A stretch of DNA of 64,000 nt, from NCBI GenBank assembly GCA_001771135.1, contig MESW01000003.1, positions 235,786 through 299,785 of the forward strand. Reading direction: 5' to 3'. Position 1 is the first letter of the stretch; the number at the start of each line of letters is the position of its first letter. The position numbers were made by a program, and so were the translations under genes. The stretch is from a candidate division CPR3 bacterium GWF2_35_18. Lineage in GTDB: Bacteria; Patescibacteriota; CPR3; GWF2-35-18. The notes under the pieces were generated by a model, which did not search any database, was not told the origin of the DNA, and saw only the letters and a program-made list of their open reading frames with translations. Shown here piece by piece: positions 1 through 64,000 of the stretch.

Positions 1-640
1 ACAAAAATAACAAAGTACTTATAAATATCAACTTTGATTTAAAATTTATAAACGTTATAAAGGCGAGAACTTCTGCAATTACTGCTAACCAAAATCCACG
101 AGTATAAGTTATAGTGATTACTAATAAAGATAGAAAAGTACCAAGTATAAATATACTAGTCTTTTTAAAAGTGAAATCCTTTTTGAATAAATAAGTACCC
201 CAAATAAAAGCTAATCCCACTTGTAGGAAAAGACTCCCTTCTGTGAAAAAACGATAAATTTTATTTGGCATAATACCAATAATTCCGCCATATCCTAATT
301 TCTTTAAAATATATCCAATATGCCTAATATCAAGAATATGAACACTACTTAAAATAAAAACCATTAATGAGAAGATTCCCCAGATTAAGATACTACCTAA
401 AAATACATAAAACAATCTTTTCAAGTCTTCTTTGGAGTTGAAAATCGATGCAAAAATAATAATATAAAAATAAAAAACGTAACCATTAGCATCAGCAAAT
501 ATATTACGAATATTATTTCCTTCTAAAAAGCCAACTATCGAACCCATAATAGGAACAAATAATCCCATAAACAGACTAAAAAACAACACTTCCTTTTTTA
601 TATTCGATATCTTAACTTGCTTTCTAAAAAGACAACACAT
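1..640 (-). CDS. Partial (3' end outside window) multi-TM membrane protein, O-antigen ligase/polymerase (Wzy/WaaL)-like
   Basis: Reverse-strand translation from ATG at 640 gives MCCLFRKQVKISN... followed by many hydrophobic helices and a ...TYTRGFWLAV... segment. The frame stays open to the window start. The ORF track does not list it because no stop codon lies inside the window. Sits at the edge of the glycan locus. Confidence 0.4.
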   Translation of the reverse strand, partial: MCCLFRKQVKISNIKKEVLFFSLFMGLFVPIMGSIVGFLEGNNIRNIFADANGYVFYFYIIIFASIFNSKEDLKRLFYVFLGSILIWGIFSLMVFILSSVHILDIRHIGYILKKLGYGGIIGIMPNKIYRFFTEGSLFLQVGLAFIWGTYLFKKDFTFKKTSIFILGTFLSLLVITITYTRGFWLAVIAEVLAFITFINFKSKLIFISTLLFL

Positions 641-908
641 CCATAAAATGATACCTAATCCAATTAGAACCATCCTAATTGAGAGACTAAAAGGTAAAAC
701 CAAATACCTTCCTCCACCACCTATTATTAGTTCAACTACTAAAACGTATAAGACAAATTTGGTTATGTTTAAAAGGGTAATTTTCTTAAATAAATCTAAA
801 TATTTTATATGCATGTTTTCTGACATACTGTTTTTAAATTACATATCTGATGAATATTGGGGAGTGATATTTCTACGATATTTTCTATTGTATTTTAACT
901 ATATTCTT

Positions 909-1814
909 TTATTTAAGCAAAAAAGTCTTATAATTTCGTAAAAACACATTGTATATCCTTCTTCCGAATAAAGAAACAAAAAAGACTAATCCATATTTAA
1001 GGTTATAAAGATCATATTTCCAGGCTTGAAATAAAAAATATGTTATCCTCATTCCAGAATCTTTCTCGTAGGATAAATTATTGGCTAAGTTAAGTAAATG
1101 CGCCGAGTATAGTCTCTTTTGAACAAACTCATATCGATACTTATCTAATATCATTTTCAATGCTTTTGTATAGGCCTCATTCTTTGCTGTAATACTATCT
1201 TTTGAAAAATATGTTTTTAATAATACTTCGTCTGTATATAAAATCTGACATTGTTTTGATAAACGCAGCAATAAATCCCAATCTTGTAATCTTGGTAGTT
1301 TTGGATCAAATAAACCTACTTTTTCTAAATAAGTTTTTTTTACAACCAAACTTGGCAAAGTAATAAAATTAGCTTTAAGTAGTTCTTCATGAATATTACC
1401 CATTATTTTTTCAGGAGAATAAATTGTATTTTTTTGATCACCCTCTCTTTCAAGATTACAATAAATAGCTCCAACTTTATCACCACTTTTATCTAAAATA
1501 CCGATCTGTTTCTCTAACTTTTTGGAAAACCACTCGTCATCGCTATCCTGAAAAGCGATAAATTTTCCCTTTGCCTGTCTAATACCGATATTCCGAGATT
1601 CAGCGCCACCTAAATTTTCTTTATTTAAGATATATTTGATTCTGCTACTCTTGTAGCTGTCAATAACTTCTCTTGTATTATCAGAAGAACAATCATCTAC
1701 AACGATAAGTTCAAAATTCTTATAACTTTGTCTCATGATACTATTTATAGCTCTTTTTAGAATATAGGCGCGATTATAAGTAGGAAGTATTACACTTACT
1801 AATGATCTATACAT
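909..1814 (-). CDS. Glycosyltransferase family 2
   Basis: N-terminal SVILPTYNRAYILKRAINSIMRQSY...ELIVVDDCSSDNT and a DSDDEW motif, typical of the GT2 GT-A fold. Overlaps the next gene by 8 nt. Confidence 0.85.
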   Translation of the reverse strand: MYRSLVSVILPTYNRAYILKRAINSIMRQSYKNFELIVVDDCSSDNTREVIDSYKSSRIKYILNKENLGGAESRNIGIRQAKGKFIAFQDSDDEWFSKKLEKQIGILDKSGDKVGAIYCNLEREGDQKNTIYSPEKIMGNIHEELLKANFITLPSLVVKKTYLEKVGLFDPKLPRLQDWDLLLRLSKQCQILYTDEVLLKTYFSKDSITAKNEAYTKALKMILDKYRYEFVQKRLYSAHLLNLANNLSYEKDSGMRITYFLFQAWKYDLYNLKYGLVFFVSLFGRRIYNVFLRNYKTFLLK

Positions 1815-2979
1815 TTTTATTAATTATATTATTGATCTTTTTTCCCATAGCAGAGAAACTGTAGTTTTGGAGAAATTCTTCTCTGGCCTTTAATCCTAAT
1901 TCTCTATTCTTTTTTCTATCACGCAACATAACCTCTATTGCTTTAGAGAATTGCAAATTATCATCTGGACTAACAACAATCCCGCAATTATTTAAGACTT
2001 CAGGAATATCAGATATAGAAGTGGAAATAATTGTTTTTCCCATTGCCATGGCATCAAAAATTTTCGCTGGCATTTGACCAACTGAAGAAAGGTTTTTCTT
2101 TTGAGGAATAACAACAATATCAGCCATAGACAAAAATTCTGGAACAGTTGAAAAAGGTTGTGTCTTGAAAAAATAAAAATGATCCTTTAATTTCTTTTTT
2201 CCCAAAGCAACAATTTCTTGATTATATGTGCTATCATCAATACCAACTAAAACTAAAGCAGTATTCTTTGTATTCTTTGTATTCTTTGTATTCATTAAAC
2301 TTATAAGATCCTCAATTCCTTTATGAGGTCTTATTGTTCCCATAAATAATATTATATTTTCGGAATTACTTATCTTATATTTTTTACGCATGGTCTTACT
2401 CTCGAAGTTCTTAGGATTATAAAAGTTTTCATCTCGAGCATGCCATATAATTTCTCCACCAAATTTCTTTTTTAAAAACCTATTTGAAACAGTAATTGTA
2501 TTTGCAAAAAAAGAAATCTTCTCAAATACGAAACTATTAATTATTGAACCTATTCCGTAAGGATAAATTATCGATTTGATAATAAACTTTATTTTTTGAA
2601 AAAACCTGCTTTCTTTAAAAATTTGGAGTGAAAATCCTAGCTCCCAATCATCGATATCTAAAATTAATTTTTTATGAAATATTGTTTTGGCTACTATTCC
2701 GAAACCAAAACTTGTAAATAATGGTTTGTGTGCATAAATAATATCTCCATTTATTGATTTTATGATTCGGAGAAAATCAAAATAGGGAAAAAGCTTATGT
2801 TTAACCCTAAAATACTTAAAATTTATGCTTTTATCTTGAGAAAGAGGTTCCCAAATACCATTTCCCAAGATAGGACCGACTATTTCAACTTGGTATTTAT
2901 GACTTAAAAGTTTAGCCAATAAATATGTCCGACCTAAACAGTTTGTTGATAAATTAGGACAAAGTAAGGAAATTTTCAT
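1807..2979 (-). CDS. Glycosyltransferase family 4 (GT-B)
   Basis: C-terminal GT4 signature ...VVIPQKKNLSSVGQMPAKIFDAMAMGKTIISTSISDIPEVL (E-x7-E type). Contains an in-frame NTKNTKNTKNT repeat. Confidence 0.8.
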   Translation of the reverse strand: MKISLLCPNLSTNCLGRTYLLAKLLSHKYQVEIVGPILGNGIWEPLSQDKSINFKYFRVKHKLFPYFDFLRIIKSINGDIIYAHKPLFTSFGFGIVAKTIFHKKLILDIDDWELGFSLQIFKESRFFQKIKFIIKSIIYPYGIGSIINSFVFEKISFFANTITVSNRFLKKKFGGEIIWHARDENFYNPKNFESKTMRKKYKISNSENIILFMGTIRPHKGIEDLISLMNTKNTKNTKNTALVLVGIDDSTYNQEIVALGKKKLKDHFYFFKTQPFSTVPEFLSMADIVVIPQKKNLSSVGQMPAKIFDAMAMGKTIISTSISDIPEVLNNCGIVVSPDDNLQFSKAIEVMLRDRKKNRELGLKAREEFLQNYSFSAMGKKINNIINKNV

Positions 2980-4142
2980 TTTTTAAAATTGGTAAAAAAG
3001 TCATTAAGATTTTGAGCAGAATATTCCCATTTCCATTTCTTCATAATAGTTTTTCGGCAGTTATTTTTTAAGGATAGGTATCTTTCTTTATCGGTTAATA
3101 AACCGATAATTTCCTTCGCAAGTTTCTCCTGATCTCTATCAACTAGAATTCCATTTAAATCATTATCAATAATTTCTCTTGTTCCGGCTTCTTTCAAACC
3201 AATAACAGGAGTTTCACAGGACATAGATTCAAGAGTTGTTAGACCAAAAGGTTCTACTGAAGCAGTGTTTATAGTAATTTTAGCTTTATTGTATTCTTTA
3301 ACTAAATCATCATCTGAAATATTATTAATAAAATTAATATTTACCCTTAATGATTTTGCTTTGTTAATCAATGACTTCTCGTGAGTTGGATCTTTTCTAT
3401 TATAGATAATTTCTAATTTTGGCCTGATTTCATAGGGTATATATTGCATTGCTTCAACTAAGAAATCAAAGCTTTTGTGTGACTTCATTGTCCCAATTGA
3501 AATAATTAAATTTTCCTTTTTAATATTAAGCGGCTTAAATTTATCCACATCAACCCCAAGATAACATACCTTTGGATATATTCCATAAGCTTTAAAAACT
3601 GATTCTAAGGAATAGTATGAATTAACCAAGATAAGAGCAGCTTTTTGGGCATTAATCCGATCGAGATATCCTCGAAAGAATATATTCAACTCAAAAATTG
3701 GTTTTTTCCAAAAAGGAACCTTATTTATTTCCTTACTATAGAATTGATATTCATAAGATAATCTAAATGGTTCTTGGCAATAATATATTGAAGGTGTATG
3801 TAAAAATCTCAAAATACTTGGAGATTGAGTTATTTTACAATGGTTTATAAAAACAAAATCGTATTTTTTTTGATCAATTTCTCGGGCTATTTTCTTCTGA
3901 ACTCTTTCAAAAAATAACAGGTTTAAAAAAAAACTAATTAGTGAAAAAGGGAATTTGGGAAATACATATTTATAATCATATGTATTTTTCACAATTGGTC
4001 TTAAATCACAAAATTCTTCACATTCATCTGACGGAATATAAAGATCTATTTGGTGGTTAAATTTTTTCAATCCTTTAATTAATTCGTATAAAGCTCTTTT
4101 AGCTCCACCTGAAGGTAAAAAATGATATATTGCAATTTTCAT
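2976..4142 (-). CDS. Glycosyltransferase family 4 (GT-B)
   Basis: EPFGLTTLESMSCETPVIG motif. Overlaps the upstream gene by 4 nt. Confidence 0.8.
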   Translation of the reverse strand: MKIAIYHFLPSGGAKRALYELIKGLKKFNHQIDLYIPSDECEEFCDLRPIVKNTYDYKYVFPKFPFSLISFFLNLLFFERVQKKIAREIDQKKYDFVFINHCKITQSPSILRFLHTPSIYYCQEPFRLSYEYQFYSKEINKVPFWKKPIFELNIFFRGYLDRINAQKAALILVNSYYSLESVFKAYGIYPKVCYLGVDVDKFKPLNIKKENLIISIGTMKSHKSFDFLVEAMQYIPYEIRPKLEIIYNRKDPTHEKSLINKAKSLRVNINFINNISDDDLVKEYNKAKITINTASVEPFGLTTLESMSCETPVIGLKEAGTREIIDNDLNGILVDRDQEKLAKEIIGLLTDKERYLSLKNNCRKTIMKKWKWEYSAQNLNDFFTNFKK

Positions 4143-4194
4143 ATATTTTATATTTATCTTATGAAAAACATTACTAATTGTAATTCAAACCGCC

Positions 4195-4223
4195 TTGACA
4201 AGCAACAGCTTAATAAGTACTAT
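4195..4223 (+). promoter_or_regulatory. Sigma70-like promoter (TTGACA-17nt-TACTAT) for the DegT/ColD-like gene, followed by a GAAGGAG RBS
   Basis: TTGACA at 4195-4200, a 17-nt spacer, and TACTAT at 4218-4223. GAAGGAG lies 5 nt upstream of the ATG at 4259. Located in the divergent intergenic region. Confidence 0.45.
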
Positions 4224-4258
4224 TAAAGTCAATTTCCCCATATTATAGAAGGAGTCTT

Positions 4259-5437
4259 ATGAATCCAATAATGCTTGTTAAATCAACATTCTATCATGAA
4301 GATGAAACAAAAAAAGTACTTTGTGATTTTATTACACAGTCAAAACAGCTTAGTATGGGAACCAAATGTAGAGAATTTGAAGAAACATTTGCCAAATGGC
4401 AAGGAAAAAAATACTGCGTACTCTTTAATTCTGGAAGTTCTGCAAACCTCGCTCTAATACAAGCTGCTCTGAACTCTAATCTACTTAAACCAAAGGATAC
4501 AGTTGCTTTTTCTGGCATTACTTGGGCAACAAATGTTATGCCTTTAATCCAGCTTGGTTTAAAACCATATCCTATCGATGTCGAAATACAAACTCTAAAC
4601 TGCTCTTCATCAATACTTAAAAAAGCATATGAAAAGAAACCATTTCAAGCGCTTTTTTTAACAAATTTACTCGGACTTGCTGATGATATTACAAATATTA
4701 AAAAATTTTGTAAAAAAAATGGAATCTTATTATTTGAAGATAACTGTGAATCACTAGGCAGTGTTTCTAATGGTATTAAGCTTGGAAGTTATGGCTTTGC
4801 GTCTACCTTTTCCTTTTTTGTCGGACATCATATGTCCACAATTGAAGGAGGAGCTATTTGTACCGATAACGAAGAATTTACTAAACAATTAAAGATGGGA
4901 AGAGCCCACGGATGGGATAGACAATTAAAAAAAGCAGAACAGAAAAGTCTCAGGAAAAAATATCGCGTTTCAGATTTCTTCGCGAAGTATACTTTTTACG
5001 ACCTTGCTTATAACTTACGGCCTACTGAAATAACTGGATTTTTAGGCTTAAACCAAATGCAATACCTTGATGAAATTATTAGGAAAAGAGAGGAAAACTT
5101 TTTTGCCCTCCAAGAGATCTATGATAATGATCAGGAATTTTATCCTTTAAAAGTAAAACTCGATACAATATCAAGCTTCGCAATACCAGTGATCTGTAAG
5201 AATAAAAAGGTGCTAGAAAAATATGTAACTTTATGCGATAAAAATAAGATTGAAGTCAGACCTATTGTAGGTGGAATGATGTCTACTCAACCTTTTTATA
5301 AAAAATATATTAAAGAAAAATTTGATTTACCAAATTCAGAAATAATTAATAATTATGGTTTTTATTTCGGTAACAATCCTGAATTAACTACTGAAGAAAT
5401 CAAATACATCCTATCGATCTTCAAAAACAACAAGTAA
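4259..5437 (+). CDS. DegT/DnrJ/EryC1/StrS-family PLP/PMP-dependent sugar-modifying enzyme. The His-for-Lys motif suggests an NDP-4-keto-6-deoxyhexose 3-dehydratase (ColD/E1-like) rather than an aminotransferase.
   Basis: 392 aa. The STFSFFVGHHMSTIEGG motif aligns to the SF..xK..t.EGG PLP-lysine motif of DegT aminotransferases, but His occupies the Lys position (an HH diad), as recalled for ColD/E1 dehydratases. Confidence 0.7.
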   Translation: MNPIMLVKSTFYHEDETKKVLCDFITQSKQLSMGTKCREFEETFAKWQGKKYCVLFNSGSSANLALIQAALNSNLLKPKDTVAFSGITWATNVMPLIQLGLKPYPIDVEIQTLNCSSSILKKAYEKKPFQALFLTNLLGLADDITNIKKFCKKNGILLFEDNCESLGSVSNGIKLGSYGFASTFSFFVGHHMSTIEGGAICTDNEEFTKQLKMGRAHGWDRQLKKAEQKSLRKKYRVSDFFAKYTFYDLAYNLRPTEITGFLGLNQMQYLDEIIRKREENFFALQEIYDNDQEFYPLKVKLDTISSFAIPVICKNKKVLEKYVTLCDKNKIEVRPIVGGMMSTQPFYKKYIKEKFDLPNSEIINNYGFYFGNNPELTTEEIKYILSIFKNNK

Positions 5438-6673
5438 ATGAAAATTGCAATTATTATCTGGAAACTAGATATTAGTGGTGGTGGACAAAGACAGGCTCTT
5501 GAGCTTGCATATAATTTACAGAAAAAAAGTCATCAGGTTGATGTTTTTTGTTGTTATCTCAACAAAGAAAAATGCTACCCAAATATTATTAACAAATTAA
5601 ACGTATACGTAATCTCTTCAGAAGATTTAGAACGAACTCTCAAAAAAAAGTTATCCTTCTCTAAAAAAATCATATCAAAAATCAAAAACTATTCCCTTGA
5701 TGCAGAAAACATTTTACTAGTAAACCTTATCCAAAAAAGAAATAAAACTGTCAAATACGATGTTTTCAATTACCATGATAGTAAAGTCTTTATGATCGCT
5801 CCTTTCTTTGAGAAAGAGAAAAACTTTTGGATGATGAATGACTTACCTTCTATTCTGGACATAAAACAACGAAATAATTTGTTTAGAAAAACCGGACACG
5901 GGATTAAAAGTATCTTTAAAAAAATCGTTTTAGTTAACAAGTTTATTAATACTGAAATAAATTTGAATTTGTACGTTCGTTACATTGGGAAAGTCATGGT
6001 TCTTGACGAAAGAAATAAAAATCTTGCCAAAAGATATTTTTTTAAAAATTCTACAGTTATTCGGAGCGGAATCGATATTGAGAAATTCAAAGTATCCAAA
6101 AAACAGTACAATCTAGATAATAAAATAAATTTATTATCTACAAGTATCTTTTTCCCTCATCGAAGATACGAAGACACTATCGAAGCTCTGAATATCCTGA
6201 TCAACAATCATAAAATAACCAATTTACACTTTAATATTGTAGGTGAATCAAAAACTGATCCTGAATATTATTCATATATACAATCTTTAGTTCAAAAATA
6301 CTCTTTAAAAAAAGATATCAGTTTTCTTGGTTCAGTTTCAGATGAAAAGCTTGCTCAACTATATAAAAACTCTGATATTTTTATTTTTCCCAACACAAAC
6401 CAAACCTGGGGATTGGCAGTCTTTGAAGCTATGTTATCAGGTTGCGTAGCGATTGTGTCAAATGGATGCGGTGCTCATGAAGTATTAACTAATAAACAAA
6501 ACGCAATTATCGTGAAAGAAAAATCATCTAATGAAATAGCTATAGCCATAAAACATTTAATAACAAACAAAAAGGAAATGGAAAAAATCGGTGAAAACGG
6601 GCAAAGTTTTGTAAAGGATAATTTATCTTGGGATAAATATACAGATGAAATGTTGAAAATTTTTAGAAGCTAA
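5438..6673 (+). CDS. Glycosyltransferase family 4
   Basis: GLAVFEAMLSGCVAIVSNGCGAHEVL motif. The start abuts the stop of the upstream gene. Confidence 0.8.
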   Translation: MKIAIIIWKLDISGGGQRQALELAYNLQKKSHQVDVFCCYLNKEKCYPNIINKLNVYVISSEDLERTLKKKLSFSKKIISKIKNYSLDAENILLVNLIQKRNKTVKYDVFNYHDSKVFMIAPFFEKEKNFWMMNDLPSILDIKQRNNLFRKTGHGIKSIFKKIVLVNKFINTEINLNLYVRYIGKVMVLDERNKNLAKRYFFKNSTVIRSGIDIEKFKVSKKQYNLDNKINLLSTSIFFPHRRYEDTIEALNILINNHKITNLHFNIVGESKTDPEYYSYIQSLVQKYSLKKDISFLGSVSDEKLAQLYKNSDIFIFPNTNQTWGLAVFEAMLSGCVAIVSNGCGAHEVLTNKQNAIIVKEKSSNEIAIAIKHLITNKKEMEKIGENGQSFVKDNLSWDKYTDEMLKIFRS

Positions 6674-8376
6674 GGTGTTCCATTCTGAGTTAGAGTTCCG
6701 ATTAAACAAAGATCTCCAGTTTCATCAATGTAAATAGAATTACCTCCTCCAGAATTCTGTATGATAAAGGCTTCCCCGCTTGGGGAATTACAGCTCGCAC
6801 TGCCACCAGCACAAGTACCAGTTTCAATACACATATTTCCAGCAGAACTAATATAACCTACGGTGCTTCCAGCGCTATTTTGAATGATAAATGAGTTATC
6901 TGGAGCGGTACAAGTTGAGGAAGCAGTGCAGGTTCCATCAAGCACGATATTTCCCAAACTACTTAAAGAAGCTCTATTTGTACCTGCACTATCTTGAATA
7001 TAGAATTTCTTTTCACTTGGCTCAGCATAATAAACTCCTGATTCCTCCATTACACACTCACCAAAGCCAAGTTTGAAGTAACCATCACCATTCCAATCAT
7101 CTCCCCAACTATTTTTTACAATCCAATAACTGGTATTATAATCACCAGTGTCATTATATCCAACAAGAACAACAGCATGATTTGCATAAATGGAACCAAC
7201 ACACCTCAAAATATCACTATCCCAATAAGCAAAACTTGGAGGATCAACAGTCCCCACATCAAACGCTATAGACAAAGGACCATATTCAATCAAATCGGCT
7301 TTCATTGTTTCAATATTTGCAGGAACACCCCAAGCAGCCGTTGTTCCCATCGAATCAATTTTCGTTAATCTACTTGACCAGTCTGAGCAGCGATCAGAAC
7401 AGGTACAATCACTACAATTCCAATTGACTTGATAAGTACACTCATCATCACAAACTCCACCTGATCCCTGTGGACATCCAGATGCGCCCCCGTCAATATA
7501 CGGCATACAAGACTCATCAGGTATTCCATAATCCTTAATATAAGTTAAAGCGTAGTCGCTCCAACCACCATTACAAGAATTATTAGCAAAACAATCTGAC
7601 ACTAAATATTGTTCAGAAAAATCCAAATCATAATTAGGATTATTGGTTACAACGTTATATGCTCCTTCTACTGTACCTACTGCTGAATATGCCCAACAAC
7701 TCCCACAATACCCTTGATTTTTTACAGACGTTACCCAGTTACTACCGTTATAATTTCGCCAATCAAAGGTGGATGGACTAGATGTCAAACCTGAAGTTGG
7801 GTTTTTTGGTGCTTCCTCTACCGGTTTATTTTGATACTCCCAAGTGGATGTATTTGTTCTTCCTTTGGTAGATTTTCCAACGATATCCATTATTTTATTC
7901 ACAGATCCCAGATGCTTTCCATCGCTTCTTGAAACACACATAGAATACTCATAAGAATACGGATCTTTCCCATCAGCCACAGAAACTAAATCATAACCTT
8001 TTTGGGTACAATATGAAAATTCCTCTCCGCATTTGCCACGATAAAATTCCCAATCACTGCACGATTTTTTATCAGGAAAAATACAAGCTCCTTGCTGACT
8101 GCCATCATTTTCCGTAATATTCTGGTATTCATATCCCATTTCTTTACAATAAACTGCTGCTGGATTCGATACACCTAGCTTCGGTTGTTCAATTTCTGTT
8201 ATATTTTCGTTTAATGCTTTTAATGATAGATTTACACTAGATGAAGGAAAATATAGTTGAAATCCTAAAAATAATATTAATATAATCAGTAAAAAATCAA
8301 AACCATACAGAATAAGTAACGGTTTATTTTTATGACTAAAAGGTGAAAATTGAGAAAGCTCTTTGAAAATAGTCAT
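6670..8376 (-). CDS. Membrane-anchored papain-family (C1A) cysteine peptidase with an N-terminal DUF333 (putative hemolysin-like) domain and three C-terminal repeats of about 40 aa
   Basis: N-terminal TM helix. A DUF333-like Cys pattern NPAAVYC...GACIF...CSDWEFYRGKC. Papain motifs NQGYCGSCWAYSAVG (catalytic Cys), NHAVVLVGY (His) and VKNSWGDDWNGDGYF (Asn/Trp). C-terminal F(I/Y)IQ(N/D)SAG... repeats occur three times. Confidence 0.75.
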   Translation of the reverse strand: MTIFKELSQFSPFSHKNKPLLILYGFDFLLIILILFLGFQLYFPSSSVNLSLKALNENITEIEQPKLGVSNPAAVYCKEMGYEYQNITENDGSQQGACIFPDKKSCSDWEFYRGKCGEEFSYCTQKGYDLVSVADGKDPYSYEYSMCVSRSDGKHLGSVNKIMDIVGKSTKGRTNTSTWEYQNKPVEEAPKNPTSGLTSSPSTFDWRNYNGSNWVTSVKNQGYCGSCWAYSAVGTVEGAYNVVTNNPNYDLDFSEQYLVSDCFANNSCNGGWSDYALTYIKDYGIPDESCMPYIDGGASGCPQGSGGVCDDECTYQVNWNCSDCTCSDRCSDWSSRLTKIDSMGTTAAWGVPANIETMKADLIEYGPLSIAFDVGTVDPPSFAYWDSDILRCVGSIYANHAVVLVGYNDTGDYNTSYWIVKNSWGDDWNGDGYFKLGFGECVMEESGVYYAEPSEKKFYIQDSAGTNRASLSSLGNIVLDGTCTASSTCTAPDNSFIIQNSAGSTVGYISSAGNMCIETGTCAGGSASCNSPSGEAFIIQNSGGGNSIYIDETGDLCLIGTLTQNGTP

Positions 8377-8400
8377 TTTAAATCCTTTGATGAAATAGAT

Positions 8401-9066
8401 TTAATTCCCTAATCTAACTACTACATTACCGGTATCTTGTAAAAACATTTTTGCTCCACCGAAATTATTTACCATCTCGAGATTATTGGTCGAATTCAGA
8501 TAACCAATATTCCCCGTAGTTGTACCTCCATCCTGACTGAAAGTAATTATTGGCTGATGAGCTTCGTTAACATTGTCCGTATCAGCTTCTATTTTGAGTT
8601 CTATTCCTCCTGTATCCGCTAAATGCAGTTTTGTCGCAGGAGCCGTCGTTCCAACACCCACATATCCGTTATACTTCCAAGTCATAATGTTTCTGGTAGA
8701 ACTGGTTAAAGTATCGTTTAAAAGTCTTAAATCTAACCGATCTAAAGAGCTTGCTCCAGTGTTAAAATTGAATGCACGACGTCCAGTAGTGTTTGCCGCT
8801 GCTTTGTAGGTCACAAATGCGTCATTATTGGCAGCTGAGGCTTCATTAAGAAAACCTGCTGCATACCCCCATCCCTTTCTTAAATGTAAAGGAAATTGAG
8901 GACTGGATGTCCCAATCCCGACATTGCCCGAGACATTAGCATACATATTGGTACCAGAATTAATCCATGAGTTTGCTTCAGCAAATACATCTTTTACTGG
9001 TTTAAAGTTACTTAATAACACACCTATAATTAACAAAAGAAAAAGTATTATTATATTTTTCCTCAT
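8401..9066 (-). CDS. Secreted protein with a signal peptide and repeated GxVGIGTxxPxxxLHL motifs (tail-fibre-like beta-rich repeat)
   Basis: Signal peptide MRKNIIILFLLLIIGVLL. Motifs GNVGIGTSSPQFPLHL and GYVGVGTTAPATKLHL. Confidence 0.5.
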   Translation of the reverse strand: MRKNIIILFLLLIIGVLLSNFKPVKDVFAEANSWINSGTNMYANVSGNVGIGTSSPQFPLHLRKGWGYAAGFLNEASAANNDAFVTYKAAANTTGRRAFNFNTGASSLDRLDLRLLNDTLTSSTRNIMTWKYNGYVGVGTTAPATKLHLADTGGIELKIEADTDNVNEAHQPIITFSQDGGTTTGNIGYLNSTNNLEMVNNFGGAKMFLQDTGNVVVRLGN

Positions 9067-10526
9067 AGACCCTCCTTTAAAGGAATTAATCTGTTTCTAA
9101 TAAAATTGGGAGTAATTTTTTTTAAAATCAACCAGTCTTCTGGATTAAATAATTTAATAATAAAAACTATAATAAAATAAACAATTATATAGGCAGGAAT
9201 TAATATCAGGTTTCTGCCGGTAAAAATTATTAATAAACCCATCATACTGCTTGCAAAAATAATCTTCAAGACTTCTTTCGAAATATCTAATCTAAAGATA
9301 GAATGATTAATATATAAATAACCTAAAATAAAACCAACACTTTCGTTTGCCACTGTAGCAATAGCTGCTCCTTTGATTCCTATCACAGGTATCAAAATCA
9401 GATTAAGGCTAACATTAATCACTAGATTTGCTATTGCTAAGTAAAGATTAATAACAGGGGTTTTTGAAGCATTAATAATTGCACTTGTAATTGCTGAGTT
9501 AAAAAGAGGAATTAAGGCCCAAATTAATATTTGCATTACTACAATAGCCGGAGCAAATTGGTCTCCGTAGAGAAAAAGTATTCCTTTATCAGCAAGTAAT
9601 GTTCCTCCAACAGCTAAAGGAAAAGCAAAAACATTTAACCATTTTAATAGCTGGTTTGTAGATTTAAGTACCAATGGAGAATTTTTATATAGATTTTGGC
9701 TTAAGGTAGGAAAAACCGTAGTCGAAAGTATTTCAGGAATGATTTTAAAAGTTTCCATAATTTTATAAGAAGCTGAATAAAATCCCACGAAAGATAAACC
9801 TAAAAATATCTCAATAAAAATCGTATCTACCCGATAATAAATAATTCCAATGATAGTCATCAAAGCAAAAGGAAAAGTTCCCCGCATGATGTTGATCCAA
9901 TCAACTCTCCCAAAAACAAATCGAATAGAATAGTTCGTCTCTTTACGAAGGGTAAAATGGCAAAACAAAGCTTTGATTATGGAGATGCCAAACATAGTAT
10001 AGACAAGATAAGTTACACCAAAACCATTTAAAACAAGAACGATTCCAATAAGTCCATAAAAAACAGAATCAAAAATTCTTAAGATTCCTTCATATTTCAT
10101 ATTCTCTTTTACACGATAAAGAATGATCCAGTGGCTAGAATATACATTTATTAAGGATGCAAAGTTTAAAACGTTAAATAATACTCTAATCGTTCCATCT
10201 AAAATAAAAATTTGGGTATAAAGGAAAAAAAGAAGCGTAAAAATAAAGTTAACTAAAAAACGCAATGTAAATATTTGAGACTGATAATTATTTACTTTAT
10301 CAATTTCGATTTTGGGAATTTGCCGAATTGTAAAAATATTTAAACCAAAGGTTGAAATACTATCTAATATTGCAATTACAGATGCTGCATAAGCAAGTTT
10401 TCCAAGCTCACCGGAACCTAACTTACGAGCGATAATTATTCCGACTAAAGCCAGTGCAACTTTACCAATTACATTAGTTAATAGTAAAATCGTCGAGTTA
10501 TTAAAAACTCTTTTTGATACGCTCAT
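9063..10526 (-). CDS. Polysaccharide biosynthesis protein / Wzx-type flippase (MOP superfamily)
   Basis: 487 aa with about 12-14 predicted TM helices, in the usual position within a glycan locus. Confidence 0.7.
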   Translation of the reverse strand: MSVSKRVFNNSTILLLTNVIGKVALALVGIIIARKLGSGELGKLAYAASVIAILDSISTFGLNIFTIRQIPKIEIDKVNNYQSQIFTLRFLVNFIFTLLFFLYTQIFILDGTIRVLFNVLNFASLINVYSSHWIILYRVKENMKYEGILRIFDSVFYGLIGIVLVLNGFGVTYLVYTMFGISIIKALFCHFTLRKETNYSIRFVFGRVDWINIMRGTFPFALMTIIGIIYYRVDTIFIEIFLGLSFVGFYSASYKIMETFKIIPEILSTTVFPTLSQNLYKNSPLVLKSTNQLLKWLNVFAFPLAVGGTLLADKGILFLYGDQFAPAIVVMQILIWALIPLFNSAITSAIINASKTPVINLYLAIANLVINVSLNLILIPVIGIKGAAIATVANESVGFILGYLYINHSIFRLDISKEVLKIIFASSMMGLLIIFTGRNLILIPAYIIVYFIIVFIIKLFNPEDWLILKKITPNFIRNRLIPLKEGL

Positions 10527-10548
10527 CTTGAGATTGGATTATATTCTT

Positions 10549-11832
10549 CTATCTTCCGATACCTTTATAAATAATTCTCTTAGTTATGATTTTTTCTTTA
10601 TCGAGCTTATTCATACCATCCGCTATAACTTTGATATTCTTATGTTTGAATATCTTCTCTTCCAAACCTTTGAATTTATCATGCATTGTGCCAAGAATGA
10701 TCGCGGTTGATTTTTGAAGAAGTTCATCTAATGATTTTACGTTGCTGAGCTGAGGAATATACGGATCAAAAACAAGTAAATCAGCTTCGTATGATTTTAG
10801 AATTTTTTGAATAACCAAACACGGACTTTCCCGTAGATCTCCAACATTTGCTTTGTAGCTTAATCCCAATAATCCTATCTTTGTGCCTTTAATTGGCATT
10901 TTAACCTCATTTAGGCCTTCTTGTAATCGAGAAACAAGATATTTTGGCATAGAGTTATTTACTTCACGCGCGGTTTTCAAAAAAAGATGATTGAATCCAC
11001 TTTTTTCCGCGCGATGAATGAGATAATATGGATCAACTGCAATACAATGGCCTCCTACTCCCCGACTTGGAAAGTGAACCATAAAGGAAAAAGGTTTGTT
11101 TGATGCTGCTTTTAAAGTTTCTATAAGATCAATTCCAAGAACATCAAAAGATTGTGCAAGTTCATTCACAAAAGCAATATTTACGTCACGAAATGAATTT
11201 TCAATAATTTTTGAGGCTTCAGCAACCTTAATATTTGAAACTTCATGAATCTCGCCATTCAATATACTTCTATAAAAGTCGGCTACTTCTTTAGTCTTAT
11301 TAGTAGGAATTGCTCCGATATTTCGAGTAATATTATACACATTCCATTTTGGATCTCCCGGATTAATTCTTTCAGGACAAAAAGCCATTGTGTAATCTTT
11401 ACCGGCAACTAAACCTGATACTTCCTTTACAATTGGAATTAATATTTCTTCACATGTTCCAGGATTTACAGTTGATTCAATAACAATCTTATCTCCCTTG
11501 CGTAAATATTTCGCAGCTACTGCCGTGGCATTTTTGATCGGTTCATAGTTTGGAGTATAATCTTCATAAACAGGAGTTGGAACACAAACAATGATAATAT
11601 CACTGTTTTTCATAATATCCGGATTGCTAGAAACATTTAACACATCTAGTTCATATAGATCTTTTGCACACACTTCATCATCGATAGGACATTTCTTCTT
11701 TACAATCTTTTTTATTTTATCGTCAGAACGATTGTAACCAACAGCATCATATTGTTTTTGCTTGGCAATCGCGCACAGAAGTGGTAAGCCAACATAACCT
11801 AAACCGATCACAGATATTTTTTGTTTTTTCAT
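10549..11832 (-). CDS. Nucleotide-sugar dehydrogenase (UDP-glucose/GDP-mannose dehydrogenase family, WbpA/WecC-like)
   Basis: The start is revised to MKKQKISVIGLGYVGLPL (Rossmann GxGxxG), which has an AAGGAAGG RBS. The listed longer ORF overlaps the neighbouring gene. Catalytic-Cys motif GGHCIAVDPYYL. Confidence 0.85.
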   Translation of the reverse strand: MKKQKISVIGLGYVGLPLLCAIAKQKQYDAVGYNRSDDKIKKIVKKKCPIDDEVCAKDLYELDVLNVSSNPDIMKNSDIIIVCVPTPVYEDYTPNYEPIKNATAVAAKYLRKGDKIVIESTVNPGTCEEILIPIVKEVSGLVAGKDYTMAFCPERINPGDPKWNVYNITRNIGAIPTNKTKEVADFYRSILNGEIHEVSNIKVAEASKIIENSFRDVNIAFVNELAQSFDVLGIDLIETLKAASNKPFSFMVHFPSRGVGGHCIAVDPYYLIHRAEKSGFNHLFLKTAREVNNSMPKYLVSRLQEGLNEVKMPIKGTKIGLLGLSYKANVGDLRESPCLVIQKILKSYEADLLVFDPYIPQLSNVKSLDELLQKSTAIILGTMHDKFKGLEEKIFKHKNIKVIADGMNKLDKEKIITKRIIYKGIGR

Positions 11833-11848
11833 AAACCTTCCTTTTGAA

Positions 11849-12802
11849 TTATTTGACTTTCTCTCTCCAGTAATTAAGCAGATCTTCCATGGTTTTGGTA
11901 AATGGGATTTCTGGCTTCCAACCGGTAGCTTTGTTGAATTTGGAATAATCACCGAGTAAAACTTCGACATCAGATGGTCTCATTCTTTTTGGATCCTGTT
12001 TCACTTCAATTTTTACCTTTGACATATCAATTAACATTTTTAACATATCGCGAATGTAGATCGTTGTCCCACTAGCGATATTATAAACCTCTCCCTGCTC
12101 ACATTCTTGGACCGCTAGATAATAACCACGAACCATGTCTCGAACGTCAGTAAAATCCCGTTGCGAATCAGTATTTCCTACAAATAGAACCGGCTTTTGT
12201 TTGCCTACTTCGATCATTGCAACCTGTTTCGCAAAGTTTGAAGTCACAAAAACATCTCCGCGTCGTGGACCAGTGTGATTAAAACCACGGGTGCGGATAA
12301 TTTTCAGACCATAACTTTGATGATACTGATAACCCATATAATCCATCGCCATTTTAGAAACAGCGTATGGTGAAAGCGGTCGTAATTCGTTTTTTTCCGT
12401 TATTGGAGTTTCTTCAGGTTTAACAAGTCCATATTCTTCTGAAGAACAAGCAATCTGAATTACCGGGGTTTGACCTGACTTGCGTATAGCTTCAAAAAGA
12501 TTATTCGATCCCACCACATTAACCTCAAAAGTTGAGGTCGGAGAAATCCATGAAGTAGGCACAAAAGATTGTGCGGCGAGGTGAAAAACCCAATCGAATT
12601 GATGATCTTTGAAAATATTGTTTAGAGAATGAACATCAAGTAAATCTCCTTCAAGTAGATGCACTTTGTGCTCAATATCTTTGATGTGATCCTTTGGTGA
12701 GCGCCAACGATAGAGACCATAAACTTCATGTCCTTCTTTAAGAAGTAATTCGGCAAGATGAGATCCGGCAAAACCGGTTATACCTGTAATAAATGCTTTC
12801 AT
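11849..12802 (-). CDS. GDP-mannose 4,6-dehydratase-family SDR (Gmd-like)
   Basis: Start revised to MKAFITGITGFAGSHLAELLLKEGHEVYG, which overlaps the upstream stop as ATGA and has a GGAAAGGA RBS. Motifs CSSEEYG, YAVSK and GFNHTGPRRG resemble the Gmd TSE, YxxxK and NHESPRRG motifs. Confidence 0.7.
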   Translation of the reverse strand: MKAFITGITGFAGSHLAELLLKEGHEVYGLYRWRSPKDHIKDIEHKVHLLEGDLLDVHSLNNIFKDHQFDWVFHLAAQSFVPTSWISPTSTFEVNVVGSNNLFEAIRKSGQTPVIQIACSSEEYGLVKPEETPITEKNELRPLSPYAVSKMAMDYMGYQYHQSYGLKIIRTRGFNHTGPRRGDVFVTSNFAKQVAMIEVGKQKPVLFVGNTDSQRDFTDVRDMVRGYYLAVQECEQGEVYNIASGTTIYIRDMLKMLIDMSKVKIEVKQDPKRMRPSDVEVLLGDYSKFNKATGWKPEIPFTKTMEDLLNYWREKVK

Positions 12803-13767
12803 TGTTTTCCTTTCCAATAATTAAAAATATCTTCTAAAGTTTTTTCAATTGGGATCTGAGGCTTCCATTTGGTATCTTTATGAAACTTTCCGTAATTACA
12901 GATTGTAACAGGATTATCAACAGCTCTCAACTTCTTTTTATCAATTTCTATCTTAATATTTTCTCCCGAAAATTGAATTAATTTATCTAAAAGCCATCTC
13001 ACCTTATAACCTTTACCTGAACCTAAATTGTAAACGTCTCCAACTTTGCATTTTTCTACTGCTAAAATATATGCTTTAACAATATCTCTAACATCAGTAA
13101 AATCTCTAGTTACATCGAGATTCCCGACAGAAATAATTTTTTCATTTTCATCCTTTGTCTTTGACTTTTCAATAATCTGCTTCGCGAATGAAGGAATCAC
13201 AAATTCCTCAGTTTGACGAGGCCCGGTATGATTGAAAGCACGAATCCTAATAATCTTTAAACCAAATGACTTAAAATAAGTATACGCAGACAAGTCTTGA
13301 GCTACTTTCGAAAATCCATACGGAGAGACTGGATTTAATGCAACTGTTTCGTCAATGTATGAGACAGATTTGGGTGTCACGCCATATTCTTGAGCAGAAC
13401 CGATGATAAGGATTTTAGGATTTAGCTTTTGTTTTCTAACTTCTTCAAAAATATTTAACTGCACTTCTAAATTATTCAAAATAGTTGGGCTTGCTGAATC
13501 TGTAGCATTACGACCAGAAGACAAAGCCGCCAAGTGATAGATGACGTCTGGTTTTGATTCTTTGATGATTTTCTGCACAAAAGATGAATCCCTTAGATTA
13601 CCTTTTAGAATGTTTATCTTTTTAGTCACAGCAGAGTTGATATCTAACCCACTGCTAAAACTCGTTCCAAAGACTTTTAAGTTTTTGTTAGTCAAATCAT
13701 TTTGAAACAGCTCTTCCGCCAAGAATGATCCCACAAAACCGGTAATTCCGGTAATTAAAATGTTCAT
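12799..13767 (-). CDS. Gmd/Rmd-family SDR paralog, possibly a reductase
   Basis: MNILITGITGFVGSFLAEEL, YGFSK and AFNHTGPRQ motifs. GSAQEYG carries Gln where Gmd has its catalytic Glu, which suggests an Rmd-like reductase. This is an inference. Confidence 0.65.
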   Translation of the reverse strand: MNILITGITGFVGSFLAEELFQNDLTNKNLKVFGTSFSSGLDINSAVTKKINILKGNLRDSSFVQKIIKESKPDVIYHLAALSSGRNATDSASPTILNNLEVQLNIFEEVRKQKLNPKILIIGSAQEYGVTPKSVSYIDETVALNPVSPYGFSKVAQDLSAYTYFKSFGLKIIRIRAFNHTGPRQTEEFVIPSFAKQIIEKSKTKDENEKIISVGNLDVTRDFTDVRDIVKAYILAVEKCKVGDVYNLGSGKGYKVRWLLDKLIQFSGENIKIEIDKKKLRAVDNPVTICNYGKFHKDTKWKPQIPIEKTLEDIFNYWKGKQ

Positions 13768-14675
13768 AATTTTAACTCACTATTTTTTTCCTTCGTTTGT
13801 TTTTTTATCTCTTCTAACCCTTGTTTCAATGATAACATCTTTAATCCCAACTCTTTTGCGGTTTTCTCTGTGTTTAGTGAAACATCAAGAGGTGCTTTGG
13901 TTCTTTTTGTCTTTTCTATATATTTTGAATAGGTAATTCCCTTGACTAGACTTTTATCTAGCCCAAATACTTCCGCAACCCCTCGAGCCAGATCTACCCA
14001 ATTGACATAACTTGTATCGGCAAAATGAAAAACTCCTTGTTTTTTATTCTTAATAATTAATCTTATTCCTTCGGCAATTTTATCAATAAAAATTGGTTTC
14101 AAAAACTGATCTTTCACAACCGTAATTTCTTCTTTGTTTTGAAGCTTCGGAATCATCCACCGCACACAATCGTTTTTGAGTGGATAGTTTGCGCGGTAAG
14201 GATAATTGATTCGAATAATGCTATATTTACAACCACCATTTTTAACAATTTCTTCCGCCTGATATTTTGTCTCAGCGTAAAAATTCTGCGGTTCCGGTTT
14301 ATCTTCTTCTTTATAATTACCTCGGTCCCCTTTAAAAACAAAACCGGTCGACATAAAAATAAAATGGCTATTATGACTTTTACTCTCAATAACTAAACTT
14401 CTTGTTCCTTCGACGTTAATTTTCGTAGCTAAGTTATGATCTTTTTCACAAAGCTCTAAATCCGCAATTGCGGCAAGATGTAAAACAATATCTGGATTTT
14501 CTTGAATAAAAACTTCAGAAACCCTATTTTTATCAGTTATGTCTAAAAAGATATTTTTGATTTCCCTATTCTGATGCGAGGTTCTATCTCCACTCACAAT
14601 TTCAAAATCTTGATGTAAAAGCTCAATTATTCTACTGCCGATTAATCCGGAACCTCCGGTAATGAGTAATTTCAT
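13764..14675 (-). CDS. NAD(P)-dependent sugar epimerase/reductase (RmlD- or Fcl/ColC-like SDR)
   Basis: MKLLITGGSGLIGSRI Rossmann motif and a YAETK (YxxxK) motif. 303 aa. Confidence 0.6.
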   Translation of the reverse strand: MKLLITGGSGLIGSRIIELLHQDFEIVSGDRTSHQNREIKNIFLDITDKNRVSEVFIQENPDIVLHLAAIADLELCEKDHNLATKINVEGTRSLVIESKSHNSHFIFMSTGFVFKGDRGNYKEEDKPEPQNFYAETKYQAEEIVKNGGCKYSIIRINYPYRANYPLKNDCVRWMIPKLQNKEEITVVKDQFLKPIFIDKIAEGIRLIIKNKKQGVFHFADTSYVNWVDLARGVAEVFGLDKSLVKGITYSKYIEKTKRTKAPLDVSLNTEKTAKELGLKMLSLKQGLEEIKKQTKEKNSELKL

Positions 14676-14786
14676 AGAATTTAAGTTTAATATTTATTGT
14701 CATCCTAAAATTCATTCAGGATCTTACAATATACAATAACCCCTAGATTCCGGATCAAGTCCGGAATGACAGAAAAAAAGATATCT

Positions 14787-15761
14787 TCATTTATTCTCAC
14801 CAAGCAACTTTTCCCACCAACGGTGGTTTTTGATATACCAGTCGATTGTTTGTTCCATCGCTTCGTTAAAATTCCACTTTGCCTGCCAACCTAATTCTGT
14901 TCTAATTTTTGAAACATCAATTGATCTTCTTTGGGTATGACCAACCGGTTCTTTTACAAAGTCGATAAGATCTTTGGAACGATCCATAATCGTTAAAATA
15001 AGTTCCGTTACTTCCAAAACTGACTTTTCACAAGAAGCACCAATATTATAAACCTGACCATTAGTATTTTTCCCATGCAAAACATAGTCAATAGCTTCTA
15101 CCTGATCTTCAACATAGATCCAATCACGCATATGTTTTCCTTCACCATGAATCGGAAGTTTTTTACCCTCTAAAGCTTGTATAATAAAAAAAGGAATTAA
15201 TTTCGTTGGATATTGATACGGTCCAAAATTATTGGCGCAACGTAAAATAGTTACAGGTGTTTCGTAAGTCAAATAATAAGAATAAGCCAACCTGTCAGAT
15301 CCGGATTTTGAAGCGGCTCCCGGTGTCATTGGATTCAGAGAATCTGTTTCCGTAAAAAGCTTTGCCGCATCCTTTTCAATCACTGAATCTCCATATACCA
15401 CATAGTCAGAAACATGAATCAGTTTTCGAATTTTATCTTTTCTGATAGCCTCAAGTAGATTAAAAGTACCGACAATATCTGTTGTGAGAAAAGATCCATC
15501 ACTATCAAATCTAAGACTCGTTGCAAGATTAATTATAACTTCAGCGTCATTCACAAGGGGTTGAATGATTTTACTATCTCTAATATCACCCTCTACAAAT
15601 TTGTATTTATGGTCACCTACAATCTCTTCCATACTATCCATATCATGCTGGTAAGACAGTTTATCCATATTCACAATTTCGTATCCTGGATATTTTTTAA
15701 AAAGATATTTGATTAAATGTTTTCCGATAAAACCGGAACCACCGATAATTAAAAGTTTCAT
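14787..15761 (-). CDS. RmlB-like (dTDP-glucose 4,6-dehydratase family) paralog that has lost the catalytic residues
   Basis: Collinear similarity to the adjacent RmlB across most of its length (NNFGPY, GKKLPIHGEGKHMRDWIYVED). However, YSASK is replaced by GAASK and TDEVFG by SDYVVYG. Confidence 0.7.
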   Translation of the reverse strand: MKLLIIGGSGFIGKHLIKYLFKKYPGYEIVNMDKLSYQHDMDSMEEIVGDHKYKFVEGDIRDSKIIQPLVNDAEVIINLATSLRFDSDGSFLTTDIVGTFNLLEAIRKDKIRKLIHVSDYVVYGDSVIEKDAAKLFTETDSLNPMTPGAASKSGSDRLAYSYYLTYETPVTILRCANNFGPYQYPTKLIPFFIIQALEGKKLPIHGEGKHMRDWIYVEDQVEAIDYVLHGKNTNGQVYNIGASCEKSVLEVTELILTIMDRSKDLIDFVKEPVGHTQRRSIDVSKIRTELGWQAKWNFNEAMEQTIDWYIKNHRWWEKLLGENK

Positions 15762-15764
15762 AGA

Positions 15765-16772
15765 TTATCTTCCATATTGTTTTTGATAATATTTTTGATA
15801 CTCACCGGATTTTATATTCATCCACCAAGTACGATTATCTTTATACCAACTGATAGTTTTTTCTAAATAAGTATCAAAATCATGTAAAGGCTTATAACCT
15901 AATTCTTTCGCAGCCTTGGAATGATCTAGGCCATATCTACGATCATGTCCGGGACGGTCTTTGACAAACTCAATTTTATCTTCCTTTTCTTCCATTATTT
16001 CTAGGATTTTTTTTACGACTTCAAGATTACTTTTTTCACTATCACCACCAATACAATAGGTCTCACCAAATTTACCTTTTTGCAAAATAAGATCAATGGC
16101 TCGACAATGATCTTCAACATATAACCAATCGCGGACATTTTTTCCATCACCGTAAACCGGAACTTTTTTCCCTTCGAGTAAATTCGTAATCGTAAGTGGG
16201 ATAAATTTTTCCGGAAAATGATAGGGACCGTAATTATTTGAGGTGTTGCTAATCGTTACCGGTAAAGAATAAGTCTTGTAATAAGCACGAACTAAACAAT
16301 CAGAACCAGCTTTACTGGCAGAATAAGGTGAATTTGGCCGAAACGGTGAATCCTCATTGAATCTATCCTGAGTATTTAATTCTAAAGATCCGAAAACCTC
16401 ATCAGTGGAAATGTGATGAAAATGTTTAATATTATGCTTCAAAGCTGATTCCAATAAGACGTTCGTTCCTAAAACATTAGTTTTCACAAAAACCGTAGGA
16501 TCCATGATAGAACGATCCACATGAGTCTCCGCCGCAAAGTGAACGATTTTGTCTACTCCAACAAGTATCCTGTCTACAAAATTAACATCCGTGATATCAC
16601 CTTTTACAAATTGATAACGCGGATTTTTTTCAAGAAATTTCAGGTTTTCCAGATTCCCACAATAAGTTAATTTATCAAGATTAAGAATCTCATCTTCGGG
16701 ATGATTTTTGAGATAGTAGTGAATAAAATTGGAACCGATAAATCCAGCTCCACCGGTAACAAGTAGCTTCAT
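15765..16772 (-). CDS. rmlB: dTDP-glucose 4,6-dehydratase
   Basis: GGAGFIGSN, HISTDEVFG and PYSASK motifs, plus NNYGPYHFPEKFIPL...GDGKNVRDWLYVEDH. Classic RfbB/RmlB. Confidence 0.9.
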   Translation of the reverse strand: MKLLVTGGAGFIGSNFIHYYLKNHPEDEILNLDKLTYCGNLENLKFLEKNPRYQFVKGDITDVNFVDRILVGVDKIVHFAAETHVDRSIMDPTVFVKTNVLGTNVLLESALKHNIKHFHHISTDEVFGSLELNTQDRFNEDSPFRPNSPYSASKAGSDCLVRAYYKTYSLPVTISNTSNNYGPYHFPEKFIPLTITNLLEGKKVPVYGDGKNVRDWLYVEDHCRAIDLILQKGKFGETYCIGGDSEKSNLEVVKKILEIMEEKEDKIEFVKDRPGHDRRYGLDHSKAAKELGYKPLHDFDTYLEKTISWYKDNRTWWMNIKSGEYQKYYQKQYGR

Positions 16773-17206
16773 TATTTTACAACTCCTTGAATTAATTCTT
16801 CCTCCGAATATTCAACCTGCTCATCTTTAAGGCTCGGATCGTAAGCCGGATCTGGATAATTCACAAGCCAGGCAACTTCGTTACCGATATTTAGTAAACC
16901 GGTTGCGATATTTTTAGGAATAAATAGGCGTTGCGGATTCTCTGCATCCAATATGTGTTCTTCCTTTTCCGCTGTACCTGGTTTATATAAAGTAATCTTC
17001 ATCTTACCTTTCAGACAAACATATCGAGCCGCTCGCACCCGATGCAGATGATAACCTTTAAACATTCCCGGATTAGTTGCCGCTAGATAAACCTCCGTTT
17101 TTGTATCACTAATATCTTTAAACAATTCTATTAAAAATCCATTATCTTGTCCGGAATGATCTTTTGTTCCTACTTTTTTTGCTGATTCGATTTTTGCTAG
17201 AGCCAT
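16772..17206 (-). CDS. Cupin-fold sugar-nucleotide isomerase/epimerase: FdtA/QdtA/WxcM-like 3,4-ketoisomerase or a short RmlC-like protein
   Basis: 144 aa. KGYHLHR resembles the WxcM/FdtA RGxHAHK motif rather than RmlC RGLHFQ. Too short for a canonical RmlC. Confidence 0.5.
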   Translation of the reverse strand: MALAKIESAKKVGTKDHSGQDNGFLIELFKDISDTKTEVYLAATNPGMFKGYHLHRVRAARYVCLKGKMKITLYKPGTAEKEEHILDAENPQRLFIPKNIATGLLNIGNEVAWLVNYPDPAYDPSLKDEQVEYSEEELIQGVVK

Positions 17207-17239
17207 AAGAAATTAATCCTTTCATCTATAACTAAAATT

Positions 17240-18016
17240 TTATTCTCGATTTCTATATAAATTCATTAAATCTTTCTTTTCATTTTCTCCCATCAACTCC
17301 TTGGCAACAAGAATATTCGCACGCATAAGTTCTTCGAAAGAAGACCCGGCATCCACCCACCAATCTTTGAGAACTTCACAGGTAAGCGTTCCTTGTTTCA
17401 GATAAAAATTGTTAAGATCGGTAACTTCCATTTCTCCCCGTGCCGAAGGATTTTGTTTCTCAATAAAATCAAAAACCTGACTATCATACATATAAATTCC
17501 AGTTTGGGCTAGGTCTGATTTTGGATATTGAGGTTTTTCCTCTATAGAAATAACTTTTCCCTTTTTATCGAGTTCAATCACGCCATAATGCTTACACTCG
17601 GTTGGCATTCTTTTGGCAACAACCTTCGCTCCTTTTTTCTGCCTGTCAAAATCTACAACCGCTTTACTTAAGTTATAACTAAAAATATTATCACCCAAAA
17701 TAACTACAATTTTTTCATTATCGGCAAAACTCTTTGATAATCCGATCGCCTGTGCAATTCCACCTTTGGGATTATCCTGAACCTCGTATGATATTTTGAC
17801 TCCAAAATTATCTATTTTTTTTAAAAGAGTGATGAATTGACCAACATGTTCCGGATTGGTGGTAATCAAAATTTCTTTGATACCGGCTTGGACTAAAGAT
17901 TCCAAGGGATAAAAAATCATCGGTTTATTATAGATCGGAAGTAAATGTTTATTCGTCACCCAAGTTAAAGGACGAAGTCGAGTGGCCATTCCTCCAGCAA
18001 GAATTACACCTTTCAT
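17240..18016 (-). CDS. Sugar-1-phosphate nucleotidyltransferase (RmlA/ManC-like)
   Basis: MKGVILAGGMATRLRPLT nucleotidyltransferase signature. 258 aa. Confidence 0.8.
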   Translation of the reverse strand: MKGVILAGGMATRLRPLTWVTNKHLLPIYNKPMIFYPLESLVQAGIKEILITTNPEHVGQFITLLKKIDNFGVKISYEVQDNPKGGIAQAIGLSKSFADNEKIVVILGDNIFSYNLSKAVVDFDRQKKGAKVVAKRMPTECKHYGVIELDKKGKVISIEEKPQYPKSDLAQTGIYMYDSQVFDFIEKQNPSARGEMEVTDLNNFYLKQGTLTCEVLKDWWVDAGSSFEELMRANILVAKELMGENEKKDLMNLYRNRE

Positions 18017-18064
18017 TATGATTCCTCCATAGATTTATTACTTTAATTTTTCTTTATTCTTCCG

Positions 18065-18997
18065 TCAAATATGTTTATCTTTCATCCAAACATGTTTATA
18101 CCAATTAACGGTTTTTTTGATTCCTTCTTCAAGCGAAACTGCAGCTTTCCATCCTAATTCTTTCTTGATCTTAGAAACATCGGCAATCGTTGTGATTTGA
18201 TCGCCAGGACGTGGACCAAGATCATCTATCTGATATTCTTTCCCAACTGCTTTTCCAATTAAATCTAATAATTTATCAATTCTGGTTCCTTTTTCTGTTC
18301 CAATATTATAGACGTGAAAACCTGTCTGCGTAAGTGGAGACACATGAGCATGAGCGATATCTTCCACAAACACAAAATCGCGAACACATTCGCCCTTCCA
18401 ATAAAGAGGGACTTTTTTCCCCTTCATAATTGATTTGATAAAATTGGGAAAAACATGTGATTCTTCATGTTTCTTCATCCACGGACCATATGCATTGAAA
18501 TAACGTAAAATTGTGGGATGAAAACCATAGCATTTATGATAAGTAAAAAGCATATCTTCAAACATTAATTTGGTCGCCCCATAAGGATTACCCGTAAACT
18601 TCGGAGCATCTTCTTTTATAGGAACAGGTACGTTTTCAGCATAAACAGCAGCCGTCGAGGAAAAAATAATTTTCTTAACTCCGGAAAGTCTCATTTCCTC
18701 AAGAAGGTTAATTCCATTTACCACATTGTTTTCAAAATATTTATCCGGGTGCTTTACCGATTCCGAGACTTCGATTAAAGCTGCCATATGAATAACCACA
18801 TCAATTCCTTTTAAGGATTTTTGGATCGCTGCTCTATCCTTAAGATCGGCCACAATTAATGTTGCTCTTTTGTCTACAGTTTCGGAGAAACCTTCGGAGA
18901 GATTGTCAAAAACCACTACCTGATGTTTCAGATCACATAAAAGTTTGACGATACTTGAACCAATAAAACCGGCACCGCCGGTAACTAAAATTTTCAT
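18065..18997 (-). CDS. NAD-dependent epimerase (UDP-glucose 4-epimerase GalE-like)
   Basis: MKILVTGGAGFIGSSIV and YGATK motifs. Confidence 0.8.
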   Translation of the reverse strand: MKILVTGGAGFIGSSIVKLLCDLKHQVVVFDNLSEGFSETVDKRATLIVADLKDRAAIQKSLKGIDVVIHMAALIEVSESVKHPDKYFENNVVNGINLLEEMRLSGVKKIIFSSTAAVYAENVPVPIKEDAPKFTGNPYGATKLMFEDMLFTYHKCYGFHPTILRYFNAYGPWMKKHEESHVFPNFIKSIMKGKKVPLYWKGECVRDFVFVEDIAHAHVSPLTQTGFHVYNIGTEKGTRIDKLLDLIGKAVGKEYQIDDLGPRPGDQITTIADVSKIKKELGWKAAVSLEEGIKKTVNWYKHVWMKDKHI

Positions 18998-19005
18998 AAT
19001 TTGAG

Positions 19006-19410
19006 TTATCCTTTTTGATTTAATTCTTCGTTTTTCCCCGATCTTTCTGCAAGATCAGTCCAAAGATCTTGAGAATAAAGCGTAACACCATCTTTCTGAA
19101 GTAGATTTTTTATTCTGGACATTTCACTAAAATCAACAAACTCTTTCCCTTTTACACTAATTATTCTCACGATAAATAAAGTACTAATCAAATCTTGTTT
19201 CTGTCGACCGGAATCAGATCCATCATCTTTCACTTTTTGCTCGCTATATCCATGTATTGAATACTGAATCCTGTTTTCTTGTAAAACAGCCTCTGTAACT
19301 TCTAGATCCTCAGCACAAACAAGAACTTCAGTCATAGACAAGCGTGGTCTCTCTATTTTGATCTTATTATCAGGTAACGGAATTCTTCCCGATTCATGAT
19401 TTTGACCCAT
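19006..19410 (-). CDS. Hypothetical protein (134 aa)
   Basis: ORF only. No family was recognised with confidence. Confidence 0.35.
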   Translation of the reverse strand: MGQNHESGRIPLPDNKIKIERPRLSMTEVLVCAEDLEVTEAVLQENRIQYSIHGYSEQKVKDDGSDSGRQKQDLISTLFIVRIISVKGKEFVDFSEMSRIKNLLQKDGVTLYSQDLWTDLAERSGKNEELNQKG

Positions 19411-19421
19411 GATATCTTTAT

Positions 19422-20210
19422 TTAATTATTAGAATTAGCTCCTTTTACTTTTTCGATTTCGCGAAGAAGCTTTTCATTCATCATTGTTTCGATCTCGCTC
19501 TTAACAAGCTCATCATATTGAGTGCTATTAAGAACATCGACTATTTTTTGCTTTAATTCATAAGATGGAGTTGCCATATTGGTTTCTACAAGTGAGTTGA
19601 TTGCATTCTTAATTCCTGAAATCGAGATTGTCTGTAAATCTTGATAATAACTAGATTTCGTCCCAACCTTATCAGCAAAGTAATCAATCACTCCTTGTTG
19701 TTTAACAGTATTTGCCTCAATTTTTCTCACTAAAGCTATTAAATCCTCACTATTTAACTCTTTTAATTCAGAGAGTGAATTTGTTGCCAAAGTAATTTGT
19801 TCATTATAGGTATTCAAAGTATCTTTGGCTTTATCAAAGCTTTTATTTTCAATTAGACGATAACTTTCGGATAATCTTCTTTCTGCATTTTTGAGGATCA
19901 TCTCTACTTTTTTAGTTTCGTCAAAAGTAAAAAACAACACCACTTTCTCCCAAAGAATCTTTAGAGGATAAAATGGTGAGGTTGGCAAAATCATTACTTC
20001 CGGTAAACCAAGGGTTAAAAATCCTTTGATTTTGGAAGCGCTTTTGGACGTTTCAATATCTGGTAAAGAATCCGAATCACTGGTTTCTTTCGTAGAAGCT
20101 AAAAATGGAGAGGTTGCCTCTTCACTTTCTAGTGGAATATCTTCAGCAAAAATGGGGGTAGTATTACTTAAGACTAATAATACAAAAACAAAGATAATTG
20201 CTTTTTTCAT
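19422..20210 (-). CDS. Secreted hypothetical protein with a signal peptide
   Basis: MKKAIIFVFVLLVLSNTTPIFA signal peptide followed by a helical, acidic body. Confidence 0.5.
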   Translation of the reverse strand: MKKAIIFVFVLLVLSNTTPIFAEDIPLESEEATSPFLASTKETSDSDSLPDIETSKSASKIKGFLTLGLPEVMILPTSPFYPLKILWEKVVLFFTFDETKKVEMILKNAERRLSESYRLIENKSFDKAKDTLNTYNEQITLATNSLSELKELNSEDLIALVRKIEANTVKQQGVIDYFADKVGTKSSYYQDLQTISISGIKNAINSLVETNMATPSYELKQKIVDVLNSTQYDELVKSEIETMMNEKLLREIEKVKGANSNN

Positions 20211-20256
20211 CGTAAGATAATGGTATTAAGAAAAGGGTAAAATGTCAAATTTCACT

Positions 20257-20853
20257 CTAAAAACTGTGAACAAACGAATCTACTATTTTGAATAAAGTTT
20301 CTTTTTCTACTGAGGTCATTTTTCTCTCTCCTATTCCATCATAGTTAAGTACTATTCCTCCATATGATCTACTCTCTGGACTATCATTAAAAATTCCAAA
20401 GATATAATCATCTTTATCATTAAAAGAAATAAGATGTAAAGTGATAATATCACGACTATAGATCACAGTGTCACTACAAGTACTATCTGCCATACAACCA
20501 TAACTTCGTCCCAGATTTTCAACCTCCACCAAAAATCCATCACCTTTTAATCCAATCTGACCAATATTATGGGTAACTTCATTACTCTCACATTCCCAGT
20601 TGATAGGGATTTTGAAGGATAAATTTAATCCAAAATTACGACATTCTTTCCAACCATCATATTGATTTTGAAGTGAAACTGATTCTGAGATTTCCTTTTT
20701 ATCCTCAAAAAAATTTGGAAAACCTTGATTGGTAATGGTAAAAATAATAACTATAAAAATAAAAAGGCACCCTATTATTATCCATCTTTTCAAATGGTTT
20801 TTGGGTTTACAGTATTCACAATCTTCTAAATCTGTTTTTTTATGAACAGCCAT
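20257..20853 (-). CDS. Membrane-anchored hypothetical protein
   Basis: N-terminal TM helix WIIIGCLFIFIVIIFTI. Confidence 0.45.
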   Translation of the reverse strand: MAVHKKTDLEDCEYCKPKNHLKRWIIIGCLFIFIVIIFTITNQGFPNFFEDKKEISESVSLQNQYDGWKECRNFGLNLSFKIPINWECESNEVTHNIGQIGLKGDGFLVEVENLGRSYGCMADSTCSDTVIYSRDIITLHLISFNDKDDYIFGIFNDSPESRSYGGIVLNYDGIGERKMTSVEKETLFKIVDSFVHSF

Positions 20854-20870
20854 ATAAAATAATGATTAAT

Positions 20871-23627
20871 TTAGGCTAATCTAACAGTAAAAGAGAACGT
20901 ACTTCCTTTACCTAAGATTGATTTGACTCCGATTTTTCCACCATGCAATTCTACTAATGCTTTTGAGATATACAATCCCAATCCAGTTCCAGATGTTTCG
21001 GAAATCATCGCATATGATTCATCGAGTCTTACAAATTTTTTAAACAGTTTTGGAATATCCTGTCTAGAAATTCCTCTACCAGTATCAGTCACATCAATCT
21101 GTACAAATTTACCTTTACGATGAGCCCCTACTTTTACCTTGCCATGCGGAGAGGTAAATTTTAAAGCATTCCCCACCAAATTGAGAAGAACTTCACGGAT
21201 TTTCTTTTCATCAATATCTACTTTTGGCAGTAAAGCTTTAGAGAAGTCATATGTAAGCTCAATCTTCTTCTCAACAGCTTTTGGCAATATTTCATCAAAG
21301 GTACTTTTTATCAGATCTTCTATCTGCTCCGGATGAAATACCATCTCAATTCTTCCACCTTCAATACGCGAGACATCAAGCATATCGGAAACCAAAGCAA
21401 TCAATCTTTCTGTGGATCTAATGATTTTATCTAAATAATCTTTTTGGTGCGGAGATAAACGAGCCTTATGTTTCCCTCTTTGTAACATCCACGCATATCC
21501 CTGAATTGCAGTCATAGGTGTTCGCAATTCATGTGAAGCGATGGAAACAAATTCATCCTTCATCCGATCTAGCTCTTTAAGATGATTATTGGCTCTTTCA
21601 AGTTGTTCATTTGTATGCGTAAGACTGTCGTAAAGACTGGCATTCTCGATCGCAATTCCTGTTTGATCTGCAAAAGCCTGCATTAACTCTTTTTCTTTAC
21701 TGGTAATCTTCTTGATATCTTTCTGTAATCCAAGGACAACTACCCCTAATTTTTTACCTTTCGCCGAAAGTGGCCAAACGACGTTGGTCTTTATGCCCGT
21801 TTGTTGTTGAATTTTCTTACTCAAACTTTCTGGTATTACTGGATTATAAAGATCGGAAAGACGTGGAAAATACATTGGTTTTGATTCAAAAACGGTCTTT
21901 ACTAAAGGATTTTCTTTATCAAATAAAGAAATTGTAAATTGGTGAATTTTTTTAGGCAAATATTCTTTAATTTTATCGAAACTAGGGGTTTGAGAAATAG
22001 CTCGAGCGCGTAGAATATGGTGTTTCTCGTCAATAAGAGCAATCATTCCCCCTACATAACCCATTTCCCATGAGATTGTATCTACGATTTTCTGACTCAT
22101 GAGATCAAGATCTAAAGTATTCATAATAATCTGATCTAAGCTACGTAATATCGCCAAAAAGTGATTTTTTCCACGTAAATCTGCAGTAGCATTAGCAACC
22201 TCTTTCTGCAGGTTTTTAGAAAAGTTCTGAACCTCAGAATAGAGATATGCGTTTTCTATTGCAATCCCAGCCTGATATGACAACGTTTCTAACGAATGAA
22301 TATCATTGACAGTAAAAGCTTCATTGCTCTTTTTCTCTCCTAGAATAATCATTCCGGTAATCTTCTCTGTTCCATGTAAGGGAATGATTACCTGTCCTGA
22401 CACCTTAGAAAGCTCTTCAATAATTTTCTCTGACTCAACTTTCTTTAGATCGGTATCAAGCTGAGCTCTCATTTCATCGATCACTAAAATCTCTTCATCA
22501 CGTAAAATTCTCTGAATAATTGGATCTTGTATAGCAAGATCAAAATTATTTAACTTATCACCCATAGATCTTAGTTCATTATTATTAGAAAAAATGAAAA
22601 AAGTGACAAAATTCACATGAAAAACGTCTTTAAATGCATCCTGTATTCTTTTAACAAGAGATTCTAGATCAATACTTTCAGCCATTGTACGAGCAAGACG
22701 ATTTAAAACCTCTTGCTCCGTATAAGTACGTTGGAAAAAAAATTTATCCGTCACGAGAATAATAATATTACTGATAAACTGACCCAAAAGTGCAACAATC
22801 AATACCAAAACAAAGATCAGAATAAATGCACGAGTATCGATTGGTACTTTTGTCAAAAGACTATAGACATATAGACCTAAGACTGAAATACCAAAAAGAA
22901 TGGAGCTATAAAGAAGCTTAATAATTAGAGCTCGAACCGCAAAACGGATATCAAGAAAACGCGTTTTCATTATTGCATAAGTTATAAATCCTACAAGCAA
23001 TAAAGTAGCAACAGGACCAAGATTTTGTATATCATAATATCCTGTAAACAATGGTATAAAAATATTAGTTAAAGATCCAAAGATTACTGCAAAAGTAATC
23101 CCAAGGATAAAAAATTTGATTTGCAACCTTTCTATACCTACGCTTTTTCTAAGCTTTTTAATTAGGAAAAAAATGTTTGCTATAGTATATCCGACGAAAT
23201 GAATTATAAACCAAATATATAGAGAACCATAAACAGTTGTTCTACTATTTCCATTAACCAATTCTTCTGCTGCTATTAATGGTGTAAAAAATGCCACTAT
23301 AAATAGTAGAAGACTTTCAGTGAATGTAAATTTAGTAATATATTTAAATTTAAAACTTTCTTCTTTTGGAAAAATCTCAACAAACTTTAATAATAAGTAA
23401 GGCATTAATGACGAAGCTGCGAAGTTAAAACGGCCCATCCATAATACGAAAACACAATTATTAATATAATAATATAAGTACAAGCTAACTAACCAAGCAA
23501 TTATACATAAAATAAACAAAGTAAATAAGATATTTTTTTTATTATGTTTATTTTTAGAAAAAACAATTACAGCTAGAAAAAAATTAGCAAAAAAAGTAAA
23601 AGCATAGAAAGGTAAAGAATTTTCCAT
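20871..23627 (-). CDS. Sensor histidine kinase: multi-TM N-terminus, GAF domains, HisKA and HATPase_c. No response regulator in the window.
   Basis: 918 aa. About 7 N-terminal TM helices. H-box SIASHELRTPMTAIQGY. ATPase G-boxes DTGRGI and GTGLGLYISKALVELHGGKIGV. Confidence 0.85.
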   Translation of the reverse strand: MENSLPFYAFTFFANFFLAVIVFSKNKHNKKNILFTLFILCIIAWLVSLYLYYYINNCVFVLWMGRFNFAASSLMPYLLLKFVEIFPKEESFKFKYITKFTFTESLLLFIVAFFTPLIAAEELVNGNSRTTVYGSLYIWFIIHFVGYTIANIFFLIKKLRKSVGIERLQIKFFILGITFAVIFGSLTNIFIPLFTGYYDIQNLGPVATLLLVGFITYAIMKTRFLDIRFAVRALIIKLLYSSILFGISVLGLYVYSLLTKVPIDTRAFILIFVLVLIVALLGQFISNIIILVTDKFFFQRTYTEQEVLNRLARTMAESIDLESLVKRIQDAFKDVFHVNFVTFFIFSNNNELRSMGDKLNNFDLAIQDPIIQRILRDEEILVIDEMRAQLDTDLKKVESEKIIEELSKVSGQVIIPLHGTEKITGMIILGEKKSNEAFTVNDIHSLETLSYQAGIAIENAYLYSEVQNFSKNLQKEVANATADLRGKNHFLAILRSLDQIIMNTLDLDLMSQKIVDTISWEMGYVGGMIALIDEKHHILRARAISQTPSFDKIKEYLPKKIHQFTISLFDKENPLVKTVFESKPMYFPRLSDLYNPVIPESLSKKIQQQTGIKTNVVWPLSAKGKKLGVVVLGLQKDIKKITSKEKELMQAFADQTGIAIENASLYDSLTHTNEQLERANNHLKELDRMKDEFVSIASHELRTPMTAIQGYAWMLQRGKHKARLSPHQKDYLDKIIRSTERLIALVSDMLDVSRIEGGRIEMVFHPEQIEDLIKSTFDEILPKAVEKKIELTYDFSKALLPKVDIDEKKIREVLLNLVGNALKFTSPHGKVKVGAHRKGKFVQIDVTDTGRGISRQDIPKLFKKFVRLDESYAMISETSGTGLGLYISKALVELHGGKIGVKSILGKGSTFSFTVRLA

Positions 23628-23653
23628 AATTTATATAGTAATCAAAAAGTATT

Positions 23654-24541
23654 TCATTTAACTAAATTATTACACAAATATTCCTTTGAGACTAGACGCT
23701 CCCACTCGTGAGTATTAATTTTAGACAAAGTTTCAATTTCATTATTTGGTATTGATTTTTTTGCTAAAGTAAAATATGGAGCAGCCACTAGAGCACACCC
23801 AATTTCATTTTGGTGAACAAAGACATCTTTTACGACAACAAAGATCTCTTTATAATCAACTTTTTGATTTTCACCTATCATTAAAATACTTGTCGCTATT
23901 TTCCTAGATATTGGCTCATACAATTCAACGTTATATTTCATTGGATGTTCACCATCAGGTATAAAACCCATATCTTCCATTAAAAGATTTGCATTTTGTG
24001 TTCTATCATTTGCGATACCAATAGCAATAGCAGAATATATACGAATTGGTCCTTTTAATTTTATATTTTTACCTGCACATGGTACATGAGATCCAGGCAA
24101 AAGTGGGAATCTTTTTTTCTCAACAGTTCCAAATAATCGTTTAGTAGCATTAACAAGTGGTTCTCCAGAGTATACACGAACAATTCTTCCGTTTCTTTTC
24201 ACAGATGAAACTCCATAAGCAGACTCCTGTCTGATATTGCTATGCCTAGCAATATCATATCCCCATATCAAACCATTTAATCCACAAAATGAAGATACTG
24301 TGATCATGTTTATTTGTCCAATATTTGTATCATATACCTCAGCTTTATCAAATGCATTTATTTTATCTAAATTATCCGATCCACTACTAGTCAATTCTAT
24401 TTTCGACCTACCAACACCTAAAACTATACCTAAAATATAATTATTCCCGGAGGCCCCTGGACTACCAAAGCCATCACAATAATAATCATATGAGCTTATT
24501 GATCCCTTTAATCTGTCTGTTACTTTTATTTTTTTTGTCAT
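23654..24541 (-). CDS. Pyruvoyl-dependent amino-acid (histidine-type) decarboxylase proenzyme-like (HdcA/PF02329-like)
   Basis: 295 aa. The motif order matches my recollection of the Lactobacillus 30a HdcA proenzyme: IGQINMITVSS-FCGLNGLIWGYDI, with the Ser-Ser self-cleavage site at about residues 83-84. Then SHVPCAGKN, IYSAIAIGIANDRT and VAAPYFTLAKKSIPNNEIE. Confidence 0.55.
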   Translation of the reverse strand: MTKKIKVTDRLKGSISSYDYYCDGFGSPGASGNNYILGIVLGVGRSKIELTSSGSDNLDKINAFDKAEVYDTNIGQINMITVSSFCGLNGLIWGYDIARHSNIRQESAYGVSSVKRNGRIVRVYSGEPLVNATKRLFGTVEKKRFPLLPGSHVPCAGKNIKLKGPIRIYSAIAIGIANDRTQNANLLMEDMGFIPDGEHPMKYNVELYEPISRKIATSILMIGENQKVDYKEIFVVVKDVFVHQNEIGCALVAAPYFTLAKKSIPNNEIETLSKINTHEWERLVSKEYLCNNLVK

Positions 24542-24550
24542 AGATTTTCC

Positions 24551-25495
24551 TTATTTTGCTAATCTTCTAATTAAATTGGGTGAAACGTTTTGTTGGATTT
24601 TCAATAAAGAAACAATATCTGGATGATATAAAAAAACTAAGCCATCCGCAGTTTGATGTATTGCTTCAAAACCATACATAGATGCTAAACGAAAAACTTG
24701 AGAACGCGTTGATGTCCAAAACACCGCTTCTTTTGCTCCATTGTATACACCATGTTCAAAGGCAACTCTTGCAAGATTGAAGAAAGAACCTGGAACATCT
24801 CTAAAGTTAGTATCTGGATCATCAGCTCTTAGTGTTCCCATCTCATCTTCGTATAATATATTTTCTAAATTTGCTCCTCTTTCTTGAAGGGCTTGCTCTA
24901 CTTGAAGTAATTCTTGTCGACCTGAATCATTTCCTTTAAATCTTGCATTAAATATCCTATCAGAAATTCCATTCCATGAACCCACACAACATTCTACAAA
25001 ACCGCCTACAAGAGTATCTTCATTACCATACATAATTCCTAAACATGGTTTTATATCTTCTGATGGTCTTAACTCCGAAATAAATCTATCTTTTAATTCA
25101 TCTCTATTGTAATAAGGCTTTAATTCTCCATTACAACTTTGGCATATTCCACTACTACCTTGATTTAAAGGTATTATCTTCCCGCAATTAATACATTTCC
25201 AACCTTCACCCCAAATTACTTCTCCCGTATTTTTATCAATTTCATCATCTCCAAATACTTTAACATATGTATCTACCAATGAATCTATTAAAGTTTCATC
25301 AATTTTTTCCATTGAATTATAGGAATAATATCTTTCTGGAAGCTTTATTTTAGCTCTTTCTGGAGAAGATGATAATGGTAGAAATTTAGGAATTCCTTGA
25401 AGTAGTAGAGATTTGAAGCCACCAGAATCTGACCTCATAACAGGTATTGCAGCTTTTATAAATTCAGTTTCATCAAAAGGTTTTTCATCATTCAT
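24551..25495 (-). CDS. GNAT-fold-like (acyl)transferase with an inserted C4 zinc ribbon. Paralog of the next gene.
   Basis: VKVFGDDE... N-terminal motif. Zinc-ribbon insertion CINCGK...CQSCNG. C-terminal GNAT-like motif ...AVFWTSTRSQVFRLASMYGFE (N..A..lY...GF pattern). Confidence 0.45.
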   Translation of the reverse strand: MNDEKPFDETEFIKAAIPVMRSDSGGFKSLLLQGIPKFLPLSSSPERAKIKLPERYYSYNSMEKIDETLIDSLVDTYVKVFGDDEIDKNTGEVIWGEGWKCINCGKIIPLNQGSSGICQSCNGELKPYYNRDELKDRFISELRPSEDIKPCLGIMYGNEDTLVGGFVECCVGSWNGISDRIFNARFKGNDSGRQELLQVEQALQERGANLENILYEDEMGTLRADDPDTNFRDVPGSFFNLARVAFEHGVYNGAKEAVFWTSTRSQVFRLASMYGFEAIHQTADGLVFLYHPDIVSLLKIQQNVSPNLIRRLAK

Positions 25496-25585
25496 AATTC
25501 ATAACAGTATAATACTATATTTATGAAATTACTGGAAGGAATAAGACTATTATGAGGCATTTAGCCTTATTCCTTCCATTTTTAG

Positions 25586-26290
25586 TCATAACCGTGACGT
25601 TAGCTTCATTAAACGTGCGATTTTACGTTGTTTTAGATTCTGTGTGATTTTCAGTAACGGAGTAAAATCGCGATTTACAAGGAATACAATACCTTCACTT
25701 TCACATAAAGGTTCGAATCCCATGTAAACTGACAAGTTTGCAATATTGCTTTTCCATGAAGTCCAGAAAATAAGAGATTTTACTCCTTGATTGAATGCTA
25801 ATTCCAATCCTGGCCTCAACAGAAATTGAATTGGAGTTAAACCTCCTCTTGATGTCGAAGTTATAGCAAATTCATCATAGAATAATATTGAATCGCTTTT
25901 GGTATGGGGTAAATTTGCCAATAACTGCCTTACGCCAGTGAAATTGGATTTTGTTCGAAGTATTCTCTGTGATATTTGCGATTTGGGAATTAACGCTCCC
26001 CAACTAAAACCAACCACACCTAAAGGTGAAGACATGGTTGTTAAAAATCCGGATTCAATTTCGTCGTATAAACGGCATAAAATTGTTTCAGGATCATGAA
26101 TCTCATTCCAGGGAGGTTCTCCGAAAACCTGAATGTAAGCAGAAACTACCTGCTGTGCAACAGTCTCTGGACATGAATCAAAATATGAATGAAATTTTGG
26201 GGGAATTCGAACTGGGGATCCCTCAAGTGGGTAAATCTTATATGGCAATGTACCCATTCTTAGAATAGATCTAATCAACAAGTATTTCAT
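25586..26290 (-). CDS. GNAT-fold-like (acyl)transferase. Paralog of 24551-25495.
   Basis: IQVFGEPPWNE, then SRGGLTPIQFLL, then ...SLIFWTSWKSNIANLSVYMGFE. The C-terminal tails of the two paralogs are alike. GGAGAG RBS. Confidence 0.45.
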   Translation of the reverse strand: MKYLLIRSILRMGTLPYKIYPLEGSPVRIPPKFHSYFDSCPETVAQQVVSAYIQVFGEPPWNEIHDPETILCRLYDEIESGFLTTMSSPLGVVGFSWGALIPKSQISQRILRTKSNFTGVRQLLANLPHTKSDSILFYDEFAITSTSRGGLTPIQFLLRPGLELAFNQGVKSLIFWTSWKSNIANLSVYMGFEPLCESEGIVFLVNRDFTPLLKITQNLKQRKIARLMKLTSRL

Positions 26291-26345
26291 TTACATCTCT
26301 CCTTCTGCCATAAAGGCATTTTTCTACTTGTTTTTATGGTATTTT

Positions 26346-26361
26346 CGACAATAAATTGTCG
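26346..26361. promoter_or_regulatory. Palindrome CGACAAT-aa-ATTGTCG about 60 bp upstream of the GNAT-like gene. Candidate operator.
   Basis: Perfect 7-bp arms with a 2-nt spacer, directly downstream of the XRE regulator gene and upstream of 25586-26290. Confidence 0.35.
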
Positions 26362-26406
26362 GGTTTAATGTAGTTTATAAATGTGCAAAATTATTTACTT
26401 AAAGAT

Positions 26407-27162
26407 TTAAAAGTTTTGTGGAATATATTCCACAATTCTAAAACGAGGATATCGCACCAGATTGATTGCTGACATATAATGACACACCTCTCCTACATCT
26501 TTAATAAAATAAATCGAATTATCACTTAAAATATTAGTATTATTGTATTTCTCTTGCGCTTTTATCCAATATTGATGAAATTCTATATAATTTATAGTTA
26601 AATAGTTGATTAAGTCAGTCGTTACTTTGGTGTTCTTAGATAGTTCATAATTTGTATATCTCATAAAAAAAACTAAGTCGTTTAAAAAAAGTGTTTCCCA
26701 TCGTTCCTTTTTCATTGCTTTTTTAAATTGAGGTTGTAGCATAATTTCTAACATGTTCCGGCCTTTAAACATATTTGCGAATATTGAATTTACTCTAAAT
26801 AAATTCAATATTTTTTTGTTCCAATTATGAATGAATAAATAATCATCTTCTAAAAACGATGGATACTTAGATAATTTTAAATATGAATCTGTCTCATTTA
26901 TTGCTAATTTTACTTCTTCAGAATTAACCCTATCTTGCTGAATCCCTATTAGATACATTGCTTGTTTATCTGTTAAATCTAATACTTTCGTAATTTTTAG
27001 TAACGTTTCTTTCGTAGGGTTTATTTGACCGGATTCAACCTTAGAAATATGTCCATTAGAAGCACCAATTTCAAGCTCTAACTGTTGTTGAGTTAATCCT
27101 TTTGAAATTCGAAATTTTTGAACTTTTTCTCCAATCTGTTTTACATTTTCTTCTTTAAACAT
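26407..27162 (-). CDS. XRE-family HTH transcriptional regulator with an approximately 180-aa C-terminal domain (Rgg/RNPP-like architecture is possible)
   Basis: N-terminal HTH ISKGLTQQQLELEIGASNGHISKVESGQINP. 251 aa. Confidence 0.8.
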   Translation of the reverse strand: MFKEENVKQIGEKVQKFRISKGLTQQQLELEIGASNGHISKVESGQINPTKETLLKITKVLDLTDKQAMYLIGIQQDRVNSEEVKLAINETDSYLKLSKYPSFLEDDYLFIHNWNKKILNLFRVNSIFANMFKGRNMLEIMLQPQFKKAMKKERWETLFLNDLVFFMRYTNYELSKNTKVTTDLINYLTINYIEFHQYWIKAQEKYNNTNILSDNSIYFIKDVGEVCHYMSAINLVRYPRFRIVEYIPQNF

Positions 27163-27293
27163 ATATTGTCGGACATTAAGAAAAAGCTATGATAACGGCA
27201 TTATTATACAGAAATTAAGCTTTTTTGCCAAGAAATTTTTATTTAAAAAAAATTCTATCAACTTCAAGGTTAATATGACGCCCAAAAACACGA

Positions 27294-27317
27294 ATTTGTA
27301 TTGCATGACAAAGACAA
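27294..27317. promoter_or_regulatory. 24-nt imperfect palindromic motif ATTTGTATTGCATGACAAAGACAA in the divergent promoter region. Copy 1 of 2.
   Basis: 21 of 24 nt identical to the second copy at 27686-27711. Has TTTGT/ACAAA arms. Confidence 0.35.
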
Positions 27318-27437
27318 GTAATTTACTTTATGTTATACCGAAAAATATACTCAACATTATAAATTTGCATAAAAGAGAAGTTGAGTATAAATCGAATTGA
27401 AAATATCCTATTATAAATTGGAAAATTCAGAATTTAG

Positions 27438-27674
27438 ATGACTAAAATGACCTATTATTTACGACAACTACGCCCCAGTGAATATCGAAAATTATTGAAC
27501 CATTATTTTCCGGAATCATTCATAGATCATGAGGTTCTACGAAAATACACGCTTTTTCTTTATGAATCAGCAGTAGAACCTGATAATGATATTTATTGGG
27601 ATTTTGAGCAGTGGCTAGAAGAAAAAACTGAAGAATTTGCTACACCAGACATTGAGAGTGGCTACAAGTTTTAA
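27438..27674 (+). CDS. Small hypothetical protein (78 aa), divergent from the XRE regulator
   Basis: ORF only. Acidic, with no signal peptide. Flanked by the two 24-nt motifs. Confidence 0.3.
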   Translation: MTKMTYYLRQLRPSEYRKLLNHYFPESFIDHEVLRKYTLFLYESAVEPDNDIYWDFEQWLEEKTEEFATPDIESGYKF

Positions 27675-27685
27675 AAAAGCGTTAA

Positions 27686-27711
27686 GATTTGTATTGCGAT
27701 ACAAAGACAAA
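27686..27711. promoter_or_regulatory. Second copy of the 24-nt motif (GATTTGTATTGCGATACAAAGACAAA), upstream of secreted-protein gene 27781
   Basis: Near-palindrome TTTGTAT-tgcg-ATACAAA. Confidence 0.35.
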
Positions 27712-27780
27712 CGAATAACATTCTGATATATCTTACATATCAATGAAAAATATTAAATAAATTATTTTGAAAGGAAATTT

Positions 27781-28443
27781 ATGAAAGAAAAACTGAATCT
27801 CAAAACACTAGGTTTGATCTTTGTAGGAATATTAGTTCTAATGTCTATTGGTTATTGTGGAGGATATCTCTACACAAAATATAAAGGTAAAGCAGATAAT
27901 ATAATATCTGATAAGAATCAAGGGACTGTTGAAATAACTAAAAAGGATAATTCAAACCTAAGTATATTCAATAATACCTACTATAACTATAATTTTGAGT
28001 TTCCCAGTGACTGGATTCACAATACCACAACTTCAGAGTATGAAGATGATCCGATTACCTCAAATCAGGTCACAGACATGCATACCTCAAACGGTGAATT
28101 TGTCCAAGTTATGACCTGGAATAACGATCAAGAGGATCTTTCTCTTCTTGAGTGGTATGAGAAATATGATACTACCCATACCATTCTAGATAATCCCCCT
28201 ACAAATACTAATGCTGAGATTGCTGGTTTGAATACAATATTTCTTTACCGTCCTACCTTACAAGCTCCGGCGGATATTACCGTTATCTTCGATAAAGATG
28301 GAACCATCTTCAGACTTTGGTATGTCGCCAACGAAAGCGGAGTTGACTACGAAGACTTCCTACATCTTCTACAAACTTTCGAATTCAATGGTCAGGTAAC
28401 CTCTGATCAAATACCGGAGGTAACAAGAGAAAGCTTAAAATAA
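27781..28443 (+). CDS. Membrane-anchored/secreted protein. Its C-terminal 150-aa domain is duplicated at the N-terminus of 30063-32402.
   Basis: Signal anchor MKEKLNLKTLGLIFVGILVLMSIGY. The domain YNYNFEFPSDWIHNTTTSEYEDDPITSNQVTDMHT...LQTFEFNGQVTSDQIPEVT is about 85 percent identical to the paralog. Confidence 0.6.
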   Translation: MKEKLNLKTLGLIFVGILVLMSIGYCGGYLYTKYKGKADNIISDKNQGTVEITKKDNSNLSIFNNTYYNYNFEFPSDWIHNTTTSEYEDDPITSNQVTDMHTSNGEFVQVMTWNNDQEDLSLLEWYEKYDTTHTILDNPPTNTNAEIAGLNTIFLYRPTLQAPADITVIFDKDGTIFRLWYVANESGVDYEDFLHLLQTFEFNGQVTSDQIPEVTRESLK

Positions 28444-28468
28444 CCCTGCCTTAACATTGCTCATTAAA

Positions 28469-28656
28469 AATTAAATCGTTCGGTGAGAAGTTAGAGAATA
28501 GAAAAAGTATTCTACTTTCTGCTTCTCACCGAAAAAATACGGAGAGATACAATCCATTCCCTTTTTAGTTGACCCCTTAAAAGGTCAGGAGAGAAACTCG
28601 ATGAAGACCCGACAACTGAAATTTCAGCATAAACAAAAGATTTCATATATTTTTTG
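28469..28656 (+). repeat. Conserved approximately 145-bp promoter/leader cassette, copy 1. It has an 11-bp-stem hairpin, a leader, an AGGAGAGA RBS and an ATG, followed by a 21-aa remnant ORF MKTRQLKFQHKQKISYIFCLF.
   Basis: Aligns with 29939-30085. The hairpin is TCGGTGAGAAG...CTTCTCACCGA. Downstream identity is high through ATG plus about 20 nt. Confidence 0.6.
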
Positions 28657-28702
28657 CTTGTTCTGAAAAACATTAAATAAATTATTTTGAAAAGGAAAAT
28701 CT

Positions 28703-29851
28703 ATGAAAGAAAAAATTAACGTCAAAATACTAGGTTCAATTCTCGTCGGAATATTAATCGTTGTTGGAATTAGTTATGGTGGATATAAGTTGTTGAATAA
28801 AGAAAAAGCTAATGAAAATATTAATCAGTCAATTAAAAATGCAGAAATTGCTTTTAGGAGAAATGGAAATGTTTATATTTTAAATGACGGACAAGAAATT
28901 CAATTAACTACTGATGGGAAATGTCTAGTATCATTTACTGAAGATAAAATTAATAATTTTATCAATCCAATTTATGATTACCCTTGTTACAAAATATTAG
29001 ATTCATCAAACCAAAATCTAATCTTACTAAAATATTATAAGTACCCAAAATATCAAGAACAACTATTAGTCTACAGTTTAGATACTCAATCTTTTCATTA
29101 CTTTAATAATAACCCTGATTTTGAAACACCTATTGCTTGGAATACTCAAAAAGATAAATTTGTTTTTAAATCAGAATATAATATCATTAAAGTGGATACA
29201 AATGATTTTTCTGAAGAGAAATTACTTACATATGAACCAATAGTTGGTTGCGGAGGGATGACGAATAGTGAATACGGATTTATATATGATGAAGAGGTTG
29301 GTACTTTCAGAATGACTGGAGGAGAAACTTTAATTTGGGATGAAGATAATAATATAATTGTAACAAATACGAATTGTGATTATTCTGGCATTAAATCTTT
29401 CTATTACCAACAAAATACAAATATTGATTGGCCATATAATCTTGTAAGAGCTAAATCTTCAAATAATAGTTTAAAAGTCGCAATATTTGATGATAAAAAA
29501 TTAGATATATATAACCTTGAGGCACAGATTATTAAGTCATATAAATCTCCTGTGATAGGTAAATTACCACTTTGGACAAATTACGATAGTATAGTTTTCG
29601 TTTCTGATAAAGATATCTGGCAATTTGATATTATTACAGGAGAATTTTTAAAGTTATATTCATTACAAAACGGCTTTCCTGTAAAGCTATCTGTCAAAAA
29701 TAATATCCTCTATTTTTCTATACTTCGTGAATATCAAAACATTACCCAAGTGGATATAGGCTCATTAAGAGAAATATCTAAACTTAATTTGGAAACCAAG
29801 CAATCTATAAAAATTTTAGATAATGCTGATTCTCCAACTGTAATAAAGTGA
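28703..29851 (+). CDS. Membrane-anchored/secreted hypothetical protein (382 aa)
   Basis: Signal anchor MKEKINVKILGSILVGILIVVGISY. Shares the 5' cassette (27748-27800 versus 28668-28725) with gene 27781. Confidence 0.6.
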   Translation: MKEKINVKILGSILVGILIVVGISYGGYKLLNKEKANENINQSIKNAEIAFRRNGNVYILNDGQEIQLTTDGKCLVSFTEDKINNFINPIYDYPCYKILDSSNQNLILLKYYKYPKYQEQLLVYSLDTQSFHYFNNNPDFETPIAWNTQKDKFVFKSEYNIIKVDTNDFSEEKLLTYEPIVGCGGMTNSEYGFIYDEEVGTFRMTGGETLIWDEDNNIIVTNTNCDYSGIKSFYYQQNTNIDWPYNLVRAKSSNNSLKVAIFDDKKLDIYNLEAQIIKSYKSPVIGKLPLWTNYDSIVFVSDKDIWQFDIITGEFLKLYSLQNGFPVKLSVKNNILYFSILREYQNITQVDIGSLREISKLNLETKQSIKILDNADSPTVIK

Positions 29852-29852
29852 T

Positions 29853-29900
29853 ACTCTACGGGTGCCGCTCAGCTTCGCTTCGCTTTACCCGTAGTATTTA
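29853..29900 (+). terminator. Terminator-like hairpin after gene 28703-29851
   Basis: CTACGGGT...ACCCGTAG stem with a GC-rich 23-nt loop, followed by tattta. Confidence 0.3.
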
Positions 29901-29938
29901 GTAAGGAAAGAATAACATACTTGCACCTTTAAAATATC

Positions 29939-30085
29939 ATTCGGTGAGAAAACAGAGGTCAGAACAGAAGTTTCTAACTTCTTCTTCTCACCGAAAAATA
30001 CGGAGAGATACAAAACCCATCCTTTGTTAGTTGACCCTTTAAAAGATCAGGAGAGAGTCTCGATGAGTACCAAACAACTGAATAC
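29939..30085 (+). repeat. Conserved promoter/leader cassette, copy 2, driving the CHAP-domain protein gene
   Basis: The TCGGTGAGAA...TTCTCACCGA hairpin has a different inner loop that keeps its own inner stem. The leader is near-identical through CAGGAGAGAGTCTCGATG. Confidence 0.6.
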
Positions 30086-32402
30086 TGTGTCCACAGGAAG
30101 GCGATACTTTTATCTCGCCCTGGTAGTAACTCTACTTACCAGCGTGATTGGAGCCACTACTACTCAGCCGGTCAAAGCAAATGAAGGAGAACCACCGTCA
30201 AATTACCAAGTCTTTCTGCCTCTGATTCAAAAAGAAACCACAGAAAGTAAATGGCAGCTTTTTCAAAACTCGGAGTATCAATATACCTTTGAATTTCCCA
30301 GTGACTGGATCTACAACACCACAACCTCAGAGTATGAAGATGATCCGATTACCTCAAATCAAGTCACGGACATGCACACCCCAAATGGCGAGTTTGTCCA
30401 AGTTATGACATGGAATAACGATCAGGAAAACCTATCTCTGCTCGAATGGTATGAAAAGTATGATTCTTTTCATACCTCTCTGGATAATCCACCAGCAAAT
30501 CTCAACGCACAAATTGCAGGCTTGGATAGTATATACTTTAATCGTCTTACACTCCAAGCCCCGGCGGATATTACCGCGATCTTTAATAAAGACGGTGCTA
30601 TCTTCAGAATCTGGTATGTGGCTAATGAAGATGGAATTGACTATGAAAACTTTCTGCACCTTCTGCAAACCTTCGAATTTGATGGCCAAACAACCTCCGA
30701 TCAAATTCCAGATGTAACGCCAGACATTTTGGTCAAAGAAGTTTCGCCAAACGCTATCGAAGCCAATACCTGTAATAACAGAACCGATCCCAACGGTAAT
30801 CCATATGCATGTTTATGTAGCGGAGCCTATGGTAACTGCACCTGGTGGGCAAACTATATGCGACCTGACCTCCAAAGTATTAATTTTGGTGATGCTAAAG
30901 ATTGGAATGATGTAGTTTTAAATCATTCAAAACTAAAATACCTCCTTCCAGTCAATGGTACTCCAGAACTTGGCGCCATTGCCGTTTTTGAAGCTTATTA
31001 CCCCTGGGGAGGAATTGGAAACTTAGGACACGTTGCTTATGTCACTGGACACAACTCCCAAGACAACACGATAAGTATCTCTCAGATGTCTTGCGGCACC
31101 AACGGTATCCAGGTATATAACAATATCCCTATTGTTTCCGGACAAATCAGCTTCATTCACGGTTCCCCCACAATCTTTGAACACTCAAATTTTCAAGGAG
31201 ATTGGAGTCGTTTTACAGTTGATCTCCTTAATTACTGGGGTGAAAGATACATGTACTCTGAAGATGGCAACTATGCTTACCTCAATGACAGCGCTTCTTC
31301 AGTATGGATACCTCCAGATTACAGTGTCAGTCTTTTCAAAAATAACAACTGGCAATGCCCAGCAAATACCGGGTACCTTGATAACGGAGATCTATATGGT
31401 AGTGATGGTTACCCAGTTCTGGATACCCGATGGAGTAATTTCACATCACTAATGTTTTCTGATAATACCTCCATGAATGATGCTGTCTCTGGACATCAGA
31501 TTGGACACTTTGTCTGCCTTTCGCCTGGTTGCGGCTCCCTTCAGTCTTTCAATTCGGAATACAATAACGAACATACAAGTCCAGACACAATCTATGGAAT
31601 GTGCAGTGGAGCAACACCACCTCACCTCTATCAAGCGTCAGATCTGGTTGTGCTAAATAACCCTGCTCCCGCAGGTATAGATAATACCTTTACCTTCAGT
31701 ATCTACAATGCTGGTGATCTGACATTCAACATGTCTGAAATCTTTGTCTCTGGACACCTTTATGACGGCGGAGCATGGAAAGCCTGGGCGACTGTCCAAA
31801 ACATTGGACCTGGACAAATAAAGACCTTTATCGCTTCTGCCCCAATGTGGGGAGACAAAATCGGATCCTGGTACATCGATGGGATTGTTTACAAATCTAC
31901 ATCCGGTAATTTCTATAATTTACCTGGAAATGGATTCCTGCAAACTCAAAGCTTCACTGTTTCTAATACCGGAGTTTGGCTGTTTCAAGGGCTTCGATAT
32001 GAAGGAATTGGAGAACGATTTTCAAGTAACGATCCCAATCTTTCTAACAATCGTATCGACAACGATACGACAACATCAATTAAAATCTACACCGGGTGGT
32101 ATACCGTTGTCTGTAAAAATCAAAGTTATGGAGGGAGATGCGAATTTTTTGCTTCCTCAGATAATGATCTGAGAAATAACATCGTTGGGAGTAACACGAT
32201 TTCTTCAATCGTGGTATTAAAAAACTGGATGTTTATCAAAGGATCAACTGCGACAATTTACATCATTGAAAACGGTCAAAAAAAAGGTATTCCTTCCTGG
32301 AAAGAATATCTCTGTCTCGGAGGTCAACCCGGAGGTTATATCACTCTACTTGATACAATAGTGTCTCTTATTCCAACTGGACAGGTAAAACACTGTCCGT
32401 GA
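30063..32402 (+). CDS. Secreted/anchored protein with a duplicated N-terminal domain, a CHAP (cysteine/histidine-dependent amidohydrolase/peptidase) domain and a beta-rich C-terminal region
   Basis: Start revised to the ATG at 30063, which has an AGGAGAGAG RBS. The ORF-track start is an upstream TTG. Signal anchor YFYLALVVTLLTSVIGA. CHAP Cys in GNCTWWANY and His in LGHVAYVTGHN. Confidence 0.7.
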   Translation: MSTKQLNTVSTGRRYFYLALVVTLLTSVIGATTTQPVKANEGEPPSNYQVFLPLIQKETTESKWQLFQNSEYQYTFEFPSDWIYNTTTSEYEDDPITSNQVTDMHTPNGEFVQVMTWNNDQENLSLLEWYEKYDSFHTSLDNPPANLNAQIAGLDSIYFNRLTLQAPADITAIFNKDGAIFRIWYVANEDGIDYENFLHLLQTFEFDGQTTSDQIPDVTPDILVKEVSPNAIEANTCNNRTDPNGNPYACLCSGAYGNCTWWANYMRPDLQSINFGDAKDWNDVVLNHSKLKYLLPVNGTPELGAIAVFEAYYPWGGIGNLGHVAYVTGHNSQDNTISISQMSCGTNGIQVYNNIPIVSGQISFIHGSPTIFEHSNFQGDWSRFTVDLLNYWGERYMYSEDGNYAYLNDSASSVWIPPDYSVSLFKNNNWQCPANTGYLDNGDLYGSDGYPVLDTRWSNFTSLMFSDNTSMNDAVSGHQIGHFVCLSPGCGSLQSFNSEYNNEHTSPDTIYGMCSGATPPHLYQASDLVVLNNPAPAGIDNTFTFSIYNAGDLTFNMSEIFVSGHLYDGGAWKAWATVQNIGPGQIKTFIASAPMWGDKIGSWYIDGIVYKSTSGNFYNLPGNGFLQTQSFTVSNTGVWLFQGLRYEGIGERFSSNDPNLSNNRIDNDTTTSIKIYTGWYTVVCKNQSYGGRCEFFASSDNDLRNNIVGSNTISSIVVLKNWMFIKGSTATIYIIENGQKKGIPSWKEYLCLGGQPGGYITLLDTIVSLIPTGQVKHCP

Positions 32403-32418
32403 AAGGAGAATCACAGAT

Positions 32419-32504
32419 CAGGCTGGGGACAACGGCGATTCCGTTGTACCACAATGACAATCAAGCTTGCTTTCTTTAAAAGCTTTGCTCGTTGTCCCCA
32501 GCCT
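32419..32504. repeat. Palindromic element, copy 1 (GGCTGGGGACAACGG...CCGTTGTCCCCAGCC, 14-bp arms with an inner hairpin)
   Basis: Lies in a convergent intergenic region. The second copy is at 32674-32737. Confidence 0.55.
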
Positions 32505-32673
32505 GTACTTTCTTTGTCTTTCCTCTCCATAAAAATGACAAAGAAAAAAGTATCGTAGATTCAAAATCTACCCGATGAGTCCTCTTTCGCAAAAATTACG
32601 AAGGACGAAATACTTTTGAATTAGTACCAAAAATTGTATAGATTAATAATAAAGTTGTTTTAGGAAAGATTGA

Positions 32674-32737
32674 CAGGCTAGGGACAACGGCTTACCCCGT
32701 TGTACCACCAATGAAGCTTTGCTCGTTGTCCCTAGTC
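32674..32737. repeat. Palindromic element, copy 2 (GGCTAGGGACAACGG...CGTTGTCCCTAGTC). Has compensatory arm changes and an approximately 24-bp internal deletion.
   Basis: G to A in the left arm is matched by C to T in the right arm, which preserves pairing. Confidence 0.55.
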
Positions 32738-32771
32738 TATCTCTTTTCTAAACTAAATTATACTAAATATC

Positions 32772-33335
32772 TCAAAAAAAGCTACTCAAGTCAAAACTCG
32801 GACAATAACAGTCATAATAGATTAAAGCAAAAATTATTAATAAAAGCAATATTCCAATTCCCAAAATCATCGGCCAAAGAGGTTTTTTATATCTTAGATC
32901 TTCTTTCTTTTTTCCTTTTGTAAAGTTCGTTCTAATATTAATCAAATTCAAAATACCAATTCCCAATAACCCTCCCAATATATCAAATCCCATATCGGAA
33001 AACTTCCCAGTACGTGTCGGCACATACATTTGATGAAGTTCATCTGTAACTGCGTATAAAACTGTCAGGACAAAAGAAAGAATAATCGTTGGAAAACGTT
33101 CTTTAAAATTCTGACGCCATTTTTCTAAGACAATTGCACGATAAATCAAAAACCACAATAAACCGTATTCAAAAAGATGTACAAATTTTCGCCGAAAAAA
33201 CTCTGCCTCCGTATCGTCAATTTTCAAATTCGGAATTGAAGACAACCAAAATATTAAGACCATAAAAACAATGGGAGGAAGGTAATAATAAATAAAAATT
33301 TTGAGCTTTGACATAATATATATTATACAAATCAA
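32772..33335 (-). CDS. VanZ-like family membrane protein
   Basis: TDELHQMYVPTRTGKFSDMGFDILGGLLG resembles the VanZ-like (PF04892) core. Multi-TM. Confidence 0.65.
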   Translation of the reverse strand: MICIIYIMSKLKIFIYYYLPPIVFMVLIFWLSSIPNLKIDDTEAEFFRRKFVHLFEYGLLWFLIYRAIVLEKWRQNFKERFPTIILSFVLTVLYAVTDELHQMYVPTRTGKFSDMGFDILGGLLGIGILNLINIRTNFTKGKKKEDLRYKKPLWPMILGIGILLLLIIFALIYYDCYCPSFDLSSFF

Positions 33336-33399
33336 AGTTCAAAACTCAAAATTAAAAACAAAAACCATAATGAAAAGAAATAAAGATATTAGGATATCT

Positions 33400-35457
33400 C
33401 TATATCTTCTTGATTATTTTCAATAATATTCCCATTATTATCGCGATAATTCCTATTTTCAAACCTCTTTTTCCTGTCTTTGGTAACTCAGTAATTGAGC
33501 CTAAAACTGTCCCCGAATCAATCGGAAATTCTGAAACATAAAGATCCTCTTGATATCGTGGCAGAACTCGATATTCTTCTTTGTACTGTGAAACAATTCC
33601 AACAATTTCCGCATAGTAACCCACACGCATTTTGGGTTTATCAATATTTGTCGTATCTTTGATATAAACTTTTATCTCTCCACTACCATCGTTTATATAA
33701 AAGGTATTTCCGGAAGTGGCCACCACCTGCCCGTTTATGATGACTAATTTTCCTTCAGCAATTTCTACAATCTCTCCAGTCTTTTTTGTTTCTGCTATCA
33801 AAGCATCACCATGTGAACTAATTTCTAAAATCGAATCTGATTGCATGTTAAGATAAATCTCATTAAAAGCAACACTTAAAACACCCGAAACTTTAATTTT
33901 ATCCCCAAGGGTTAGAGTGCTGTAATCGCCCCCTTTCAGCTTCACTTTTATTCCCGAAGTAGAATCCTGAACATAGATAATCTTTGAACCCAAAATATCT
34001 GGAGTAGCAGTTAAAATTCCTTGAATTATTATTTCTGTTCCGGAAGGTAAACTTCTCGCTTCTGAAATTGTATATTCTTTCACAACAGCTTTATCTTCAT
34101 CATCATCATCATCATCATCATCATCTTCTTCTTCAATCTCTTCTTCTACAATATTTTCTACCGTGATCACATTTTTGATTTTTGGAGTTGGAGTAGTGCT
34201 AACTTGCCAAATTCCTTTTTCGTCCTTAGCAAAAACTTGATCGGTTTTTAATTTTCCATACGGATACTCTTCGACTAACTTATTATCTGGTGTGAATAAA
34301 CGAATACTATCGCCGTCATTATTAAAAGTAATTCCTGTATCTTTTTGATAAAAGACAAGGTATTCTCCTTGCTTGATTTCTGTATTTTCTGGAATTATGT
34401 ATGAACTACTTCCACCTTCGATATCATCAATAATCCATCCCGTAAGATCGACAGTTTCACTCCCAAAATTATAGAGTTCCACCCATTCGTCATTAGAATC
34501 AGCCACTCCGTTTTTATCGAAGTCCGTGGTTTTCCCCGGATAAGGTAAAATCTCGGAAAGGATAATCTGGTCAGAATAAATAATTTCCTCCACTGTAATA
34601 CTAACAATATTTACGTTTTCTGCCCCACAATCGTCTGTCACTGTTAATTTTACTGAATACGTTCCAACTTCCTTGTAAATATGTGTTACGTTATCCTCAC
34701 TCGTTTCATAATCATCGCCATCTCCAAAATCAAAATAATAGGAAGTGATTTGTCCGTCTGGGTCAGAAGAAAATGAAGCATCAAATTCCACTTCTTGTCT
34801 GACTTTGACAATTTGATCGTATTTTAATTCGGCTATTGGAAGTTGATTCGAAACATAAGACTTTCCGGGCGTTCCATGAATACTTTTGCTGGAAACCCAA
34901 TTTGATGAATCGTTAATTCCATTCAAATCCACTCTTTCCAGACTTTTTCCGAGATCTCCTCCCCAACTCGGATCATAGATAATACTTTCCCATGGAGTTT
35001 CGGAAATGCCAATTTTAAGACTTATTGTATCTACAGTATTTCCAAGTGAAAGACTGTTAACTTGTATTAAGTCTTCTAAATAATCAGGATATCGTGTCAT
35101 GAATTGTATTGGGTTTCGAGCTAAAACAGCATATTGTTGTGAATCCAAAATCATATCTCCTTGATAAGCTGTTTCTTGCAAAGTACGATTAGAGGTTCCG
35201 TCTCCGATTCTCCAAGAGCCAGAAAGCGTCCCACCGATAATCGTTACGGGAGTCAAACCGCGATTGTAGATCTCAATCCATTCAAAATCTGTATCAGAGC
35301 CTTCGGGGTCATACATAATTTCGGAAAAAATAATTTCAGACTCCGCTGCATAAACTGATAATAAAAGGTTATTTTGATTACATAATAACCAGCATAACAA
35401 AACGATAATAAATGAAAATACAAAACGGAAAAGTTTGTTAGAAGTGTGGTGGTACAT
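33400..35457 (-). CDS. LPXTG-anchored surface protein with two lamin-tail domains (LTD), a PKD domain and a poly-Asp/Glu tract
   Basis: N-terminal signal peptide. LTD motifs SEIMYDPEGSDTDFEWIEIYN and SEILPYPG...DEWVELYN. PKD-like FSSDPDGQITSYYFDFGDGD...YSVKLTVTDDCGAE. Acidic tract EEEIEEEDDDDDDDDDEDK. C-terminal LPKTG, a hydrophobic helix and a KIIKKI tail (sortase signal). Confidence 0.8.
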   Translation of the reverse strand: MYHHTSNKLFRFVFSFIIVLLCWLLCNQNNLLLSVYAAESEIIFSEIMYDPEGSDTDFEWIEIYNRGLTPVTIIGGTLSGSWRIGDGTSNRTLQETAYQGDMILDSQQYAVLARNPIQFMTRYPDYLEDLIQVNSLSLGNTVDTISLKIGISETPWESIIYDPSWGGDLGKSLERVDLNGINDSSNWVSSKSIHGTPGKSYVSNQLPIAELKYDQIVKVRQEVEFDASFSSDPDGQITSYYFDFGDGDDYETSEDNVTHIYKEVGTYSVKLTVTDDCGAENVNIVSITVEEIIYSDQIILSEILPYPGKTTDFDKNGVADSNDEWVELYNFGSETVDLTGWIIDDIEGGSSSYIIPENTEIKQGEYLVFYQKDTGITFNNDGDSIRLFTPDNKLVEEYPYGKLKTDQVFAKDEKGIWQVSTTPTPKIKNVITVENIVEEEIEEEDDDDDDDDDEDKAVVKEYTISEARSLPSGTEIIIQGILTATPDILGSKIIYVQDSTSGIKVKLKGGDYSTLTLGDKIKVSGVLSVAFNEIYLNMQSDSILEISSHGDALIAETKKTGEIVEIAEGKLVIINGQVVATSGNTFYINDGSGEIKVYIKDTTNIDKPKMRVGYYAEIVGIVSQYKEEYRVLPRYQEDLYVSEFPIDSGTVLGSITELPKTGKRGLKIGIIAIIMGILLKIIKKI
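34096..34136. repeat. Simple-sequence repeat (ATC)n(TTC)3 encoding the poly-Asp tract
   Basis: Perfect trinucleotide repeat read directly from the sequence. Confidence 0.9.
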
Positions 35458-35528
35458 AATTTTGGGGTTTTAAAGCTATAAAAAATATGATATCCTACAC
35501 TCATAATTTTTGCAAGAAAAATAGCATT

Positions 35529-36023
35529 ATGGCAAAAAAAGTAAAAGTTCTCTTAATTAAACAGGAACCGAAACTGGGACAAAAAGGAGACATTGTAGAA
35601 GTCTCGCACGGCTTTGCCCGTAACTATCTTTTACCCCAAGGTATTGCATTGCTAGCAACACCTGATGTACTAAAAAAGTTTGAAAATGAAAAGACTCAGA
35701 AGAAGGAAAAAAAGCAAGAAGAGCTAACCCTTCTAAAACCGGTATTGGATAAAATTACAAGTAACGGTCTTGAATTTGCCGAACTTACTAATGAAAACGG
35801 ACAACTCTTTGGATCGATAAATGAAGATACCCTGAAAAAAAATCTCTTGCAGAAATATGCATTAAACATCGAAAACAAAGATATAAAAATTAGTGTAAAA
35901 TTAGCTCCAGACAGTAAAAATATCATTAGACACTTAGGATCATACAAAGCAACTTTATCTTTTCACCAGTTTCCAGAGATTACGGTTGATTTTCCCCTTG
36001 ACGTTAAAGCTTTAAAGAGATAA
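35529..36023 (+). CDS. rplI: 50S ribosomal protein L9
   Basis: MAKKVKVLLIKQEPKLGQKGDIVEVSHGFARNYLLPQGIA matches the L9 N-terminal domain. The start is moved to this internal Met of the listed ORF. Confidence 0.85.
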   Translation: MAKKVKVLLIKQEPKLGQKGDIVEVSHGFARNYLLPQGIALLATPDVLKKFENEKTQKKEKKQEELTLLKPVLDKITSNGLEFAELTNENGQLFGSINEDTLKKNLLQKYALNIENKDIKISVKLAPDSKNIIRHLGSYKATLSFHQFPEITVDFPLDVKALKR

Positions 36024-36086
36024 CCGCTATTTTTGCAAATTTTAATCAATTTGCTGTAAACCTCCTAATATTAATACATTTTTCAT

Positions 36087-36107
36087 ATCCCCTACCGGGA
36101 TTTTTTT
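36087..36107 (+). terminator. Rho-independent terminator after rplI
   Basis: ATCCC-ctacc-GGGAT hairpin followed by TTTTTTT. Confidence 0.5.
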
Positions 36108-36142
36108 GCTTAAAATAGGTTTTTGGGGGAAAGTGAAGAGTT

Positions 36143-37339
36143 TTACTGTAGATGCCAATATAGAGTCATCAGACTTTCAGTGTGATAAATAAGCGCACCC
36201 TTACCACCATATTGATCAATAGTATAGTGAATGTTACCTGCGTCTGCCGCCAAAATTGGCGAACCATAATCCCAATACATATCAATTCCATTGTGAAAAT
36301 TATCCGAGTAAAATCCTGAAGACATCGAGAAATCAGTTACCCCATACCATTGCGAAATATAATGCGGTTCTAAAGGCCAAGATAAAATCCCTGAATCAAG
36401 ATAGGGTTTGGGATCAGTATGACACCAAGAAGAACCACATTTACTATATACTCCAAAGTGTAGGTGATCACCAGTAGCAAGTCCTGTCGAGCCTTGAATA
36501 CCAATCACATCACCTTTATTTACAAATTGACCTTCGCCAACCGAACCAGATACAATTTGAGTTATGATTGAAGAGATCGCATATTGAATCGCGTTTTGCT
36601 CAGCTTGAGCCTCAGCAAGAAGCTGTTGGTACTGACTCTCATCATTACTGGTAATATCAAGCAAATACTGTTTAGACTCTTTTTGTTTAGCCAGACTAAT
36701 TTTTTCCGCTTCCAGCTGTTCGTTTGCAAGTATTAGCTCTTGTTTCAACCTTTCTGCTTCGTCTTTTTTAGTTTGTAAATTAATTATCTGGGCATTATAG
36801 TCACCTTGAGTTGCCTGCATCTGCGACATCAACCGTCGATCTTGTTCCTGAACTGTTTTTAAATATTGATAACGATAAACCAAATCCTGTAAATCATCTT
36901 TTCCTTGAAAAACAATTGAAAGTCCACCACCGATTTGGCTTTTTTTGTATGATGAACGGATTCGTGATTGCAGAACGACACCCAGTTTATTGATAAATTC
37001 TTTGATTCTCTGCAGCTTGGTATTGATCTTCTCCATATCAAGAACCAGCTGTGAAAGCTCGGCTTCTTTTCCGGCGACCTGTTCTTTTTGGATCTGAATT
37101 TCCAGCTGCGTCAGCTGTACCTGACTTTCAAGATAAGCAACTTGATTGGCTAGTGACCGGCTTTGATTCTGCAGATCTTCAATCTGACGCCGTAACTCTT
37201 CCTGTTTCTGCTCATTTTCCGTTAACTTACTCTTTTCCTGATTCAAAGTATCGTTAAGCTCATCAGCTGTTACTGAAAAAATATTTCCGGTTAAAAAAAG
37301 TAGCGCGAGAAAAATTGTGAGCAGTTTTCTAAATTTCAT
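36143..37339 (-). CDS. M23/LytM-family peptidase with an N-terminal coiled coil (EnvC/PcsB-like FtsEX-associated hydrolase or activator)
   Basis: Signal peptide, long coiled coil, and a C-terminal M23 domain (GDHLHFGVY motif, HxH). Lies downstream of ftsE-ftsX. Confidence 0.8.
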   Translation of the reverse strand: MKFRKLLTIFLALLFLTGNIFSVTADELNDTLNQEKSKLTENEQKQEELRRQIEDLQNQSRSLANQVAYLESQVQLTQLEIQIQKEQVAGKEAELSQLVLDMEKINTKLQRIKEFINKLGVVLQSRIRSSYKKSQIGGGLSIVFQGKDDLQDLVYRYQYLKTVQEQDRRLMSQMQATQGDYNAQIINLQTKKDEAERLKQELILANEQLEAEKISLAKQKESKQYLLDITSNDESQYQQLLAEAQAEQNAIQYAISSIITQIVSGSVGEGQFVNKGDVIGIQGSTGLATGDHLHFGVYSKCGSSWCHTDPKPYLDSGILSWPLEPHYISQWYGVTDFSMSSGFYSDNFHNGIDMYWDYGSPILAADAGNIHYTIDQYGGKGALIYHTESLMTLYWHLQ

Positions 37340-37348
37340 AGGTTAAAA

Positions 37349-38239
37349 TTATTTACTAAGCCCTTTATAAATAGCTACCATACTTCCGGTAACTCCCATA
37401 AAAATTCCCAAAGCAACATCTCCCAAAAATAGCTTCAAAATTACGGTGTTGGGAATCGGAAAAAGCGGAATTCCAGCCATGAAATTGGAGACTGAAGGAG
37501 CAATATAAGGAAGAAGGAAATACACAAGCAACAAAGCTATGGTTCCCGAAATTACTCCATAACTCATTCCTTCAAGAAGAAAAGGCCATCTGATGTATGA
37601 GGATGATGCTCCCACGAGACGCATAATCTCAATCTCTTCACGACGACTGGCTATATTCGATCCGATTGTGATAATCACAATCAAAACTGATATCAACCCA
37701 AAGATCGCGACCAAAACCATTCCTCCCAATCTAATTGCGTTAGTCCATTGTTGTAGAGTAGCCACAACATCTTGTTGAAAATAAACATCTTCAACAAGTA
37801 ATTCTTCTTCCAAAAGACTGGCAAGATGTCCCAAATAAACAATATCGGTAGCTGATATTTCCAGTGAAGCTGGTAAGATCTTGGCACTAACCATCTCCAA
37901 TAAAATCGGCTCATCTTTATTTTGCTCTTTATATCGAGCTAGGGCTTCTTCTTTTGACACGTATTGAATTTCTTTAACTTCACCTGTTTCAAAGAGTTTT
38001 CCTTTGATTACATTTATATTATCAACGCTTGCTTCATCTTTAAAAAACGCAGTTACTTGTGGTTTGGCCTCAAAATGAGTCAAAACGACGTTCAAACCAA
38101 AGATCATCAGAATAAAAAAAGTGATCAAAATCAAAGTTAAGGACATTACAATTACGGCGGTAATTGAATGCGACATATTACGTAAAAAATGCTGTGCGGT
38201 GGTTTTGATAATCCTTACTGGTGTTGTAAATAGTGACAT
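37349..38239 (-). CDS. ftsX: Cell-division permease FtsX
   Basis: Four-TM topology with a large periplasmic loop, directly after ftsE. Confidence 0.85.
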   Translation of the reverse strand: MSLFTTPVRIIKTTAQHFLRNMSHSITAVIVMSLTLILITFFILMIFGLNVVLTHFEAKPQVTAFFKDEASVDNINVIKGKLFETGEVKEIQYVSKEEALARYKEQNKDEPILLEMVSAKILPASLEISATDIVYLGHLASLLEEELLVEDVYFQQDVVATLQQWTNAIRLGGMVLVAIFGLISVLIVIITIGSNIASRREEIEIMRLVGASSSYIRWPFLLEGMSYGVISGTIALLLVYFLLPYIAPSVSNFMAGIPLFPIPNTVILKLFLGDVALGIFMGVTGSMVAIYKGLSK

Positions 38240-38245
38240 AATAGC

Positions 38246-38929
38246 TTATTCCTCCACATACTTTCCTTTTGCTACATCACGAACAACCTGACCGTGGTCT
38301 AGGGACAAAACCCTTTTCTGCAAAGCGTTTACAATATCCTGATTGTGCGTTGCCATCAGTACGGTTGTTCCCCAAGAATTAATTTGGTTTAGAAGCTGAA
38401 TAATTTCCCAAGCATTCGTTTGGTCTAGATTTCCTGTCGGTTCATCGGCAATTAAAATCTTTGGTTCATGTACCAAAGCTCTAGCAATTGCAGTCCGCTG
38501 ACTCTCACCACCTGATAGCTGATGTGGAAAAGAATCTCTCTTATCCTGAAGTCCAACCAGCTTTAACATATATGGAACAACTTTTTGAATCTCCCCATTA
38601 GTCTTACCGGATACCTCCATTGCAAAAGCCACATTTTCAAAAACGGTTTTTTTCGGTAGCAGTTTAAAATCCTGGTAAACAACGCCCACTTTTCGTCTCA
38701 AAGCAGGTAGTTTCCGAGAAGGTAAATGCGCAATATTTGCTCCGTCAACAAATACTTTACCAGATGTCGGTCTGTCTTCACGATTCATCATTCGAAGTAA
38801 GCTGGTTTTTCCTGCTCCTGATGGTCCAACAATAAAAACAAATTCGCCTTTATCTATTTCAAAATTGATATCCTTTAAGGCGACACTTATCTTGGTAAAA
38901 CGACGGGATACGTTATCAAACTTAATCAT
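38246..38929 (-). CDS. ftsE: Cell-division ABC ATPase FtsE
   Basis: Walker A GPSGAGKTS, ABC signature LSGGESQR, Walker B ILIADEPT. Confidence 0.9.
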   Translation of the reverse strand: MIKFDNVSRRFTKISVALKDINFEIDKGEFVFIVGPSGAGKTSLLRMMNREDRPTSGKVFVDGANIAHLPSRKLPALRRKVGVVYQDFKLLPKKTVFENVAFAMEVSGKTNGEIQKVVPYMLKLVGLQDKRDSFPHQLSGGESQRTAIARALVHEPKILIADEPTGNLDQTNAWEIIQLLNQINSWGTTVLMATHNQDIVNALQKRVLSLDHGQVVRDVAKGKYVEE

Positions 38930-39139
38930 AATAGCAGTTATTTATAAAATACCACAGACTTCCGTCTATGATATTTTGTAATTTTCGCTTTGTGAGTGAT
39001 TTTGGCTTATTTCCATAAGTTTATATTTATGGTTTAGGCTCAAATTATAAAAAGCAATTTCTCCTCCTTCCAGGATAGCAAAAGATACAATAAAGTCAAA
39101 TCTAAAAAATTAACTACTCCTAAAGATCATCTTATTGAT

Positions 39140-40243
39140 TTAACTCCTGAATTTCTTCATTGCGGCCTCGATAAAACTATCAAGTTCACCATCTAAAACT
39201 ACTTCTGGTCGAGGAGATTCATATTGAGTACGAAGGTCTTTGACCATTTTATAAGGATGTAAAACATAAGATCTTATTTGATTTCCCCAAGAAGCTTGGA
39301 TGTGTTCTCCTTTAAGTTCTTTCTTTTTTTCAGCTAATTTCTCTTCTTCTAATATTATAATCTTCGACCTTAACATCTTCATGGCTCGTTCTCGATTCTG
39401 GGCTTGAGAACGTTCTACCTGACAGGTAACGATAATTCCCGTTGGTTTGTGTTTTATTCGCACGGCCGTAGAAACCTTCTGGATATTTTGTCCTCCATGA
39501 CCTGAAGACCTATAAGCTTCAAACTCTAAGTCATCCTCTTTTATTTCAATATCAGAATCTTCCTCTATAAGGGGAATTACTTCCACGCCAGCAAAAGAAG
39601 TCTGTCGTAAATTGTTGGCATTATAAGGAGAAAGTCGTACCAACCTATGAGTTCCCACTTCATGTTTCAAATATCCATAGGCAAATATTCCAAAAATCTC
39701 AAAGGTAACCGATTTTATTCCTACTTCTTCACCTTTTACTTTATCTATCTCTTCCACTTTCCAACCTTTACCTTCAGCATATCGAGTGTACATCCGCGAA
39801 ATCATCTCCGCCCAATCACAAGCCTCTGTTCCTCCTTGACCGGCATAAATAGTCAGGACAACATCAGAACGATCATACTTATCACTCAAAAATAAAGTTA
39901 TTTCTAAATTATCGATCTCTTTATTGATTTCACTTATCTCTTTATTGAGATCTTCAATAGTATGGCTTTTATCATGCGTAGTATCTTCTTCCAAAAGCTC
40001 CATCATGGCAAATCCGTCTTCAATCCGTTTTTGAAGTTCGTTAACCTTCTTTGCCTCAACCTCAATCTCAGAAATCTCCTGAGTCACTTTCTCCGCTTTT
40101 TCTCGATTTGACCAGAAATCCGGTTTAATTGCCAAAGCTTCTAGCTCACGCTTTCTTGTTTGCTTTCCGGCTAAATTAAGCTGTAGAAGTAAATCATCTA
40201 ACCTTTTTTTTAGATTTCGTAATTGAATTTTGATCTCATCCAT
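39140..40243 (-). CDS. prfB: Peptide chain release factor 2
   Basis: GGQ motif RSSGHGGQNIQKVSTAVRIKH. RF2-type SP(Y/F) tripeptide region RLSPYNANNLRQTSFAGVEV. A single continuous frame with no programmed frameshift. Confidence 0.85.
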   Translation of the reverse strand: MDEIKIQLRNLKKRLDDLLLQLNLAGKQTRKRELEALAIKPDFWSNREKAEKVTQEISEIEVEAKKVNELQKRIEDGFAMMELLEEDTTHDKSHTIEDLNKEISEINKEIDNLEITLFLSDKYDRSDVVLTIYAGQGGTEACDWAEMISRMYTRYAEGKGWKVEEIDKVKGEEVGIKSVTFEIFGIFAYGYLKHEVGTHRLVRLSPYNANNLRQTSFAGVEVIPLIEEDSDIEIKEDDLEFEAYRSSGHGGQNIQKVSTAVRIKHKPTGIIVTCQVERSQAQNRERAMKMLRSKIIILEEEKLAEKKKELKGEHIQASWGNQIRSYVLHPYKMVKDLRTQYESPRPEVVLDGELDSFIEAAMKKFRS

Positions 40244-40414
40244 AAAAACCTCACAAATTTAAGCTCTTTCCTAAAATTCCTTGACAAATCTACAAACATA
40301 CTATAGGATAAAAAGGTTTTAAAGTTATTTTAATGGTATTCATTGACAATTATCTCTGCTCAATAATATCATTAAAAGGAAGTTATTAAAAACTTTTTAT
40401 TAAAAGGAGATATT

Positions 40415-42868
40415 ATGGGTACTCCCATTTCAGCAGAAACATCAGCGGCATCAGCACAAAGATTGCAAAAAGAAGCAATACAAGGAATGCAAGGATCAGA
40501 AGCTATTTACGGTGGCAAGGGCGGAAGAATAACTGTTACGAGCGAGCAGTCAGGAAAAATAATGGGTGTCTTACAGGCAATGAGAAACGAGCTGGTCGCA
40601 AAGAGACCTGAAGATCTAACAATTGCCGAACAACAAATTTTAGCACTTATAAATAAAATCGGAGAAAATGGTCAAGTTGATGGAAAAGAAGCTTGTCAAG
40701 CGTTGTTACTCCTTCAAGCTCGTAGAAATGCAATAGAAAATGGGCCTCGAGGACGGACAAGACAAGAAAAACAAACTACTAAAAAAAGATTAAACGCCGT
40801 TACCTCTGCTCAAAGGGAAATTGCGGTAAATATCATTCCTGCTGAAGTAGGAGTAAATAGATTTGATAGATGGGTAGCAAGAAGATACACTGAAGGGAAA
40901 ATGGACGCTAAGTTTCTTGCTGGAAATATCGATGCCGATAGAATGGTAGATAGACATCCAATTATCCAAAAATATGAAGATTTAATTACTGATAAGATTG
41001 CAAGTGGAATGAATCCTCGAGAAGCTTCAGACTCAGCCATGTCCGAAGCAATTCAATATTATGGAGATAATGAAGTAGATAAACTAATGCAACAGATTGA
41101 AGCTGAAAATCGTGTAGAAATGACCGAAAATCAGAGGAGAGAAGCACATGCAAGTAGAGAACAGATACAAGAACAATTAGAGCAAGGTCGAGAAGATTAT
41201 GAAGAACGTAAAGGGAGAGTGTCTGTCTTAAAAAAGAATCGAACTGAACTTGTAACACAAAAACAAAAACTTGAAGATGACCTCGACGATCTTGACTCTC
41301 AAATTGCCTTACTTCCGAATACTGATATCCCAGCTTTAGAACAAGCTCTTGAACAAGCAAGAGATAATGTTTCTGATAATGAACGAGATATACAAACAAC
41401 ACAGATTGAAATAGATATCTTACGGAAAAAAATAGAATCTGCAAAATCCGCCGCTGAAAAGCCTGCAGATACATCAGCTATCGAAACTCAAATTCAAGAC
41501 CTTGTGCACCAAAAAGGTGAAGCGGAAAAAAATGCCTCTACAGCTAACGCTTCTGAATCTCAAGAAAAAACCACGATTACAAATGCGAGACGCGACGCTA
41601 AAAAATATTCTGAGGAAGCCGCTGACAAAAAGAGCAGGCTGGCAGCAAAATCTACTGAGACCGCTCAAACAGTCCGAACTCATGAAGCTATGAAAAGAAG
41701 TAAAATGGCCGAAATGGCAACTATAACTGATCCGGAATTACCAACTAAACAATCAGAACTTCAGGGAAAGAGACAACAAATTTTGGAAGTTGGAAATAAT
41801 ATGCAGCAGCTAGCTGATACTCATTCTCAGGAAGTTAACGAATTATTAGAACAAGTGAATAATGAAAAGGATCCGGATAAAAAGCAAGAGCTTTTAACAC
41901 AAATACAAGAGAAACAAACGGCTTTCAAACAGCAAACAGAACAACTTAGTGAACAAGGGGAGACATTAAAAAATGAAATTGATGAGCTTGAAAATGATAT
42001 TGAAAGTCGAGAACAAGCTGTTAAATCAAGAAAAGACCTTATTAAGACAGACATTGATGCAGCAGATCAAGCAATTGATCAAGCTAATCAAGGACTTGAA
42101 GATTATAAAACAAGCATTGAGGATCTAGAACAAAAAGCGCAAGCTGAATTACAAAAAGCTGATGAGGCACAAAGAAGAATTGATAGTAACAAAATCACTA
42201 GTGCGGAACAAAACGCTGTCGCCAAACAACTTGGCGAACAAATTGCATTATTGAACCAAAAACTTAAAGAGCTGCAAAAACAAAGAGGTTCGCTAACTAA
42301 AGCAGAAGTGGACGGTTTTATTGATCAAGAAGAAACTCTTCGTAAAAAAGTCGAAACATTAAAAATACAAAAAGCAAGAAATGAACAGATCATTGGACAA
42401 AAACAAGAAGCTCTTAGACAAGGCCAAGAAGCCAAAACGAAAAAAGATAAAATGATAAAAGAGCGTGATGACAAAAAACGTGATTATGATAAAACTGACA
42501 AACAAATTACTAGAATAGATACGGAGATTGCAAATCATAAAACTGAAACCGATAAGTATGAAGATATTCAAAAACAGCTTGCGGGTGTGGAAAAACGGGT
42601 TCAATCCGCCGAAAGAGCTTCTACAGAAGCCAAAAAACTCCTTGAGGCAAAAACAACTAAAAAAGCTGATATTGAAAGACATTTCGGGTTTAAACCAGGT
42701 GATATTTCAGATCAAGAATACATCGACGCGGTTAACGCAGTTTTCCCAGATCAGGCGGCAACAATTGGTAATGATTTAGGAAGAGCTCAGAGACAGATGG
42801 AATCCTCAAACGAATTATCCCTCTGGAAAGTATTAATGAGAATTTTTGCCGGAGCTACCGTCGTTTAA
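40415..42868 (+). CDS. Large coiled-coil protein (817 aa, E/K/Q-rich)
   Basis: Compositionally biased heptad-like sequence throughout. No catalytic motif was recognised. Confidence 0.55.
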   Translation: MGTPISAETSAASAQRLQKEAIQGMQGSEAIYGGKGGRITVTSEQSGKIMGVLQAMRNELVAKRPEDLTIAEQQILALINKIGENGQVDGKEACQALLLLQARRNAIENGPRGRTRQEKQTTKKRLNAVTSAQREIAVNIIPAEVGVNRFDRWVARRYTEGKMDAKFLAGNIDADRMVDRHPIIQKYEDLITDKIASGMNPREASDSAMSEAIQYYGDNEVDKLMQQIEAENRVEMTENQRREAHASREQIQEQLEQGREDYEERKGRVSVLKKNRTELVTQKQKLEDDLDDLDSQIALLPNTDIPALEQALEQARDNVSDNERDIQTTQIEIDILRKKIESAKSAAEKPADTSAIETQIQDLVHQKGEAEKNASTANASESQEKTTITNARRDAKKYSEEAADKKSRLAAKSTETAQTVRTHEAMKRSKMAEMATITDPELPTKQSELQGKRQQILEVGNNMQQLADTHSQEVNELLEQVNNEKDPDKKQELLTQIQEKQTAFKQQTEQLSEQGETLKNEIDELENDIESREQAVKSRKDLIKTDIDAADQAIDQANQGLEDYKTSIEDLEQKAQAELQKADEAQRRIDSNKITSAEQNAVAKQLGEQIALLNQKLKELQKQRGSLTKAEVDGFIDQEETLRKKVETLKIQKARNEQIIGQKQEALRQGQEAKTKKDKMIKERDDKKRDYDKTDKQITRIDTEIANHKTETDKYEDIQKQLAGVEKRVQSAERASTEAKKLLEAKTTKKADIERHFGFKPGDISDQEYIDAVNAVFPDQAATIGNDLGRAQRQMESSNELSLWKVLMRIFAGATVV

Positions 42869-42900
42869 ATTAATCACTGCATATTATAAAGGAGTTTATT

Positions 42901-43326
42901 ATGACCACTGCCAAATTATCACCTGAAGACCAGCACTTACTTAACCTAGTCAAACTGGCTCCCCTATCAGAAGATCGGCAACAAAAACTGGAATTACTCA
43001 TTCCAACAATGACTGATGCACAAAAGTATAAATTATTAAATATTGTTTCGACTCAACTTGTTATGCAAGTCGATCATGAGGCCAGCAAAGCTGTGAATAA
43101 AACTTTAGAAGAAGTGGCTACAAATCCCAATAAAGCTTATGACCCAAAACTTTTTACGGACGCAATAAATAAGGTCTGGAATGACTTTGTAGCTCAAAAG
43201 ACAACCGTTAATGATAGCTCGCAAATAAATGATGTTAGAGCTTCGTTACAAGCTTTACAAGATAAACTAAAAAAAATATCTAGCTACGCAGATGAAGCCC
43301 AAAAAGAGCTCACAAAGCATCTTTAA
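42901..43326 (+). CDS. Hypothetical protein (141 aa)
   Basis: ORF with an AAAGGAG RBS, co-directional with the coiled-coil gene. Confidence 0.45.
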   Translation: MTTAKLSPEDQHLLNLVKLAPLSEDRQQKLELLIPTMTDAQKYKLLNIVSTQLVMQVDHEASKAVNKTLEEVATNPNKAYDPKLFTDAINKVWNDFVAQKTTVNDSSQINDVRASLQALQDKLKKISSYADEAQKELTKHL

Positions 43327-43380
43327 ACTTCACTTCGTAGCGTCAACTAAATACTAGTTGAATATACGAAAATAAAAAAA

Positions 43381-43406
43381 CTCCCTTATTTTGAGGGAGT
43401 TTTTTG
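43381..43406 (+). terminator. Rho-independent terminator (CTCCCTta-tttt-gAGGGAG then TTTTTT). Flanking A-run, so possibly bidirectional.
   Basis: Read from the sequence, directly after gene 42901-43326. Confidence 0.65.
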
Positions 43407-43453
43407 TGGGTAAAAATGTTATCATTTAATTTGTGAATTAAAGGAGTCAAAAC

Positions 43454-43780
43454 ATGAAAGCAAAAACACTCAAAGAATATCAACAGATCCTAGATGAAAT
43501 TGACGGAGATGAAAAAGTAACCAAAGAGTATACTTCAATTCTCATCTTAGGTATTCTTGAAGAGCTCGGAGAAATGTCTCGAGCTTATTTAGCAGAACAA
43601 GGTCGTAAACCTCATAACATTAGAGCACAACAGGATGAAACATATAAAGAAGAGCTCGGAGATATTATTATCACCATCATGAGACTAGCCCATATCAAAA
43701 ATATAGACCTTGACGAACGCATTCACTATACGATTACCAAAATAAAAAGACGGAAGGAATCAAGAAAGAATGCAAAGTAA
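43454..43780 (+). CDS. MazG-like nucleotide pyrophosphohydrolase
   Basis: EELGEMSRAY...EELGDIIITIMRLA shows the MazG EExxE...E/D metal-binding helix pattern. 108 aa. Confidence 0.65.
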   Translation: MKAKTLKEYQQILDEIDGDEKVTKEYTSILILGILEELGEMSRAYLAEQGRKPHNIRAQQDETYKEELGDIIITIMRLAHIKNIDLDERIHYTITKIKRRKESRKNAK

Positions 43781-44681
43781 AAGAAAGCAACAATCTCTAG
43801 GGGTAACAGCGATCTTAATTTCCACCATTTTTTATGGACTTATGGGTGTTTATTCAAAAATTATCGGAGTTAACTTTGGTATATTTACTCAAAGTTATAT
43901 TCGTAATCTAATTGTATTTTTAATCATTTTCGTTTTATGTTTGGTTCTGCGTAAAAAGTGGGTAAAAATTCAGAAGCAAGATATCCCTTGGATTATTCTC
44001 TGGTCTATAAGCGGAACGATTGCATCAGTTTGTTTCTTTGTTGCTGTAAATTATTTATCAATTGGAACCACCGTTATTATTTTTTTTGCTGGGAGTAACA
44101 TCTCTGGATATTTAGCTGGAAAGGTTCTCTATCAAGAACAACTGACAAAAAGTAAGATTATCGCTTCAATTTTATCGATTCTCGGAGTTCTATTAGTTTA
44201 TTATTCTACAATCGGTCTAGATAATCTCGTTTTTTCAATTATGGCTTTATTCTCTGGACTTGGAACTGGGTTATGGAATACGGTGAGTAAAAAATTTTCC
44301 CACCATTATTCAGGTTTGCAAATTACGGGAATGGATGCTTTTGCCTCTTTCTTAATGACGCTGTTTGCTTCAATGATTGTCTTCGAACCGTTGCCGACAA
44401 TCTCTTTTACCATCCCGATGCTATTTGTATTCATCTACTCAATTACTCAAACGATCACCGTGTTCTTCACCGTTTACGGATTTAAAAGATTAGAAGCTCA
44501 AATTGGGACATTAGTGATGCCCATGGAAGTATTTTTTGCAGCTTTGTTCGGATTTATATTCTACAGAGAAACGTTGACCATTTTAACAATTTTGGGTGGA
44601 TTATTAATAATTAGCGGAATTGTGATTCCGAATTTACGATTTGCAAAAAAAATATCGATTGTAAATCAAGTCAAAAACTAA
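43770..44681 (+). CDS. EamA/DMT-family transporter (10 TM)
   Basis: Two EamA-like five-TM halves. Confidence 0.75.
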   Translation: MQSKRKQQSLGVTAILISTIFYGLMGVYSKIIGVNFGIFTQSYIRNLIVFLIIFVLCLVLRKKWVKIQKQDIPWIILWSISGTIASVCFFVAVNYLSIGTTVIIFFAGSNISGYLAGKVLYQEQLTKSKIIASILSILGVLLVYYSTIGLDNLVFSIMALFSGLGTGLWNTVSKKFSHHYSGLQITGMDAFASFLMTLFASMIVFEPLPTISFTIPMLFVFIYSITQTITVFFTVYGFKRLEAQIGTLVMPMEVFFAALFGFIFYRETLTILTILGGLLIISGIVIPNLRFAKKISIVNQVKN

Positions 44682-47551
44682 CCTTGTAATTTGCACCCCG
44701 AACCTTCAAGCAAGAAACATTTTTTGTACTTTTTACCACTACCACAAGGACAAGGATCATTTCTGCCTATTTTATGGTCTGTCTTTATTGGTTCCAAATT
44801 ACGACGGTTCATATCTACTCTTCTTGCTGGAGAAATCTCTTTTGACCCTGATCGAATGGCAATCTCTTCTACTTCTGGCTTTTTTTCTTGAATTTTCATC
44901 TTAGGTGTCGCTTTTTGAGCGATCGAGATTTTGTAAATTCGACCGGCAATATCATGATGGATACTTCCATTTAACATTTCAAACATTTTGAACGCTTCAC
45001 CTTTGTATTCAATAAGAGGATCACGTTGCCCATATCCCCTTAGACCAATCCCCTCACGCAAGTGATCAATATCAGTCAAATGTATTTGCCATAAATTATC
45101 AATTGTAGAAAGCGAAACAAATTTTTCAACCTCTCTCATCACTTTTTCCCCAATCTCTCTTTCTTTATTTTCATACGCCGTCGTGGCAATTTTATCTAAC
45201 TTTGCCTCAATCTCTTCTAACAAACTTATAGCAGTTAATTCTTTCTGAATCACCTTTTGACTTTGATCATTGAAAGGAATCATTGCGATAAATTCTTTGA
45301 TAATCTTTTCGTGATTCAATCCAGATTCCTCTTGTGAACTGACCACAATTGCGGTTATTTCTTCCTTAATCATATTTAAAATTCGTTCTTTAAGGTTTTG
45401 CGTTCTTGATTCGTTGTTATCAAAATCCAAGTTTTCCTCTTCAGATTTTTCAATCTTTACTTCTAAATCTTTAACCTGTCCTTCTTCGAGTATTTTTCTG
45501 CGCTTTCCATAAATTATCTCTCTCTGCTTGTTCATAACATCATCATATTCAACAAGTTGTTTACGAATATCAAAGTTGTGTCCTTCAACTCTTGTCTGAG
45601 CACTTTCCAAAGCTTTTGAAACCATTTTATGTTCCAGAGGAATATCATCAGGCATGTTTAAAAAGCTCATAATCTTTTTCACCTGATCTCCTCCGAAAAT
45701 CCGCATAATATCATCTTCCAAAGAAACAAAGAAGCGTGATTCTCCGGGATCTCCTTGACGTCCAGATCGACCGCGCAGCTGATTATCAATTCGTCGTGCT
45801 TCATGTCTTTCTGTTCCAATTACGTAGAGTCCACCCAAAGATACAACTTCGTTATGTCTTTCTTGCCATTCTTGTAACTCTTTTTCATAGGTATGAAGTA
45901 AATCAGTTTCTTTTTTATTCTCTCCTTCCTCATCTTGAAGTCGATATTTATCCGGTTTCTTCCCTCCAAGCTCAATGTCTACTCCACGACCTGCCATATT
46001 CGTCGCCACCGTTACCGCCCCTTTTTCTCCAGCGGCAGATAGAATCAAAGCTTCTTTCTCGTGATGTTTCGCATTCAAAAGCGAATGTTTAATCCCACGT
46101 CTTTCTAGCAATAATGACAAAAATTCATTTTTGGCAATTGAGGTTGTCCCTACGAGAATCGGTTGTCCCGTTTTATTTTTATTTTTAATCTCTTCGATAA
46201 CTGCATTAAATTTTGATTTTTCATCTTTATAAATCAGATCCTGTTGATCTTGTCGAATTACCTGATTATTAGTCGGAATCACGACAACTTCGAGTTTGTA
46301 AATTTTGTGAAATTCTTCCGATTCAGTTACAGCAGTTCCAGTCATTCCAGATAGTTTTTTATACATTCGGAAGTAATTTTGAAATGAGATTGTTGCTAGA
46401 GTTTTACTTTCTTTCTGAATTTCTACTCCTTCTTTAGCCTCAATAGCTTGATGCAATCCTTCAGAATAACGTCGGCCTTCCATAAGACGTCCTGTAAACT
46501 CATCGACAATAATAACCTGACCCTCTTTCACAATATAATCTTTATCTTTTTGGTACATAACATCTGCGCGTAAAGCCTGTTCAATGTGATGTAAAGTTTG
46601 GAAGTCTTTTTCGTAAAGATTATCAACTTTAAGTAACGATTCTAGTTTGGCTACACCCTCTTCAGTCAAACTCGCATTTTTAGTTTTTTCGTCAGTAGTA
46701 AAATCGGTTTTGGCGTCCAAACGTTTCATTAGCCGCGCAAAATCATAGTATCTTTTGGTTGAATCTTCTTCGGGAGCAGAGATGATTAGTGGCGTTCTCG
46801 CTTCATCAATCAAAATAAAGTCAACCTCATCTACAATCGCAAAATGATGTATCCCCCACTCTTTTCTCATATTACTTTGGACCATCTGTTCCAGATTCCA
46901 AACCATATTGTCACGTAAATAATCAAATCCAAATTCATTATTTGTTCCATAAGTAAGGTGAGATTGATAAGCCTGTTGTCGTGTAATTGGACGCAAATGA
47001 ATTAATCTACTATCTTGAGCTTTTTCATCGACATATTGCGCGTCATAGATAAAAGCTTGATCGTGAACAATCGTGGAAACAGAAATACCAAGGAGGTCGT
47101 ATATCGGACCCATCCAACCACAGCCAATTTTTGAAAGATAATCGTTTGGAGTAACAAGATGACAACCTCTTTGCGTAAGACTATTTAGATAAAGTGGAAA
47201 AACTGCGGTAAGAGTTTTTCCCTCTCCTGTTTTCTGTTCTGCGATTTTACCCTGATGTAAAATAATTCCAGCAATGAGTTGCACATCAAAAGCTCGAAGT
47301 CCAAGAGTTCTTTTACCTGCCTCCCGAGCCAAAGCAAAGGCTTCTGGTAAAATTTCTTCCAAGAATGAATTTTGTTTTTCAAGATCCATTTTTTGTAACT
47401 CAGTTTGCCATTTTTCAGTTTTATCTTTAATTTCAGAATCTTTTAGCTTCTCAAGTTCTTTTTCAAAACTGTTTATTTTTTCGACGATCGGTTTCAGCTT
47501 TTTTACCTGTTTTTCATTGGAGTCGAAAACTTGGGTCAAAAACTTCAGCAT
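44678..47551 (-). CDS. secA: Preprotein translocase ATPase SecA
   Basis: DEVDFILIDEARTPLIIS, the nucleotide-binding folds, and a C-terminal zinc finger CPCGSGKKYKKC. Confidence 0.95.
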   Translation of the reverse strand: MLKFLTQVFDSNEKQVKKLKPIVEKINSFEKELEKLKDSEIKDKTEKWQTELQKMDLEKQNSFLEEILPEAFALAREAGKRTLGLRAFDVQLIAGIILHQGKIAEQKTGEGKTLTAVFPLYLNSLTQRGCHLVTPNDYLSKIGCGWMGPIYDLLGISVSTIVHDQAFIYDAQYVDEKAQDSRLIHLRPITRQQAYQSHLTYGTNNEFGFDYLRDNMVWNLEQMVQSNMRKEWGIHHFAIVDEVDFILIDEARTPLIISAPEEDSTKRYYDFARLMKRLDAKTDFTTDEKTKNASLTEEGVAKLESLLKVDNLYEKDFQTLHHIEQALRADVMYQKDKDYIVKEGQVIIVDEFTGRLMEGRRYSEGLHQAIEAKEGVEIQKESKTLATISFQNYFRMYKKLSGMTGTAVTESEEFHKIYKLEVVVIPTNNQVIRQDQQDLIYKDEKSKFNAVIEEIKNKNKTGQPILVGTTSIAKNEFLSLLLERRGIKHSLLNAKHHEKEALILSAAGEKGAVTVATNMAGRGVDIELGGKKPDKYRLQDEEGENKKETDLLHTYEKELQEWQERHNEVVSLGGLYVIGTERHEARRIDNQLRGRSGRQGDPGESRFFVSLEDDIMRIFGGDQVKKIMSFLNMPDDIPLEHKMVSKALESAQTRVEGHNFDIRKQLVEYDDVMNKQREIIYGKRRKILEEGQVKDLEVKIEKSEEENLDFDNNESRTQNLKERILNMIKEEITAIVVSSQEESGLNHEKIIKEFIAMIPFNDQSQKVIQKELTAISLLEEIEAKLDKIATTAYENKEREIGEKVMREVEKFVSLSTIDNLWQIHLTDIDHLREGIGLRGYGQRDPLIEYKGEAFKMFEMLNGSIHHDIAGRIYKISIAQKATPKMKIQEKKPEVEEIAIRSGSKEISPARRVDMNRRNLEPIKTDHKIGRNDPCPCGSGKKYKKCFLLEGSGCKLQG

Positions 47552-47890
47552 AACTAACTCCTCTGCTTATCTGTTCAAATCCAAATTAATTCCTAAATAA
47601 TAATACACGGAAATATTTGAGTTTAAAACATCTTCTATGTTAAACTAATACAAATTCTATTAACCAAGGTTTACATTATATACTTAACTTCGTAGAATTG
47701 GCAATAATTGTAGTTGAGTATAAACCGAATTAACAACATTTATGTATCAAATTGGAATAATTCGGTTATAAAATAATAAAACTCTCTTTAGAAATTATGT
47801 TTGATAAGATAATAACAAAAACCGGAAACAATATCTCTAATTCAAAGATACAAATATTAATTATATTTAATTATAAATTTTTAGTCTAAA

Positions 47891-47915
47891 AACCGCGAAA
47901 TAACGCGGTTTTTTT
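47891..47915. terminator. Hairpin AACCGCG-aaataa-CGCGGTT followed by TTTTTT (with an A-run on the other side), 65 nt upstream of pyrH in the divergent secA/pyrH intergenic region
   Basis: Read from the sequence. The function (attenuator or sRNA terminator) is unresolved. Confidence 0.4.
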
Positions 47916-47981
47916 GTATACTCAATTAAATAATCAAGGTTAAGTATCATTTAATAACAATATAAAAAAAGAAAGGTCTTT

Positions 47982-48704
47982 ATGAACGAAAAACCAATTT
48001 ACAAGAGAATTTTGTTAAAATTATCCGGAGAAGCACTCCTTGGAAAAAGAGAATTTGGAATCGATCCTGATGTTATCAACTATCTCGCTCATGAAATTAA
48101 AGAGGTCATGGATCTTGGTGTTCAAATCGGAATAGTTATGGGTGGAGGCAATATCTTCCGTGGTTCCATTGCTGAAAGAGAAGGTGGAATGGATCGAGTA
48201 ATGGCTGATTATGCAGGAATGCTAGCAACGGTAATAAATGGTATTGTCCTTGAAGAAGCTCTAAAAAAACACAATATTGCGGTACGACTAATGTCAGCTC
48301 TTTCTATGAATGAAGTTGCGGAACCGTATATCCAAAAAAGAGCACTGCGACATCTACACAAAGGCCGTGTCGTAATATTTTCCGGAGGAACCGGTAATCC
48401 ATTTTTTACCACTGATTCCGGAGCCGCACTTCGAGCTTCAGAAATCCAAGCTGATGCCCTTCTTAAAGCCACAAAAGTCGATGGTGTTTATGATAGTGAT
48501 CCCATGAAAAATAAAAAGGCGAAAAAATTCCAGAGTCTTACATACATGAACGCCTTAAAAAAAGATCTCAAAGTAATGGATGCTACAGCTTTTGCTCTCT
48601 GTATGGATCAAAAAATTCCAATAATTGTTTTTGATCTAAATGCCAGTGGAAATGTCAAAAAGGTAGTCTTAGGAGAAAAAGTCGGAACCATCGTCGGAGA
48701 TTAA
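47982..48704 (+). CDS. pyrH: UMP kinase
   Basis: [10 protein letters not shown]...[12 protein letters not shown], classic PyrH. Confidence 0.95.
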
Positions 48705-49543
48705 TAATTCAGTAGTAATAAAATCATAATTAGTAAAGCTAATCCAACTCGGTAAATGATAAATATTGTCAGTTTCTGCTTTTTCAGATAATCCATAAGA
48801 AATTTGATGGCTAAAAATCCTGTAATTGCGGCAGTTAAAAATCCTACGATTAAAGGAATAACTTCGAGTCCCACAAATCCCGTTTTAAAAACTTTATAGA
48901 TTTCATAAATTCCCGCACCAAAAATAATTGGAGTTGAAAGTAAGAAAGAAAATTTGGCGGCATCTTCTTTTGATAATCCTCGGAATATACCAACAGTAAT
49001 TGTCACACCGGAACGTGATGTTCCAGGAATTAATGCTAACGCTTGCGATAAACCGATAAAAATACCGTCAAGGGGTTTCAAGTTTTTAAAAGTTCTCACA
49101 AGTCGCGGTTTATTTTCTACCCACCACATTAGACCTGCTAATGTAATTAACATAACTACAACAACATAAGGTGATCTTAACTTCTCTTCAATAAAATCTT
49201 GAAAAATAAAACCAATTATAGCCGCCGGAATTGTTCCAAGACCAATCAAAATCCCCAATCTCATGTCAACAGGATAAAGCATAAAGTCCTGTTTTGATTT
49301 TATCTTCCAATTTTTTCGTAATGAACTAAAAATCTCCTTCCAATCCTTCCAAAAGAATAAAGAAACGGCAAGTAAAGTCCCCCAGTGAAGGGCAACGTCA
49401 AAATAAAGAGGTTGAATATCCCAATTGAAAATATAGGGAACCAAAATCAGATGTCCTGAAGAAGAAATTGGTAAAAATTCAGTAAGACCTTGAATGAATC
49501 CTAAGATAAAAGCTTGTAAGATTGACATAAAATGATAATACAA
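48701..49543 (-). CDS. uppP: Undecaprenyl-diphosphate phosphatase
   Basis: [30 protein letters not shown] matches the UppP/BacA motif. Eight TM helices. Confidence 0.9.
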
Positions 49544-49566
49544 GTAAGTAAGTTAAAAGTCAAAAG

Positions 49567-50271
49567 TCATTTTATCGCATAAATTAAAACGTTATCCAAG
49601 CCTAAAGCTTTTTGATAACGATCATAGGTTATCTTTTGGAAATAAGGTTTAATCTTTTTCCCAAGATAATCTTTTATCTGTTCTTCCTTGTCTTCACGAT
49701 GAAAGATCTTATTTAAAGACAAGATTCCTCCGTGTTTTAAAAGTTTAGAGCTTTTAGCAAAAAAGTCTGTATCTTCACAGGTAACTGGAGTTGCTTCGAC
49801 CTTAAAGATATCCATAAAAATCACATCATACTTTTCTTTTTCAGTTATTTTTTCTCCTGATTTACTTTGAATCCACTTCACCGCATCAGTTTGAATAATT
49901 TCTAGATTTTTAATTAAATTCAAGTAAAAATAATTTTTTCCAATATTTATAACCGTTGGATCAAGCTCAATTCCGACAATTTTTTTCGGAGTAAAATATT
50001 TATGAAGAAGATAAGCAAGTGTTCCCCCTCCCAAACCTAAAATTAAAGCCTTATCAATTTTTAATTTTGGATTTAAAATCTTTAGTTTAGAAACAGCTTG
50101 TCCCCAATACCGATCGTTAAAAACATCTTCAGGATCATTTGACCAAACTGAATAACTGATGTAGTTTGCGCCAAGAACACGACGACAACCAGTTTCAATT
50201 ACGAATAGCTCTGTTTCCGAAACTTCAGAATAAGTTTTGTATAATGTTTTGGGCAAAGAGATTGTAGACAC
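49567..50271 (-). CDS. Class I SAM-dependent methyltransferase-fold protein (spermidine-synthase-like)
   Basis: ALILGLGGGTLAYLL...IVGIELDPTVI Rossmann-like motif. Confidence 0.5.
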   Translation of the reverse strand: MSTISLPKTLYKTYSEVSETELFVIETGCRRVLGANYISYSVWSNDPEDVFNDRYWGQAVSKLKILNPKLKIDKALILGLGGGTLAYLLHKYFTPKKIVGIELDPTVINIGKNYFYLNLIKNLEIIQTDAVKWIQSKSGEKITEKEKYDVIFMDIFKVEATPVTCEDTDFFAKSSKLLKHGGILSLNKIFHREDKEEQIKDYLGKKIKPYFQKITYDRYQKALGLDNVLIYAIK

Positions 50272-50280
50272 AACAGATCC

Positions 50281-51564
50281 TTATTTTGTAATTACTTCTT
50301 TTCCTAAATATTGCTGCAATATCTTGGGAACCCGAATACTTCCGTCTTCTTGTTGGAAATTATCAAAAATAGCTAAGATTATTCGAGTATTGGTTATAGC
50401 TGTTGCGGAAATAGTATGTACATAGTCCCGACTACCATCTTCTTTCTGATATTTAATATTTAGGCGTCTCGCATGGTATGAAGCTAGATCTGAATTACTC
50501 ATTGTTTCACAGTACTCTTGTTGTGAAGGGAGAAAAACCTCTACATCCCATTTGCGGTGTGTCGCCATTCCCACATCTCCAGTACACATTTCAAGAACGT
50601 GATATGGAAGCTCTAATTCCTGTAAAATCTCTTCTTCAATCGCCAGAGCTTCGACCATATACTTTTGTGATGTTTCTGGAGTTGTAAAATAAATCATTTC
50701 TAATTTATTGAATTGATGGACTCTTTTTATGCCACGAACATCTTTTCCCCAAGATCCAACTTCAGATCGAAAACAAGGAGAGTACCCCAGATATTTTTTA
50801 GGCATTTTCCCTTTAAGAAGATCATCCATATGATAAGAAACAATCGCCTGTTCCGAAGTTCCGGTAAGATAAAGCTCATTTTTATCTTCTAAATTATGCT
50901 TTTCTATTTTATAAACTTGATCATTTTCAAAAGGAAAATAACCTGTTCCGTATAAAGCTTTTTCTCTCACCAGTACTGGTGTTTCTATTGGAGCAAAACC
51001 TCTGGAAATTAGCTTTTGGAATACATAATTAAATAACGCAAACTCTAGCGAAACCGCATCATTAAGAAGGTAATAAAATCGGGAACCAGAAATTAAAGCT
51101 GATTTTTTAACATCAATAAGCCCAAGAGATTCGCCTAAATCAAGGTGATGCTTGGCAGAAAACTTATGTTTTGGTTTCCCTCCCCAAGATTTAATTTCAA
51201 CATTTCCACTATCATCCTTTCCCACTGGCATATTAGAATTTGTAACATTCGGCATTAAATCCATTAATTCACGCCATCGGAGCAAAATCTTTTCACTTTT
51301 TTCTTCCTCTTTTTTCAGCTCCTTACGAATAGATTTTGCCGTTTTAATAAGTTCTTCTCTTTCGGATTCTGTGGTCTTATTAATTTGTTGCGTAATTTCA
51401 TTGCGTTTTTTTCGTAACGCTTCCACTTTTTGGATTAAAAATTTTTTATCCAAGTCTAATTGCAAAAGTTCATCCACATTAAATTTCTTTGGATCAAGCT
51501 GACGGTTTAGAATATTTTGTTTCAGCTCTTCCTTATTAGTACGAACATAATTTATATCTAACAT
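50281..51564 (-). CDS. serS: Seryl-tRNA synthetase
   Basis: N-terminal coiled-coil arm and class II motifs (TSEQAI..., FRSEVGSWGKDVRGIKRVHQF). Confidence 0.95.
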   Translation of the reverse strand: MLDINYVRTNKEELKQNILNRQLDPKKFNVDELLQLDLDKKFLIQKVEALRKKRNEITQQINKTTESEREELIKTAKSIRKELKKEEEKSEKILLRWRELMDLMPNVTNSNMPVGKDDSGNVEIKSWGGKPKHKFSAKHHLDLGESLGLIDVKKSALISGSRFYYLLNDAVSLEFALFNYVFQKLISRGFAPIETPVLVREKALYGTGYFPFENDQVYKIEKHNLEDKNELYLTGTSEQAIVSYHMDDLLKGKMPKKYLGYSPCFRSEVGSWGKDVRGIKRVHQFNKLEMIYFTTPETSQKYMVEALAIEEEILQELELPYHVLEMCTGDVGMATHRKWDVEVFLPSQQEYCETMSNSDLASYHARRLNIKYQKEDGSRDYVHTISATAITNTRIILAIFDNFQQEDGSIRVPKILQQYLGKEVITK

Positions 51565-51578
51565 ATAATGTTCCTTTC

Positions 51579-52394
51579 CTAATTATCAAGTTTGTTACAA
51601 TCATTAGCTATTGTATCAAAACTATTATTAAAAATAATATTCTGTTGATAAAAAAGACTTAAACCCTTTTGATAAAAATCGAAATATTTACTTTTAATCA
51701 ATTTCGAATAATCCTCTTTGCCAATAATATGTGGAAGTAATCCTACCATACTCTCACTTTCAATAAATATTTTGGCTTTTTTACGCACCGATTCTCTCCT
51801 TGCCACTCCACCATAACCAATAAAACAGGTAACACTCTCTTTTGCTTCATAATCAGTCATACTATCACCGATAAAAGCGCTTTTCTGAGTCTTTTGAATT
51901 ATCTTTTGAAGAAGCTTTTTCTTCCCGTTATTCTTGCACAAATGATTTTCTCTTTCATAATCAAGATAATTCCCAGCATCATCAAAATACAATTTATTAG
52001 CATAGATATAGGAAGAAGATATCTTGAGCTCTTTGGCTAGAATCATCACCGCCTCCTCATATCCTCCGGTAATTATATAAATCTCTTTTCCCAAATATTG
52101 TAAAGTTTCAATAACCTTTGGCATATCTTTAACCAAACTATTAATATACATTTTTCCAATTTTTTTTAAATCTTCTTGATGTGGTTTGATTATTTCTAGT
52201 CTTTTTTCAAAAACTTCTTCAAATCCAAGCTCACCATCCATTGCTTTTTGTGTAAGAAATTCAACCTCTTTCTTCTTACCTTTAAGATTAGCAAGTTCAT
52301 CTATTCCTTCTATTGCACAAATTGTACTATCACAATCAAAAATTATGCAGTCATACGATTGATACGAAAAATCTTTCATCAAAACCTCCTTCAA
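51579..52394 (-). CDS. HAD-superfamily phosphatase (phosphoserine phosphatase SerB-like)
   Basis: DxDxT motif IIFDCDSTI and GDSMTDYEA (motif IV). AGGAGG RBS. Adjacent to serS. Confidence 0.6.
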   Translation of the reverse strand: MKEVLMKDFSYQSYDCIIFDCDSTICAIEGIDELANLKGKKKEVEFLTQKAMDGELGFEEVFEKRLEIIKPHQEDLKKIGKMYINSLVKDMPKVIETLQYLGKEIYIITGGYEEAVMILAKELKISSSYIYANKLYFDDAGNYLDYERENHLCKNNGKKKLLQKIIQKTQKSAFIGDSMTDYEAKESVTCFIGYGGVARRESVRKKAKIFIESESMVGLLPHIIGKEDYSKLIKSKYFDFYQKGLSLFYQQNIIFNNSFDTIANDCNKLDN

Positions 52395-52448
52395 TAAAAA
52401 AATCCGTCCCTAAAAACGAAATATTAATTCGTTGCTAAGGACGGATTT
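52393..52448 (-). terminator. Rho-independent terminator (10-bp stem AAATCCGTCC/GGACGGATTT with a nested inner hairpin), followed on the minus strand by TTTTTTT
   Basis: Read from the sequence. Lies downstream of the minus-strand genes 52637-53729 and immediately before the serB-like RBS. Confidence 0.6.
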
Positions 52449-52636
52449 TATCCGTGGTGCCACCTTTATTTGACTCATTTCTAAGCTGTAACGGGCTAAA
52501 CCCGAAGAAACTTATTCATAATTTCTATGTTTTCGTTTCTCAACGTTCCCAATTTATGGATTCTCTGATGGAAGGTCAAAGTAATGACGTTTTTATAAAT
52601 ATTTTTCTATTTTATCACAAAAGAAAATAAAAGGAA

Positions 52637-53215
52637 TTAGTTTTTCTCAACCGTTAAATCAAAAGATAATAAGGTATCTTTATCAACACCCAAAAGATTA
52701 TCAATTATCACTGTCACCTTCATTTTTTCACCACTATTTAGGCTAAAGTTCACTTTAGAATTTGCGGAAATTTGATTACTATATTCAAACATCGTCACAC
52801 TTTCTCCATTATTAAGCTGAAGAGTAGCCACATTATTATTCATATCTCCTAACACTTTTGAAGAGGGATAAATCGTAAAATTTAATGGAGTATTTGTAAC
52901 ATTAGTAATTTCATATATAGGATAATAGTAAAATTTTTCACCTTTTAAAACTGTTAACGTTAAGGCGTCTTTCTCATTATTGCCACTCGTAATTAAATTA
53001 CGCACGAGCACTTTACTGGAATCACCAATAAACTTTTTGTAGTGTGTTTTTTCTGATTGTACACCCAAGACAACTGGATCAACTTTGGGACGAATTAAAG
53101 AAAAAGGAGTTAGAACTAATAACCCAAACATCGAAAGCGTAATTAAATTAATAAGATGTTTACTAATTCTCATTAAATAACCTCCAGACATAAAATTCTT
53201 TTTCCAGATCATCAA
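52637..53215 (-). CDS. Membrane-anchored/secreted hypothetical protein
   Basis: N-terminal hydrophobic segment. No family recognised. Confidence 0.4.
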   Translation of the reverse strand: MMIWKKNFMSGGYLMRISKHLINLITLSMFGLLVLTPFSLIRPKVDPVVLGVQSEKTHYKKFIGDSSKVLVRNLITSGNNEKDALTLTVLKGEKFYYYPIYEITNVTNTPLNFTIYPSSKVLGDMNNNVATLQLNNGESVTMFEYSNQISANSKVNFSLNSGEKMKVTVIIDNLLGVDKDTLLSFDLTVEKN

Positions 53216-53729
53216 TAAGCAAATATGTCATCATCACACTCGCTAGAAATGTTCCCATAAATACCCACATATAAGAAAGGGCCAAAAGATAATAAACTGT
53301 GGACATTATTACCGCCAACCACATAAAACAAAACCAAACGAACGCTGAGTGATAAACATCAAAAGAGGTAGTAATAAGATGCAACATTTTCAAGTCTGCG
53401 AGTTTAGCAGTGGTACCTGGCTTAATATGAGTATCGTGGAAGTGGTAAGAACGAATTAAAACCCAGAAAAACCCAACAAATATAACTGCATACATAGCCA
53501 AGTTTGTGTATGAATTAACAATTAAAGCTTGTTCTGGTGAGATAAAAATAAAATTAATCGGAAAAACATCTAATTTCCACTCAATGGTATACTGAAAACC
53601 CAAAAGGATGGGCAGCAAAAACATTCCCACAACTTTAGTTACAATGAGTAAAAATGATGGTAAAAAAGCCTCTTTAGTCAAATACTGAAGGCTCTCGGTT
53701 GAGATATCTTTCTTTTTTGTTTTTTCCAT
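53163..53729 (-). CDS. Integral membrane hypothetical protein
   Basis: Four to five TM helices. Overlaps the downstream ORF. Confidence 0.4.
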   Translation of the reverse strand: MEKTKKKDISTESLQYLTKEAFLPSFLLIVTKVVGMFLLPILLGFQYTIEWKLDVFPINFIFISPEQALIVNSYTNLAMYAVIFVGFFWVLIRSYHFHDTHIKPGTTAKLADLKMLHLITTSFDVYHSAFVWFCFMWLAVIMSTVYYLLALSYMWVFMGTFLASVMMTYLLIDDLEKEFYVWRLFNEN

Positions 53730-53822
53730 GGCAGTCGTTCAAAACTCCTCTTAATACCAGAGTAACATAGACAAAATTAGAGTGCAAGAGGAACGTTCAG
53801 AACTGAAATCTTTATTGATAAA

Positions 53823-56135
53823 CTATTTCAATACTCCAATAATATCAACCTTACCTCCACAGAAACGAGTAATAAACTCAACGCTTAACTGTAAAGCTTC
53901 CCAGACTTTTTGCGGAGCAACTTCATATACCCCATCAACGTTAATCCAAATATCCCTAGTATCATCTTTTACCAAAGTTCTCTGCGCATCACGATAGTTA
54001 AAATCTAAATTATAAGGCCCTTTTTTATCAAAATAACAGATCTCCCCATTTTTTAGAACAGTTTCTTTTTCGTCTCCATGTAGTAAAATTTTCTCCCCAC
54101 CGGAAGCTGCTTTTAAAAGTGTTGGAAATTGAATATTCTGAAGATCAAAAGCTCCCACGGAAACATGTGTTTTCATCACGACTAGGTTATACGCATCTAC
54201 AAGAGTATTTACACTATATAGCTCTTTGCCTTGCGCCAGTCGTCGTAACAAAGCCTCAGGAGAAGGTCGTCGACTATGCCAGTCAACTCCCATTGCGCGA
54301 TAAAGTTTACGATAACTTAGCAAATTTGGTGATTCTTTTAAACTTTCAACCGTAATCTTACTTAAAGATGCCAGAAATTCTTTTTTGAACTCTGTAAGTT
54401 CTGGTAAAGTTTTGACTATTTTGACGTCTCTAATAATTGCAACTCCCACAGAAATTGAGGGATACTTTTCTTGTAACGATGGATCAATCTGAATTAAATC
54501 TGTATTTCGAAAAAGAGCAAGATCAGAAATAGTTTTTGCTTTTTCTTTATTAACTTTAACGTTTTTAAATTTCTCTGCCACTAAATCTAAATCTTGACTC
54601 AAGATTAAAGCACCTGCCTTAGGACCATATTCTTTACCCAATAATGATTGATAAATAGCAGAAAAAGTTTCTTTAGGTTTAAGGTTTTGACTTTTTCCTA
54701 ACTGATACAAATGATTTTGTATTTCTGTGTCTGATTTAGGATTAACCTTTAGTTCTTTAACATACCCGCTTGCTAAGCTCAAAAAGGCAGTTTGTTCATT
54801 TGATAATCTTGATATAACTGATATTGGGGTATCTTTTTTTACTTCTAATCTAAAATCTTCCGGAGCGTAATTTTTGAGCCACATCTCTGCATACTGTTTT
54901 CGTTCTTTCAGAATATCCAGTTCGACTTTGGTAAGTTTGGCTCTTTTTTCCTTGGCAAAAAAATCAGCTAAAAACTCTACTTTCGGATCTTGAATCGCTT
55001 TCGCGATATCTAAAAATCTCGGAAGAAATTTTGGAGTTTGATAATCTTTTTTATCGTCAATCTGCGCTACTTCATAAATCCGGCCAAAATCATCTGTATT
55101 ACCCTGCTCCCAATAAACATGAGCACAGCGATCATACTCATCAAAAAGATCCGGAATTGTCATACCTTCGGGATCAAAATTGGCTTGTCTGTTATAACGA
55201 TTGCGGGCAAATAGAAATCGTCCAATTGTCGGCGGAAATATTTTTACAAATTCCGAAGCTGAAGTTCCCACACCTTTTGAAGAGGACATCTTCTTCCCTT
55301 TAATCAGAAACCATTCATATGGAATATCGTAAGGATTGGGATAATTATAAACGTCTTTGAGGATTTGCACTGCCATATCGCGAGAACCACCGGCTGAAGA
55401 GTGATCCTTACCTGCGCCTTCGACTGTAATCCCGACTGTCTTCCAATGAGCCGGCCAATCTACCTTCCACATTAGTTTACCGGTACCATTAAATGGTGAA
55501 ACCTTTCCCTCATAACCACAACCTATTGCCCATTTCACCAAATTAGGTACACAGCGGAATGAAACTTCTTTTCCATCCCAATCAAAGACTTCAGTTGTCC
55601 CCACTTTTCCACATTTTGGACAAACAGGCTGAAAAGGATACCAATGTTTTGGTTTATCATAATTACCGACTTCTTTATAAATAAGACGAATCAAATCAAC
55701 TTTATCCAAAGCGGTTTTAATGGCATCATTCATCTTCCCTGATTGATACAGTTCATGTGACCAAAGTATTTCCGGCTTCGCTCCCAACTTTTGCATCGCT
55801 TCAATAAATTCATACGCATACTGATGCCCAAGGCTTTTAGATTTTTTATCCGGCGAGGGAATTGTGAAAAGTGGTTTCCCCATATGTTTCTCATATTCTT
55901 TTTGATCAAGGTAAGAAGGTAAGCCATCCATAGGATCAAAATCATTAAACACGTAGGTATACTTCGCCTTAACTCCCAGGTAAAGTAATGATTTATAGAT
56001 AAAGTCATGAAGAAGCACTCCAACCAAAGAACCCACATGAATCCGACCGGAAGGCGTCTTCATATCATCAACCCACTGGAGTGGTTCACGTCGAGTATTT
56101 TTTATTTCTGTAGCAAGTTTATCAGCCCAAAACAA
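53823..56135 (-). CDS. lysK: Class I lysyl-tRNA synthetase fused to a C-terminal B3/4 (PheRS-beta editing-type) domain. TTG start.
   Basis: MFWADKL..PSGRIHVGSLVG (HIGH region), KMSSSKGVG (KMSKS). The C-terminal approximately 250 aa, ...PNLLSYRKLYRAMGVD..RPSPEALLRRLAQGKELYSVNTLVDAYNLVVMKTHVSVGAFDL...GGEKILLHGDEK..., match B3/4-domain hallmarks. Single uninterrupted 770-aa frame. Confidence 0.8.
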   Translation of the reverse strand: MFWADKLATEIKNTRREPLQWVDDMKTPSGRIHVGSLVGVLLHDFIYKSLLYLGVKAKYTYVFNDFDPMDGLPSYLDQKEYEKHMGKPLFTIPSPDKKSKSLGHQYAYEFIEAMQKLGAKPEILWSHELYQSGKMNDAIKTALDKVDLIRLIYKEVGNYDKPKHWYPFQPVCPKCGKVGTTEVFDWDGKEVSFRCVPNLVKWAIGCGYEGKVSPFNGTGKLMWKVDWPAHWKTVGITVEGAGKDHSSAGGSRDMAVQILKDVYNYPNPYDIPYEWFLIKGKKMSSSKGVGTSASEFVKIFPPTIGRFLFARNRYNRQANFDPEGMTIPDLFDEYDRCAHVYWEQGNTDDFGRIYEVAQIDDKKDYQTPKFLPRFLDIAKAIQDPKVEFLADFFAKEKRAKLTKVELDILKERKQYAEMWLKNYAPEDFRLEVKKDTPISVISRLSNEQTAFLSLASGYVKELKVNPKSDTEIQNHLYQLGKSQNLKPKETFSAIYQSLLGKEYGPKAGALILSQDLDLVAEKFKNVKVNKEKAKTISDLALFRNTDLIQIDPSLQEKYPSISVGVAIIRDVKIVKTLPELTEFKKEFLASLSKITVESLKESPNLLSYRKLYRAMGVDWHSRRPSPEALLRRLAQGKELYSVNTLVDAYNLVVMKTHVSVGAFDLQNIQFPTLLKAASGGEKILLHGDEKETVLKNGEICYFDKKGPYNLDFNYRDAQRTLVKDDTRDIWINVDGVYEVAPQKVWEALQLSVEFITRFCGGKVDIIGVLK

Positions 56136-56589
56136 AGTAAGTTGTCAGTAATTAGTAATCGGTGTCTTATAAAAAAACCCGAAAACCAATACTTAACCTC
56201 CACTAAAATCTTTATTGATAACTGTTTCCTATCATACCAAAAGCTTGATCCAAAAACCAGAGCAAAATATTTACAATTTATTTTCTAGTTTTTGTAATTG
56301 TCGGACAAAAAACAAAAAGTTCTTGACGGCAATATACCCTGTAGATTATTATACCTATAGTTGATCTATTTTAGATCAACTTTTTCATTGCACATCAAAA
56401 GCTGCTTATCCCCAAAAAGCAATCTGGAAGAAGATTTCTATTGAGACTAATTGAATAAAATTTGACTGTCATTTTGACTGAAACTGAGAGATTAATTATC
56501 TGTTAATTTTTCTGTTCCGTCAAAATGACCTTAAAAAAGGCATTTTCAATTTTTGCTTACTAGTGAGTTTTTATACTCGAAAGGAGAAT

Positions 56590-57700
56590 TCTGTTGAAAG
56601 GAGGTGAGGCTGGCTATGAACGCCAATAATACCGTGTGATACTACCTGGCGCCCGCCCCTAGAGGTCACATACCCCGATGGGGCAAATACTCCTAAAGAG
56701 GAGTTCATCTAACCTTTGGTATCGACTGCGCGATCGCGGTACGATGTAATGACCAAAGGATCTTAGTCAGCTAAGTGAGTGGACATGCGTCCTGCTTTTT
56801 CATACTGGCTGACGCCATTTTTCTTTTTGCTAAGGTCCGCGGAGACCTGGAGGCCGACAATGAGTGCACAGATCTTGTGGCTCGATATCTGTATCGGCAA
56901 GTTGTTCATGGCCCGCGTCTTCCGGGATGGTTGCACAACGGTTGAATCCGTTTCGTCTGCCCGGAGCATCTGTGGCCAAATCACCCCCGCGGACACACGA
57001 TGGTATCGCCCAACCTCACGCCCGGAGGGAATTAACCCGACTATCGCCGGGTTTGGCTAGCAGGACTATCTGTGTATCTTTGCGCAAACGCGCTCAATAG
57101 ACGCCCAGTGGGCTGAAATTGTTGCGTCCATGCGCTGCGGATTATCAATCTATTAGTAAGGAGGTGCTCTATCTTCGATACTAACAAGATTCACTCGCTC
57201 GTGTTGGATCTTTCGAAAAGAAAGTTGTGATTCAATCAACTGTGTTTAATCGGCAAAAACTGGAGATCGATCACTCGAAATGTTGAATACCAATAATGTA
57301 CACTCACACCTGTCGCCTTTGACCGCCGATGATCTGCACCTGACCGTCAACCGCCGCGCCGACTACAACCTGAGCCAGTAGCCCAACGATCAATTGCTAC
57401 TGCGAGGTTTTTCGCGAGGTTTGACTAACTCACTTACATTGACCTTGGAGAGGGATATGAGGGACTCATGTCCCTCTCCATGCATTCTCTTGGCCGACGC
57501 GCCAAGATTCAGGGGGAAACAAGGGAGAGACAATTTTTAGACGAGATGGGAATACATTTTTCTGGGGGATTTAAAGTTCTACCCGCCTACCGGTCCGCCG
57601 GAGCCACTTTTACCCACAATCCACAGATTACCAAACCCATCTCGTCTCTCCCAACTCTTTCAAAAACTAATTCCAAATCAACAATATAATATTTCTCGTG
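56590..57700. other. GC-rich approximately 1.1-kb island inside a 1.77-kb gene-free gap. It contains hairpins, a strong SD plus a 7-codon mini-ORF, and short GC3-biased ORF fragments. Candidate foreign-origin or decayed DNA, or a structured RNA.
   Basis: Base composition is visibly about 50 percent GC or more, against an approximately 33 percent background. No ORF exceeds 93 aa. Third-codon-position G/C enrichment is seen in several short frames. Confidence 0.5.
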
Positions 57701-57907
57701 TTATTTTGAGCTCTTATTTATTTATATTTTCACCATGTGGAAGAGTCTAGAAATTCACAATGAACGGAACGTCAAAAAAATGCTCTTGTTTGAGTTCGTC
57801 AAAGGCGACGAGTTAGCTTTTTAGTGGAGTGAGTTGATGAATTTCTTGACGATATAACCTAGTGATGCTTTTTGACTCCAGCTTTTGGCATCGCAAAAGA
57901 TGGAAAA

Positions 57908-59017
57908 TTATCTTAATCTTTTAAAAATCTCGGTATAAACTTTTTCCACATATTCTAATTCTTTAACTTCAACATATTCATCGACTTGATGTGCCTGTAC
58001 AATACTTCCGGCTCCAAAAACAATTGTATTTATACCTGCTTCTTGTAAATCTGCCGCTTCCGTGTAGTATCGGGCTCCAGTTAGTGTAATCTGCGAATCA
58101 ACTTTTTTAATTATTTCAATCATCGAATGGTTATCAACACCCGCTTGAAATGAAGGAAATTTATAAATCTGTTCCACCCTAACTTTATCTTTCAAGACCT
58201 CATCCGTATTCACTAAATTTTGGACTCCCCACAAAATCTGATCCGCATTATATTCTGGAATATAACGAAAATCAATTTTGACTTCACAATAATCTGGAAC
58301 AGTATTTAATACCGAAGTATCTTTTCCACCCTGAATATAACCGATACTAGAAACTCCATTACCCAAAAACTCGTTTTGCTCTTTTTGTAAAATATTAACA
58401 TAGTACTCTTGAAATATATTTAAAAAGTGATTCGCCAGATAGATACTGTTTTCTCCTTCTTCCGGACGCGAAGAATGTACAGATTTTCCTATAAAAGAAA
58501 CTTTCAATCCCGTAATTCCCATGTGCGCAACCAGAATCTCGCGATCAGTTGGTTCGGCAACAAGAGCTTCCTCAATATTTTTATGAAAATCACTTTCAAT
58601 AAAAACCTTAATTCCTTTTCCGGTTTGTTCTTCATCAGCGCTAAAAAGAAAAAGGCAGTTTTCCGGTTTGTTTTTTAAAATCGCTCCAGCTATTGCGGCC
58701 AGAGAACCTTTATTATCACAAGCTCCTCGACCATAAAGTTTTCCGTTCTGAATCTTTCCAGAAAATGGGTCATATAACCATTTGTTTTTATCACCAACAG
58801 ATACGGTATCAAGATGCACATTAAAAAGATATCTTGGTCTTACGCCAAAATAAACAAGCAAATTACTCCGATTATTCTCAAAGCTTTGGATAATACATTT
58901 GCCTTTCGTATTCTTCTCAAAAAAATCTTGCAGATATTCTACAACTTTTATTTCATTTCCGGGTGGGTTCTGACTATCGATCGCAATTAAATTTTGGAGG
59001 ATCTTAACTGTTTTCAT
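57908..59017 (-). CDS. M20-family metallopeptidase/deacylase (ArgE/DapE/YodQ-like)
   Basis: HLDTVSVGD, GRGACDNKGSLAA and SADEEQTG metal-binding motifs. Confidence 0.8.
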   Translation of the reverse strand: MKTVKILQNLIAIDSQNPPGNEIKVVEYLQDFFEKNTKGKCIIQSFENNRSNLLVYFGVRPRYLFNVHLDTVSVGDKNKWLYDPFSGKIQNGKLYGRGACDNKGSLAAIAGAILKNKPENCLFLFSADEEQTGKGIKVFIESDFHKNIEEALVAEPTDREILVAHMGITGLKVSFIGKSVHSSRPEEGENSIYLANHFLNIFQEYYVNILQKEQNEFLGNGVSSIGYIQGGKDTSVLNTVPDYCEVKIDFRYIPEYNADQILWGVQNLVNTDEVLKDKVRVEQIYKFPSFQAGVDNHSMIEIIKKVDSQITLTGARYYTEAADLQEAGINTIVFGAGSIVQAHQVDEYVEVKELEYVEKVYTEIFKRLR

Positions 59018-60306
59018 TTTTTCCTTCTTTTTAATCTCGCTAAATTCTGCGGAACTAGATTGACTTCTCCGCTTTCGGTAAGTAGTTTTGCAACACCAAT
59101 AGTATTTTTATAATCGACTGGATCGCTGTATTTTTTTATATCTAGAGGTAAAGTATGCGTATAATTAGTCGGTTCTGTATAGTTAAATATTAAACCTTCA
59201 TAATTACGGAGCGCGATTTTGTGATTACTCTGGGATAGAACATAATTTGGCATTACTGGAACTTTTCCACCACCACCAATGCCATCGATGACAAAAGTCG
59301 GTACCGCAAAACCGCTGGTGTGACCGCGCAAATTTTCAATAATCTCTATTCCTTCTGATACTTTGGTTCGAAAATGCTCAAGCCCTTGGCTCAAATCACA
59401 TTGATAGATATAGTATGGACGCACGCGATTGACAACTAGCAATTTCACTAGTTTTTTATAAATCAGAGGGTGGTTATTTACCCCACGAAGTAAAACACTC
59501 TGATTGCCAAGAGGAATCCCCGCATCAGCGAGTTTTTGACAAGCTTCTGCCGAAAGATCAGTCATCTCACGCGGATGATTAAAATGAGTATTAATCCAAA
59601 GCGGATGATATTTCTTCAGTATATTACAAAGATTGTCAGTAATTCTCATAGGCATCGTAACTGGCACTCGAGTACCAATACGAATAATTTCTAAGTGATC
59701 AATCACTCGTAATTCTTTCAAAATTACTTCCAGATGATCGTCTGATAAAGTCAAAGGGTCTCCTCCAGAAATAAGGACATCACGAATTGTTTCTCTCTTG
59801 CGAATATACTCTATGGCTTTTTTGATCTTTGACATCGGGGTAGGAATATCTGTTTCTCCCGCATGACGCCTACGGGTACAATGTCGACAATACATCGCAC
59901 ATTGGTAGGTCACGTAAATAATAAGACGATCAGGGTAACGATGAGTTAAGATTCCTTCCAGACCCGGAACAGGACAATCTGCTTCTTCATGCAAAGGATC
60001 TTTACAATCAGTTTTTTTGATATCGGTTTCCGCTAAAGTCGGAATTGCCTGCATTCGAATTGGATCGTTGACTTCATTAGAATCAATTTGCGAAAGATAA
60101 TATGGAGTTATCGCCATCCGTAAAATCTTCAAAGAATCGCTGATTTCCTTTGTAGCTTTGTCACTTAAACCTAAAATCTCCTGTAGTTCTTTAGGATCAG
60201 TAACTCGGTTATTTAGCTGCCAATTATAATCATTCCAATCTCTATCACAAACTTTAAGCCAATATTTATGTTTTTTGGCTTTGGTGAAGAAAAATTTTCT
60301 AGGCAT
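59014..60306 (-). CDS. kamA: Lysine 2,3-aminomutase (radical SAM, KamA family)
   Basis: CAMYCRHCTRRR CxxxCxxC cluster. The N-terminal KYWLKVCDRDWNDYNWQLNNRV is collinear with B. subtilis KamA. 430 aa. Confidence 0.85.
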   Translation of the reverse strand: MPRKFFFTKAKKHKYWLKVCDRDWNDYNWQLNNRVTDPKELQEILGLSDKATKEISDSLKILRMAITPYYLSQIDSNEVNDPIRMQAIPTLAETDIKKTDCKDPLHEEADCPVPGLEGILTHRYPDRLIIYVTYQCAMYCRHCTRRRHAGETDIPTPMSKIKKAIEYIRKRETIRDVLISGGDPLTLSDDHLEVILKELRVIDHLEIIRIGTRVPVTMPMRITDNLCNILKKYHPLWINTHFNHPREMTDLSAEACQKLADAGIPLGNQSVLLRGVNNHPLIYKKLVKLLVVNRVRPYYIYQCDLSQGLEHFRTKVSEGIEIIENLRGHTSGFAVPTFVIDGIGGGGKVPVMPNYVLSQSNHKIALRNYEGLIFNYTEPTNYTHTLPLDIKKYSDPVDYKNTIGVAKLLTESGEVNLVPQNLARLKRRKK

Positions 60307-60416
60307 ATAATCTCCTTCAAATAATCCGCTTTCTGGCGAACTAAATCCTAAACCCTAAGATCTAAACATACCTGCTTAGATCCTAGATCTTATAATTTAG
60401 TATTGATTGGAGCTTA

Positions 60417-60478
60417 GGGGATTGGTGTTTTTCTGTCAAGAAAAAATGATGCGATGCATCCACCAATCCCCTTTTTTG
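60417..60478 (+). terminator. Strong hairpin (11-bp perfect stem GGGGATTGGTG/CACCAATCCCC, 33-nt loop) followed by TTTTTT. There is no plus-strand gene upstream.
   Basis: Read from the sequence. The loop contains TTGACA on the minus strand. Confidence 0.4.
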
Positions 60479-60495
60479 TATCTCTCTGCTCCCTT

Positions 60496-61047
60496 TTAAG
60501 TTTTTTTAGACCAGTTGGCCTTGAGTAACCGACATGCGCCATCAGCTTTAGTGCAATCAACTCCTAACTCTCCACTGCAACAACAAGTTGTTGCTCGAAT
60601 AGCAAGAGGCAATGATGTAAAATCCCACATGGCCATTCCGCCATGAATTAAAGCGGTTATTGCTTTCGAAGTTTTAGCTGTCGCAATAATGCGATGTTTG
60701 CCATTTAATGTCAAAGCTATTCGAACTAATTCCGTTCCGATACCAAGTCCTTGATATTGTGAAAAAACTCCCAGAGTTCCAAGCTCTAGAACACCTTCCA
60801 CTTTAAGATCCCAAAGAGTCACAAAACCAACAAGCTCTAACCCTTCAGGTCTTTCTATGACAGCGGCCACAGTCGCCTCTTTTTTGAGCTGCGGCATAAT
60901 TTCTGCCGGAGCTTTAACTAGCATAATACCTTGATATTCGCGAGTCATTCTGGAAACCTCTTCGGCAATACGAAGGTGATGCTCTGGTGGAATTTGCATC
61001 CCATGAAGAAATTTAACACCATCCACTTTTTCTCTCCTTCTGCTCAT
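60496..61047 (-). CDS. GNAT acetyltransferase (beta-lysine acetyltransferase YodP/AblB-like by context)
   Basis: QYQGLGIGTELVRIAL acetyl-CoA-binding motif. Located next to kamA. Cys-rich C-terminal tail. Confidence 0.65.
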   Translation of the reverse strand: MSRRREKVDGVKFLHGMQIPPEHHLRIAEEVSRMTREYQGIMLVKAPAEIMPQLKKEATVAAVIERPEGLELVGFVTLWDLKVEGVLELGTLGVFSQYQGLGIGTELVRIALTLNGKHRIIATAKTSKAITALIHGGMAMWDFTSLPLAIRATTCCCSGELGVDCTKADGACRLLKANWSKKT

Positions 61048-61710
61048 TTAGAGCAATTTCAAACAGAATGTGCAAGTAATTTAAGCCTACTGGCTTTGTT
61101 CCAACAAAGTTAGATTGAAGCTGTTTCACTCCAATTTTGTGAGAACAACAAAAAACCCGTAAGCTCCAGATTGAACAGGATTTGACGGGTAAAAAAAGTC
61201 TATACGCAAAAAACCGCCTTCTGCTCAATCCGAGAGTCTTACCATCCGTATAGGTGACAAAATTGATCCCAGATTGAGTAGAAGACGGTCTTTAATAAAA
61301 GAACGTGGTACCACTTCTACTTTAAACAGCATTTTAATGTATATTGCTGTTTCTTATAAACCACGCAAGAATTAAAGAATTCTATCAATGGTTTTGGTGT
61401 TGATAACGGACACTTTCCGTTCAGTTCTACTTTCCTAATATATTAGGATTTCTTCTGACAACGCTCCTTAAAAATTCCATTAATAAATGGATCAAGGGAT
61501 GAAGAATCTTTTCAGAAAGAAAGTAATGTTATCTGGCTTACACTAAATTTCCAGACTCGCTATAACTACTTTAGTCTATCCTACTTGTTTCTTATGATTA
61601 CGTCTTTAATTCAATTTTTAACGAGGTACTAATTATATGCTTAACTTCTAACAAATGCAATTTAGTTTTTGAAGTTTACTACTAATATTAAGAATCTGCA
61701 ATCAAATTTT

Positions 61711-62178
61711 CTAACTAATTGCAATAATACGATATTTGATCCTTCCAAGCGGAGCATCTATTTCAACTGTATCTCCAATTTTCTTCCCAAGAAGAGCTTT
61801 TCCAAGAGGTGATTCGTGTGATATTTTTTGTTTTTTGGGATCAGCTTCCGGAGCTCCTACAATATGAAATTCTTCCTCCGTTCCATCAATGTGTAATTTT
61901 ACTTTAGAACCCAATATAACTACTCCGTTGTGATTTTTAACAGCAATCACTTTGGCATTACGAAGAATCTCTTCAAGCTCTTCAATTCGACCTTCAATAA
62001 AAGATTGCTCTTCACGAGCTGTCTGCCAAGCAGAGTTTTCAGAAAGATCACCCAATTCTCTAGCCGCGGTTAATTTTTTTACAACCTCTTTTCGCTTAAC
62101 GTTTGTGAGTTCTTCATATTCTTTTTTCAGTTTTTCAAGGCCTTCTTTGGTTACAAAAACATCATTTTGCTGATTCAT
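61711..62178 (-). CDS. greA: Transcription elongation factor GreA
   Basis: N-terminal coiled coil VTKEGLEKLKKEYEEL plus a C-terminal FKBP-like domain. 155 aa. Confidence 0.9.
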   Translation of the reverse strand: MNQQNDVFVTKEGLEKLKKEYEELTNVKRKEVVKKLTAARELGDLSENSAWQTAREEQSFIEGRIEELEEILRNAKVIAVKNHNGVVILGSKVKLHIDGTEEEFHIVGAPEADPKKQKISHESPLGKALLGKKIGDTVEIDAPLGRIKYRIIAIS

Positions 62179-62316
62179 TTTAAATATCTCCTTTTAATCT
62201 AGTTTTCATAAAAAAATCCCCGAATAAATTAAATTGGGGAAATCATTTATCTTAAGTCTGGTATATATATAATATCTTAATACTCCCTGTCAACAACTCT
62301 TATTTTGAGGTCAATG

Positions 62317-62865
62317 TTATTCTTCAAAAAACGATTCTGACTGAAAAATCATGATCTGAACATCTTGTGACTTCCATGCATTTTTTGGTAAACCTGCTTT
62401 CTCTGTACATAAAGCATTCATAAACTCCGCTAGATTCCAACCTGTTTCTGTCGCAACTTGAGGTAAAAAAACTCCTTTTCTATATCCATCTGAAACAATA
62501 ACTCCGTCGATTCCCAGCCTAATTTTGTATGGATCATCGATTTTCCGTAAAGGAGAAAGAACGGAAATTTCAATTTTTATTTTTGATAGTTCAGAAGCAG
62601 TTAGGGGGGGGAAACGTGAATCTTCAAATGCTGCCGCCTCCGCCATCTCTTCTAGAACTTCTCGTAGTGATTTTACCCCTTCGATGAAACCAATACACCC
62701 TCGCAGATTTTCGTCTTTTTTTAAGGTCACAAAAACACCTCTCTTTTCTTTCATAATTGGGTCGTTAATTACAACCTTTGGTGAGGACTTTAATCCAAGC
62801 CTACTCTCAATCACTTGACGAGTAAACTCTAACATCTTTTGTTGGGTGTGTTTTGAAATATTCAT
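62317..62865 (-). CDS. AMMECR1-domain protein (AmmeMemoRadiSam system protein A-like)
   Basis: RGCIGFIEG...AAFEDSRFPPL AMMECR1 motif. Confidence 0.85.
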   Translation of the reverse strand: MNISKHTQQKMLEFTRQVIESRLGLKSSPKVVINDPIMKEKRGVFVTLKKDENLRGCIGFIEGVKSLREVLEEMAEAAAFEDSRFPPLTASELSKIKIEISVLSPLRKIDDPYKIRLGIDGVIVSDGYRKGVFLPQVATETGWNLAEFMNALCTEKAGLPKNAWKSQDVQIMIFQSESFFEE

Positions 62866-62874
62866 ATTATCAAG

Positions 62875-63732
62875 TTAACTCCACGCTATCGCTGCATATC
62901 CAACTACTTGGTGCTTATCTTCCATAACATCTCCCGAGTTTGCATATTTTAACAATTCCCCTTTCAATTTTAAATCCTTTGCGATAGTCATTCCAACTTC
63001 TATGGCCTGTTGTCCACAAGCACAAGTTGCTAAATTTTTAAATCCTTGTTGCATATTTTTATTAACAACTTCTTCTAATCGCTCTATCTCATTAGAGAGA
63101 ACCGCTTTAACGGTCATTTCATCAATTTTATTCGCAACATCATAACTTAGATAATGAGAAAGATCAGAACTTAAGATCACGACTGTCTCAGAATTCATAT
63201 TTTCTTCGATCTTAGCACAAAACCTTATAATTTCTAACTCATTCATTTTTCCTAAAATAATCGGGGTAATCGTGAAACTATTTTTGATCACTACCTGCAA
63301 AAAAGGAATCTGCACCTCTAAAGTATGTTCGTCTAGGTGGGCCTTAAAGTCTTCTCTAATATATTTTGAATCAATCAAACTTTGAGATAATTTTTCATCA
63401 ACTGCAATATCTCCCAAAGGCGTTCTCCAGTGACCTCTAATCCAAACTGCAGCTCCATCAAAATAAGATTGGTGCGAACAACCGATTAAAATAACTCTTT
63501 TTACTGTCAAGTTATTAAGTGTTTGGTAGGCATAAGCTGCCACAGATCCAGAATAGTCATAACCAGCATGAGGTACAAGGAGTATCTTTGGCAAAATATT
63601 GTCTTTTGAAGAAATACCGTTATTTAGAAAAAGTTCAATCTTTCCCTTTAATATATTGGGATTATCAGGATAAAAAGAACCAGCAAAAAAAGGTTGTCGA
63701 ATATTCATATTTTGAGTATTTTTGCAAACCAA
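62875..63732 (-). CDS. MEMO1-family protein (AmmeMemoRadiSam system protein B-like)
   Basis: FFAGSFYP...LLVPHAGYDYSG Memo motif. Confidence 0.8.
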   Translation of the reverse strand: MVCKNTQNMNIRQPFFAGSFYPDNPNILKGKIELFLNNGISSKDNILPKILLVPHAGYDYSGSVAAYAYQTLNNLTVKRVILIGCSHQSYFDGAAVWIRGHWRTPLGDIAVDEKLSQSLIDSKYIREDFKAHLDEHTLEVQIPFLQVVIKNSFTITPIILGKMNELEIIRFCAKIEENMNSETVVILSSDLSHYLSYDVANKIDEMTVKAVLSNEIERLEEVVNKNMQQGFKNLATCACGQQAIEVGMTIAKDLKLKGELLKYANSGDVMEDKHQVVGYAAIAWS

Positions 63733-64000
63733 TTTACTTTGTGTATATAATTATTCTAACTCATTTTAACATATTTTTATTTTACATATGTTCACTGCCA
63801 AAAAGAAGCTTGTTCTAAAAAAAGCGATCAAAACAAAATCTCCGACCCTACAATTTATAATTAATTATGAACGGATTTTCCTATTTATTGGACCAATTGC
63901 TGTTTTTATAATTATCCTGCTTATAGTATTGTTCATTGAAAATAACGATTTCTCAAAATTTTTTAACTTTTTTAAATATAAAGGTTGGACCCCCCCCAGC

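What the first reader, a model, noticed from the sequence alone, without database searches (positions are those of the whole stretch)
53823..56135. Class I lysyl-tRNA synthetase fused to a B3/4 (PheRS editing-type) domain
A single 770-aa frame encodes a class I LysRS (HIGH-type region RIHVGSLVG, and KMSSSKG) followed by an approximately 250-aa C-terminal extension. The extension matches the stand-alone B3/4 domain family: ...RPSPEALLRRLAQGKELYSVNTLVDAYNLVVMK..VGAFDL...GGEKILLHGDE.... B3/4 is the editing domain of the PheRS beta subunit, and free B3/4 proteins are presumed trans-editing or tRNA-binding factors. I am not aware that a LysRS-B3/4 fusion has been described. The gene starts with TTG.
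Basis: partly seen in the sequence, partly recalled or inferred. Interest (0 to 1): 0.55.

Follow-up and report, generated by a model that had tools for sequence, protein, structure and literature searches.

The report
Lysyl-tRNA synthetase with appended CtdA-like deacylase
This gene joins the enzyme that loads lysine onto its tRNA to a complete copy of a recently characterised "proofreading" protein (CtdA type), a conserved fusion in hundreds of Patescibacteria species that would give lysyl-tRNA synthetase an error-correcting hydrolase it was not known to have.

Summary
Window 53823..56135 (minus strand, TTG start) is one 770-aa ORF. Residues 1-525 are a full class I LysRS: Pfam tRNA-synt_1f scores E 2e-89, and the lysS_arch equivalog scores 367 bits. 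Residues ~544-770 are a B3/4 module (Pfam B3_4, 77 bits against a cut-off of 29).

The fusion is not an assembly artefact. The identical protein is on 23 contigs. 71 of the 80 best species loci have the same collinear LysRS1-B3/4 gene, and at least 427 species genomes encode a relative of the module.

The module is not PheRS-beta-like. It is a complete copy of the free-standing CtdA (canavanyl-tRNAArg deacylase) fold, with TM 0.81-0.83 to CtdA against 0.55-0.61 to PheRS beta. It keeps the Asn and the small residue that are essential in CtdA, but has its own pocket signature (F/Y, N/C/T and D in place of E118, C166 and Q173). It is the most conserved part of the protein.

The same module subfamily is also fused to the unrelated class II LysRS. 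CtdA-signature modules are fused to ArgRS.

Best reading: a tethered aminoacyl-tRNA deacylase that clears mischarged tRNALys. The substrate is unknown. I found no description of this fusion in the literature I could search.

The parts
53823..56135 (-). Whole gene: 770-aa LysRS1 + CtdA-like B3/4 fusion. TTG start at 56133-56135, stop at 53823-53825.
   Evidence: The identical protein P0001 is named 'lysine--tRNA ligase [candidate division CPR3 bacterium GWF2_35_18]'.
55059..56132 (-). Class I LysRS catalytic (Rossmann) domain, residues 2-359.
   Evidence: Pfam PF01921 tRNA-synt_1f, E 1.9e-89.
56028..56039 (-). HIGH-type signature HVGS (residues 33-36).
   Evidence: H33 and G35 are invariant in 40 homologues.
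55518..55622 (-). Cysteine cluster C172, C175, C195, C206, probably the zinc knuckle of the LysRS1 insertion domain.
   Evidence: All four Cys are invariant in 40 homologues; sequence. The zinc role is inferred from general knowledge of LysRS1 and was not tested.
55278..55292 (-). KMSKS-type signature KMSSS (residues 282-286).
   Evidence: K282, M283, S286, K287 and G288 are invariant.
54561..55058 (-). LysRS1 helical anticodon-binding / C-terminal region, residues 360-525.
   Evidence: TIGR00467 lysS_arch covers residues 1-525 end to end. All-helical in the full-length model.
54507..54560 (-). Junction, residues 526-543 (VKVNKEKAKTISDLALFR): a helix followed by a short, poorly conserved, low-confidence tether.
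   Evidence: The surrounding stretch 526-560 is the lowest-conservation segment (0.47). pLDDT is 64 for residues 531-540, while the full-length pTM is only 0.66 despite mean pLDDT 91.6.
53826..54506 (-). Complete CtdA-like B3/4 module, residues 544-770. Predicted aminoacyl-tRNA deacylase.
   Evidence: Aligns end to end with free-standing 220-240-aa B3/4 proteins. AF2 model pLDDT 95.2, pTM 0.91. Foldseek TM 0.81-0.83 to CtdA 9f7e/9mkl over ~233 columns. The 608-770 core is the most conserved segment of the protein (0.74).
53862..54314 (-). Pfam B3_4 core, residues 608-758.
   Evidence: PF03483, E 1.9e-21, 76.8 bits.
54186..54188 (-). N650, the equivalent of CtdA N105 and E. coli PheT N254 (the Asn near the scissile ester).
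   Evidence: Alignments. Invariant in 40 homologues. N105A inactivates CtdA (PMC12449066).
54144..54155 (-). G661-A-F663-D664. G661 is equivalent to CtdA G116 and PheT H265. F663 is equivalent to CtdA E118.
   Evidence: The position is G or A in all 39 LysRS-fused representatives. F/Y in 39 of 39, against E in CtdA and in 6 of 6 ArgRS-fused modules. G116H and G116W inactivate CtdA.
53988..54011 (-). N709-LDFNYR-D716. N709 is equivalent to CtdA C166 (the specificity residue). D716 is equivalent to CtdA Q173 and PheT G318.
   Evidence: N/C/T at 709. D in 38 of 39 LysRS C-terminal fusions. The NYRDxxRT motif is shared with CtdA and not with PheRS.

Best explanation
The gene encodes the housekeeping class I lysyl-tRNA synthetase of a CPR3 (Patescibacteria) bacterium. 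A whole free-standing-type aminoacyl-tRNA deacylase of the CtdA / B3-B4 family has been welded to its C-terminus.

Proposed mechanism:
- The LysRS1 part charges tRNALys.
- The appended module, on a short flexible tether at the anticodon-binding end of the enzyme, captures the 3' end of tRNALys carrying a wrong amino acid and hydrolyses the ester bond. It uses the conserved Asn650 / small-residue-661 pocket.
- It spares Lys-tRNALys through a size- and shape-selective pocket (F/Y663, N/C/T709, D716).
- The wrong amino acid is most likely a near-cognate one, possibly cationic: ornithine, arginine-like or lysine-analogue type.
- Because the tether sits far from the synthetic site and the inter-domain orientation is not fixed, it most likely works as a 'tethered trans-editor'. 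It would act on tRNA just released, or on tRNA bound to a partner subunit, rather than by the classical CCA-end swing.

Shown: the architecture, its conservation, the fold, retention of the CtdA-essential residues, a distinct pocket signature, and recurrent fusion of the same module subfamily to both non-homologous LysRS classes.

Inferred: hydrolytic activity, tRNALys as the target, the identity of the rejected amino acid, and the trans-like geometry.
For: (1) Architecture and domain identity.

(2) Conservation. More than 115 of 120 homologues are fused and full length. At least 427 species genomes encode a relative of the module, and 71 of the 80 best loci have it collinear after a LysRS1 core.

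(3) The B3/4 core is the most conserved segment: mean column conservation 0.74, against 0.66 for the catalytic domain. This argues for an active site rather than a passive appendage.

(4) The closest solved relatives are CtdA deacylases, by sequence (E 1.9e-5) and by fold (TM 0.81-0.83 over the full length).

(5) Residues whose mutation kills CtdA are retained. N105 corresponds to N650, which is invariant. G116 corresponds to G661, which is G/A only. Position 173 is occupied by an acidic residue, D716; Glu occupies this position in C. perfringens CtdA, which the paper reads as catalytically tolerated.

(6) Rosetta-stone evidence. The same module subfamily has the F/Y-118, D-173 signature and mean identity 0.37 both within and between groups. 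It forms one 48-leaf NJ clade that excludes CtdA. It is fused to the C-terminus of genuine class II LysRS: 14 representative clusters, lysS_bact equivalog above cut-off, and 9 of 80 species loci. Two unrelated enzymes that share only their substrates carry the same module.

(7) Modules with the CtdA signature (E118, mostly C166) are fused to ArgRS, the enzyme whose error CtdA corrects. In this family, fusion partner and pocket type go together.

[quoted passage not shown] So there is a known error class to correct.

(9) Full-length model: pLDDT 91.6 but pTM 0.66, with a dip at residues 531-540. This fits a flexible tether.
Against: No biochemical data exist for any member of this subfamily.

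Three of the CtdA pocket residues differ (E118 to F, C166 to N, Q173 to D), so neither activity nor specificity can be transferred from CtdA.

A close relative (P0005, 72% identical LysRS1, 533 aa) lacks the module altogether and has no B3/4 gene next door. The module is therefore dispensable in at least one lineage, unless that single Logan contig is misassembled.

The C-terminal position next to the anticodon-binding region is geometrically awkward for cis editing. That is an inference from general LysRS1/GluRS architecture; I had no coordinates to measure.

The LysRS2 N-terminal fusions (2 representatives) carry a CtdA-type rather than a Lys-type pocket, so pocket type and partner do not correlate perfectly.

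The NJ tree has no support values.
Confidence: 0.6

Rival explanations
1. The module is a canavanyl-tRNAArg (CtdA-type) or otherwise non-tRNALys deacylase that merely rides on LysRS. It would be a general trans-editing factor expressed stoichiometrically with a housekeeping synthetase, acting on tRNAArg or other tRNAs.
For: CtdA is the closest characterised relative. CtdA works in trans and its tRNA recognition is unknown (PMC12449066). The flexible tether would allow action on any tRNA. Two LysRS2 N-terminal fusions carry the CtdA-type pocket.
Against: The specificity residues E118 and C166 are replaced in all 39 LysRS C-terminal-fused representatives. Genuine CtdA-signature modules are found on ArgRS instead. 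Recurrent fusion of the F/Y-D subfamily to both LysRS classes, and to no other synthetase among the top 150 representatives, points to lysine/tRNALys.
Confidence: 0.12
2. The module is catalytically silent. It serves as an extra tRNA-binding or dimerisation domain (CtdA is a dimer) that improves tRNALys binding or turns the monomeric LysRS1 into a dimer.
For: CtdA is dimeric. Tandem B3/4 duplications occur in LysRS1 P0003 and in ArgRS P0176, which would make an intramolecular pseudo-dimer. Appended non-catalytic tRNA-binding domains are common in synthetases (general knowledge). P0145 combines tRNA_bind with B3_4.
Against: The pocket residues, and not only surface residues, are the invariant ones: N650, G661, F663, D664, N713, D716. 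The module is more conserved than the synthetase core. Some fusions add further hydrolase-type domains after it (HD, DUF2000), which fits a hydrolytic or quality-control theme.
Confidence: 0.15
3. The module replaces PheRS editing. These reduced genomes would have a PheRS beta lacking B3/4, and the LysRS-borne module would hydrolyse Tyr-tRNAPhe in trans.
For: The fold is the same as the PheRS editing domain. The local motif GAFD resembles PheT HAFD.
Against: The His265 equivalent is Gly, and the Gly318 equivalent is Asp. CtdA, and CtdA mutants engineered towards PheRS, cannot rescue PheRS editing loss. TM to PheRS beta is only 0.55-0.61, against 0.81-0.83 to CtdA. Fusion to LysRS1, LysRS2 and ArgRS but never to PheRS in the sampled set. 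I could not test whether pheT of these genomes retains B3/4: pheT is not in the window or the loci.
Confidence: 0.05
4. In this particular genome the module guards against beta-lysine. An ablA/ablB-like beta-lysine cluster sits directly upstream of lysS, and the deacylase would remove beta-lysyl-tRNALys.
For: Window 59014..60306 is a lysine 2,3-aminomutase (TIGR03820 AblA equivalog, 575 bits against a cut-off of 525). It is flanked by a GNAT acetyltransferase and an ArgE/DapE-type deacylase.
Against: The aminomutase neighbours the fusion in only 1 of 80 other species loci, and the M20 gene in 5 of 80. It therefore cannot explain a fusion conserved across hundreds of species. No evidence that LysRS1 charges beta-lysine.
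Confidence: 0.04

Closest known systems
CtdA, free-standing canavanyl-tRNAArg deacylase (PDB 9f7e, 9mkl; PMC10018355, PMC12268091, PMC12449066)
   Same: Same complete fold including the CtdA-specific helical insert (TM 0.81-0.83, ~233 aligned columns). Same length, ~225 aa. Shared motifs SxEALxxR, VDxYN and N[WY]R[QDE]xxRT. Essential N105 and G116 are conserved.
   Different: Fused to a synthetase instead of free-standing. About 20% sequence identity. Pocket residues E118, C166 and Q173 are F/Y, N/C/T and D. It belongs to a separate clade from CtdA in my NJ tree. Its relation to the uncharacterised 'CtdA-2' clade of PMC12449066 was not tested.
B3/B4 editing domain of bacterial PheRS beta subunit (e.g. 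3pco, 4p71, 1pys)
   Same: Same B3/B4 core fold. Conserved Asn (PheT N254). Local xAFD motif. It is a synthetase-borne post-transfer editing domain.
   Different: Lower structural similarity (TM 0.55-0.61). His265 is Gly and Gly318 is Asp. It has the CtdA-type insert and lacks the PheRS-specific helices. It is attached as a terminal module on a short tether rather than embedded among the B1-B8 domains.
Class I lysyl-tRNA synthetase (TIGR00467 lysS_arch; PDB 1IRX type)
   Same: Residues 1-525 match the family model end to end, with HIGH- and KMSKS-type motifs and the Cys cluster.
   Different: Canonical LysRS1 ends at about residue 525-535, as the unfused relative P0005 does. No editing domain is listed for LysRS-I in the aaRS overview I could read.
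Synthetases with terminally appended homologues of free-standing editing factors: AlaRS / AlaX, ThrRS N-terminal editing domain, ProRS INS / YbaK-ProXp
   Same: Same evolutionary logic. One deacylase fold exists both free-standing and fused to the synthetase whose errors it corrects (PMC11580382).
   Different: Different fold and different synthetase. Here the same module is shared between the two non-homologous LysRS classes.
LysRS2-B3/4(-HD / -DUF2000) and B3/4-ArgRS fusions found here (P0130, P0135, P0145, P0210; P0176, P0190, P0191, P0215, P0267)
   Same: Same module family. The LysRS2 C-terminal fusions share the Lys-type pocket and are 38-50% identical to this module.
   Different: Different synthetase partner. 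The ArgRS fusions are N-terminal and have the CtdA-type pocket. As far as I could find, these are also undescribed.

Membership tests
Class I lysyl-tRNA synthetase (LysRS1) | End-to-end match to the family model above the curated cut-off. | tested here: met
   TIGR00467: 366.6 bits against 147.55, residues 1-525 to model positions 1-513 of 515. PF01921: E 1.9e-89.
Class I lysyl-tRNA synthetase (LysRS1) | Class I signature motifs HIGH and KMSKS. | tested here: met
   HVGS 33-36 and KMSSS 282-286, with H33, G35, K282, M283, S286 and K287 invariant in 40 homologues.
Class I lysyl-tRNA synthetase (LysRS1) | Lysylation of tRNALys. | not testable with these tools
   Requires an aminoacylation assay. 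No LysRS2 in the 64-kb window. The rest of the genome was not available.
Pfam B3_4 (PF03483) | Score above the gathering threshold. | tested here: met
   76.8 bits against 29.3, residues 608-758.
CtdA family (canavanyl-tRNAArg deacylase) | Full B3/B4 fold with the CtdA-specific helical insert, ~225 aa. | tested here: met
   Foldseek TM 0.81-0.83, 233-235 aligned columns, to 9f7e and 9mkl. Model pLDDT 95.2.
CtdA family (canavanyl-tRNAArg deacylase) | Essential pocket residues N105 and G116. | tested here: met
   N650 is invariant. Residue 661 is G or A in all 39 fused representatives. Mutant data in PMC12449066.
CtdA family (canavanyl-tRNAArg deacylase) | Specificity residues: C166, strictly conserved in CtdA-1, together with E118 and Q/E173. 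| tested here: not met
   In this protein N709, F663 and D716. Across LysRS C-terminal fusions, position 166 is N/C/T, position 118 is F/Y in 39 of 39, and position 173 is D in 38 of 39.
CtdA family (canavanyl-tRNAArg deacylase) | Free-standing protein. | tested here: not met
   Fused in frame to LysRS1.
CtdA family (canavanyl-tRNAArg deacylase) | Hydrolysis of Can-tRNAArg. | not testable with these tools
   Requires a deacylation assay.
PheRS beta editing domain | Editing-site residues of E. coli PheT: H265, G318, R244 (and E334). | tested here: not met
   The H265 equivalent is G661 and the G318 equivalent is D716. The residue 10 positions before the conserved Asn, where PheT has R244, is Y640. 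This comes from the alignments and the correspondences given in PMC12449066. E334 could not be aligned.
PheRS beta editing domain | Embedded in PheRS beta between the B1/B2 and B5 domains. | tested here: not met
   Only LysRS1 domains precede it and nothing follows.

The most novel reading that the evidence does not exclude
This is the first dedicated post-transfer editing domain of a lysyl-tRNA synthetase. It would define a lysine-system branch of the CtdA deacylase family that has been captured repeatedly by both the class I and the class II LysRS, with a sister branch on ArgRS. That would imply that mischarging of tRNALys by a still unidentified natural amino acid (ornithine-, arginine- or lysine-analogue-like) is a strong, widespread selective pressure in Patescibacteria and some archaea.
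Probability: 0.5. Interest if true: 0.78.

Novelty: new variant of a known kind. Interest (0 to 1): 0.66.

Why it matters
LysRS is the textbook synthetase that exists in two unrelated classes. It is documented to mischarge tRNALys and to have no post-transfer editing (PMC4173786).

A conserved LysRS with a CtdA-type deacylase attached, found on both LysRS classes, would add LysRS (and ArgRS) to the list of synthetases with dedicated hydrolytic proofreading. It would also give the newly characterised CtdA family a second predicted substrate system, and provide a clean natural 'Rosetta stone' for assigning function to the many uncharacterised free-standing B3/4 proteins.

It points to an unidentified lysine-like antimetabolite or metabolic by-product that matters for ultra-small, host-dependent bacteria which scavenge their amino acids.

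The hypothesis is directly testable with standard deacylation assays on a 227-residue module that is predicted with very high confidence.

Tried and rejected
(1) Frameshift or missed stop: rejected.

(2) Beta-lysine link through the neighbouring ablA-like cluster: rejected as a general explanation, because the aminomutase is next to the fusion in only 1 of 80 other loci.

(3) A split-gene 'Rosetta' partner downstream of the unfused relative P0005. The 377-aa ORF there has no Pfam hit and no visible similarity to B3/4.

(4) A LysRS gene next to the closest free-standing homologue P0129: none found.

(5) Finding pheT, to test whether PheRS beta keeps its own B3/4. It is not in the window. No PheT-like B3/4 hit in 1.45 Mb of fetched loci. 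This is inconclusive, because those loci sample only lysS neighbourhoods.

(6) L017 appeared to hold a second LysRS (class II). The hit is only 24-26% identical, so it is probably another class IIb synthetase; dropped.

(7) Literature searches for the fusion (and in-paper searches) found nothing. The search tool cannot handle the string 'B3/4', and PMC283595 (Jester et al. 2003, on lysine analogues) is not held.

(8) Rfam on the gene-less gap upstream: no hit even at E<=1.

(9) My first pocket-residue table was off by one column. It was corrected, and only one search is used.
Full report
OBSERVATION

The window holds a single open reading frame at 53823..56135 on the minus strand (770 aa, TTG start). 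Pfam finds tRNA-synt_1f over residues 2-359 (E 1.9e-89) and B3_4 over 608-758 (76.8 bits against a gathering score of 29.3). The NCBIfam equivalog for archaeal-type class I LysRS (TIGR00467) matches residues 1-525 end to end (366.6 bits against 147.55).

They are invariant among homologues. The N-terminus MFWADK coincides with that of homologues, so the TTG start is credible.

The protein is 100% identical to 'lysine--tRNA ligase [candidate division CPR3 bacterium GWF2_35_18]'. The strand is minus, and the junction lies at about 54507-54560 rather than 54700.

NOT AN ARTEFACT

The identical protein is encoded on 23 contigs from several assemblies. Of the best 120 homologues, more than 115 are full length (750-812 aa), cover 97-100% of the query at 47-57% identity, and carry both Pfam domains. 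They come from Roizman-, Woese-, Gottesman-, Dojka- and Pacebacteria and other Patescibacteria.

In the best 80 loci, 71 have the module directly after, and collinear with, a LysRS1 core. Many of these MAGs are labelled 'uncultured Gammaproteobacteria' or similar. Their synteny (GreA in 53 of 80, SerRS in 44 of 80) matches the named Microgenomates loci, so I regard those labels as unreliable. That is my inference.

WHAT THE C-TERMINAL PART IS

It is more specific than that.

A phmmer search of residues 540-770 against 1.84 billion cluster representatives shows the segment aligning over its whole length (query 6-230) with free-standing proteins of 220-240 aa. Hit counts were 2103 at E<=1e-3 and 45 at E<=1e-30.

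Against PDB sequences, the best hits are the free-standing canavanyl-tRNAArg deacylase CtdA of Pseudomonas canavaninivorans (9f7e, E 1.9e-5) and of Salmonella (9mkl). Both score ahead of PheRS beta.

An AlphaFold2 model of residues 540-770 built on 26 diverse homologues is very confident (pLDDT 95.2, pTM 0.91). It superposes on CtdA with TM 0.81-0.83 over about 233 columns, against TM 0.55-0.61 for PheRS beta subunits.

So the LysRS1 core ends at about 525, a short junction follows (526-543), and residues 544-770 are a complete CtdA-type protein, including the helical insert that distinguishes CtdA from the PheRS domain (PMC12449066).

IS THE MODULE LIKELY TO BE CATALYTIC?

In an alignment of 117 full-length fusions, the B3/4 core (608-770) is the most conserved part of the protein. 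Its mean column conservation is 0.74, against 0.66 for the synthetase catalytic domain, 0.55 for the anticodon-binding region and 0.47 for the junction.

The invariant residues are the pocket residues. PMC12449066 shows that N105A, G116H/W and Q173G inactivate Salmonella CtdA and that C166 tunes specificity for canavanine. The equivalents here are:
- N650, which is invariant.
- G661, which is G or A only.
- D716, which is acidic. C. perfringens CtdA has Glu at this position.
- N709, in place of C166.
- F663, in place of E118.

The catalytic scaffold is therefore kept while the specificity positions have changed. That is the pattern expected for an active deacylase with a different substrate, though it is not proof.

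THE KEY COMPARATIVE RESULT

Among the 150 best representatives, the module occurs in four other architectures besides free-standing genes:
(i) OB-fold + class II core + B3_4, with or without an HD, DUF2000 or tRNA_bind domain. The synthetase part scores above the lysS_bact equivalog cut-off, so it is genuine class II LysRS.
(ii) B3_4 at the N-terminus of class II LysRS.
(iii) B3_4 at the N-terminus of ArgRS (argS equivalog, 481 bits).
(iv) Tandem B3_4 on LysRS1 (P0003) and on ArgRS (P0176).

Nine of the 80 species loci are LysRS2-B3/4 fusions, four of them with an HD tail.

The pocket signature sorts these groups (SeCtdA numbering):

| Group | n | Position 118 | Position 166 | Position 173 |
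|---|---|---|---|---|
| CtdA | 2 | E | C | Q |
| ArgRS-fused | 6 | E (6/6) | C (4/6) | E/Q |
| LysRS1 C-terminal fusions | 25 | F/Y | N/C/T | D |
| LysRS2 C-terminal fusions | 14 | F/Y | N/C/T | D |

Across the two LysRS C-terminal groups, position 118 is F/Y in 39 of 39 and position 173 is D in 38 of 39.

Mean identity between LysRS1-borne and LysRS2-borne modules (0.37) equals that within each group. Identity to the ArgRS-borne and CtdA modules is 0.23-0.28.

In a neighbour-joining tree, all 39 LysRS C-terminal modules fall in one 48-leaf clade with 7 free-standing proteins and 2 fragments of unclear architecture. That clade excludes every CtdA, ArgRS-borne and LysRS2-N-terminal module. LysRS1 and LysRS2 partners are interleaved within it, with a parsimony minimum of 9 switches. 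The tree has no support values, so this is indicative only.

An HD tail found on two LysRS1 fusions (L007, L008) is homologous to the HD tail of a LysRS2 fusion (32% identity over 217 aa, E 3e-30). A B3/4(-HD) cassette has therefore been combined with both LysRS classes.

Class I and class II LysRS share no ancestry, only their substrates. Recurrent attachment of one module subfamily to both is strong guilt-by-association evidence that the module's job concerns lysine/tRNALys. The CtdA-signature modules on ArgRS fit the known CtdA function on tRNAArg.

HOW IT PROBABLY WORKS

[quoted passage not shown] Pneumococcal LysRS makes Ala-tRNALys (PMC4173786). I therefore propose that the module hydrolyses mischarged tRNALys.

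A conserved acidic residue (D716, with D664) and an aromatic residue (F/Y663) occupy positions that face the side-chain end of the docked substrate in CtdA. This suggests, by inference only, a cationic near-cognate amino acid such as ornithine, an arginine-like compound or a lysine analogue. The actual substrate is unknown.

The full-length model has high local confidence (pLDDT 91.6) but pTM of only 0.66. Apart from the KMSSS loop, the one weak block is at residues 531-540. The two halves are thus joined by a short flexible tether at the anticodon-binding end of LysRS1.

From general knowledge of LysRS1/GluRS architecture, that end is far from the acceptor stem. The module also sits at different termini in the LysRS2 and ArgRS fusions. 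I therefore favour a 'tethered trans-editor', acting on released tRNA or across a dimer, over a classical CCA-swing cis editor. CtdA is dimeric, and tandem modules occur twice independently. This geometry is inferred, not shown.

COUNTER-EVIDENCE AND LIMITS

The closest relative after the identical sequence, P0005 (72% identity, 533 aa), lacks the module. It is followed by an unrelated 377-aa ORF. The module is therefore not indispensable, unless that single contig is misassembled.

Two LysRS2 N-terminal fusions carry the CtdA-type pocket. I could not examine pheT, a second lysS, or tRNALys of this genome: there are no tRNA genes in the window, and pheT is not in the window or the loci. I had no atomic coordinates to inspect the pocket.

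COMPARISON WITH WHAT IS KNOWN, AND NOVELTY

The protein is a member of LysRS1 and of Pfam B3_4. Its module has the CtdA fold and catalytic scaffold but fails the CtdA specificity-residue and free-standing criteria. It also fails the PheRS editing-site criteria (see the membership table). It works like the AlaRS/AlaX or ProRS/ProXp pairs, where one deacylase fold is both free-standing and synthetase-borne.

The sequences are public and annotated simply as 'lysine--tRNA ligase'. In the literature I could search, the three CtdA papers contain no mention of LysRS, lysyl, fused or fusion. The most recent of them surveys only free-standing CtdA-1 and CtdA-2. An aaRS database paper lists no editing domain for LysRS-I, and four keyword searches found nothing.

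The library omits most subscription journals, so I cannot exclude an earlier mention. The architecture must also be visible in domain-architecture databases. I rate it a new variant of a known kind: a synthetase-appended editing domain, on a synthetase not known to have one, with convergent capture by both LysRS classes.

VERDICT

Confidence that the module is a functional aminoacyl-tRNA deacylase acting in the lysine system is about 0.6. The substrate is unresolved. Interest is 0.66.

Noticed in passing
window 57908..61047 (minus strand): 60496..61047 GNAT, 59014..60306 aminomutase, 57908..59017 M20 deacylase: An ablA/ablB-like cluster lies directly upstream of lysS. It holds a lysine 2,3-aminomutase (TIGR03820 AblA equivalog, 575 bits against a cut-off of 525), a GNAT acetyltransferase and an ArgE/DapE-family M20 deacylase. 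This suggests beta-lysine / N-acetyl-beta-lysine metabolism in a CPR3 bacterium. The aminomutase is next to the LysRS fusion in only 1 of 80 other species loci (L071, Roizmanbacteria, 73% identity).
   Followed up: partly
window 56136..57907 (GC-rich core ~56636..57636): A 1.77-kb stretch with no called gene lies between the M20 gene and lysS. GC is 45-59% per 100 nt in a ~33% GC genome, with only short ORFs on both strands. Rfam finds nothing even at E<=1. It is partly conserved in L001, a relative whose LysRS is 72% identical: 149 nt at 90% and 207 nt at 73%. It contains a perfect 16-bp hairpin. The fold z-score is -2.6 on the plus strand and -2.0 on the minus strand. It could be an unknown structured RNA, a gene remnant or a foreign insert.
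   Followed up: partly
P0176, P0190, P0191, P0215, P0267 (proteins); locus L087 4141..6816: These are arginyl-tRNA synthetases with an N-terminal CtdA-signature B3/4 module (E118, mostly C166); P0176 has two in tandem. That would be a cis version of the CtdA/ArgRS canavanine proofreading pair. I found no description of it.
   Followed up: partly
P0130, P0135, P0145, P0210; loci L031, L038, L047, L048, L052, L056, L064, L069, L076: These are class II LysRS fused to the same Lys-type B3/4 module, often followed by an HD domain (P0130, P0145, four loci) or DUF2000 (P0135), or preceded by a tRNA_bind domain (P0145). P0130 is labelled Promethearchaeota. L052 also has a second, unfused LysRS2 about 7 kb upstream. 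The role of the HD or DUF2000 tail is unknown.
   Followed up: partly
L007 (ORF from ~8366, 978 aa) and L008 (ORF from ~5656, 986 aa): These are LysRS1-B3/4 genes with an extra ~220-230-aa C-terminal tail carrying an LLHDIDY motif. The tail is below Pfam's HD threshold (E 0.0068) but clearly homologous to the HD tail of the LysRS2 fusion P0130 (32% identity, E 3e-30).
   Followed up: yes
P0003 (1077 aa, Candidatus Roizmanbacteria RIFCSPHIGHO2_01_FULL_35_10): This is LysRS1 followed by two tandem B3/4 modules (578-804 and 844-1071). Given that CtdA is a homodimer, it may form an intramolecular pseudo-dimer.
   Followed up: partly
L001 6001..8755: The closest non-identical relative (P0005, 72% identity) is an unfused 533-aa LysRS1. 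It is followed 20 nt downstream by a 377-aa ORF with no Pfam hit and no similarity to B3/4. This is either a lineage-specific loss or replacement of the module, or an assembly problem.
   Followed up: partly
window 40415..42868 (+) and 30024..32402 (+): An 817-aa ORF with no Pfam hit lies in a stretch with reversed GC and AT skew (40001-44000). A separate 792-aa CHAP-domain protein lies in a locally GC-richer block (30001-32000, GC 0.43). Neither was examined further.
   Followed up: no

Follow-up and report, generated by a model that had tools for sequence, protein, structure and literature searches.

A GC-rich non-coding island upstream of lysK in a CPR3 bacterium, a candidate large structured RNA

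In the window (the whole 64-kb stretch of DNA analysed here, from candidate division CPR3 bacterium GWF2_35_18), the start of lysK at position 56135 and the stop of the M20 gene at position 57908 are separated by a gap whose longest ORFs are two of 93 aa (56007-56288 and 56779-57060). A preliminary description of this DNA had noted that no ORF between lysK and M20 exceeds 93 aa and that the gene-free gap is GC-rich, and both observations were confirmed. By sliding-window analysis, the GC content of the island at 56590-57700 is 0.496 (49.6%), compared with 0.344 (34.4%) window-wide, and it peaks at 0.557 in 300-nt windows (window mean 0.344, sd 0.05). It is the sole such island in the 64 kb: a GC content of at least 0.46 is reached elsewhere only in one marginal window (31501-31900, 0.463), which lies inside an ORF. 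The window holds no second copy of the island, the ORF called within the island is found only in this genomic context, and no recombinase or replication gene associated with the island was found. The features of the locus are collected in Table 1.

Table 1. Features of the gap between lysK and M20 (positions in the window; an empty strand cell means that no strand is assigned)
Feature	Position	Strand	Remarks
GC-rich non-coding island, candidate large structured RNA	56575..57660		GC, collinearity with L049, MFE z, no coding signal
Extended -10 promoter TGGTATGAT of lysK	56231..56239	-	putative; block common to L049
Palindrome TTGTCGGACAA	56298..56308		just upstream of the -35, between the divergent promoters; L049: TTGTCCGACAA
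Sigma-70-type promoter TTGACG-18-TATTAT	56323..56352	+	putative; faces the island, divergent from lysK
Inverted repeat GTCATTTTGAC/GTCAAAATGAC	56461-56482 with 56515-56536		22 nt, 82% complementary
SD-like motif, copy 1, GAAAGGAGAA	56579..56588	+	imperfect; from sequence reading
SD-like motif, copy 2, GAAAGGAGGTGA (other strand TCACCTCCTTTC)	56596..56607	+	L049: GAAAGGAGGTGA
7-codon mini-ORF, MNANNTV and stop	56616..56639	+	begins 8 nt past motif copy 2
Long hairpin CCTTTGGT/ACCAAAGG	56713-56720 with 56752-56759		first of three successive hairpins
Block II	56848..57072		225 nt, ungapped; 66-78% identical to L049
SD-like motif, copy 3, AAGGAGG	57158..57164	+	no start codon after it; L049: AGAAAGGAGGTGAAAC
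Block I	57436..57550		most conserved core; 4 differences in 116 alignment columns; 50-nt exact run 57501-57550
Near-perfect hairpin GGAGAGGGA...TCCCTCTCC	57446-57461 with 57465-57480		94% complementary; inside Block I
Hairpin TTGGCC-GACG-CGCCAA	57490..57505		inside Block I; sole L049 difference in the loop
Invariant linker GATTCAGGGGGAAACAA (- strand: UUGUUUCCCCCUGAAUC)	57506..57522		predicted mostly unpaired
Long stem GGGAGAGAC/GTCTCTCCC and GAGATGGG/CCCATCTC	57523..57652		M20-side end of the island; ~85 nt variable interior
Repeat element A	57730..57919		190 nt, M20 end to island border; 87% identical copy after smpB in L004; right boundary of the island
Terminator-like hairpin, then AGCTTTTTAG	57793..57814	+	inside repeat element A; possible 3' end of a + strand transcript

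The possibility of a chimeric assembly had been raised, and two observations could be read in its favour. Many contigs, including those deposited at NCBI, stop within the island (at 56879, 57032-57062, 57108, 57145, 57285 and 57572), and a contig of a sibling strain (L004) departs from the window at 57729/57730, where M20 and element A are joined to smpB and not to the island. However, the entire island is covered at 100% identity in three assemblies (contigs L001/L040, L002 and L039), many further contigs join it to M20 or to lysK, and a second species, from an unrelated sample, shows the same arrangement. Identical sequence in no fewer than three independent assemblies shows that the island is not chimeric, and we regard an assembly artefact as hardly conceivable. 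The L004 junction indicates either that the island is dispensable at this position or that its neighbourhood is variable.

The second species, represented by contig L049, comes from a sample unrelated to that of the window. Its LysK is 73% identical, and its genes are arranged in the order GNAT, M20, a 2.18-kb gap and lysK. The gap holds an island at about 8040-9240 (or to about 9520 with the extra motif copies described below) that is collinear with that of the window and has a GC content of 0.5-0.6, compared with 0.416 for the contig. Over 115 nt, Block I reaches about 97% identity, whereas the best 120-nt windows of lysK and M20 attain 88% and 77.5% and the overall nucleotide identities of these genes are 72% and 66%, respectively. 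Outside Blocks I and II and a few short motifs, the island is about 40% identical and mostly unalignable, and is still GC-rich and hairpin-rich in both species. Judged by these identities, the blocks are evidently under strong purifying selection, in a comparison that comprises two species only. A LysK search of genome contigs returned only relatives of at most 53% identity, none with the island. LysK relatives at 52-56% identity have neither gap nor island, one contig (L050) beginning too near lysK to judge, and in more distant relatives lysK lies 27-85 nt after the preceding gene, with no leader. No third homologue was found in metagenomes with a Block I 19-mer, which gave 3 chance matches, and a covariance model of Block I matched none of the other loci examined.

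The island is non-coding. Its 3-base periodicity has a signal/noise ratio of 1.57 (1.5 in shuffles), as compared with 8.6-16.6 in six genes of the window, and stop codons occur at about random density in all six frames. The protein-like, GC3-biased codon usage reported in the preliminary description is not borne out, although there is a local GC3-like skew at 56785-57085 and 57235-57385. When Block II is compared with L049, the mismatches are distributed over the three codon phases as 28/21/28, whereas in the flanking genes identity at the third position is 0.33-0.50, compared with 0.63-0.88 at the first two (for lysK and M20 versus L049, 46-50% of third codon positions and 71-88% of the first two are identical). 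The indels that separate the two islands measure 1, 2, 4, 7 and 10 nt, that is, not multiples of three, and a 1-nt indel lies within Block I, the best-conserved block. Pfam and PHROGs gave no match for the frames of the island. A 97-aa frame compared with 1.84 billion representative proteins retrieved three tandem-repeat (satellite-like) artefacts only, and among 5.8 billion proteins a profile of the Block I ORF retrieved only the two species themselves.

These results leave unsupported the earlier suggestion of pseudogenised fragments from a high-GC donor. Such decayed genes, or alternatively intact genes for small proteins (for instance the 66/93-aa ORF at 56779-57060), could be defended by the GC3-like skew at 56785-57085 and by the same-phase ORFs that are open on both strands in both species, the 66-aa ORFs being collinear without an indel. 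Against this stand the even phases of the mismatches, the missing periodicity, the indel in the most conserved block and the lack of true relatives in the protein collections searched. Furthermore, a syntenic island with a mosaic of strongly conserved blocks is unlike neutral decay and disfavours the reading as decaying DNA. We therefore consider broken or small genes very improbable. Stop-codon reassignment was rejected because TAA, TAG and TGA are mixed in every frame. A small peptide (MLNTNNV...TADDLHLTV, with ...TTADLRLAV in L049) was also considered and rejected: by hand count its mismatches are spread about 9/13/10 over the codon positions, and a 10-nt indel deletes the N-terminus in L049.

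We then compared the island with known RNA families. Rfam 15 gave 0 matches at gathering score in the whole window, and only chance-level matches at E<=10 over 56100-57950 (with bits well below the gathering thresholds) and at E<=1 over the L049 island. This test took in OLE, GOLLD, ROOL, HEARO, T-box, lysine riboswitch, tmRNA, RNase P, rRNA and group I/II introns, and the positive control, the tmRNA of L004, was recovered with 125 bits. A tRNA/tmRNA scan of the window found none. A tmRNA within the island had been considered because the sibling strain has smpB-tmRNA beside M20; this reading was dropped because the model detects the real tmRNA in L004 and nothing in the island. A relic of the 16S 3' end, considered because of UCACCUCCUUUC, was not matched by any rRNA model. 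Phage and plasmid collections (blastn) and viral contigs contained no match to the island, and nothing relevant was found in the literature on large ncRNAs in CPR3 or Patescibacteria.

Looking at the signals around the island, we identified a candidate promoter on each side of the palindrome listed in Table 1. At the position aligned with the island-facing promoter, L049 has TTGACG-18-TATATT; the -35 lies in a 20-nt identical block and the spacer has diverged. Promoter-like matches are expected 3.9 times per 2 kb in AT-rich DNA of this kind. The palindrome looks like an operator and may have a regulatory role. As for lysK, the match to the consensus suggests a conserved promoter of its own, some 100 nt ahead of the gene start. 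The inverted repeat at 56461-56536, located in AT-rich sequence that separates the promoter from the island, is not kept in L049. Within the island no conserved internal promoter or terminator was found, and the terminator-like hairpin in element A is not specific to the island, since it is also present in the A' copy of L004.

The 5' part of the island, read on the + strand, is marked by Shine-Dalgarno-like motifs. The window has 3 copies of the GAAAGGAGG type and L049 has 5, most of them lacking a start codon, and AAGGAGG is observed 2 times in the island for 0.04 expected. The motif is strand-specific, with 4 GGAGG and 0 CCTCC in the window (P 0.01) and 6 and 0 on the corresponding strand of L049 (P 0.002). 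About half of the genes of the window carry an AGGAG-type SD. The SD and ATG that had been described ahead of MNANNTV and a stop are indeed present, except that the sequence reads TGAAAGGAGGTGAGGCTGGCTATG, one base off the earlier quotation. In L049 the mini-ORF encodes MDVRMNS, its ATG and stop falling in the same alignment columns, so that the length is kept and the peptide is not.

The folding energy of the island was compared with that of dinucleotide shuffles. The z-score is -4.1 on the + strand and -3.7 on the - strand (coding controls, +0.3 and +1.1), and for the whole island (1.1-1.2 kb) it ranges from -3.7 to -4.4 across both species and both strands. Local z-scores are strong only at 56600-56800 and 57300-57650 and are near 0 in the centre (56800-57300). 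The - strand has the lower MFE in both species, a strand difference that is mirrored by the shuffled sequences; there is also a slight excess of G over C on the - strand in both species, and the strand is not settled by such skews. Consensus folds compared with column shuffles gave a z-score of -5 for Block I together with the long stem. Block I scores equally on both strands, the long stem has z-scores of -3.0 (- strand) and -4.9 (+ strand), and Block II of -2.9 to -3.1 on the - strand and -0.6 on the + strand (-58.5 versus -51.65 kcal/mol). In Block II, 7 pairs are altered on both sides and still paired, which 3/500 shuffles reach (n=2 sequences), and in slid controls, with the 3' partner moved by 1-3 columns, the paired fraction falls to 34-51%. 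These covariation statistics are weak because only two species are available.

The hairpins quoted in the preliminary description are all present in the sequence. In the 170-nt segment of L049 equivalent to the region of the CCTTTGGT/ACCAAAGG hairpin, hairpins of differing sequence are found, which is weak evidence. The hairpin at 57446-57480 differs in L049 by a 1-nt loop insertion and a C-to-T change that gives a G.U pair only on the - strand of the window. The architecture of the long stem is common to both species despite its diverged interior, and the pair AGACGAGATGGG/CCCATCTCGTCT lies at 57539-57550 and 57636-57647, with 85 nt between.

Altogether, the analysis confirms the island, finds no broken genes in it and places a homologous island in a second CPR3 species, so that the locus most likely specifies an undescribed large structured RNA of about 1.1 kb; among the alternatives listed earlier, a novel large structured RNA is the one favoured by the evidence, with no Rfam family match. 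We consider it probable that the island is a functional non-coding locus of a narrow CPR3 lineage, most likely producing one large structured RNA, whose size would most likely be about 1.1 kb in the window genome and 1.2-1.5 kb in the sister species. As for the strand, we lean towards the + strand of the window. The conserved promoter, the SD, the ATG and the 7-codon ORF, collinear in both species, point to this strand; the structure of Block II, which is significant on the - strand only, and several substitutions that are of the G.U type only there, point to the other. If the + strand is transcribed, transcription would start at the conserved promoter adjoining the operator-like palindrome. 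The 5' part of the RNA would carry the GAAAGGAGG Shine-Dalgarno-type sites, one of them ahead of the mini-ORF, and these may recruit 30S subunits or ribosomes and thereby stabilise the 5' end of a long RNA that is not translated, in the manner of STAB-SD. The 3' part would consist of the nearly invariant Block I core, closed by a 17-bp stem. As a working guess, the core could be part of a stable RNA, either trans-acting or serving as the scaffold of a translation-linked ribonucleoprotein. Put more generally, and quite tentatively, we propose that CPR3 bacteria carry a structured RNA of 1.1-1.5 kb driven by a regulated promoter of its own. Through its repeated full-length SD/anti-SD motifs it would directly engage ribosomes or the ribosome-binding sites of mRNAs, serving as a stable RNA that loads 30S subunits or else as an anti-SD decoy.

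The main rival to a + strand RNA keeps the locus and turns the strand: a - strand RNA, read in the M20-to-lysK direction, would mimic the anti-SD and pair with the SD regions of mRNAs. Its source could be the M20 operon, through read-through or processing, or else a weak promoter at the border of element A, and it would carry 3-6 copies of CCUCCUU(UC), identical to the 3' tail of a Gram-positive-type 16S rRNA, together with an invariant C-rich linker, UUUCCCCCUGA. The Block II consensus fold fits this strand, as do G.U-type substitutions in the Block II helices 92-101/246-255 and 193-199/213-219 and in the Block I hairpin, the lower MFE and slight G excess of both species, the strand-specific enrichment of CCTCC and the AGGAG-type SDs of about half of the window genes; in L049, moreover, the lysK-side end of the island has a hairpin CTCCTTTCACAAGGAG followed by ATTTTTGT. 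However, no conserved upstream promoter was found on the - strand, the conserved canonical promoter and the SD-ATG mini-ORF are oriented the opposite way, the long-stem region scores better on the + strand, and the energy difference between strands is reproduced by shuffles. We hold this reading to be possible and rather unlikely. A cluster of smaller elements is unlikely to a greater degree. It would comprise a Block I module (a short sRNA or protein-binding module of about 120-230 nt), Block II, regulatory hairpins and a fast-evolving GC-rich spacer, and would account for conservation being limited to two blocks and a few short motifs and for strong local folding in only two regions. What it leaves aside is that GC-richness and length are maintained over 1.1-1.2 kb in both species despite sequence turnover, that the z-score of the whole island is about -4, and that the conserved internal promoters or terminators sought were not found.

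That the island works as DNA, for example through arrayed palindromes that bind proteins or as a site related to recombination or replication, appears improbable. The conserved cores do include DNA palindromes (CCGCGG twice, AGATCT and the perfect hairpins), Block I is equal on both strands and assembly breaks are frequent inside the island; yet the fold of Block II is strand-asymmetric with substitutions of the G.U type, the repeated motif keeps to one strand, a promoter is directed towards the island and no recombinase or replication gene was found nearby. We give still less credit to a giant cis-acting leader of lysK, analogous to a T-box or lysine riboswitch. The island lies upstream of this aminoacyl-tRNA synthetase gene in both species and Block II has the better structure on the lysK strand, but no T-box or lysine riboswitch was matched even at E<=10, a 450-nt AT-rich and largely unconserved spacer precedes lysK, the conserved extended -10 of lysK lies in between, and the distant relatives have lysK close behind the preceding gene without any leader.

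The favoured reading, one large structured RNA, can be set beside known systems. OLE, GOLLD, ROOL and HEARO are large "ornate" bacterial ncRNAs of about 300-800 nt whose function is unknown or only recently emerging. The island resembles them as a long ORF-free intergenic region with a GC content far above that of its AT-rich genome, with conserved cores amid variable hairpin-rich stretches, a narrow taxonomic range and folding beyond that of shuffles. It differs in matching none of them in Rfam 15, in occurring in CPR3/Patescibacteria, in having no characteristic partner gene, and in being longer than any (about 1.1-1.5 kb), with two species known. STAB-SD elements (the cry3A leader and ermC-type leader peptides) offer a comparison that would apply only if the + strand is the RNA: as there, GAAAGGAGG is perfectly complementary to the 16S tail, would lie in an untranslated region, mostly has no start codon and in one case is followed by a very short ORF with a non-conserved peptide. 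Unlike these elements, the island has several copies, some of them hundreds of nucleotides from the putative 5' end. The mechanism of STAB-SD is that of a ribosome-dependent 5' stabiliser of Gram-positive RNAs (PMC4113751).

If instead the - strand is the RNA, CCUCCUU(UC) and UUUCCCCCU, the latter invariant and predicted to be unpaired, recall RsaE/RoxS and RNAIII. In those RNAs, C-rich seeds pair with SD regions. The island would be ten times larger, no homology with them was found, and its motif is a full anti-SD tail rather than a short C-run. What the island has in common with T-box and lysine (L-box) leaders is that it precedes lysK in both species; it matches no model, is 4-5 times larger and has the putative lysK promoter between itself and the gene. 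Its deviant composition, lack of long ORFs and strain-variable junction at 57729/57730 are also those of a foreign-DNA islet or pseudogene remnant, but the same locus is found in a second species, its blocks are better conserved than the flanking genes, and it has neither a coding signature nor protein relatives.

Candidate Phyla Radiation genomes are tiny, and 1 kb of useless DNA is not expected in them. To our knowledge, very few non-ribosomal structured RNAs of bacteria exceed about 500 nt, and none of these is known from the Candidate Phyla Radiation; if our reading is true, the island RNA would surpass in length every such RNA so far reported. At this locus the best-conserved sequence is non-coding, and its conservation exceeds that of an aminoacyl-tRNA synthetase gene. 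It is accompanied by a conserved putative promoter and by recurring motifs that match the mRNA-binding tail of the ribosome. OLE, GOLLD, ROOL and HEARO each opened new biology when they were discovered. The island is thus a testable candidate for a new translation-linked RNA class in as-yet uncultured organisms, and the GC-rich islands of AT-rich CPR genomes may prove a productive hunting ground for large RNAs.

Looking at the DNA that separates the lysK start (position 56135) from the stop codon of the M20-peptidase gene (57908), both on the - strand, we found no ORF longer than 93 aa, as the preliminary description had stated. The GC-rich island that it had pointed out between 56590 and 57700 was also recovered, with 49.6% GC compared with a mean of 34.4% (sd 5.0%) for the 300-nt windows of the stretch, and a maximum of 55.7%. 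Within the 64 kb, GC contents of at least 46% were confined to the island, apart from one marginal window (31501-31900, 0.463) that sits within a 792-aa ORF (30024-32402). The SD sequence and ATG opening the mini-ORF MNANNTV were present, as was every one of the inverted repeats quoted, and the observation holds as a whole.

Three assemblies (L001/L040, L002 and L039) span the entire island at 100% identity, and further contigs connect it to the M20 flank and to the lysK flank; a chimeric assembly, which had been proposed as one explanation, is thereby excluded. By its flanking proteins, the window belongs to candidate division CPR3 bacterium GWF2_35_18 from Rifle groundwater (NCBI GCA_000991025.1 and sibling assemblies). 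Many contigs, from varied samples and assemblers, end within the island (56879, 57032-57062, 57108, 57145, 57285 and 57572), and the two NCBI contigs overlap inside it by only ~27 nt. Since public assemblies of this genome, among them NCBI records LBQV01000051/55 and MESV01000051/55, are broken there (56879-57572), the element is not seen in one piece in the deposited genomes. GC or coverage bias, structure or strain variation may account for these breaks.

L004, a sibling-strain contig assembled from a different sample, matches the window at 100% on the side of M20 and of element A, a 190-nt repeat, through 57729. Beyond this position lie smpB, a second copy of the repeat, tmRNA and a low-GC segment; as L004 departs here into smpB, the island ends on its right side at a junction that varies between strains or is bounded by a repeat. 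Each copy of element A contains two hairpins and ends in a -35-like TAGACT, 17 nt before the -10-like hexamer of the following unit; the second copy directly follows smpB and lies a short way upstream of tmRNA. Contigs break within element A too (57758, 57805), as expected of a multi-copy repeat. The L004 segment 2753-9589 carries smpB and tmRNA (tag AKNYNDADLGNEDGFAAPSYAFAFA), then a stretch of 24-31% GC with genes for SduA_C (Shedu-like), a response regulator and GIY-YIG, and three tRNAs last; it looks like a defence islet beside tmRNA.

All LysK homologues were at most 56% identical save one (~72-73.5%), encoded on L049, a 15-kb Logan contig of a second CPR3 species. Its gene order is that of the window (Memo, AMMECR1, GreA, GNAT, M20, a 2.18-kb gap, lysK), and the gap holds a GC-rich island (0.50-0.61 GC vs 0.416 for the contig) collinear with that of the window. 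Block I differs at 4 of 116 columns, with an exact run of 50 nt and a 1-nt indel located in a hairpin loop, and Block II aligns ungapped over 225 nt at 66-78% identity. Identity between the two species is 64% (amino acids) and 66% (nucleotides) for M20, and 73.5% and 72% for lysK, with just 46-50% at third codon positions of these genes and 88% in the best 120-nt window of lysK. With an identity above that of the best gene windows, Block I ranks as the most strongly conserved DNA in the locus. The islands also have a few short motifs in common; the remainder, ~40% identical and effectively unalignable, with many indels of non-triplet length, is still GC-rich and hairpin-rich in both species. 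On L049, a 28-nt inverted repeat of (AGTAGT)n-like units (89% complementary, arms 2115 nt apart) brackets the whole M20-lysK intergenic region and, on a read-through transcript, could fold it into a single giant loop; of the two arms, only the lysK-side one is present in the window.

Features of the island and its surroundings (window positions unless a contig is named)
Feature	Position	Strand	Remarks
LysRS gene (lysK)	53823-56135	-	770 aa; class I, with a B3_4 domain fused at the C-terminus
lysK extended -10 element TGGTATGAT	56239-56231	-	conserved; ~100 nt upstream of lysK start
Sigma-70-type promoter TTGACG-18-TATTAT	56323-56352	+	TTGACG-18-TATATT at aligned position of L049
Mini-ORF MNANNTV, behind the SD	56616-56639
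Block II	56848-57072
Block I	57436-57550
Composite 17-bp stem	M20-side end		GGGAGAGAC/GTCTCTCCC plus GAGATGGG/CCCATCTC; encloses diverged interior; both species
Elements following the stem			17-nt invariant linker, short hairpin (sole change in loop), near-perfect 14-bp hairpin
Element A	57730-57919		190 nt; intergenic, last 12 nt of M20 to island border
Terminator-like hairpin	57793-57814
Element A copies	L004 2563-2752 and 3228-3416		second copy 87% identical
KamA gene	59014-61047	-	lysine 2,3-aminomutase with LAM_C domain
28-nt inverted repeat	L049 7780-7807 and 9923-9950
Split LysRS	L049 9958-12712		533-aa ORF + 377-aa ORF

Broken genes from a foreign donor, the reading favoured in the preliminary description, were not supported, as the island carries no coding signal and its non-coding blocks are conserved in the second species. 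Its 3-base periodicity (signal/noise 1.57) equalled that of shuffles, compared with 8.6-16.6 for real genes. Stop codons of all three kinds were spread through the six frames about as densely as chance predicts, which rules out a recoded element too. No ORF or stop-to-stop segment of either species matched Pfam or PHROGs. Exhaustive comparison of the 97-aa frame with 1.84 billion representative proteins returned three tandem-repeat artefacts only; when the ORF covering the most conserved block was made into a profile and run against 5.8 billion proteins, it recovered the two species themselves and no others. The null result of a concatenated query, in which X spacers joined the pseudo-proteins, is void, since that query missed ORFs present in the database. 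Decay of foreign genes is contradicted by the conservation of the blocks, by the even spread of Block II mismatches over codon phases (28/21/28, unlike the flanking genes) and by the non-triplet indels. As these alignments show, the non-coding sequence is under purifying selection.

Folding of the whole island gave z values against dinucleotide shuffles of -4.1 (+ strand) and -3.7 (- strand), compared with +1.1 and +0.3 for two coding controls. In 200-nt windows the extra stability centred on 56600-56800 and 57300-57650, with z ~0 in the island centre. The M20-side end has the same predicted architecture in both species. Against column-shuffled alignments, the consensus fold of Block I plus the stem reached z -5.1 and -5.4 on the two strands. 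For Block II, z was -2.9 to -3.1 on the - strand, a depth that 0/200 shuffles attained, compared with just -0.6 on the + strand. Of the 56 pairs that make up the - strand structure of this block, 7 are altered on both sides yet still paired, which only 3 of 500 shuffles matched, and when the 3' partners were shifted by 1-3 columns, pairing fell from 100% to 34-51%; coming from two sequences, these paired changes are suggestive of the predicted structure. The island is a conserved, structured, non-coding element, and no relative of it was found in Rfam, Pfam, PHROGs or the phage, plasmid and viral collections. A novel large ncRNA, known from two species and outside any known family, which had been listed as an alternative, is the best-supported reading.

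Distant LysK relatives (52-54%) had no island and no nhmmer match, lysK lying 27-85 nt after the preceding gene; in L056, one of these relatives, lysK lies directly against greA. The island was absent from 28 GTDB loci as well, and a third homologue was found neither in two metagenome scans nor by a covariance model over all loci examined. Given its absence from these relatives and loci, the GNAT-(KamA)-M20-island block seems to have arisen within a narrow CPR3 lineage. The architecture of the neighbouring LysRS is common to thousands of CPR proteins. The lysK start codon is a TTG without SD, preceded instead by ACTAAT/ACTGAC-type repeats kept in both species. KamA, the GNAT acetyltransferase and the M20 peptidase are clustered beside lysK, an arrangement reminiscent of beta-lysine/acetyl-beta-lysine genes; the sister species is without KamA, and in L054, a more distant relative, lysK is downstream of a LysW/LysX-type lysine biosynthesis cluster.

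The sigma-70-type promoter facing the island lies within a 20-nt identical block, its spacer having diverged, and is preceded in both species by the palindrome TTGTC(G/C)GACAA. Together with the lysK promoter it would form a classic divergent pair, and we infer that the island constitutes an RNA gene under a regulated promoter of its own. At the lysK-side edge both species have GAAAGGAGGTGA, 8-9 nt, an ATG and a 7-codon ORF whose start and stop codons share alignment columns, with different peptides (MNANNTV vs MDVRMNS). The SD-type motif is strictly strand-specific, with 4 GGAGG vs 0 CCTCC in the window (P 0.01) and 6 vs 0 on the corresponding strand of L049 (P 0.002); copies of the 7-mer number 2 and 4, respectively (expected <0.1), and most motif copies are followed by no start codon.

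These strand-specific motifs, the conserved promoter, the SD-ATG mini-ORF and the better score of the 17-bp stem all point to the + strand, directed away from lysK, which we consider the somewhat more probable one. The Block II fold statistics point to the - strand, on which alone several substitutions yield G.U pairs; it shows a slight G-over-C excess and the lower MFE in both species, an offset that shuffled sequences carry as well. In a + strand RNA, the GAAAGGAGG sites and the mini-ORF would bind 30S subunits or ribosomes toward the 5' part. This binding would shield the long untranslated RNA in the manner of STAB-SD, which protects against 5'-exonucleolytic decay (PMC4113751), and the 17-bp stem plus the downstream terminator-like hairpin would protect the 3' side. 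Transcription in the M20-to-lysK direction is somewhat less probable; the SD-type motifs then read CCUCCUUUC, the 16S tail, and would pair with mRNA SD regions, joined in this by the invariant UUUCCCCCU linker, and AGGAG-type SDs, the putative targets of such pairing, are found on about half of the mRNAs here. On either strand, the motif content would tie the RNA to the SD/anti-SD interaction.

Follow-up and report, generated by a model that had tools for sequence, protein, structure and literature searches.

A predicted lysine-specific T-box leader precedes acyltransferase, lysine 2,3-aminomutase and deacylase genes in a CPR3 bacterium

CPR bacteria are thought to rely on amino acids from other cells. 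Genes under T-box control encode aminoacyl-tRNA synthetases, biosynthetic enzymes and transporters for the cognate amino acid. The equilibrium of lysine 2,3-aminomutase favours beta-lysine, and the gene sets ablA-ablB of methanogens and kamA-yodP-yodQ of Bacillus subtilis are the models for an osmolyte module, in which KamA forms beta-lysine, a GNAT acetyltransferase converts it to N-epsilon-acetyl-beta-lysine, and an M20 enzyme deacetylates the product. In B. cereus, the class I lysyl-tRNA synthetase (LysRS) gene lysK has a functional lysine-specific T-box (Foy et al. 2010, PMC2916919), and T-box control of LysRS was described as very rare, with four species reported (PMC2916919). A literature search on T-boxes or KamA in CPR bacteria and on LysRS-B3/B4 fusions returned nothing among the papers covered.

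The window analysed here is a 64-kb stretch of the genome of candidate division CPR3 bacterium GWF2_35_18. As the original prediction proposed, it carries co-directional GNAT, KamA and M20 open reading frames, all on the minus strand. The GNAT gene (60496..61047) encodes 183 aa when read from 61047; gene callers place the start at a GTG seven codons downstream, which gives 176 aa. KamA (59014..60306, 430 aa) and M20 (57908..59017, 369 aa) follow, and M20 is translationally coupled to KamA, the KamA stop and the M20 ATG overlapping by 4 bp (ATGA). The 189-nt gap between GNAT and KamA (60307..60495, minus strand) is strongly structured (-66.8 kcal/mol, z -6.3) and holds a weak terminator-like site at 60460-60448. 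When the spacer was compared with those of two related loci, L007 and L008, the window and L007 were found to share a compound hairpin (GGGGAUUGGUG...CACCAAUCCCC) that encloses a weak terminator-like stem, and a long palindromic hairpin directly 5' of the KamA ribosome-binding site was present in the window and absent from L007.

On the same strand, greA (61711..62178; Pfam and NCBIfam) lies upstream and a class I lysyl-tRNA synthetase gene, lysS, with a C-terminal B3_4 domain (53823..56135; Pfam, NCBIfam and the synteny survey described below) lies downstream, with a 1.8-kb noncoding island between it and the operon. The GC-rich island had no Rfam match at E<=1. An alignment (A5) revealed a conserved extended -10 block, a promoter of lysS's own. 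The GNAT-KamA-M20 arrangement occurs with identical proteins on more than 20 public contigs, including GCA_000991025.1 and GCA_001772215.1, and one contig (L004) has KamA and M20 identical to those of the window and a different downstream flank. PADLOC defence models gave no meaningful match.

Between greA and GNAT lies an element that the original prediction missed. Motifs and covariance matches point to a transcription-attenuating T-box riboswitch with a lysine specifier (61205..61607, minus strand), located downstream of greA and heading the GNAT-KamA-M20 string. In a local search, Rfam model RF00230 matched full length at 61278-61607 with 39 bits (E 3.6e-7), a score that does not reach the gathering score of 93. 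T-boxes surfaced only under E-value thresholds on short stretches, and an Rfam search of the whole window at gathering thresholds gave no match. The T-box motif AGAAGUGGUACCACG is found at 61318-61304; reading the sequence places a 7-nt bulge (UGGUACC) within it and a CUUCUAC segment common to the antiterminator and terminator helices. A terminator hairpin with a U-run spans ~61293-61205 (-43 kcal/mol, z -5.3, then UUUUUU), and the specifier codon AAG (Lys) is at 61510-61508 in the context GAA-AAG-A.

L007, L008 and L091, which with the window make four CPR3-like loci, keep the T-box motif, the terminator and the sequence AAAAGA. The same leader with 'AAG A' was found in these three relatives and in L096, L110, L111, L128, L132, L139, L148, L153, L155, L089 and L142, and all 15 leaders that were read carry 'AAG A'. 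Rfam T-box matches among the relatives reach 48 bits (L148) and 40 bits (L089). The short form of Stem I shows compensatory changes in 7 of 11 pairs, with CAAGA invariant. Genes 3' of the lysine T-box leaders include lysS and LysWXYZJ.

The radical SAM protein had been assigned as a lysine 2,3-aminomutase, and this assignment stands. It has Radical_SAM and LAM_C domains (LAM_C E 3.7e-37) and scores 575.2 bits against the KamA/AblA equivalog model TIGR03820, above the cut-off of 525.4, compared with 490 against the glutamate 2,3-aminomutase model (cut-off 650) and 367 against the arginine 2,3-aminomutase model (cut-off 600). Grouping with EpmB is excluded by these scores, since the EpmB model TIGR03821 gave 232.9 bits, below its cut-off of 369.3; EpmB proteins are also expected to be short and without LAM_C, which is present here. 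The protein aligns over its full length with the Clostridium subterminale lysine 2,3-aminomutase (PDB 2A5H, E 5e-157). The active-site residues of that structure (CxxxCxxC, R134, D293, D330 and K337), among them the carboxylate-binding Arg, both lysine-specific Asp residues and the PLP lysine, are all kept, as C136/C140/C143, R145, D304, D341 and K348. Judged by its sequence, the window protein is a KamA/AblA-type lysine 2,3-aminomutase with an intact active site, and a capacity for lysine metabolism in this reduced genome, also part of the original prediction, is upheld to the extent that a CPR genome does carry a KamA-type aminomutase.

Unlike 2A5H, window KamA lacks the structural zinc site: a His stands in place of C268, and C375/C377/C380 are missing. 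This loss is common to the nearest CPR relative examined (L009), and 57-63 of 72 KamA proteins keep the site. In the tree, window KamA falls within a separate, monophyletic CPR-specific clade and is sister to KamA of the CPR3-like locus L091; its gene lies in no lysine-fermentation (kdd, kamDE) or abl context. Its GC3 matches that of neighbouring genes. The sister grouping and the GC3 match fit vertical descent with differential loss, which accounts for the KamA distribution better than if KamA had recently been inserted from a foreign source between GNAT and M20. The insertion idea, which came from L007 and L008, was dropped because of the greA-KamA-lysS order in CPR loci, the L091 grouping and the GC3. 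A proposed link between KamA and the B3_4 domain of LysRS (an editing or EpmA-like idea) was also rejected, as about 60 of 80 CPR class I LysRS carry B3_4 with or without KamA and no correlation was seen.

The M20 protein, named a deacylase in the original prediction, merits that name: its domains are Peptidase_M20 and M20_dimer (Pfam), and the metal ligands H68, D101, E130, E155 and H343 and the catalytic E129 are present. Its score against the TIGR01910 subfamily model is 215.8 bits (cut-off 217.6), and all equivalog models fall well under their cut-offs. The best relatives are DapE and ArgE, and the closest solved one is DapE (7UOI, E 4e-43). The protein is predicted to be an ArgE/DapE-type N-acyl-amino-acid deacylase with its catalytic machinery intact.

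The GNAT protein fared differently. It matches Acetyltransf_1 (E 4.6e-6), but its proposed identity as the counterpart of YodP/AblB fails on several grounds. Even at E<=1 it had no match to TIGR03827, the AblB model, on which six KamA-adjacent AblB proteins of other bacteria, used for comparison, score 214-275 bits (cut-off 205), and a profile-profile comparison with that model (hhalign) gave a probability of 9%. AblB/YodP proteins are expected to have ~270-300 aa and to be encoded directly 3' of the aminomutase, whereas this GNAT has 183 aa and lies 5' of KamA. Its orthologues also occur without KamA (L007, L008 and L096), at odds with the co-occurrence expected of AblB. On these comparisons the GNAT is not AblB/YodP. 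The Cys-rich tail noted earlier is real and conserved across 24 family members, with C155, C157 and C172 invariant and C165 at least 90% conserved, and this four-Cys tail is probably a metal site. An AF2 model built from the 24 sequences (pLDDT 92) has N-acetylglutamate synthases as its best structural matches; a model from four sequences had a poor C-terminus (pLDDT 66), and Foldseek matched it to generic GNAT structures only. Its family is very small, resembles N-acetylglutamate synthase and is marked by the four-Cys tail, and a metagenome scan with the GNAT alignment found no confirmed relative.

The surroundings of the operon were compared across CPR genomes in a survey of 61 LysRS-selected loci with greA upstream of lysS. 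The greA-lysS gene order is ancestral in related CPR genomes. The two genes adjoin directly in 36 of the 61 loci; a gap, often behind the same lysine T-box, separates them in the other 25. Fillers of the gap are KamA in six loci, an acyltransferase-like gene with M20 or HDAC in eight, LysXYZJ in two, aspartokinase with Asd in one and MurB in three, and 16 of 19 identifiable fillers are lysine- or deacylation-related. The order T-box(Lys)-LysW-LysXYZJ-lysS is seen in L142. Two non-homologous deacylases, M20 and HDAC, are equivalent as companions of one partner family, which is found with either. KamA and M20 occur together in none of the survey loci. GNAT and M20 without KamA are found in L007, L008 and L096, and L091, like many further CPR loci, has KamA without GNAT and M20, so that the supposed triad is two separable modules joined. 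Of 140 genes directly adjoining KamA in other bacteria, one encodes an M20 protein and eight encode GNAT proteins.

We give an even chance to the reading that this lysine T-box operon raises the L-lysine supply, as opposed to forming an osmolyte module of the abl/yod type for N-acetyl-beta-lysine. Genes placed behind a switch that senses uncharged tRNA-Lys would most likely aid lysine acquisition rather than osmolyte synthesis. Under lysine shortage, uncharged tRNA-Lys would stabilise the antiterminator and turn the genes on, and their products would enlarge the L-lysine pool for LysRS. GNAT may add and M20 remove the protecting group in an acyl-protected lysine or diaminopimelate route, or M20 alone could free lysine from N-acyl-lysine. 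The reversible KamA reaction could run from beta-lysine to L-lysine, with tRNA charging as the pull.

Several observations count against the lysine-supply reading. The T-box score is under the Rfam gathering score, the aminomutase equilibrium lies on the beta-lysine side, and the structured spacer with its weak terminator-like stem splits GNAT from KamA-M20, so that read-through control of KamA-M20 is no more than putative. A co-induced acyltransferase and deacylase are sensible only if they act at different steps, and no enzymes between the putative GNAT and M20 steps were seen in the window. KamA lies between greA and lysS with no space for a T-box in L092, L135 and L143, and more distant CPR KamA genes are solitary, in unrelated contexts. 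Since MurB also occupies the slot, position alone is no proof of a role in lysine metabolism.

A more specific form of the lysine-supply reading, which we consider unlikely, is that lysine-auxotrophic CPR bacteria salvage L-lysine from beta-lysine-type compounds of their neighbours or hosts, with KamA running in reverse, the N-acyl deacylase helping and the T-box switching the genes on when tRNA-Lys is uncharged. Candidate sources would be the free beta-lysine of lysine fermenters and the N-acyl-beta-lysine osmolytes of methanogens. If true, this would add a new way of salvaging lysine and have KamA work in a physiological direction new for the enzyme.

KamA could instead run forward because beta-lysine itself is wanted, as a solute, a cell-envelope block or for an EpmA/EpmB-like modification of a translation factor, with the siting at greA and lysS reflecting a link to translation and GNAT-M20 unrelated. 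The recurrence of KamA beside lysS and greA in several CPR lineages, its solitary occurrence in others without a beta-lysine-consuming partner, and the direction of its equilibrium would all suit this proposal. It is nevertheless doubtful, given that the protein scores as KamA/AblA and not as EpmB, that no EpmA-like ligase was found in the window or the loci examined, and that a lysine-starvation switch ahead of KamA in CPR3-like lineages is a poor fit with lysine consumption.

A joint function might also be lacking altogether, the greA-lysS gap being a permissive insertion site in which KamA, GNAT and M20 came together by historical accident, each with its own role and promoter. The slot contents are indeed highly variable, MurB included, the spacer divides GNAT from KamA, the noncoding island uncouples lysS from the operon in the window, and L004 shows a different flank downstream of identical KamA-M20. 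This explanation seems quite unlikely, since most identifiable fillers are tied to lysine or deacylation, the T-box is kept ahead of the fillers where lysS is detached (the window and L007), KamA and M20 overlap, and two non-homologous deacylases recur with one partner family. Least probable of all, and in our view very unlikely, is the osmolyte module of the original prediction, in which N-acetyl-beta-lysine is made and turned over: the three required enzyme classes are present and co-directional, KamA and M20 are coupled, GNAT does adjoin some KamA genes elsewhere and a non-orthologous GNAT could converge on AblB chemistry, but the GNAT fails the AblB comparisons, the modules separate in sister lineages, M20 hardly ever neighbours KamA in other bacteria, and a T-box activated under lysine starvation does not suit a pathway whose drain on lysine would then be harmful.

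The locus offers a putative RNA switch for sensing lysine, a type reported to be very rare for LysRS, over a changeable cassette of lysine-related genes beside a class I lysS, and so gives studies of how CPR bacteria acquire lysine a concrete point of attack that can be tested. It also draws attention to a CPR-specific clade of aminomutases that lack the zinc site and to a tiny family of uncharacterised acyltransferases with Cys tails. The osmolyte annotation, though attractive, lacks support and is corrected.

Compared with known systems, the locus shares with ablA-ablB and kamA-yodP-yodQ the presence of aminomutase, GNAT and M20 classes close by on one strand. It differs in gene order, in a GNAT homologous to theirs no further than the shared fold, in modules that are separable in CPR relatives and in a lysine T-box in place of salt or sporulation signals. 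The ArgA/ArgE, DapD/DapE, DapH/DapL and LysX/LysK pairs likewise combine an N-acyltransferase with an ArgE/DapE-family M20 enzyme in an amino-acid-regulated operon, and the likeness extends to the GNAT structure, close to N-acetylglutamate synthases, and to the M20 protein, close to DapE and ArgE; here, intermediate enzymes are absent from the operon and the window, and the four-Cys tail is not seen in the structures matched by the GNAT. The tRNA-Lys-responsive T-box of B. cereus class I lysK (PMC2916919) resembles the leaders predicted here in its association with a class I LysRS. The present leaders differ in that they belong to CPR bacteria, often have a shortened Stem I, and precede KamA, acyltransferase and deacylase, or LysWXYZJ genes besides or instead of lysS.

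The three genes of interest all lie on the minus strand of the window (G+C ∼34%), with exactly the boundaries of the original prediction: a GNAT acyltransferase (GNAT, 61047-60496), a lysine 2,3-aminomutase (KamA, 60306-59014) and an M20 deacylase (M20, 59017-57908). GNAT and KamA are 189 nt apart, and the KamA and M20 ORFs share 4 bp. The triad is preceded by greA (62178-61711) and followed, after 1.77 kb without a long ORF, by a gene for class I lysyl-tRNA synthetase bearing a B3_4 domain at its C-terminus (lysS, 53823-56135, minus strand). Contigs identical to this locus are present among public sequences. The GNAT-KamA spacer is structured and contains a weak terminator-like stem. A near-perfect long palindromic hairpin (60330-60395, minus strand) directly 5' of the KamA ribosome-binding site is missing from the spacer of L007, a CPR3-like relative, and may serve in RNA stabilisation or processing, or mark a past rearrangement. 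Contig L004 (1-3416) matches window 60481-57729 (2753 nt, comprising the spacer, KamA, M20 and a further 180 nt) with 100% identity; past this stretch it carries smpB, after which come a 190-nt direct repeat of window 57730-57919 (87% identical) and unrelated genes, an arrangement reflecting either strain-level rearrangement or an assembly chimera.

KamA passes the NCBIfam lysine 2,3-aminomutase equivalog (575 bits, cut-off 525) and stays below the cut-offs of the glutamate aminomutase, arginine aminomutase and EpmB models. It aligns over its full length with Clostridium subterminale 2A5H (E 5e-157), sharing the iron-sulfur motif, the carboxylate-binding Arg, the PLP lysine and the two Asp residues that hold the lysine epsilon-amine. 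Of the structural zinc site, none of the four ligands is present. They are also absent in L009, the nearest CPR relative examined, and are retained by most other KamA proteins. M20 has both M20 domains and every metal and catalytic residue. It is nearest to DapE and ArgE enzymes, yet falls slightly short of every curated cut-off, and no substrate name can therefore be assigned. It has only two close homologues (64% and 60% identity), all others being ≤35% identical.

The triad had been likened to the abl/yod genes for the osmolyte N-acetyl-beta-lysine, with GNAT as the AblB/YodP counterpart. TIGR03827, the NCBIfam model for beta-lysine N-acetyltransferase (cut-off 205), is passed by six GNAT proteins whose genes directly follow KamA in Firmicutes and relatives (214-275 bits). 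The window GNAT gave no match to it even at E≤1, and profile-profile comparison with AblB reached 9% probability, limited to the generic GNAT core. Among 80 KamA loci from other species there were no relatives of the window GNAT and only one, weak, M20 relative. Of 140 immediate KamA neighbours classified with Pfam, 29 were zinc-type dehydrogenases, typical of a lysine-fermentation context, 8 were GNAT proteins, 3 lysine 5,6-aminomutase subunits and 1 an M20 protein. According to these surveys the triad is not a conserved arrangement. The predicted enzyme classes and a capacity for lysine metabolism stand; the abl/yod analogy and the osmolyte role do not.

The 660-nt gap between greA and GNAT contains blocks conserved in three CPR3-like relatives (L007, L008, L091). 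The Rfam T-box model (RF00230) covers window 61278-61607 at full length with 39 bits (E 3.6e-7), short of the gathering score of 93; relatives L148 and L089 score 48 and 40 bits. The leader carries the T-box motif AGAAGUGGUACCACG with a UGGU bulge, and CUUCUAC serves both as antiterminator 3' strand and as 5' strand of a strong terminator (-43 kcal/mol, z -5.3), behind which lies a U-run. The Stem I specifier loop reads GAA-AAG-A, a lysine codon and then a conserved purine; in the short-form Stem I the loop CAAGA is invariant and 7 of 11 pairs have changed in a compensatory way. The motif, the terminator and 'AAG A' recur downstream of greA in database loci L007, L008, L091, L096, L110, L111, L128, L132, L139, L148, L153, L155, L089 and L142, and in L091 KamA and lysS come after the leader. 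A second T-box leader (52434-52596, minus strand; RF00230, 50.8 bits, E 2.6e-10), its motif found in L007 too, precedes a possibly SerB-like HAD phosphatase (52394-51579) and seryl-tRNA synthetase (51564-50281); read by eye, its specifier looks like UCC (Ser).

Scanning metagenomes with the LysRS protein yielded 80 loci, with greA upstream of lysS in 61 and directly adjacent in 36 of these. The gap in the other 25 holds KamA (6 loci), an acyltransferase-like protein with an M20 or HDAC-type deacylase (8), LysX-LysY-LysZ-LysJ (2), aspartokinase and Asd (1), MurB (3) or no identified filler (6); KamA together with M20 occurs in none of them. The partners of M20 in L148 and of the HDAC-type deacylase in L132 are homologues of each other, so two unrelated deacylases share one role. 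The loci of the two close M20 homologues, L007 and L008, are syntenic and read greA-GNAT-M20 without KamA. The nearest homologues of KamA make up a CPR clade (∼30 clusters, 61-75% identity, including Roizmanbacteria and Shapirobacteria), with the order greA-(x)-KamA-lysS in L089/L090, L091 and L092 and a stand-alone KamA in unrelated surroundings in L009, L093, L094 and L095. Across five CPR3-like lineages, GNAT-M20 is present in L096, L008 and L007, KamA alone in L091, and both in the window. GNAT-M20 and KamA are two modules, each able to exist without the other. Vertical descent with differential loss is favoured over a recent insertion of KamA: the window and L091 KamA are sisters in a neighbour-joining tree, and the GC3 of the window KamA matches that of neighbouring genes.

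In L142 (2469-8001) and L130 (1087-8046) the Lys T-box is followed by a LysW-like zinc-ribbon ORF, LysX, LysY, LysZ, LysJ and, directly before lysS, a ∼210-aa protein starting MCRF resembling an N-terminal-Cys amidohydrolase or a class II amidotransferase; the L130 string is headed by KamA as well. Since both strings lack an M20 LysK, this protein may substitute for it in freeing lysine from LysW. Roizmanbacteria-type loci (L089, 3689-4975; also L133, L134, L137) encode between Lys T-box and KamA a 428-aa protein with no Pfam match, in which inspection by eye hints at an ATP-grasp-like ligase; L111 has a 515-aa unknown protein at the equivalent position, before M20. A tRNA-Glu(CUC) gene recurs near and upstream of greA (L001, 2894-2969; L089, L110, L111, L128, L130, L132, L139, L142), so the conserved neighbourhood reaches past greA-lysS. 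The B3_4 domain of LysRS shares its fold with the editing domain of the PheRS beta subunit. Its fusion, for which no description was found in the literature searched, occurs in ∼60 of 80 related CPR LysRS, is absent in L007 and ∼18 others, and shows no correlation with KamA presence among the 80.

Between M20 and lysS lies a G+C-rich island (56323-57815; core 56560-57660, 1.1 kb, 50-57% G+C against 34% for the genome) that lacks a long ORF and matches nothing in Rfam even at E≤1. Blocks within it are 73-93% identical in L007, exceeding the conservation of flanking genes, and the island has a strong predicted fold (z -4.5 and -5.8). Its plus strand has a conserved promoter (56323-56352) and a terminator (57793-57814), which suggests that a ∼1.45-kb RNA is transcribed antisense to the operon. 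The island has GGAGGTG Shine-Dalgarno-like motifs and a 66-aa ORF (56861-57061) of equal length but only 48% amino-acid identity in L007, and may represent a structured RNA or encode a small protein. Elsewhere in the window, a 295-aa protein (23654-24541, minus strand) that matches PF02329, the pyruvoyl-dependent histidine decarboxylase family, and faintly PvlArgDC, is encoded beside a large sensor histidine kinase and would represent an amino-acid decarboxylase within a reduced genome.

T-box leaders turn on genes through which the cognate tRNA becomes charged again, be they synthetase, biosynthesis genes or transporters; on this ground GNAT, KamA and M20 are predicted to belong to a lysine-starvation regulon, most directly GNAT, and KamA directly in L091. 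Such regulation fits a role in lysine supply, the favoured proposal, though one held at no better than even odds. M20 would deacylate an N-acylated compound to free lysine or a precursor, GNAT could add the corresponding protecting group in a linear route, on the pattern of ArgA/ArgE or DapD/DapE, and KamA would turn beta-lysine into L-lysine. The proposal is weakened because the lysine 2,3-aminomutase equilibrium lies towards beta-lysine and no source of beta-lysine is known; beta-lysine may itself be the wanted product, for some other purpose, which we consider unlikely. It is further weakened by the structured spacer and weak stem dividing GNAT from KamA, by MurB occupying the same slot in three loci, and by the annotated parts of the window, where no further lysine-pathway genes were seen. 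Plain co-location of the genes is an unlikely explanation. Synthesis of N-acetyl-beta-lysine is very improbable: it would consume lysine for an osmolyte under a starvation-type Lys T-box, which is hard to reconcile, and GNAT fails the AblB model.

The locus is an amino-acid operon under predicted T-box control. What sets it apart is the Lys specifier in a CPR bacterium, together with a CPR-specific clade of KamA and a Cys-tailed, uncharacterised family of GNAT proteins. T-box control of LysRS has been reported as very rare, with four species described, one case being the class I lysK of Bacillus cereus (Foy et al., PMC2916919).
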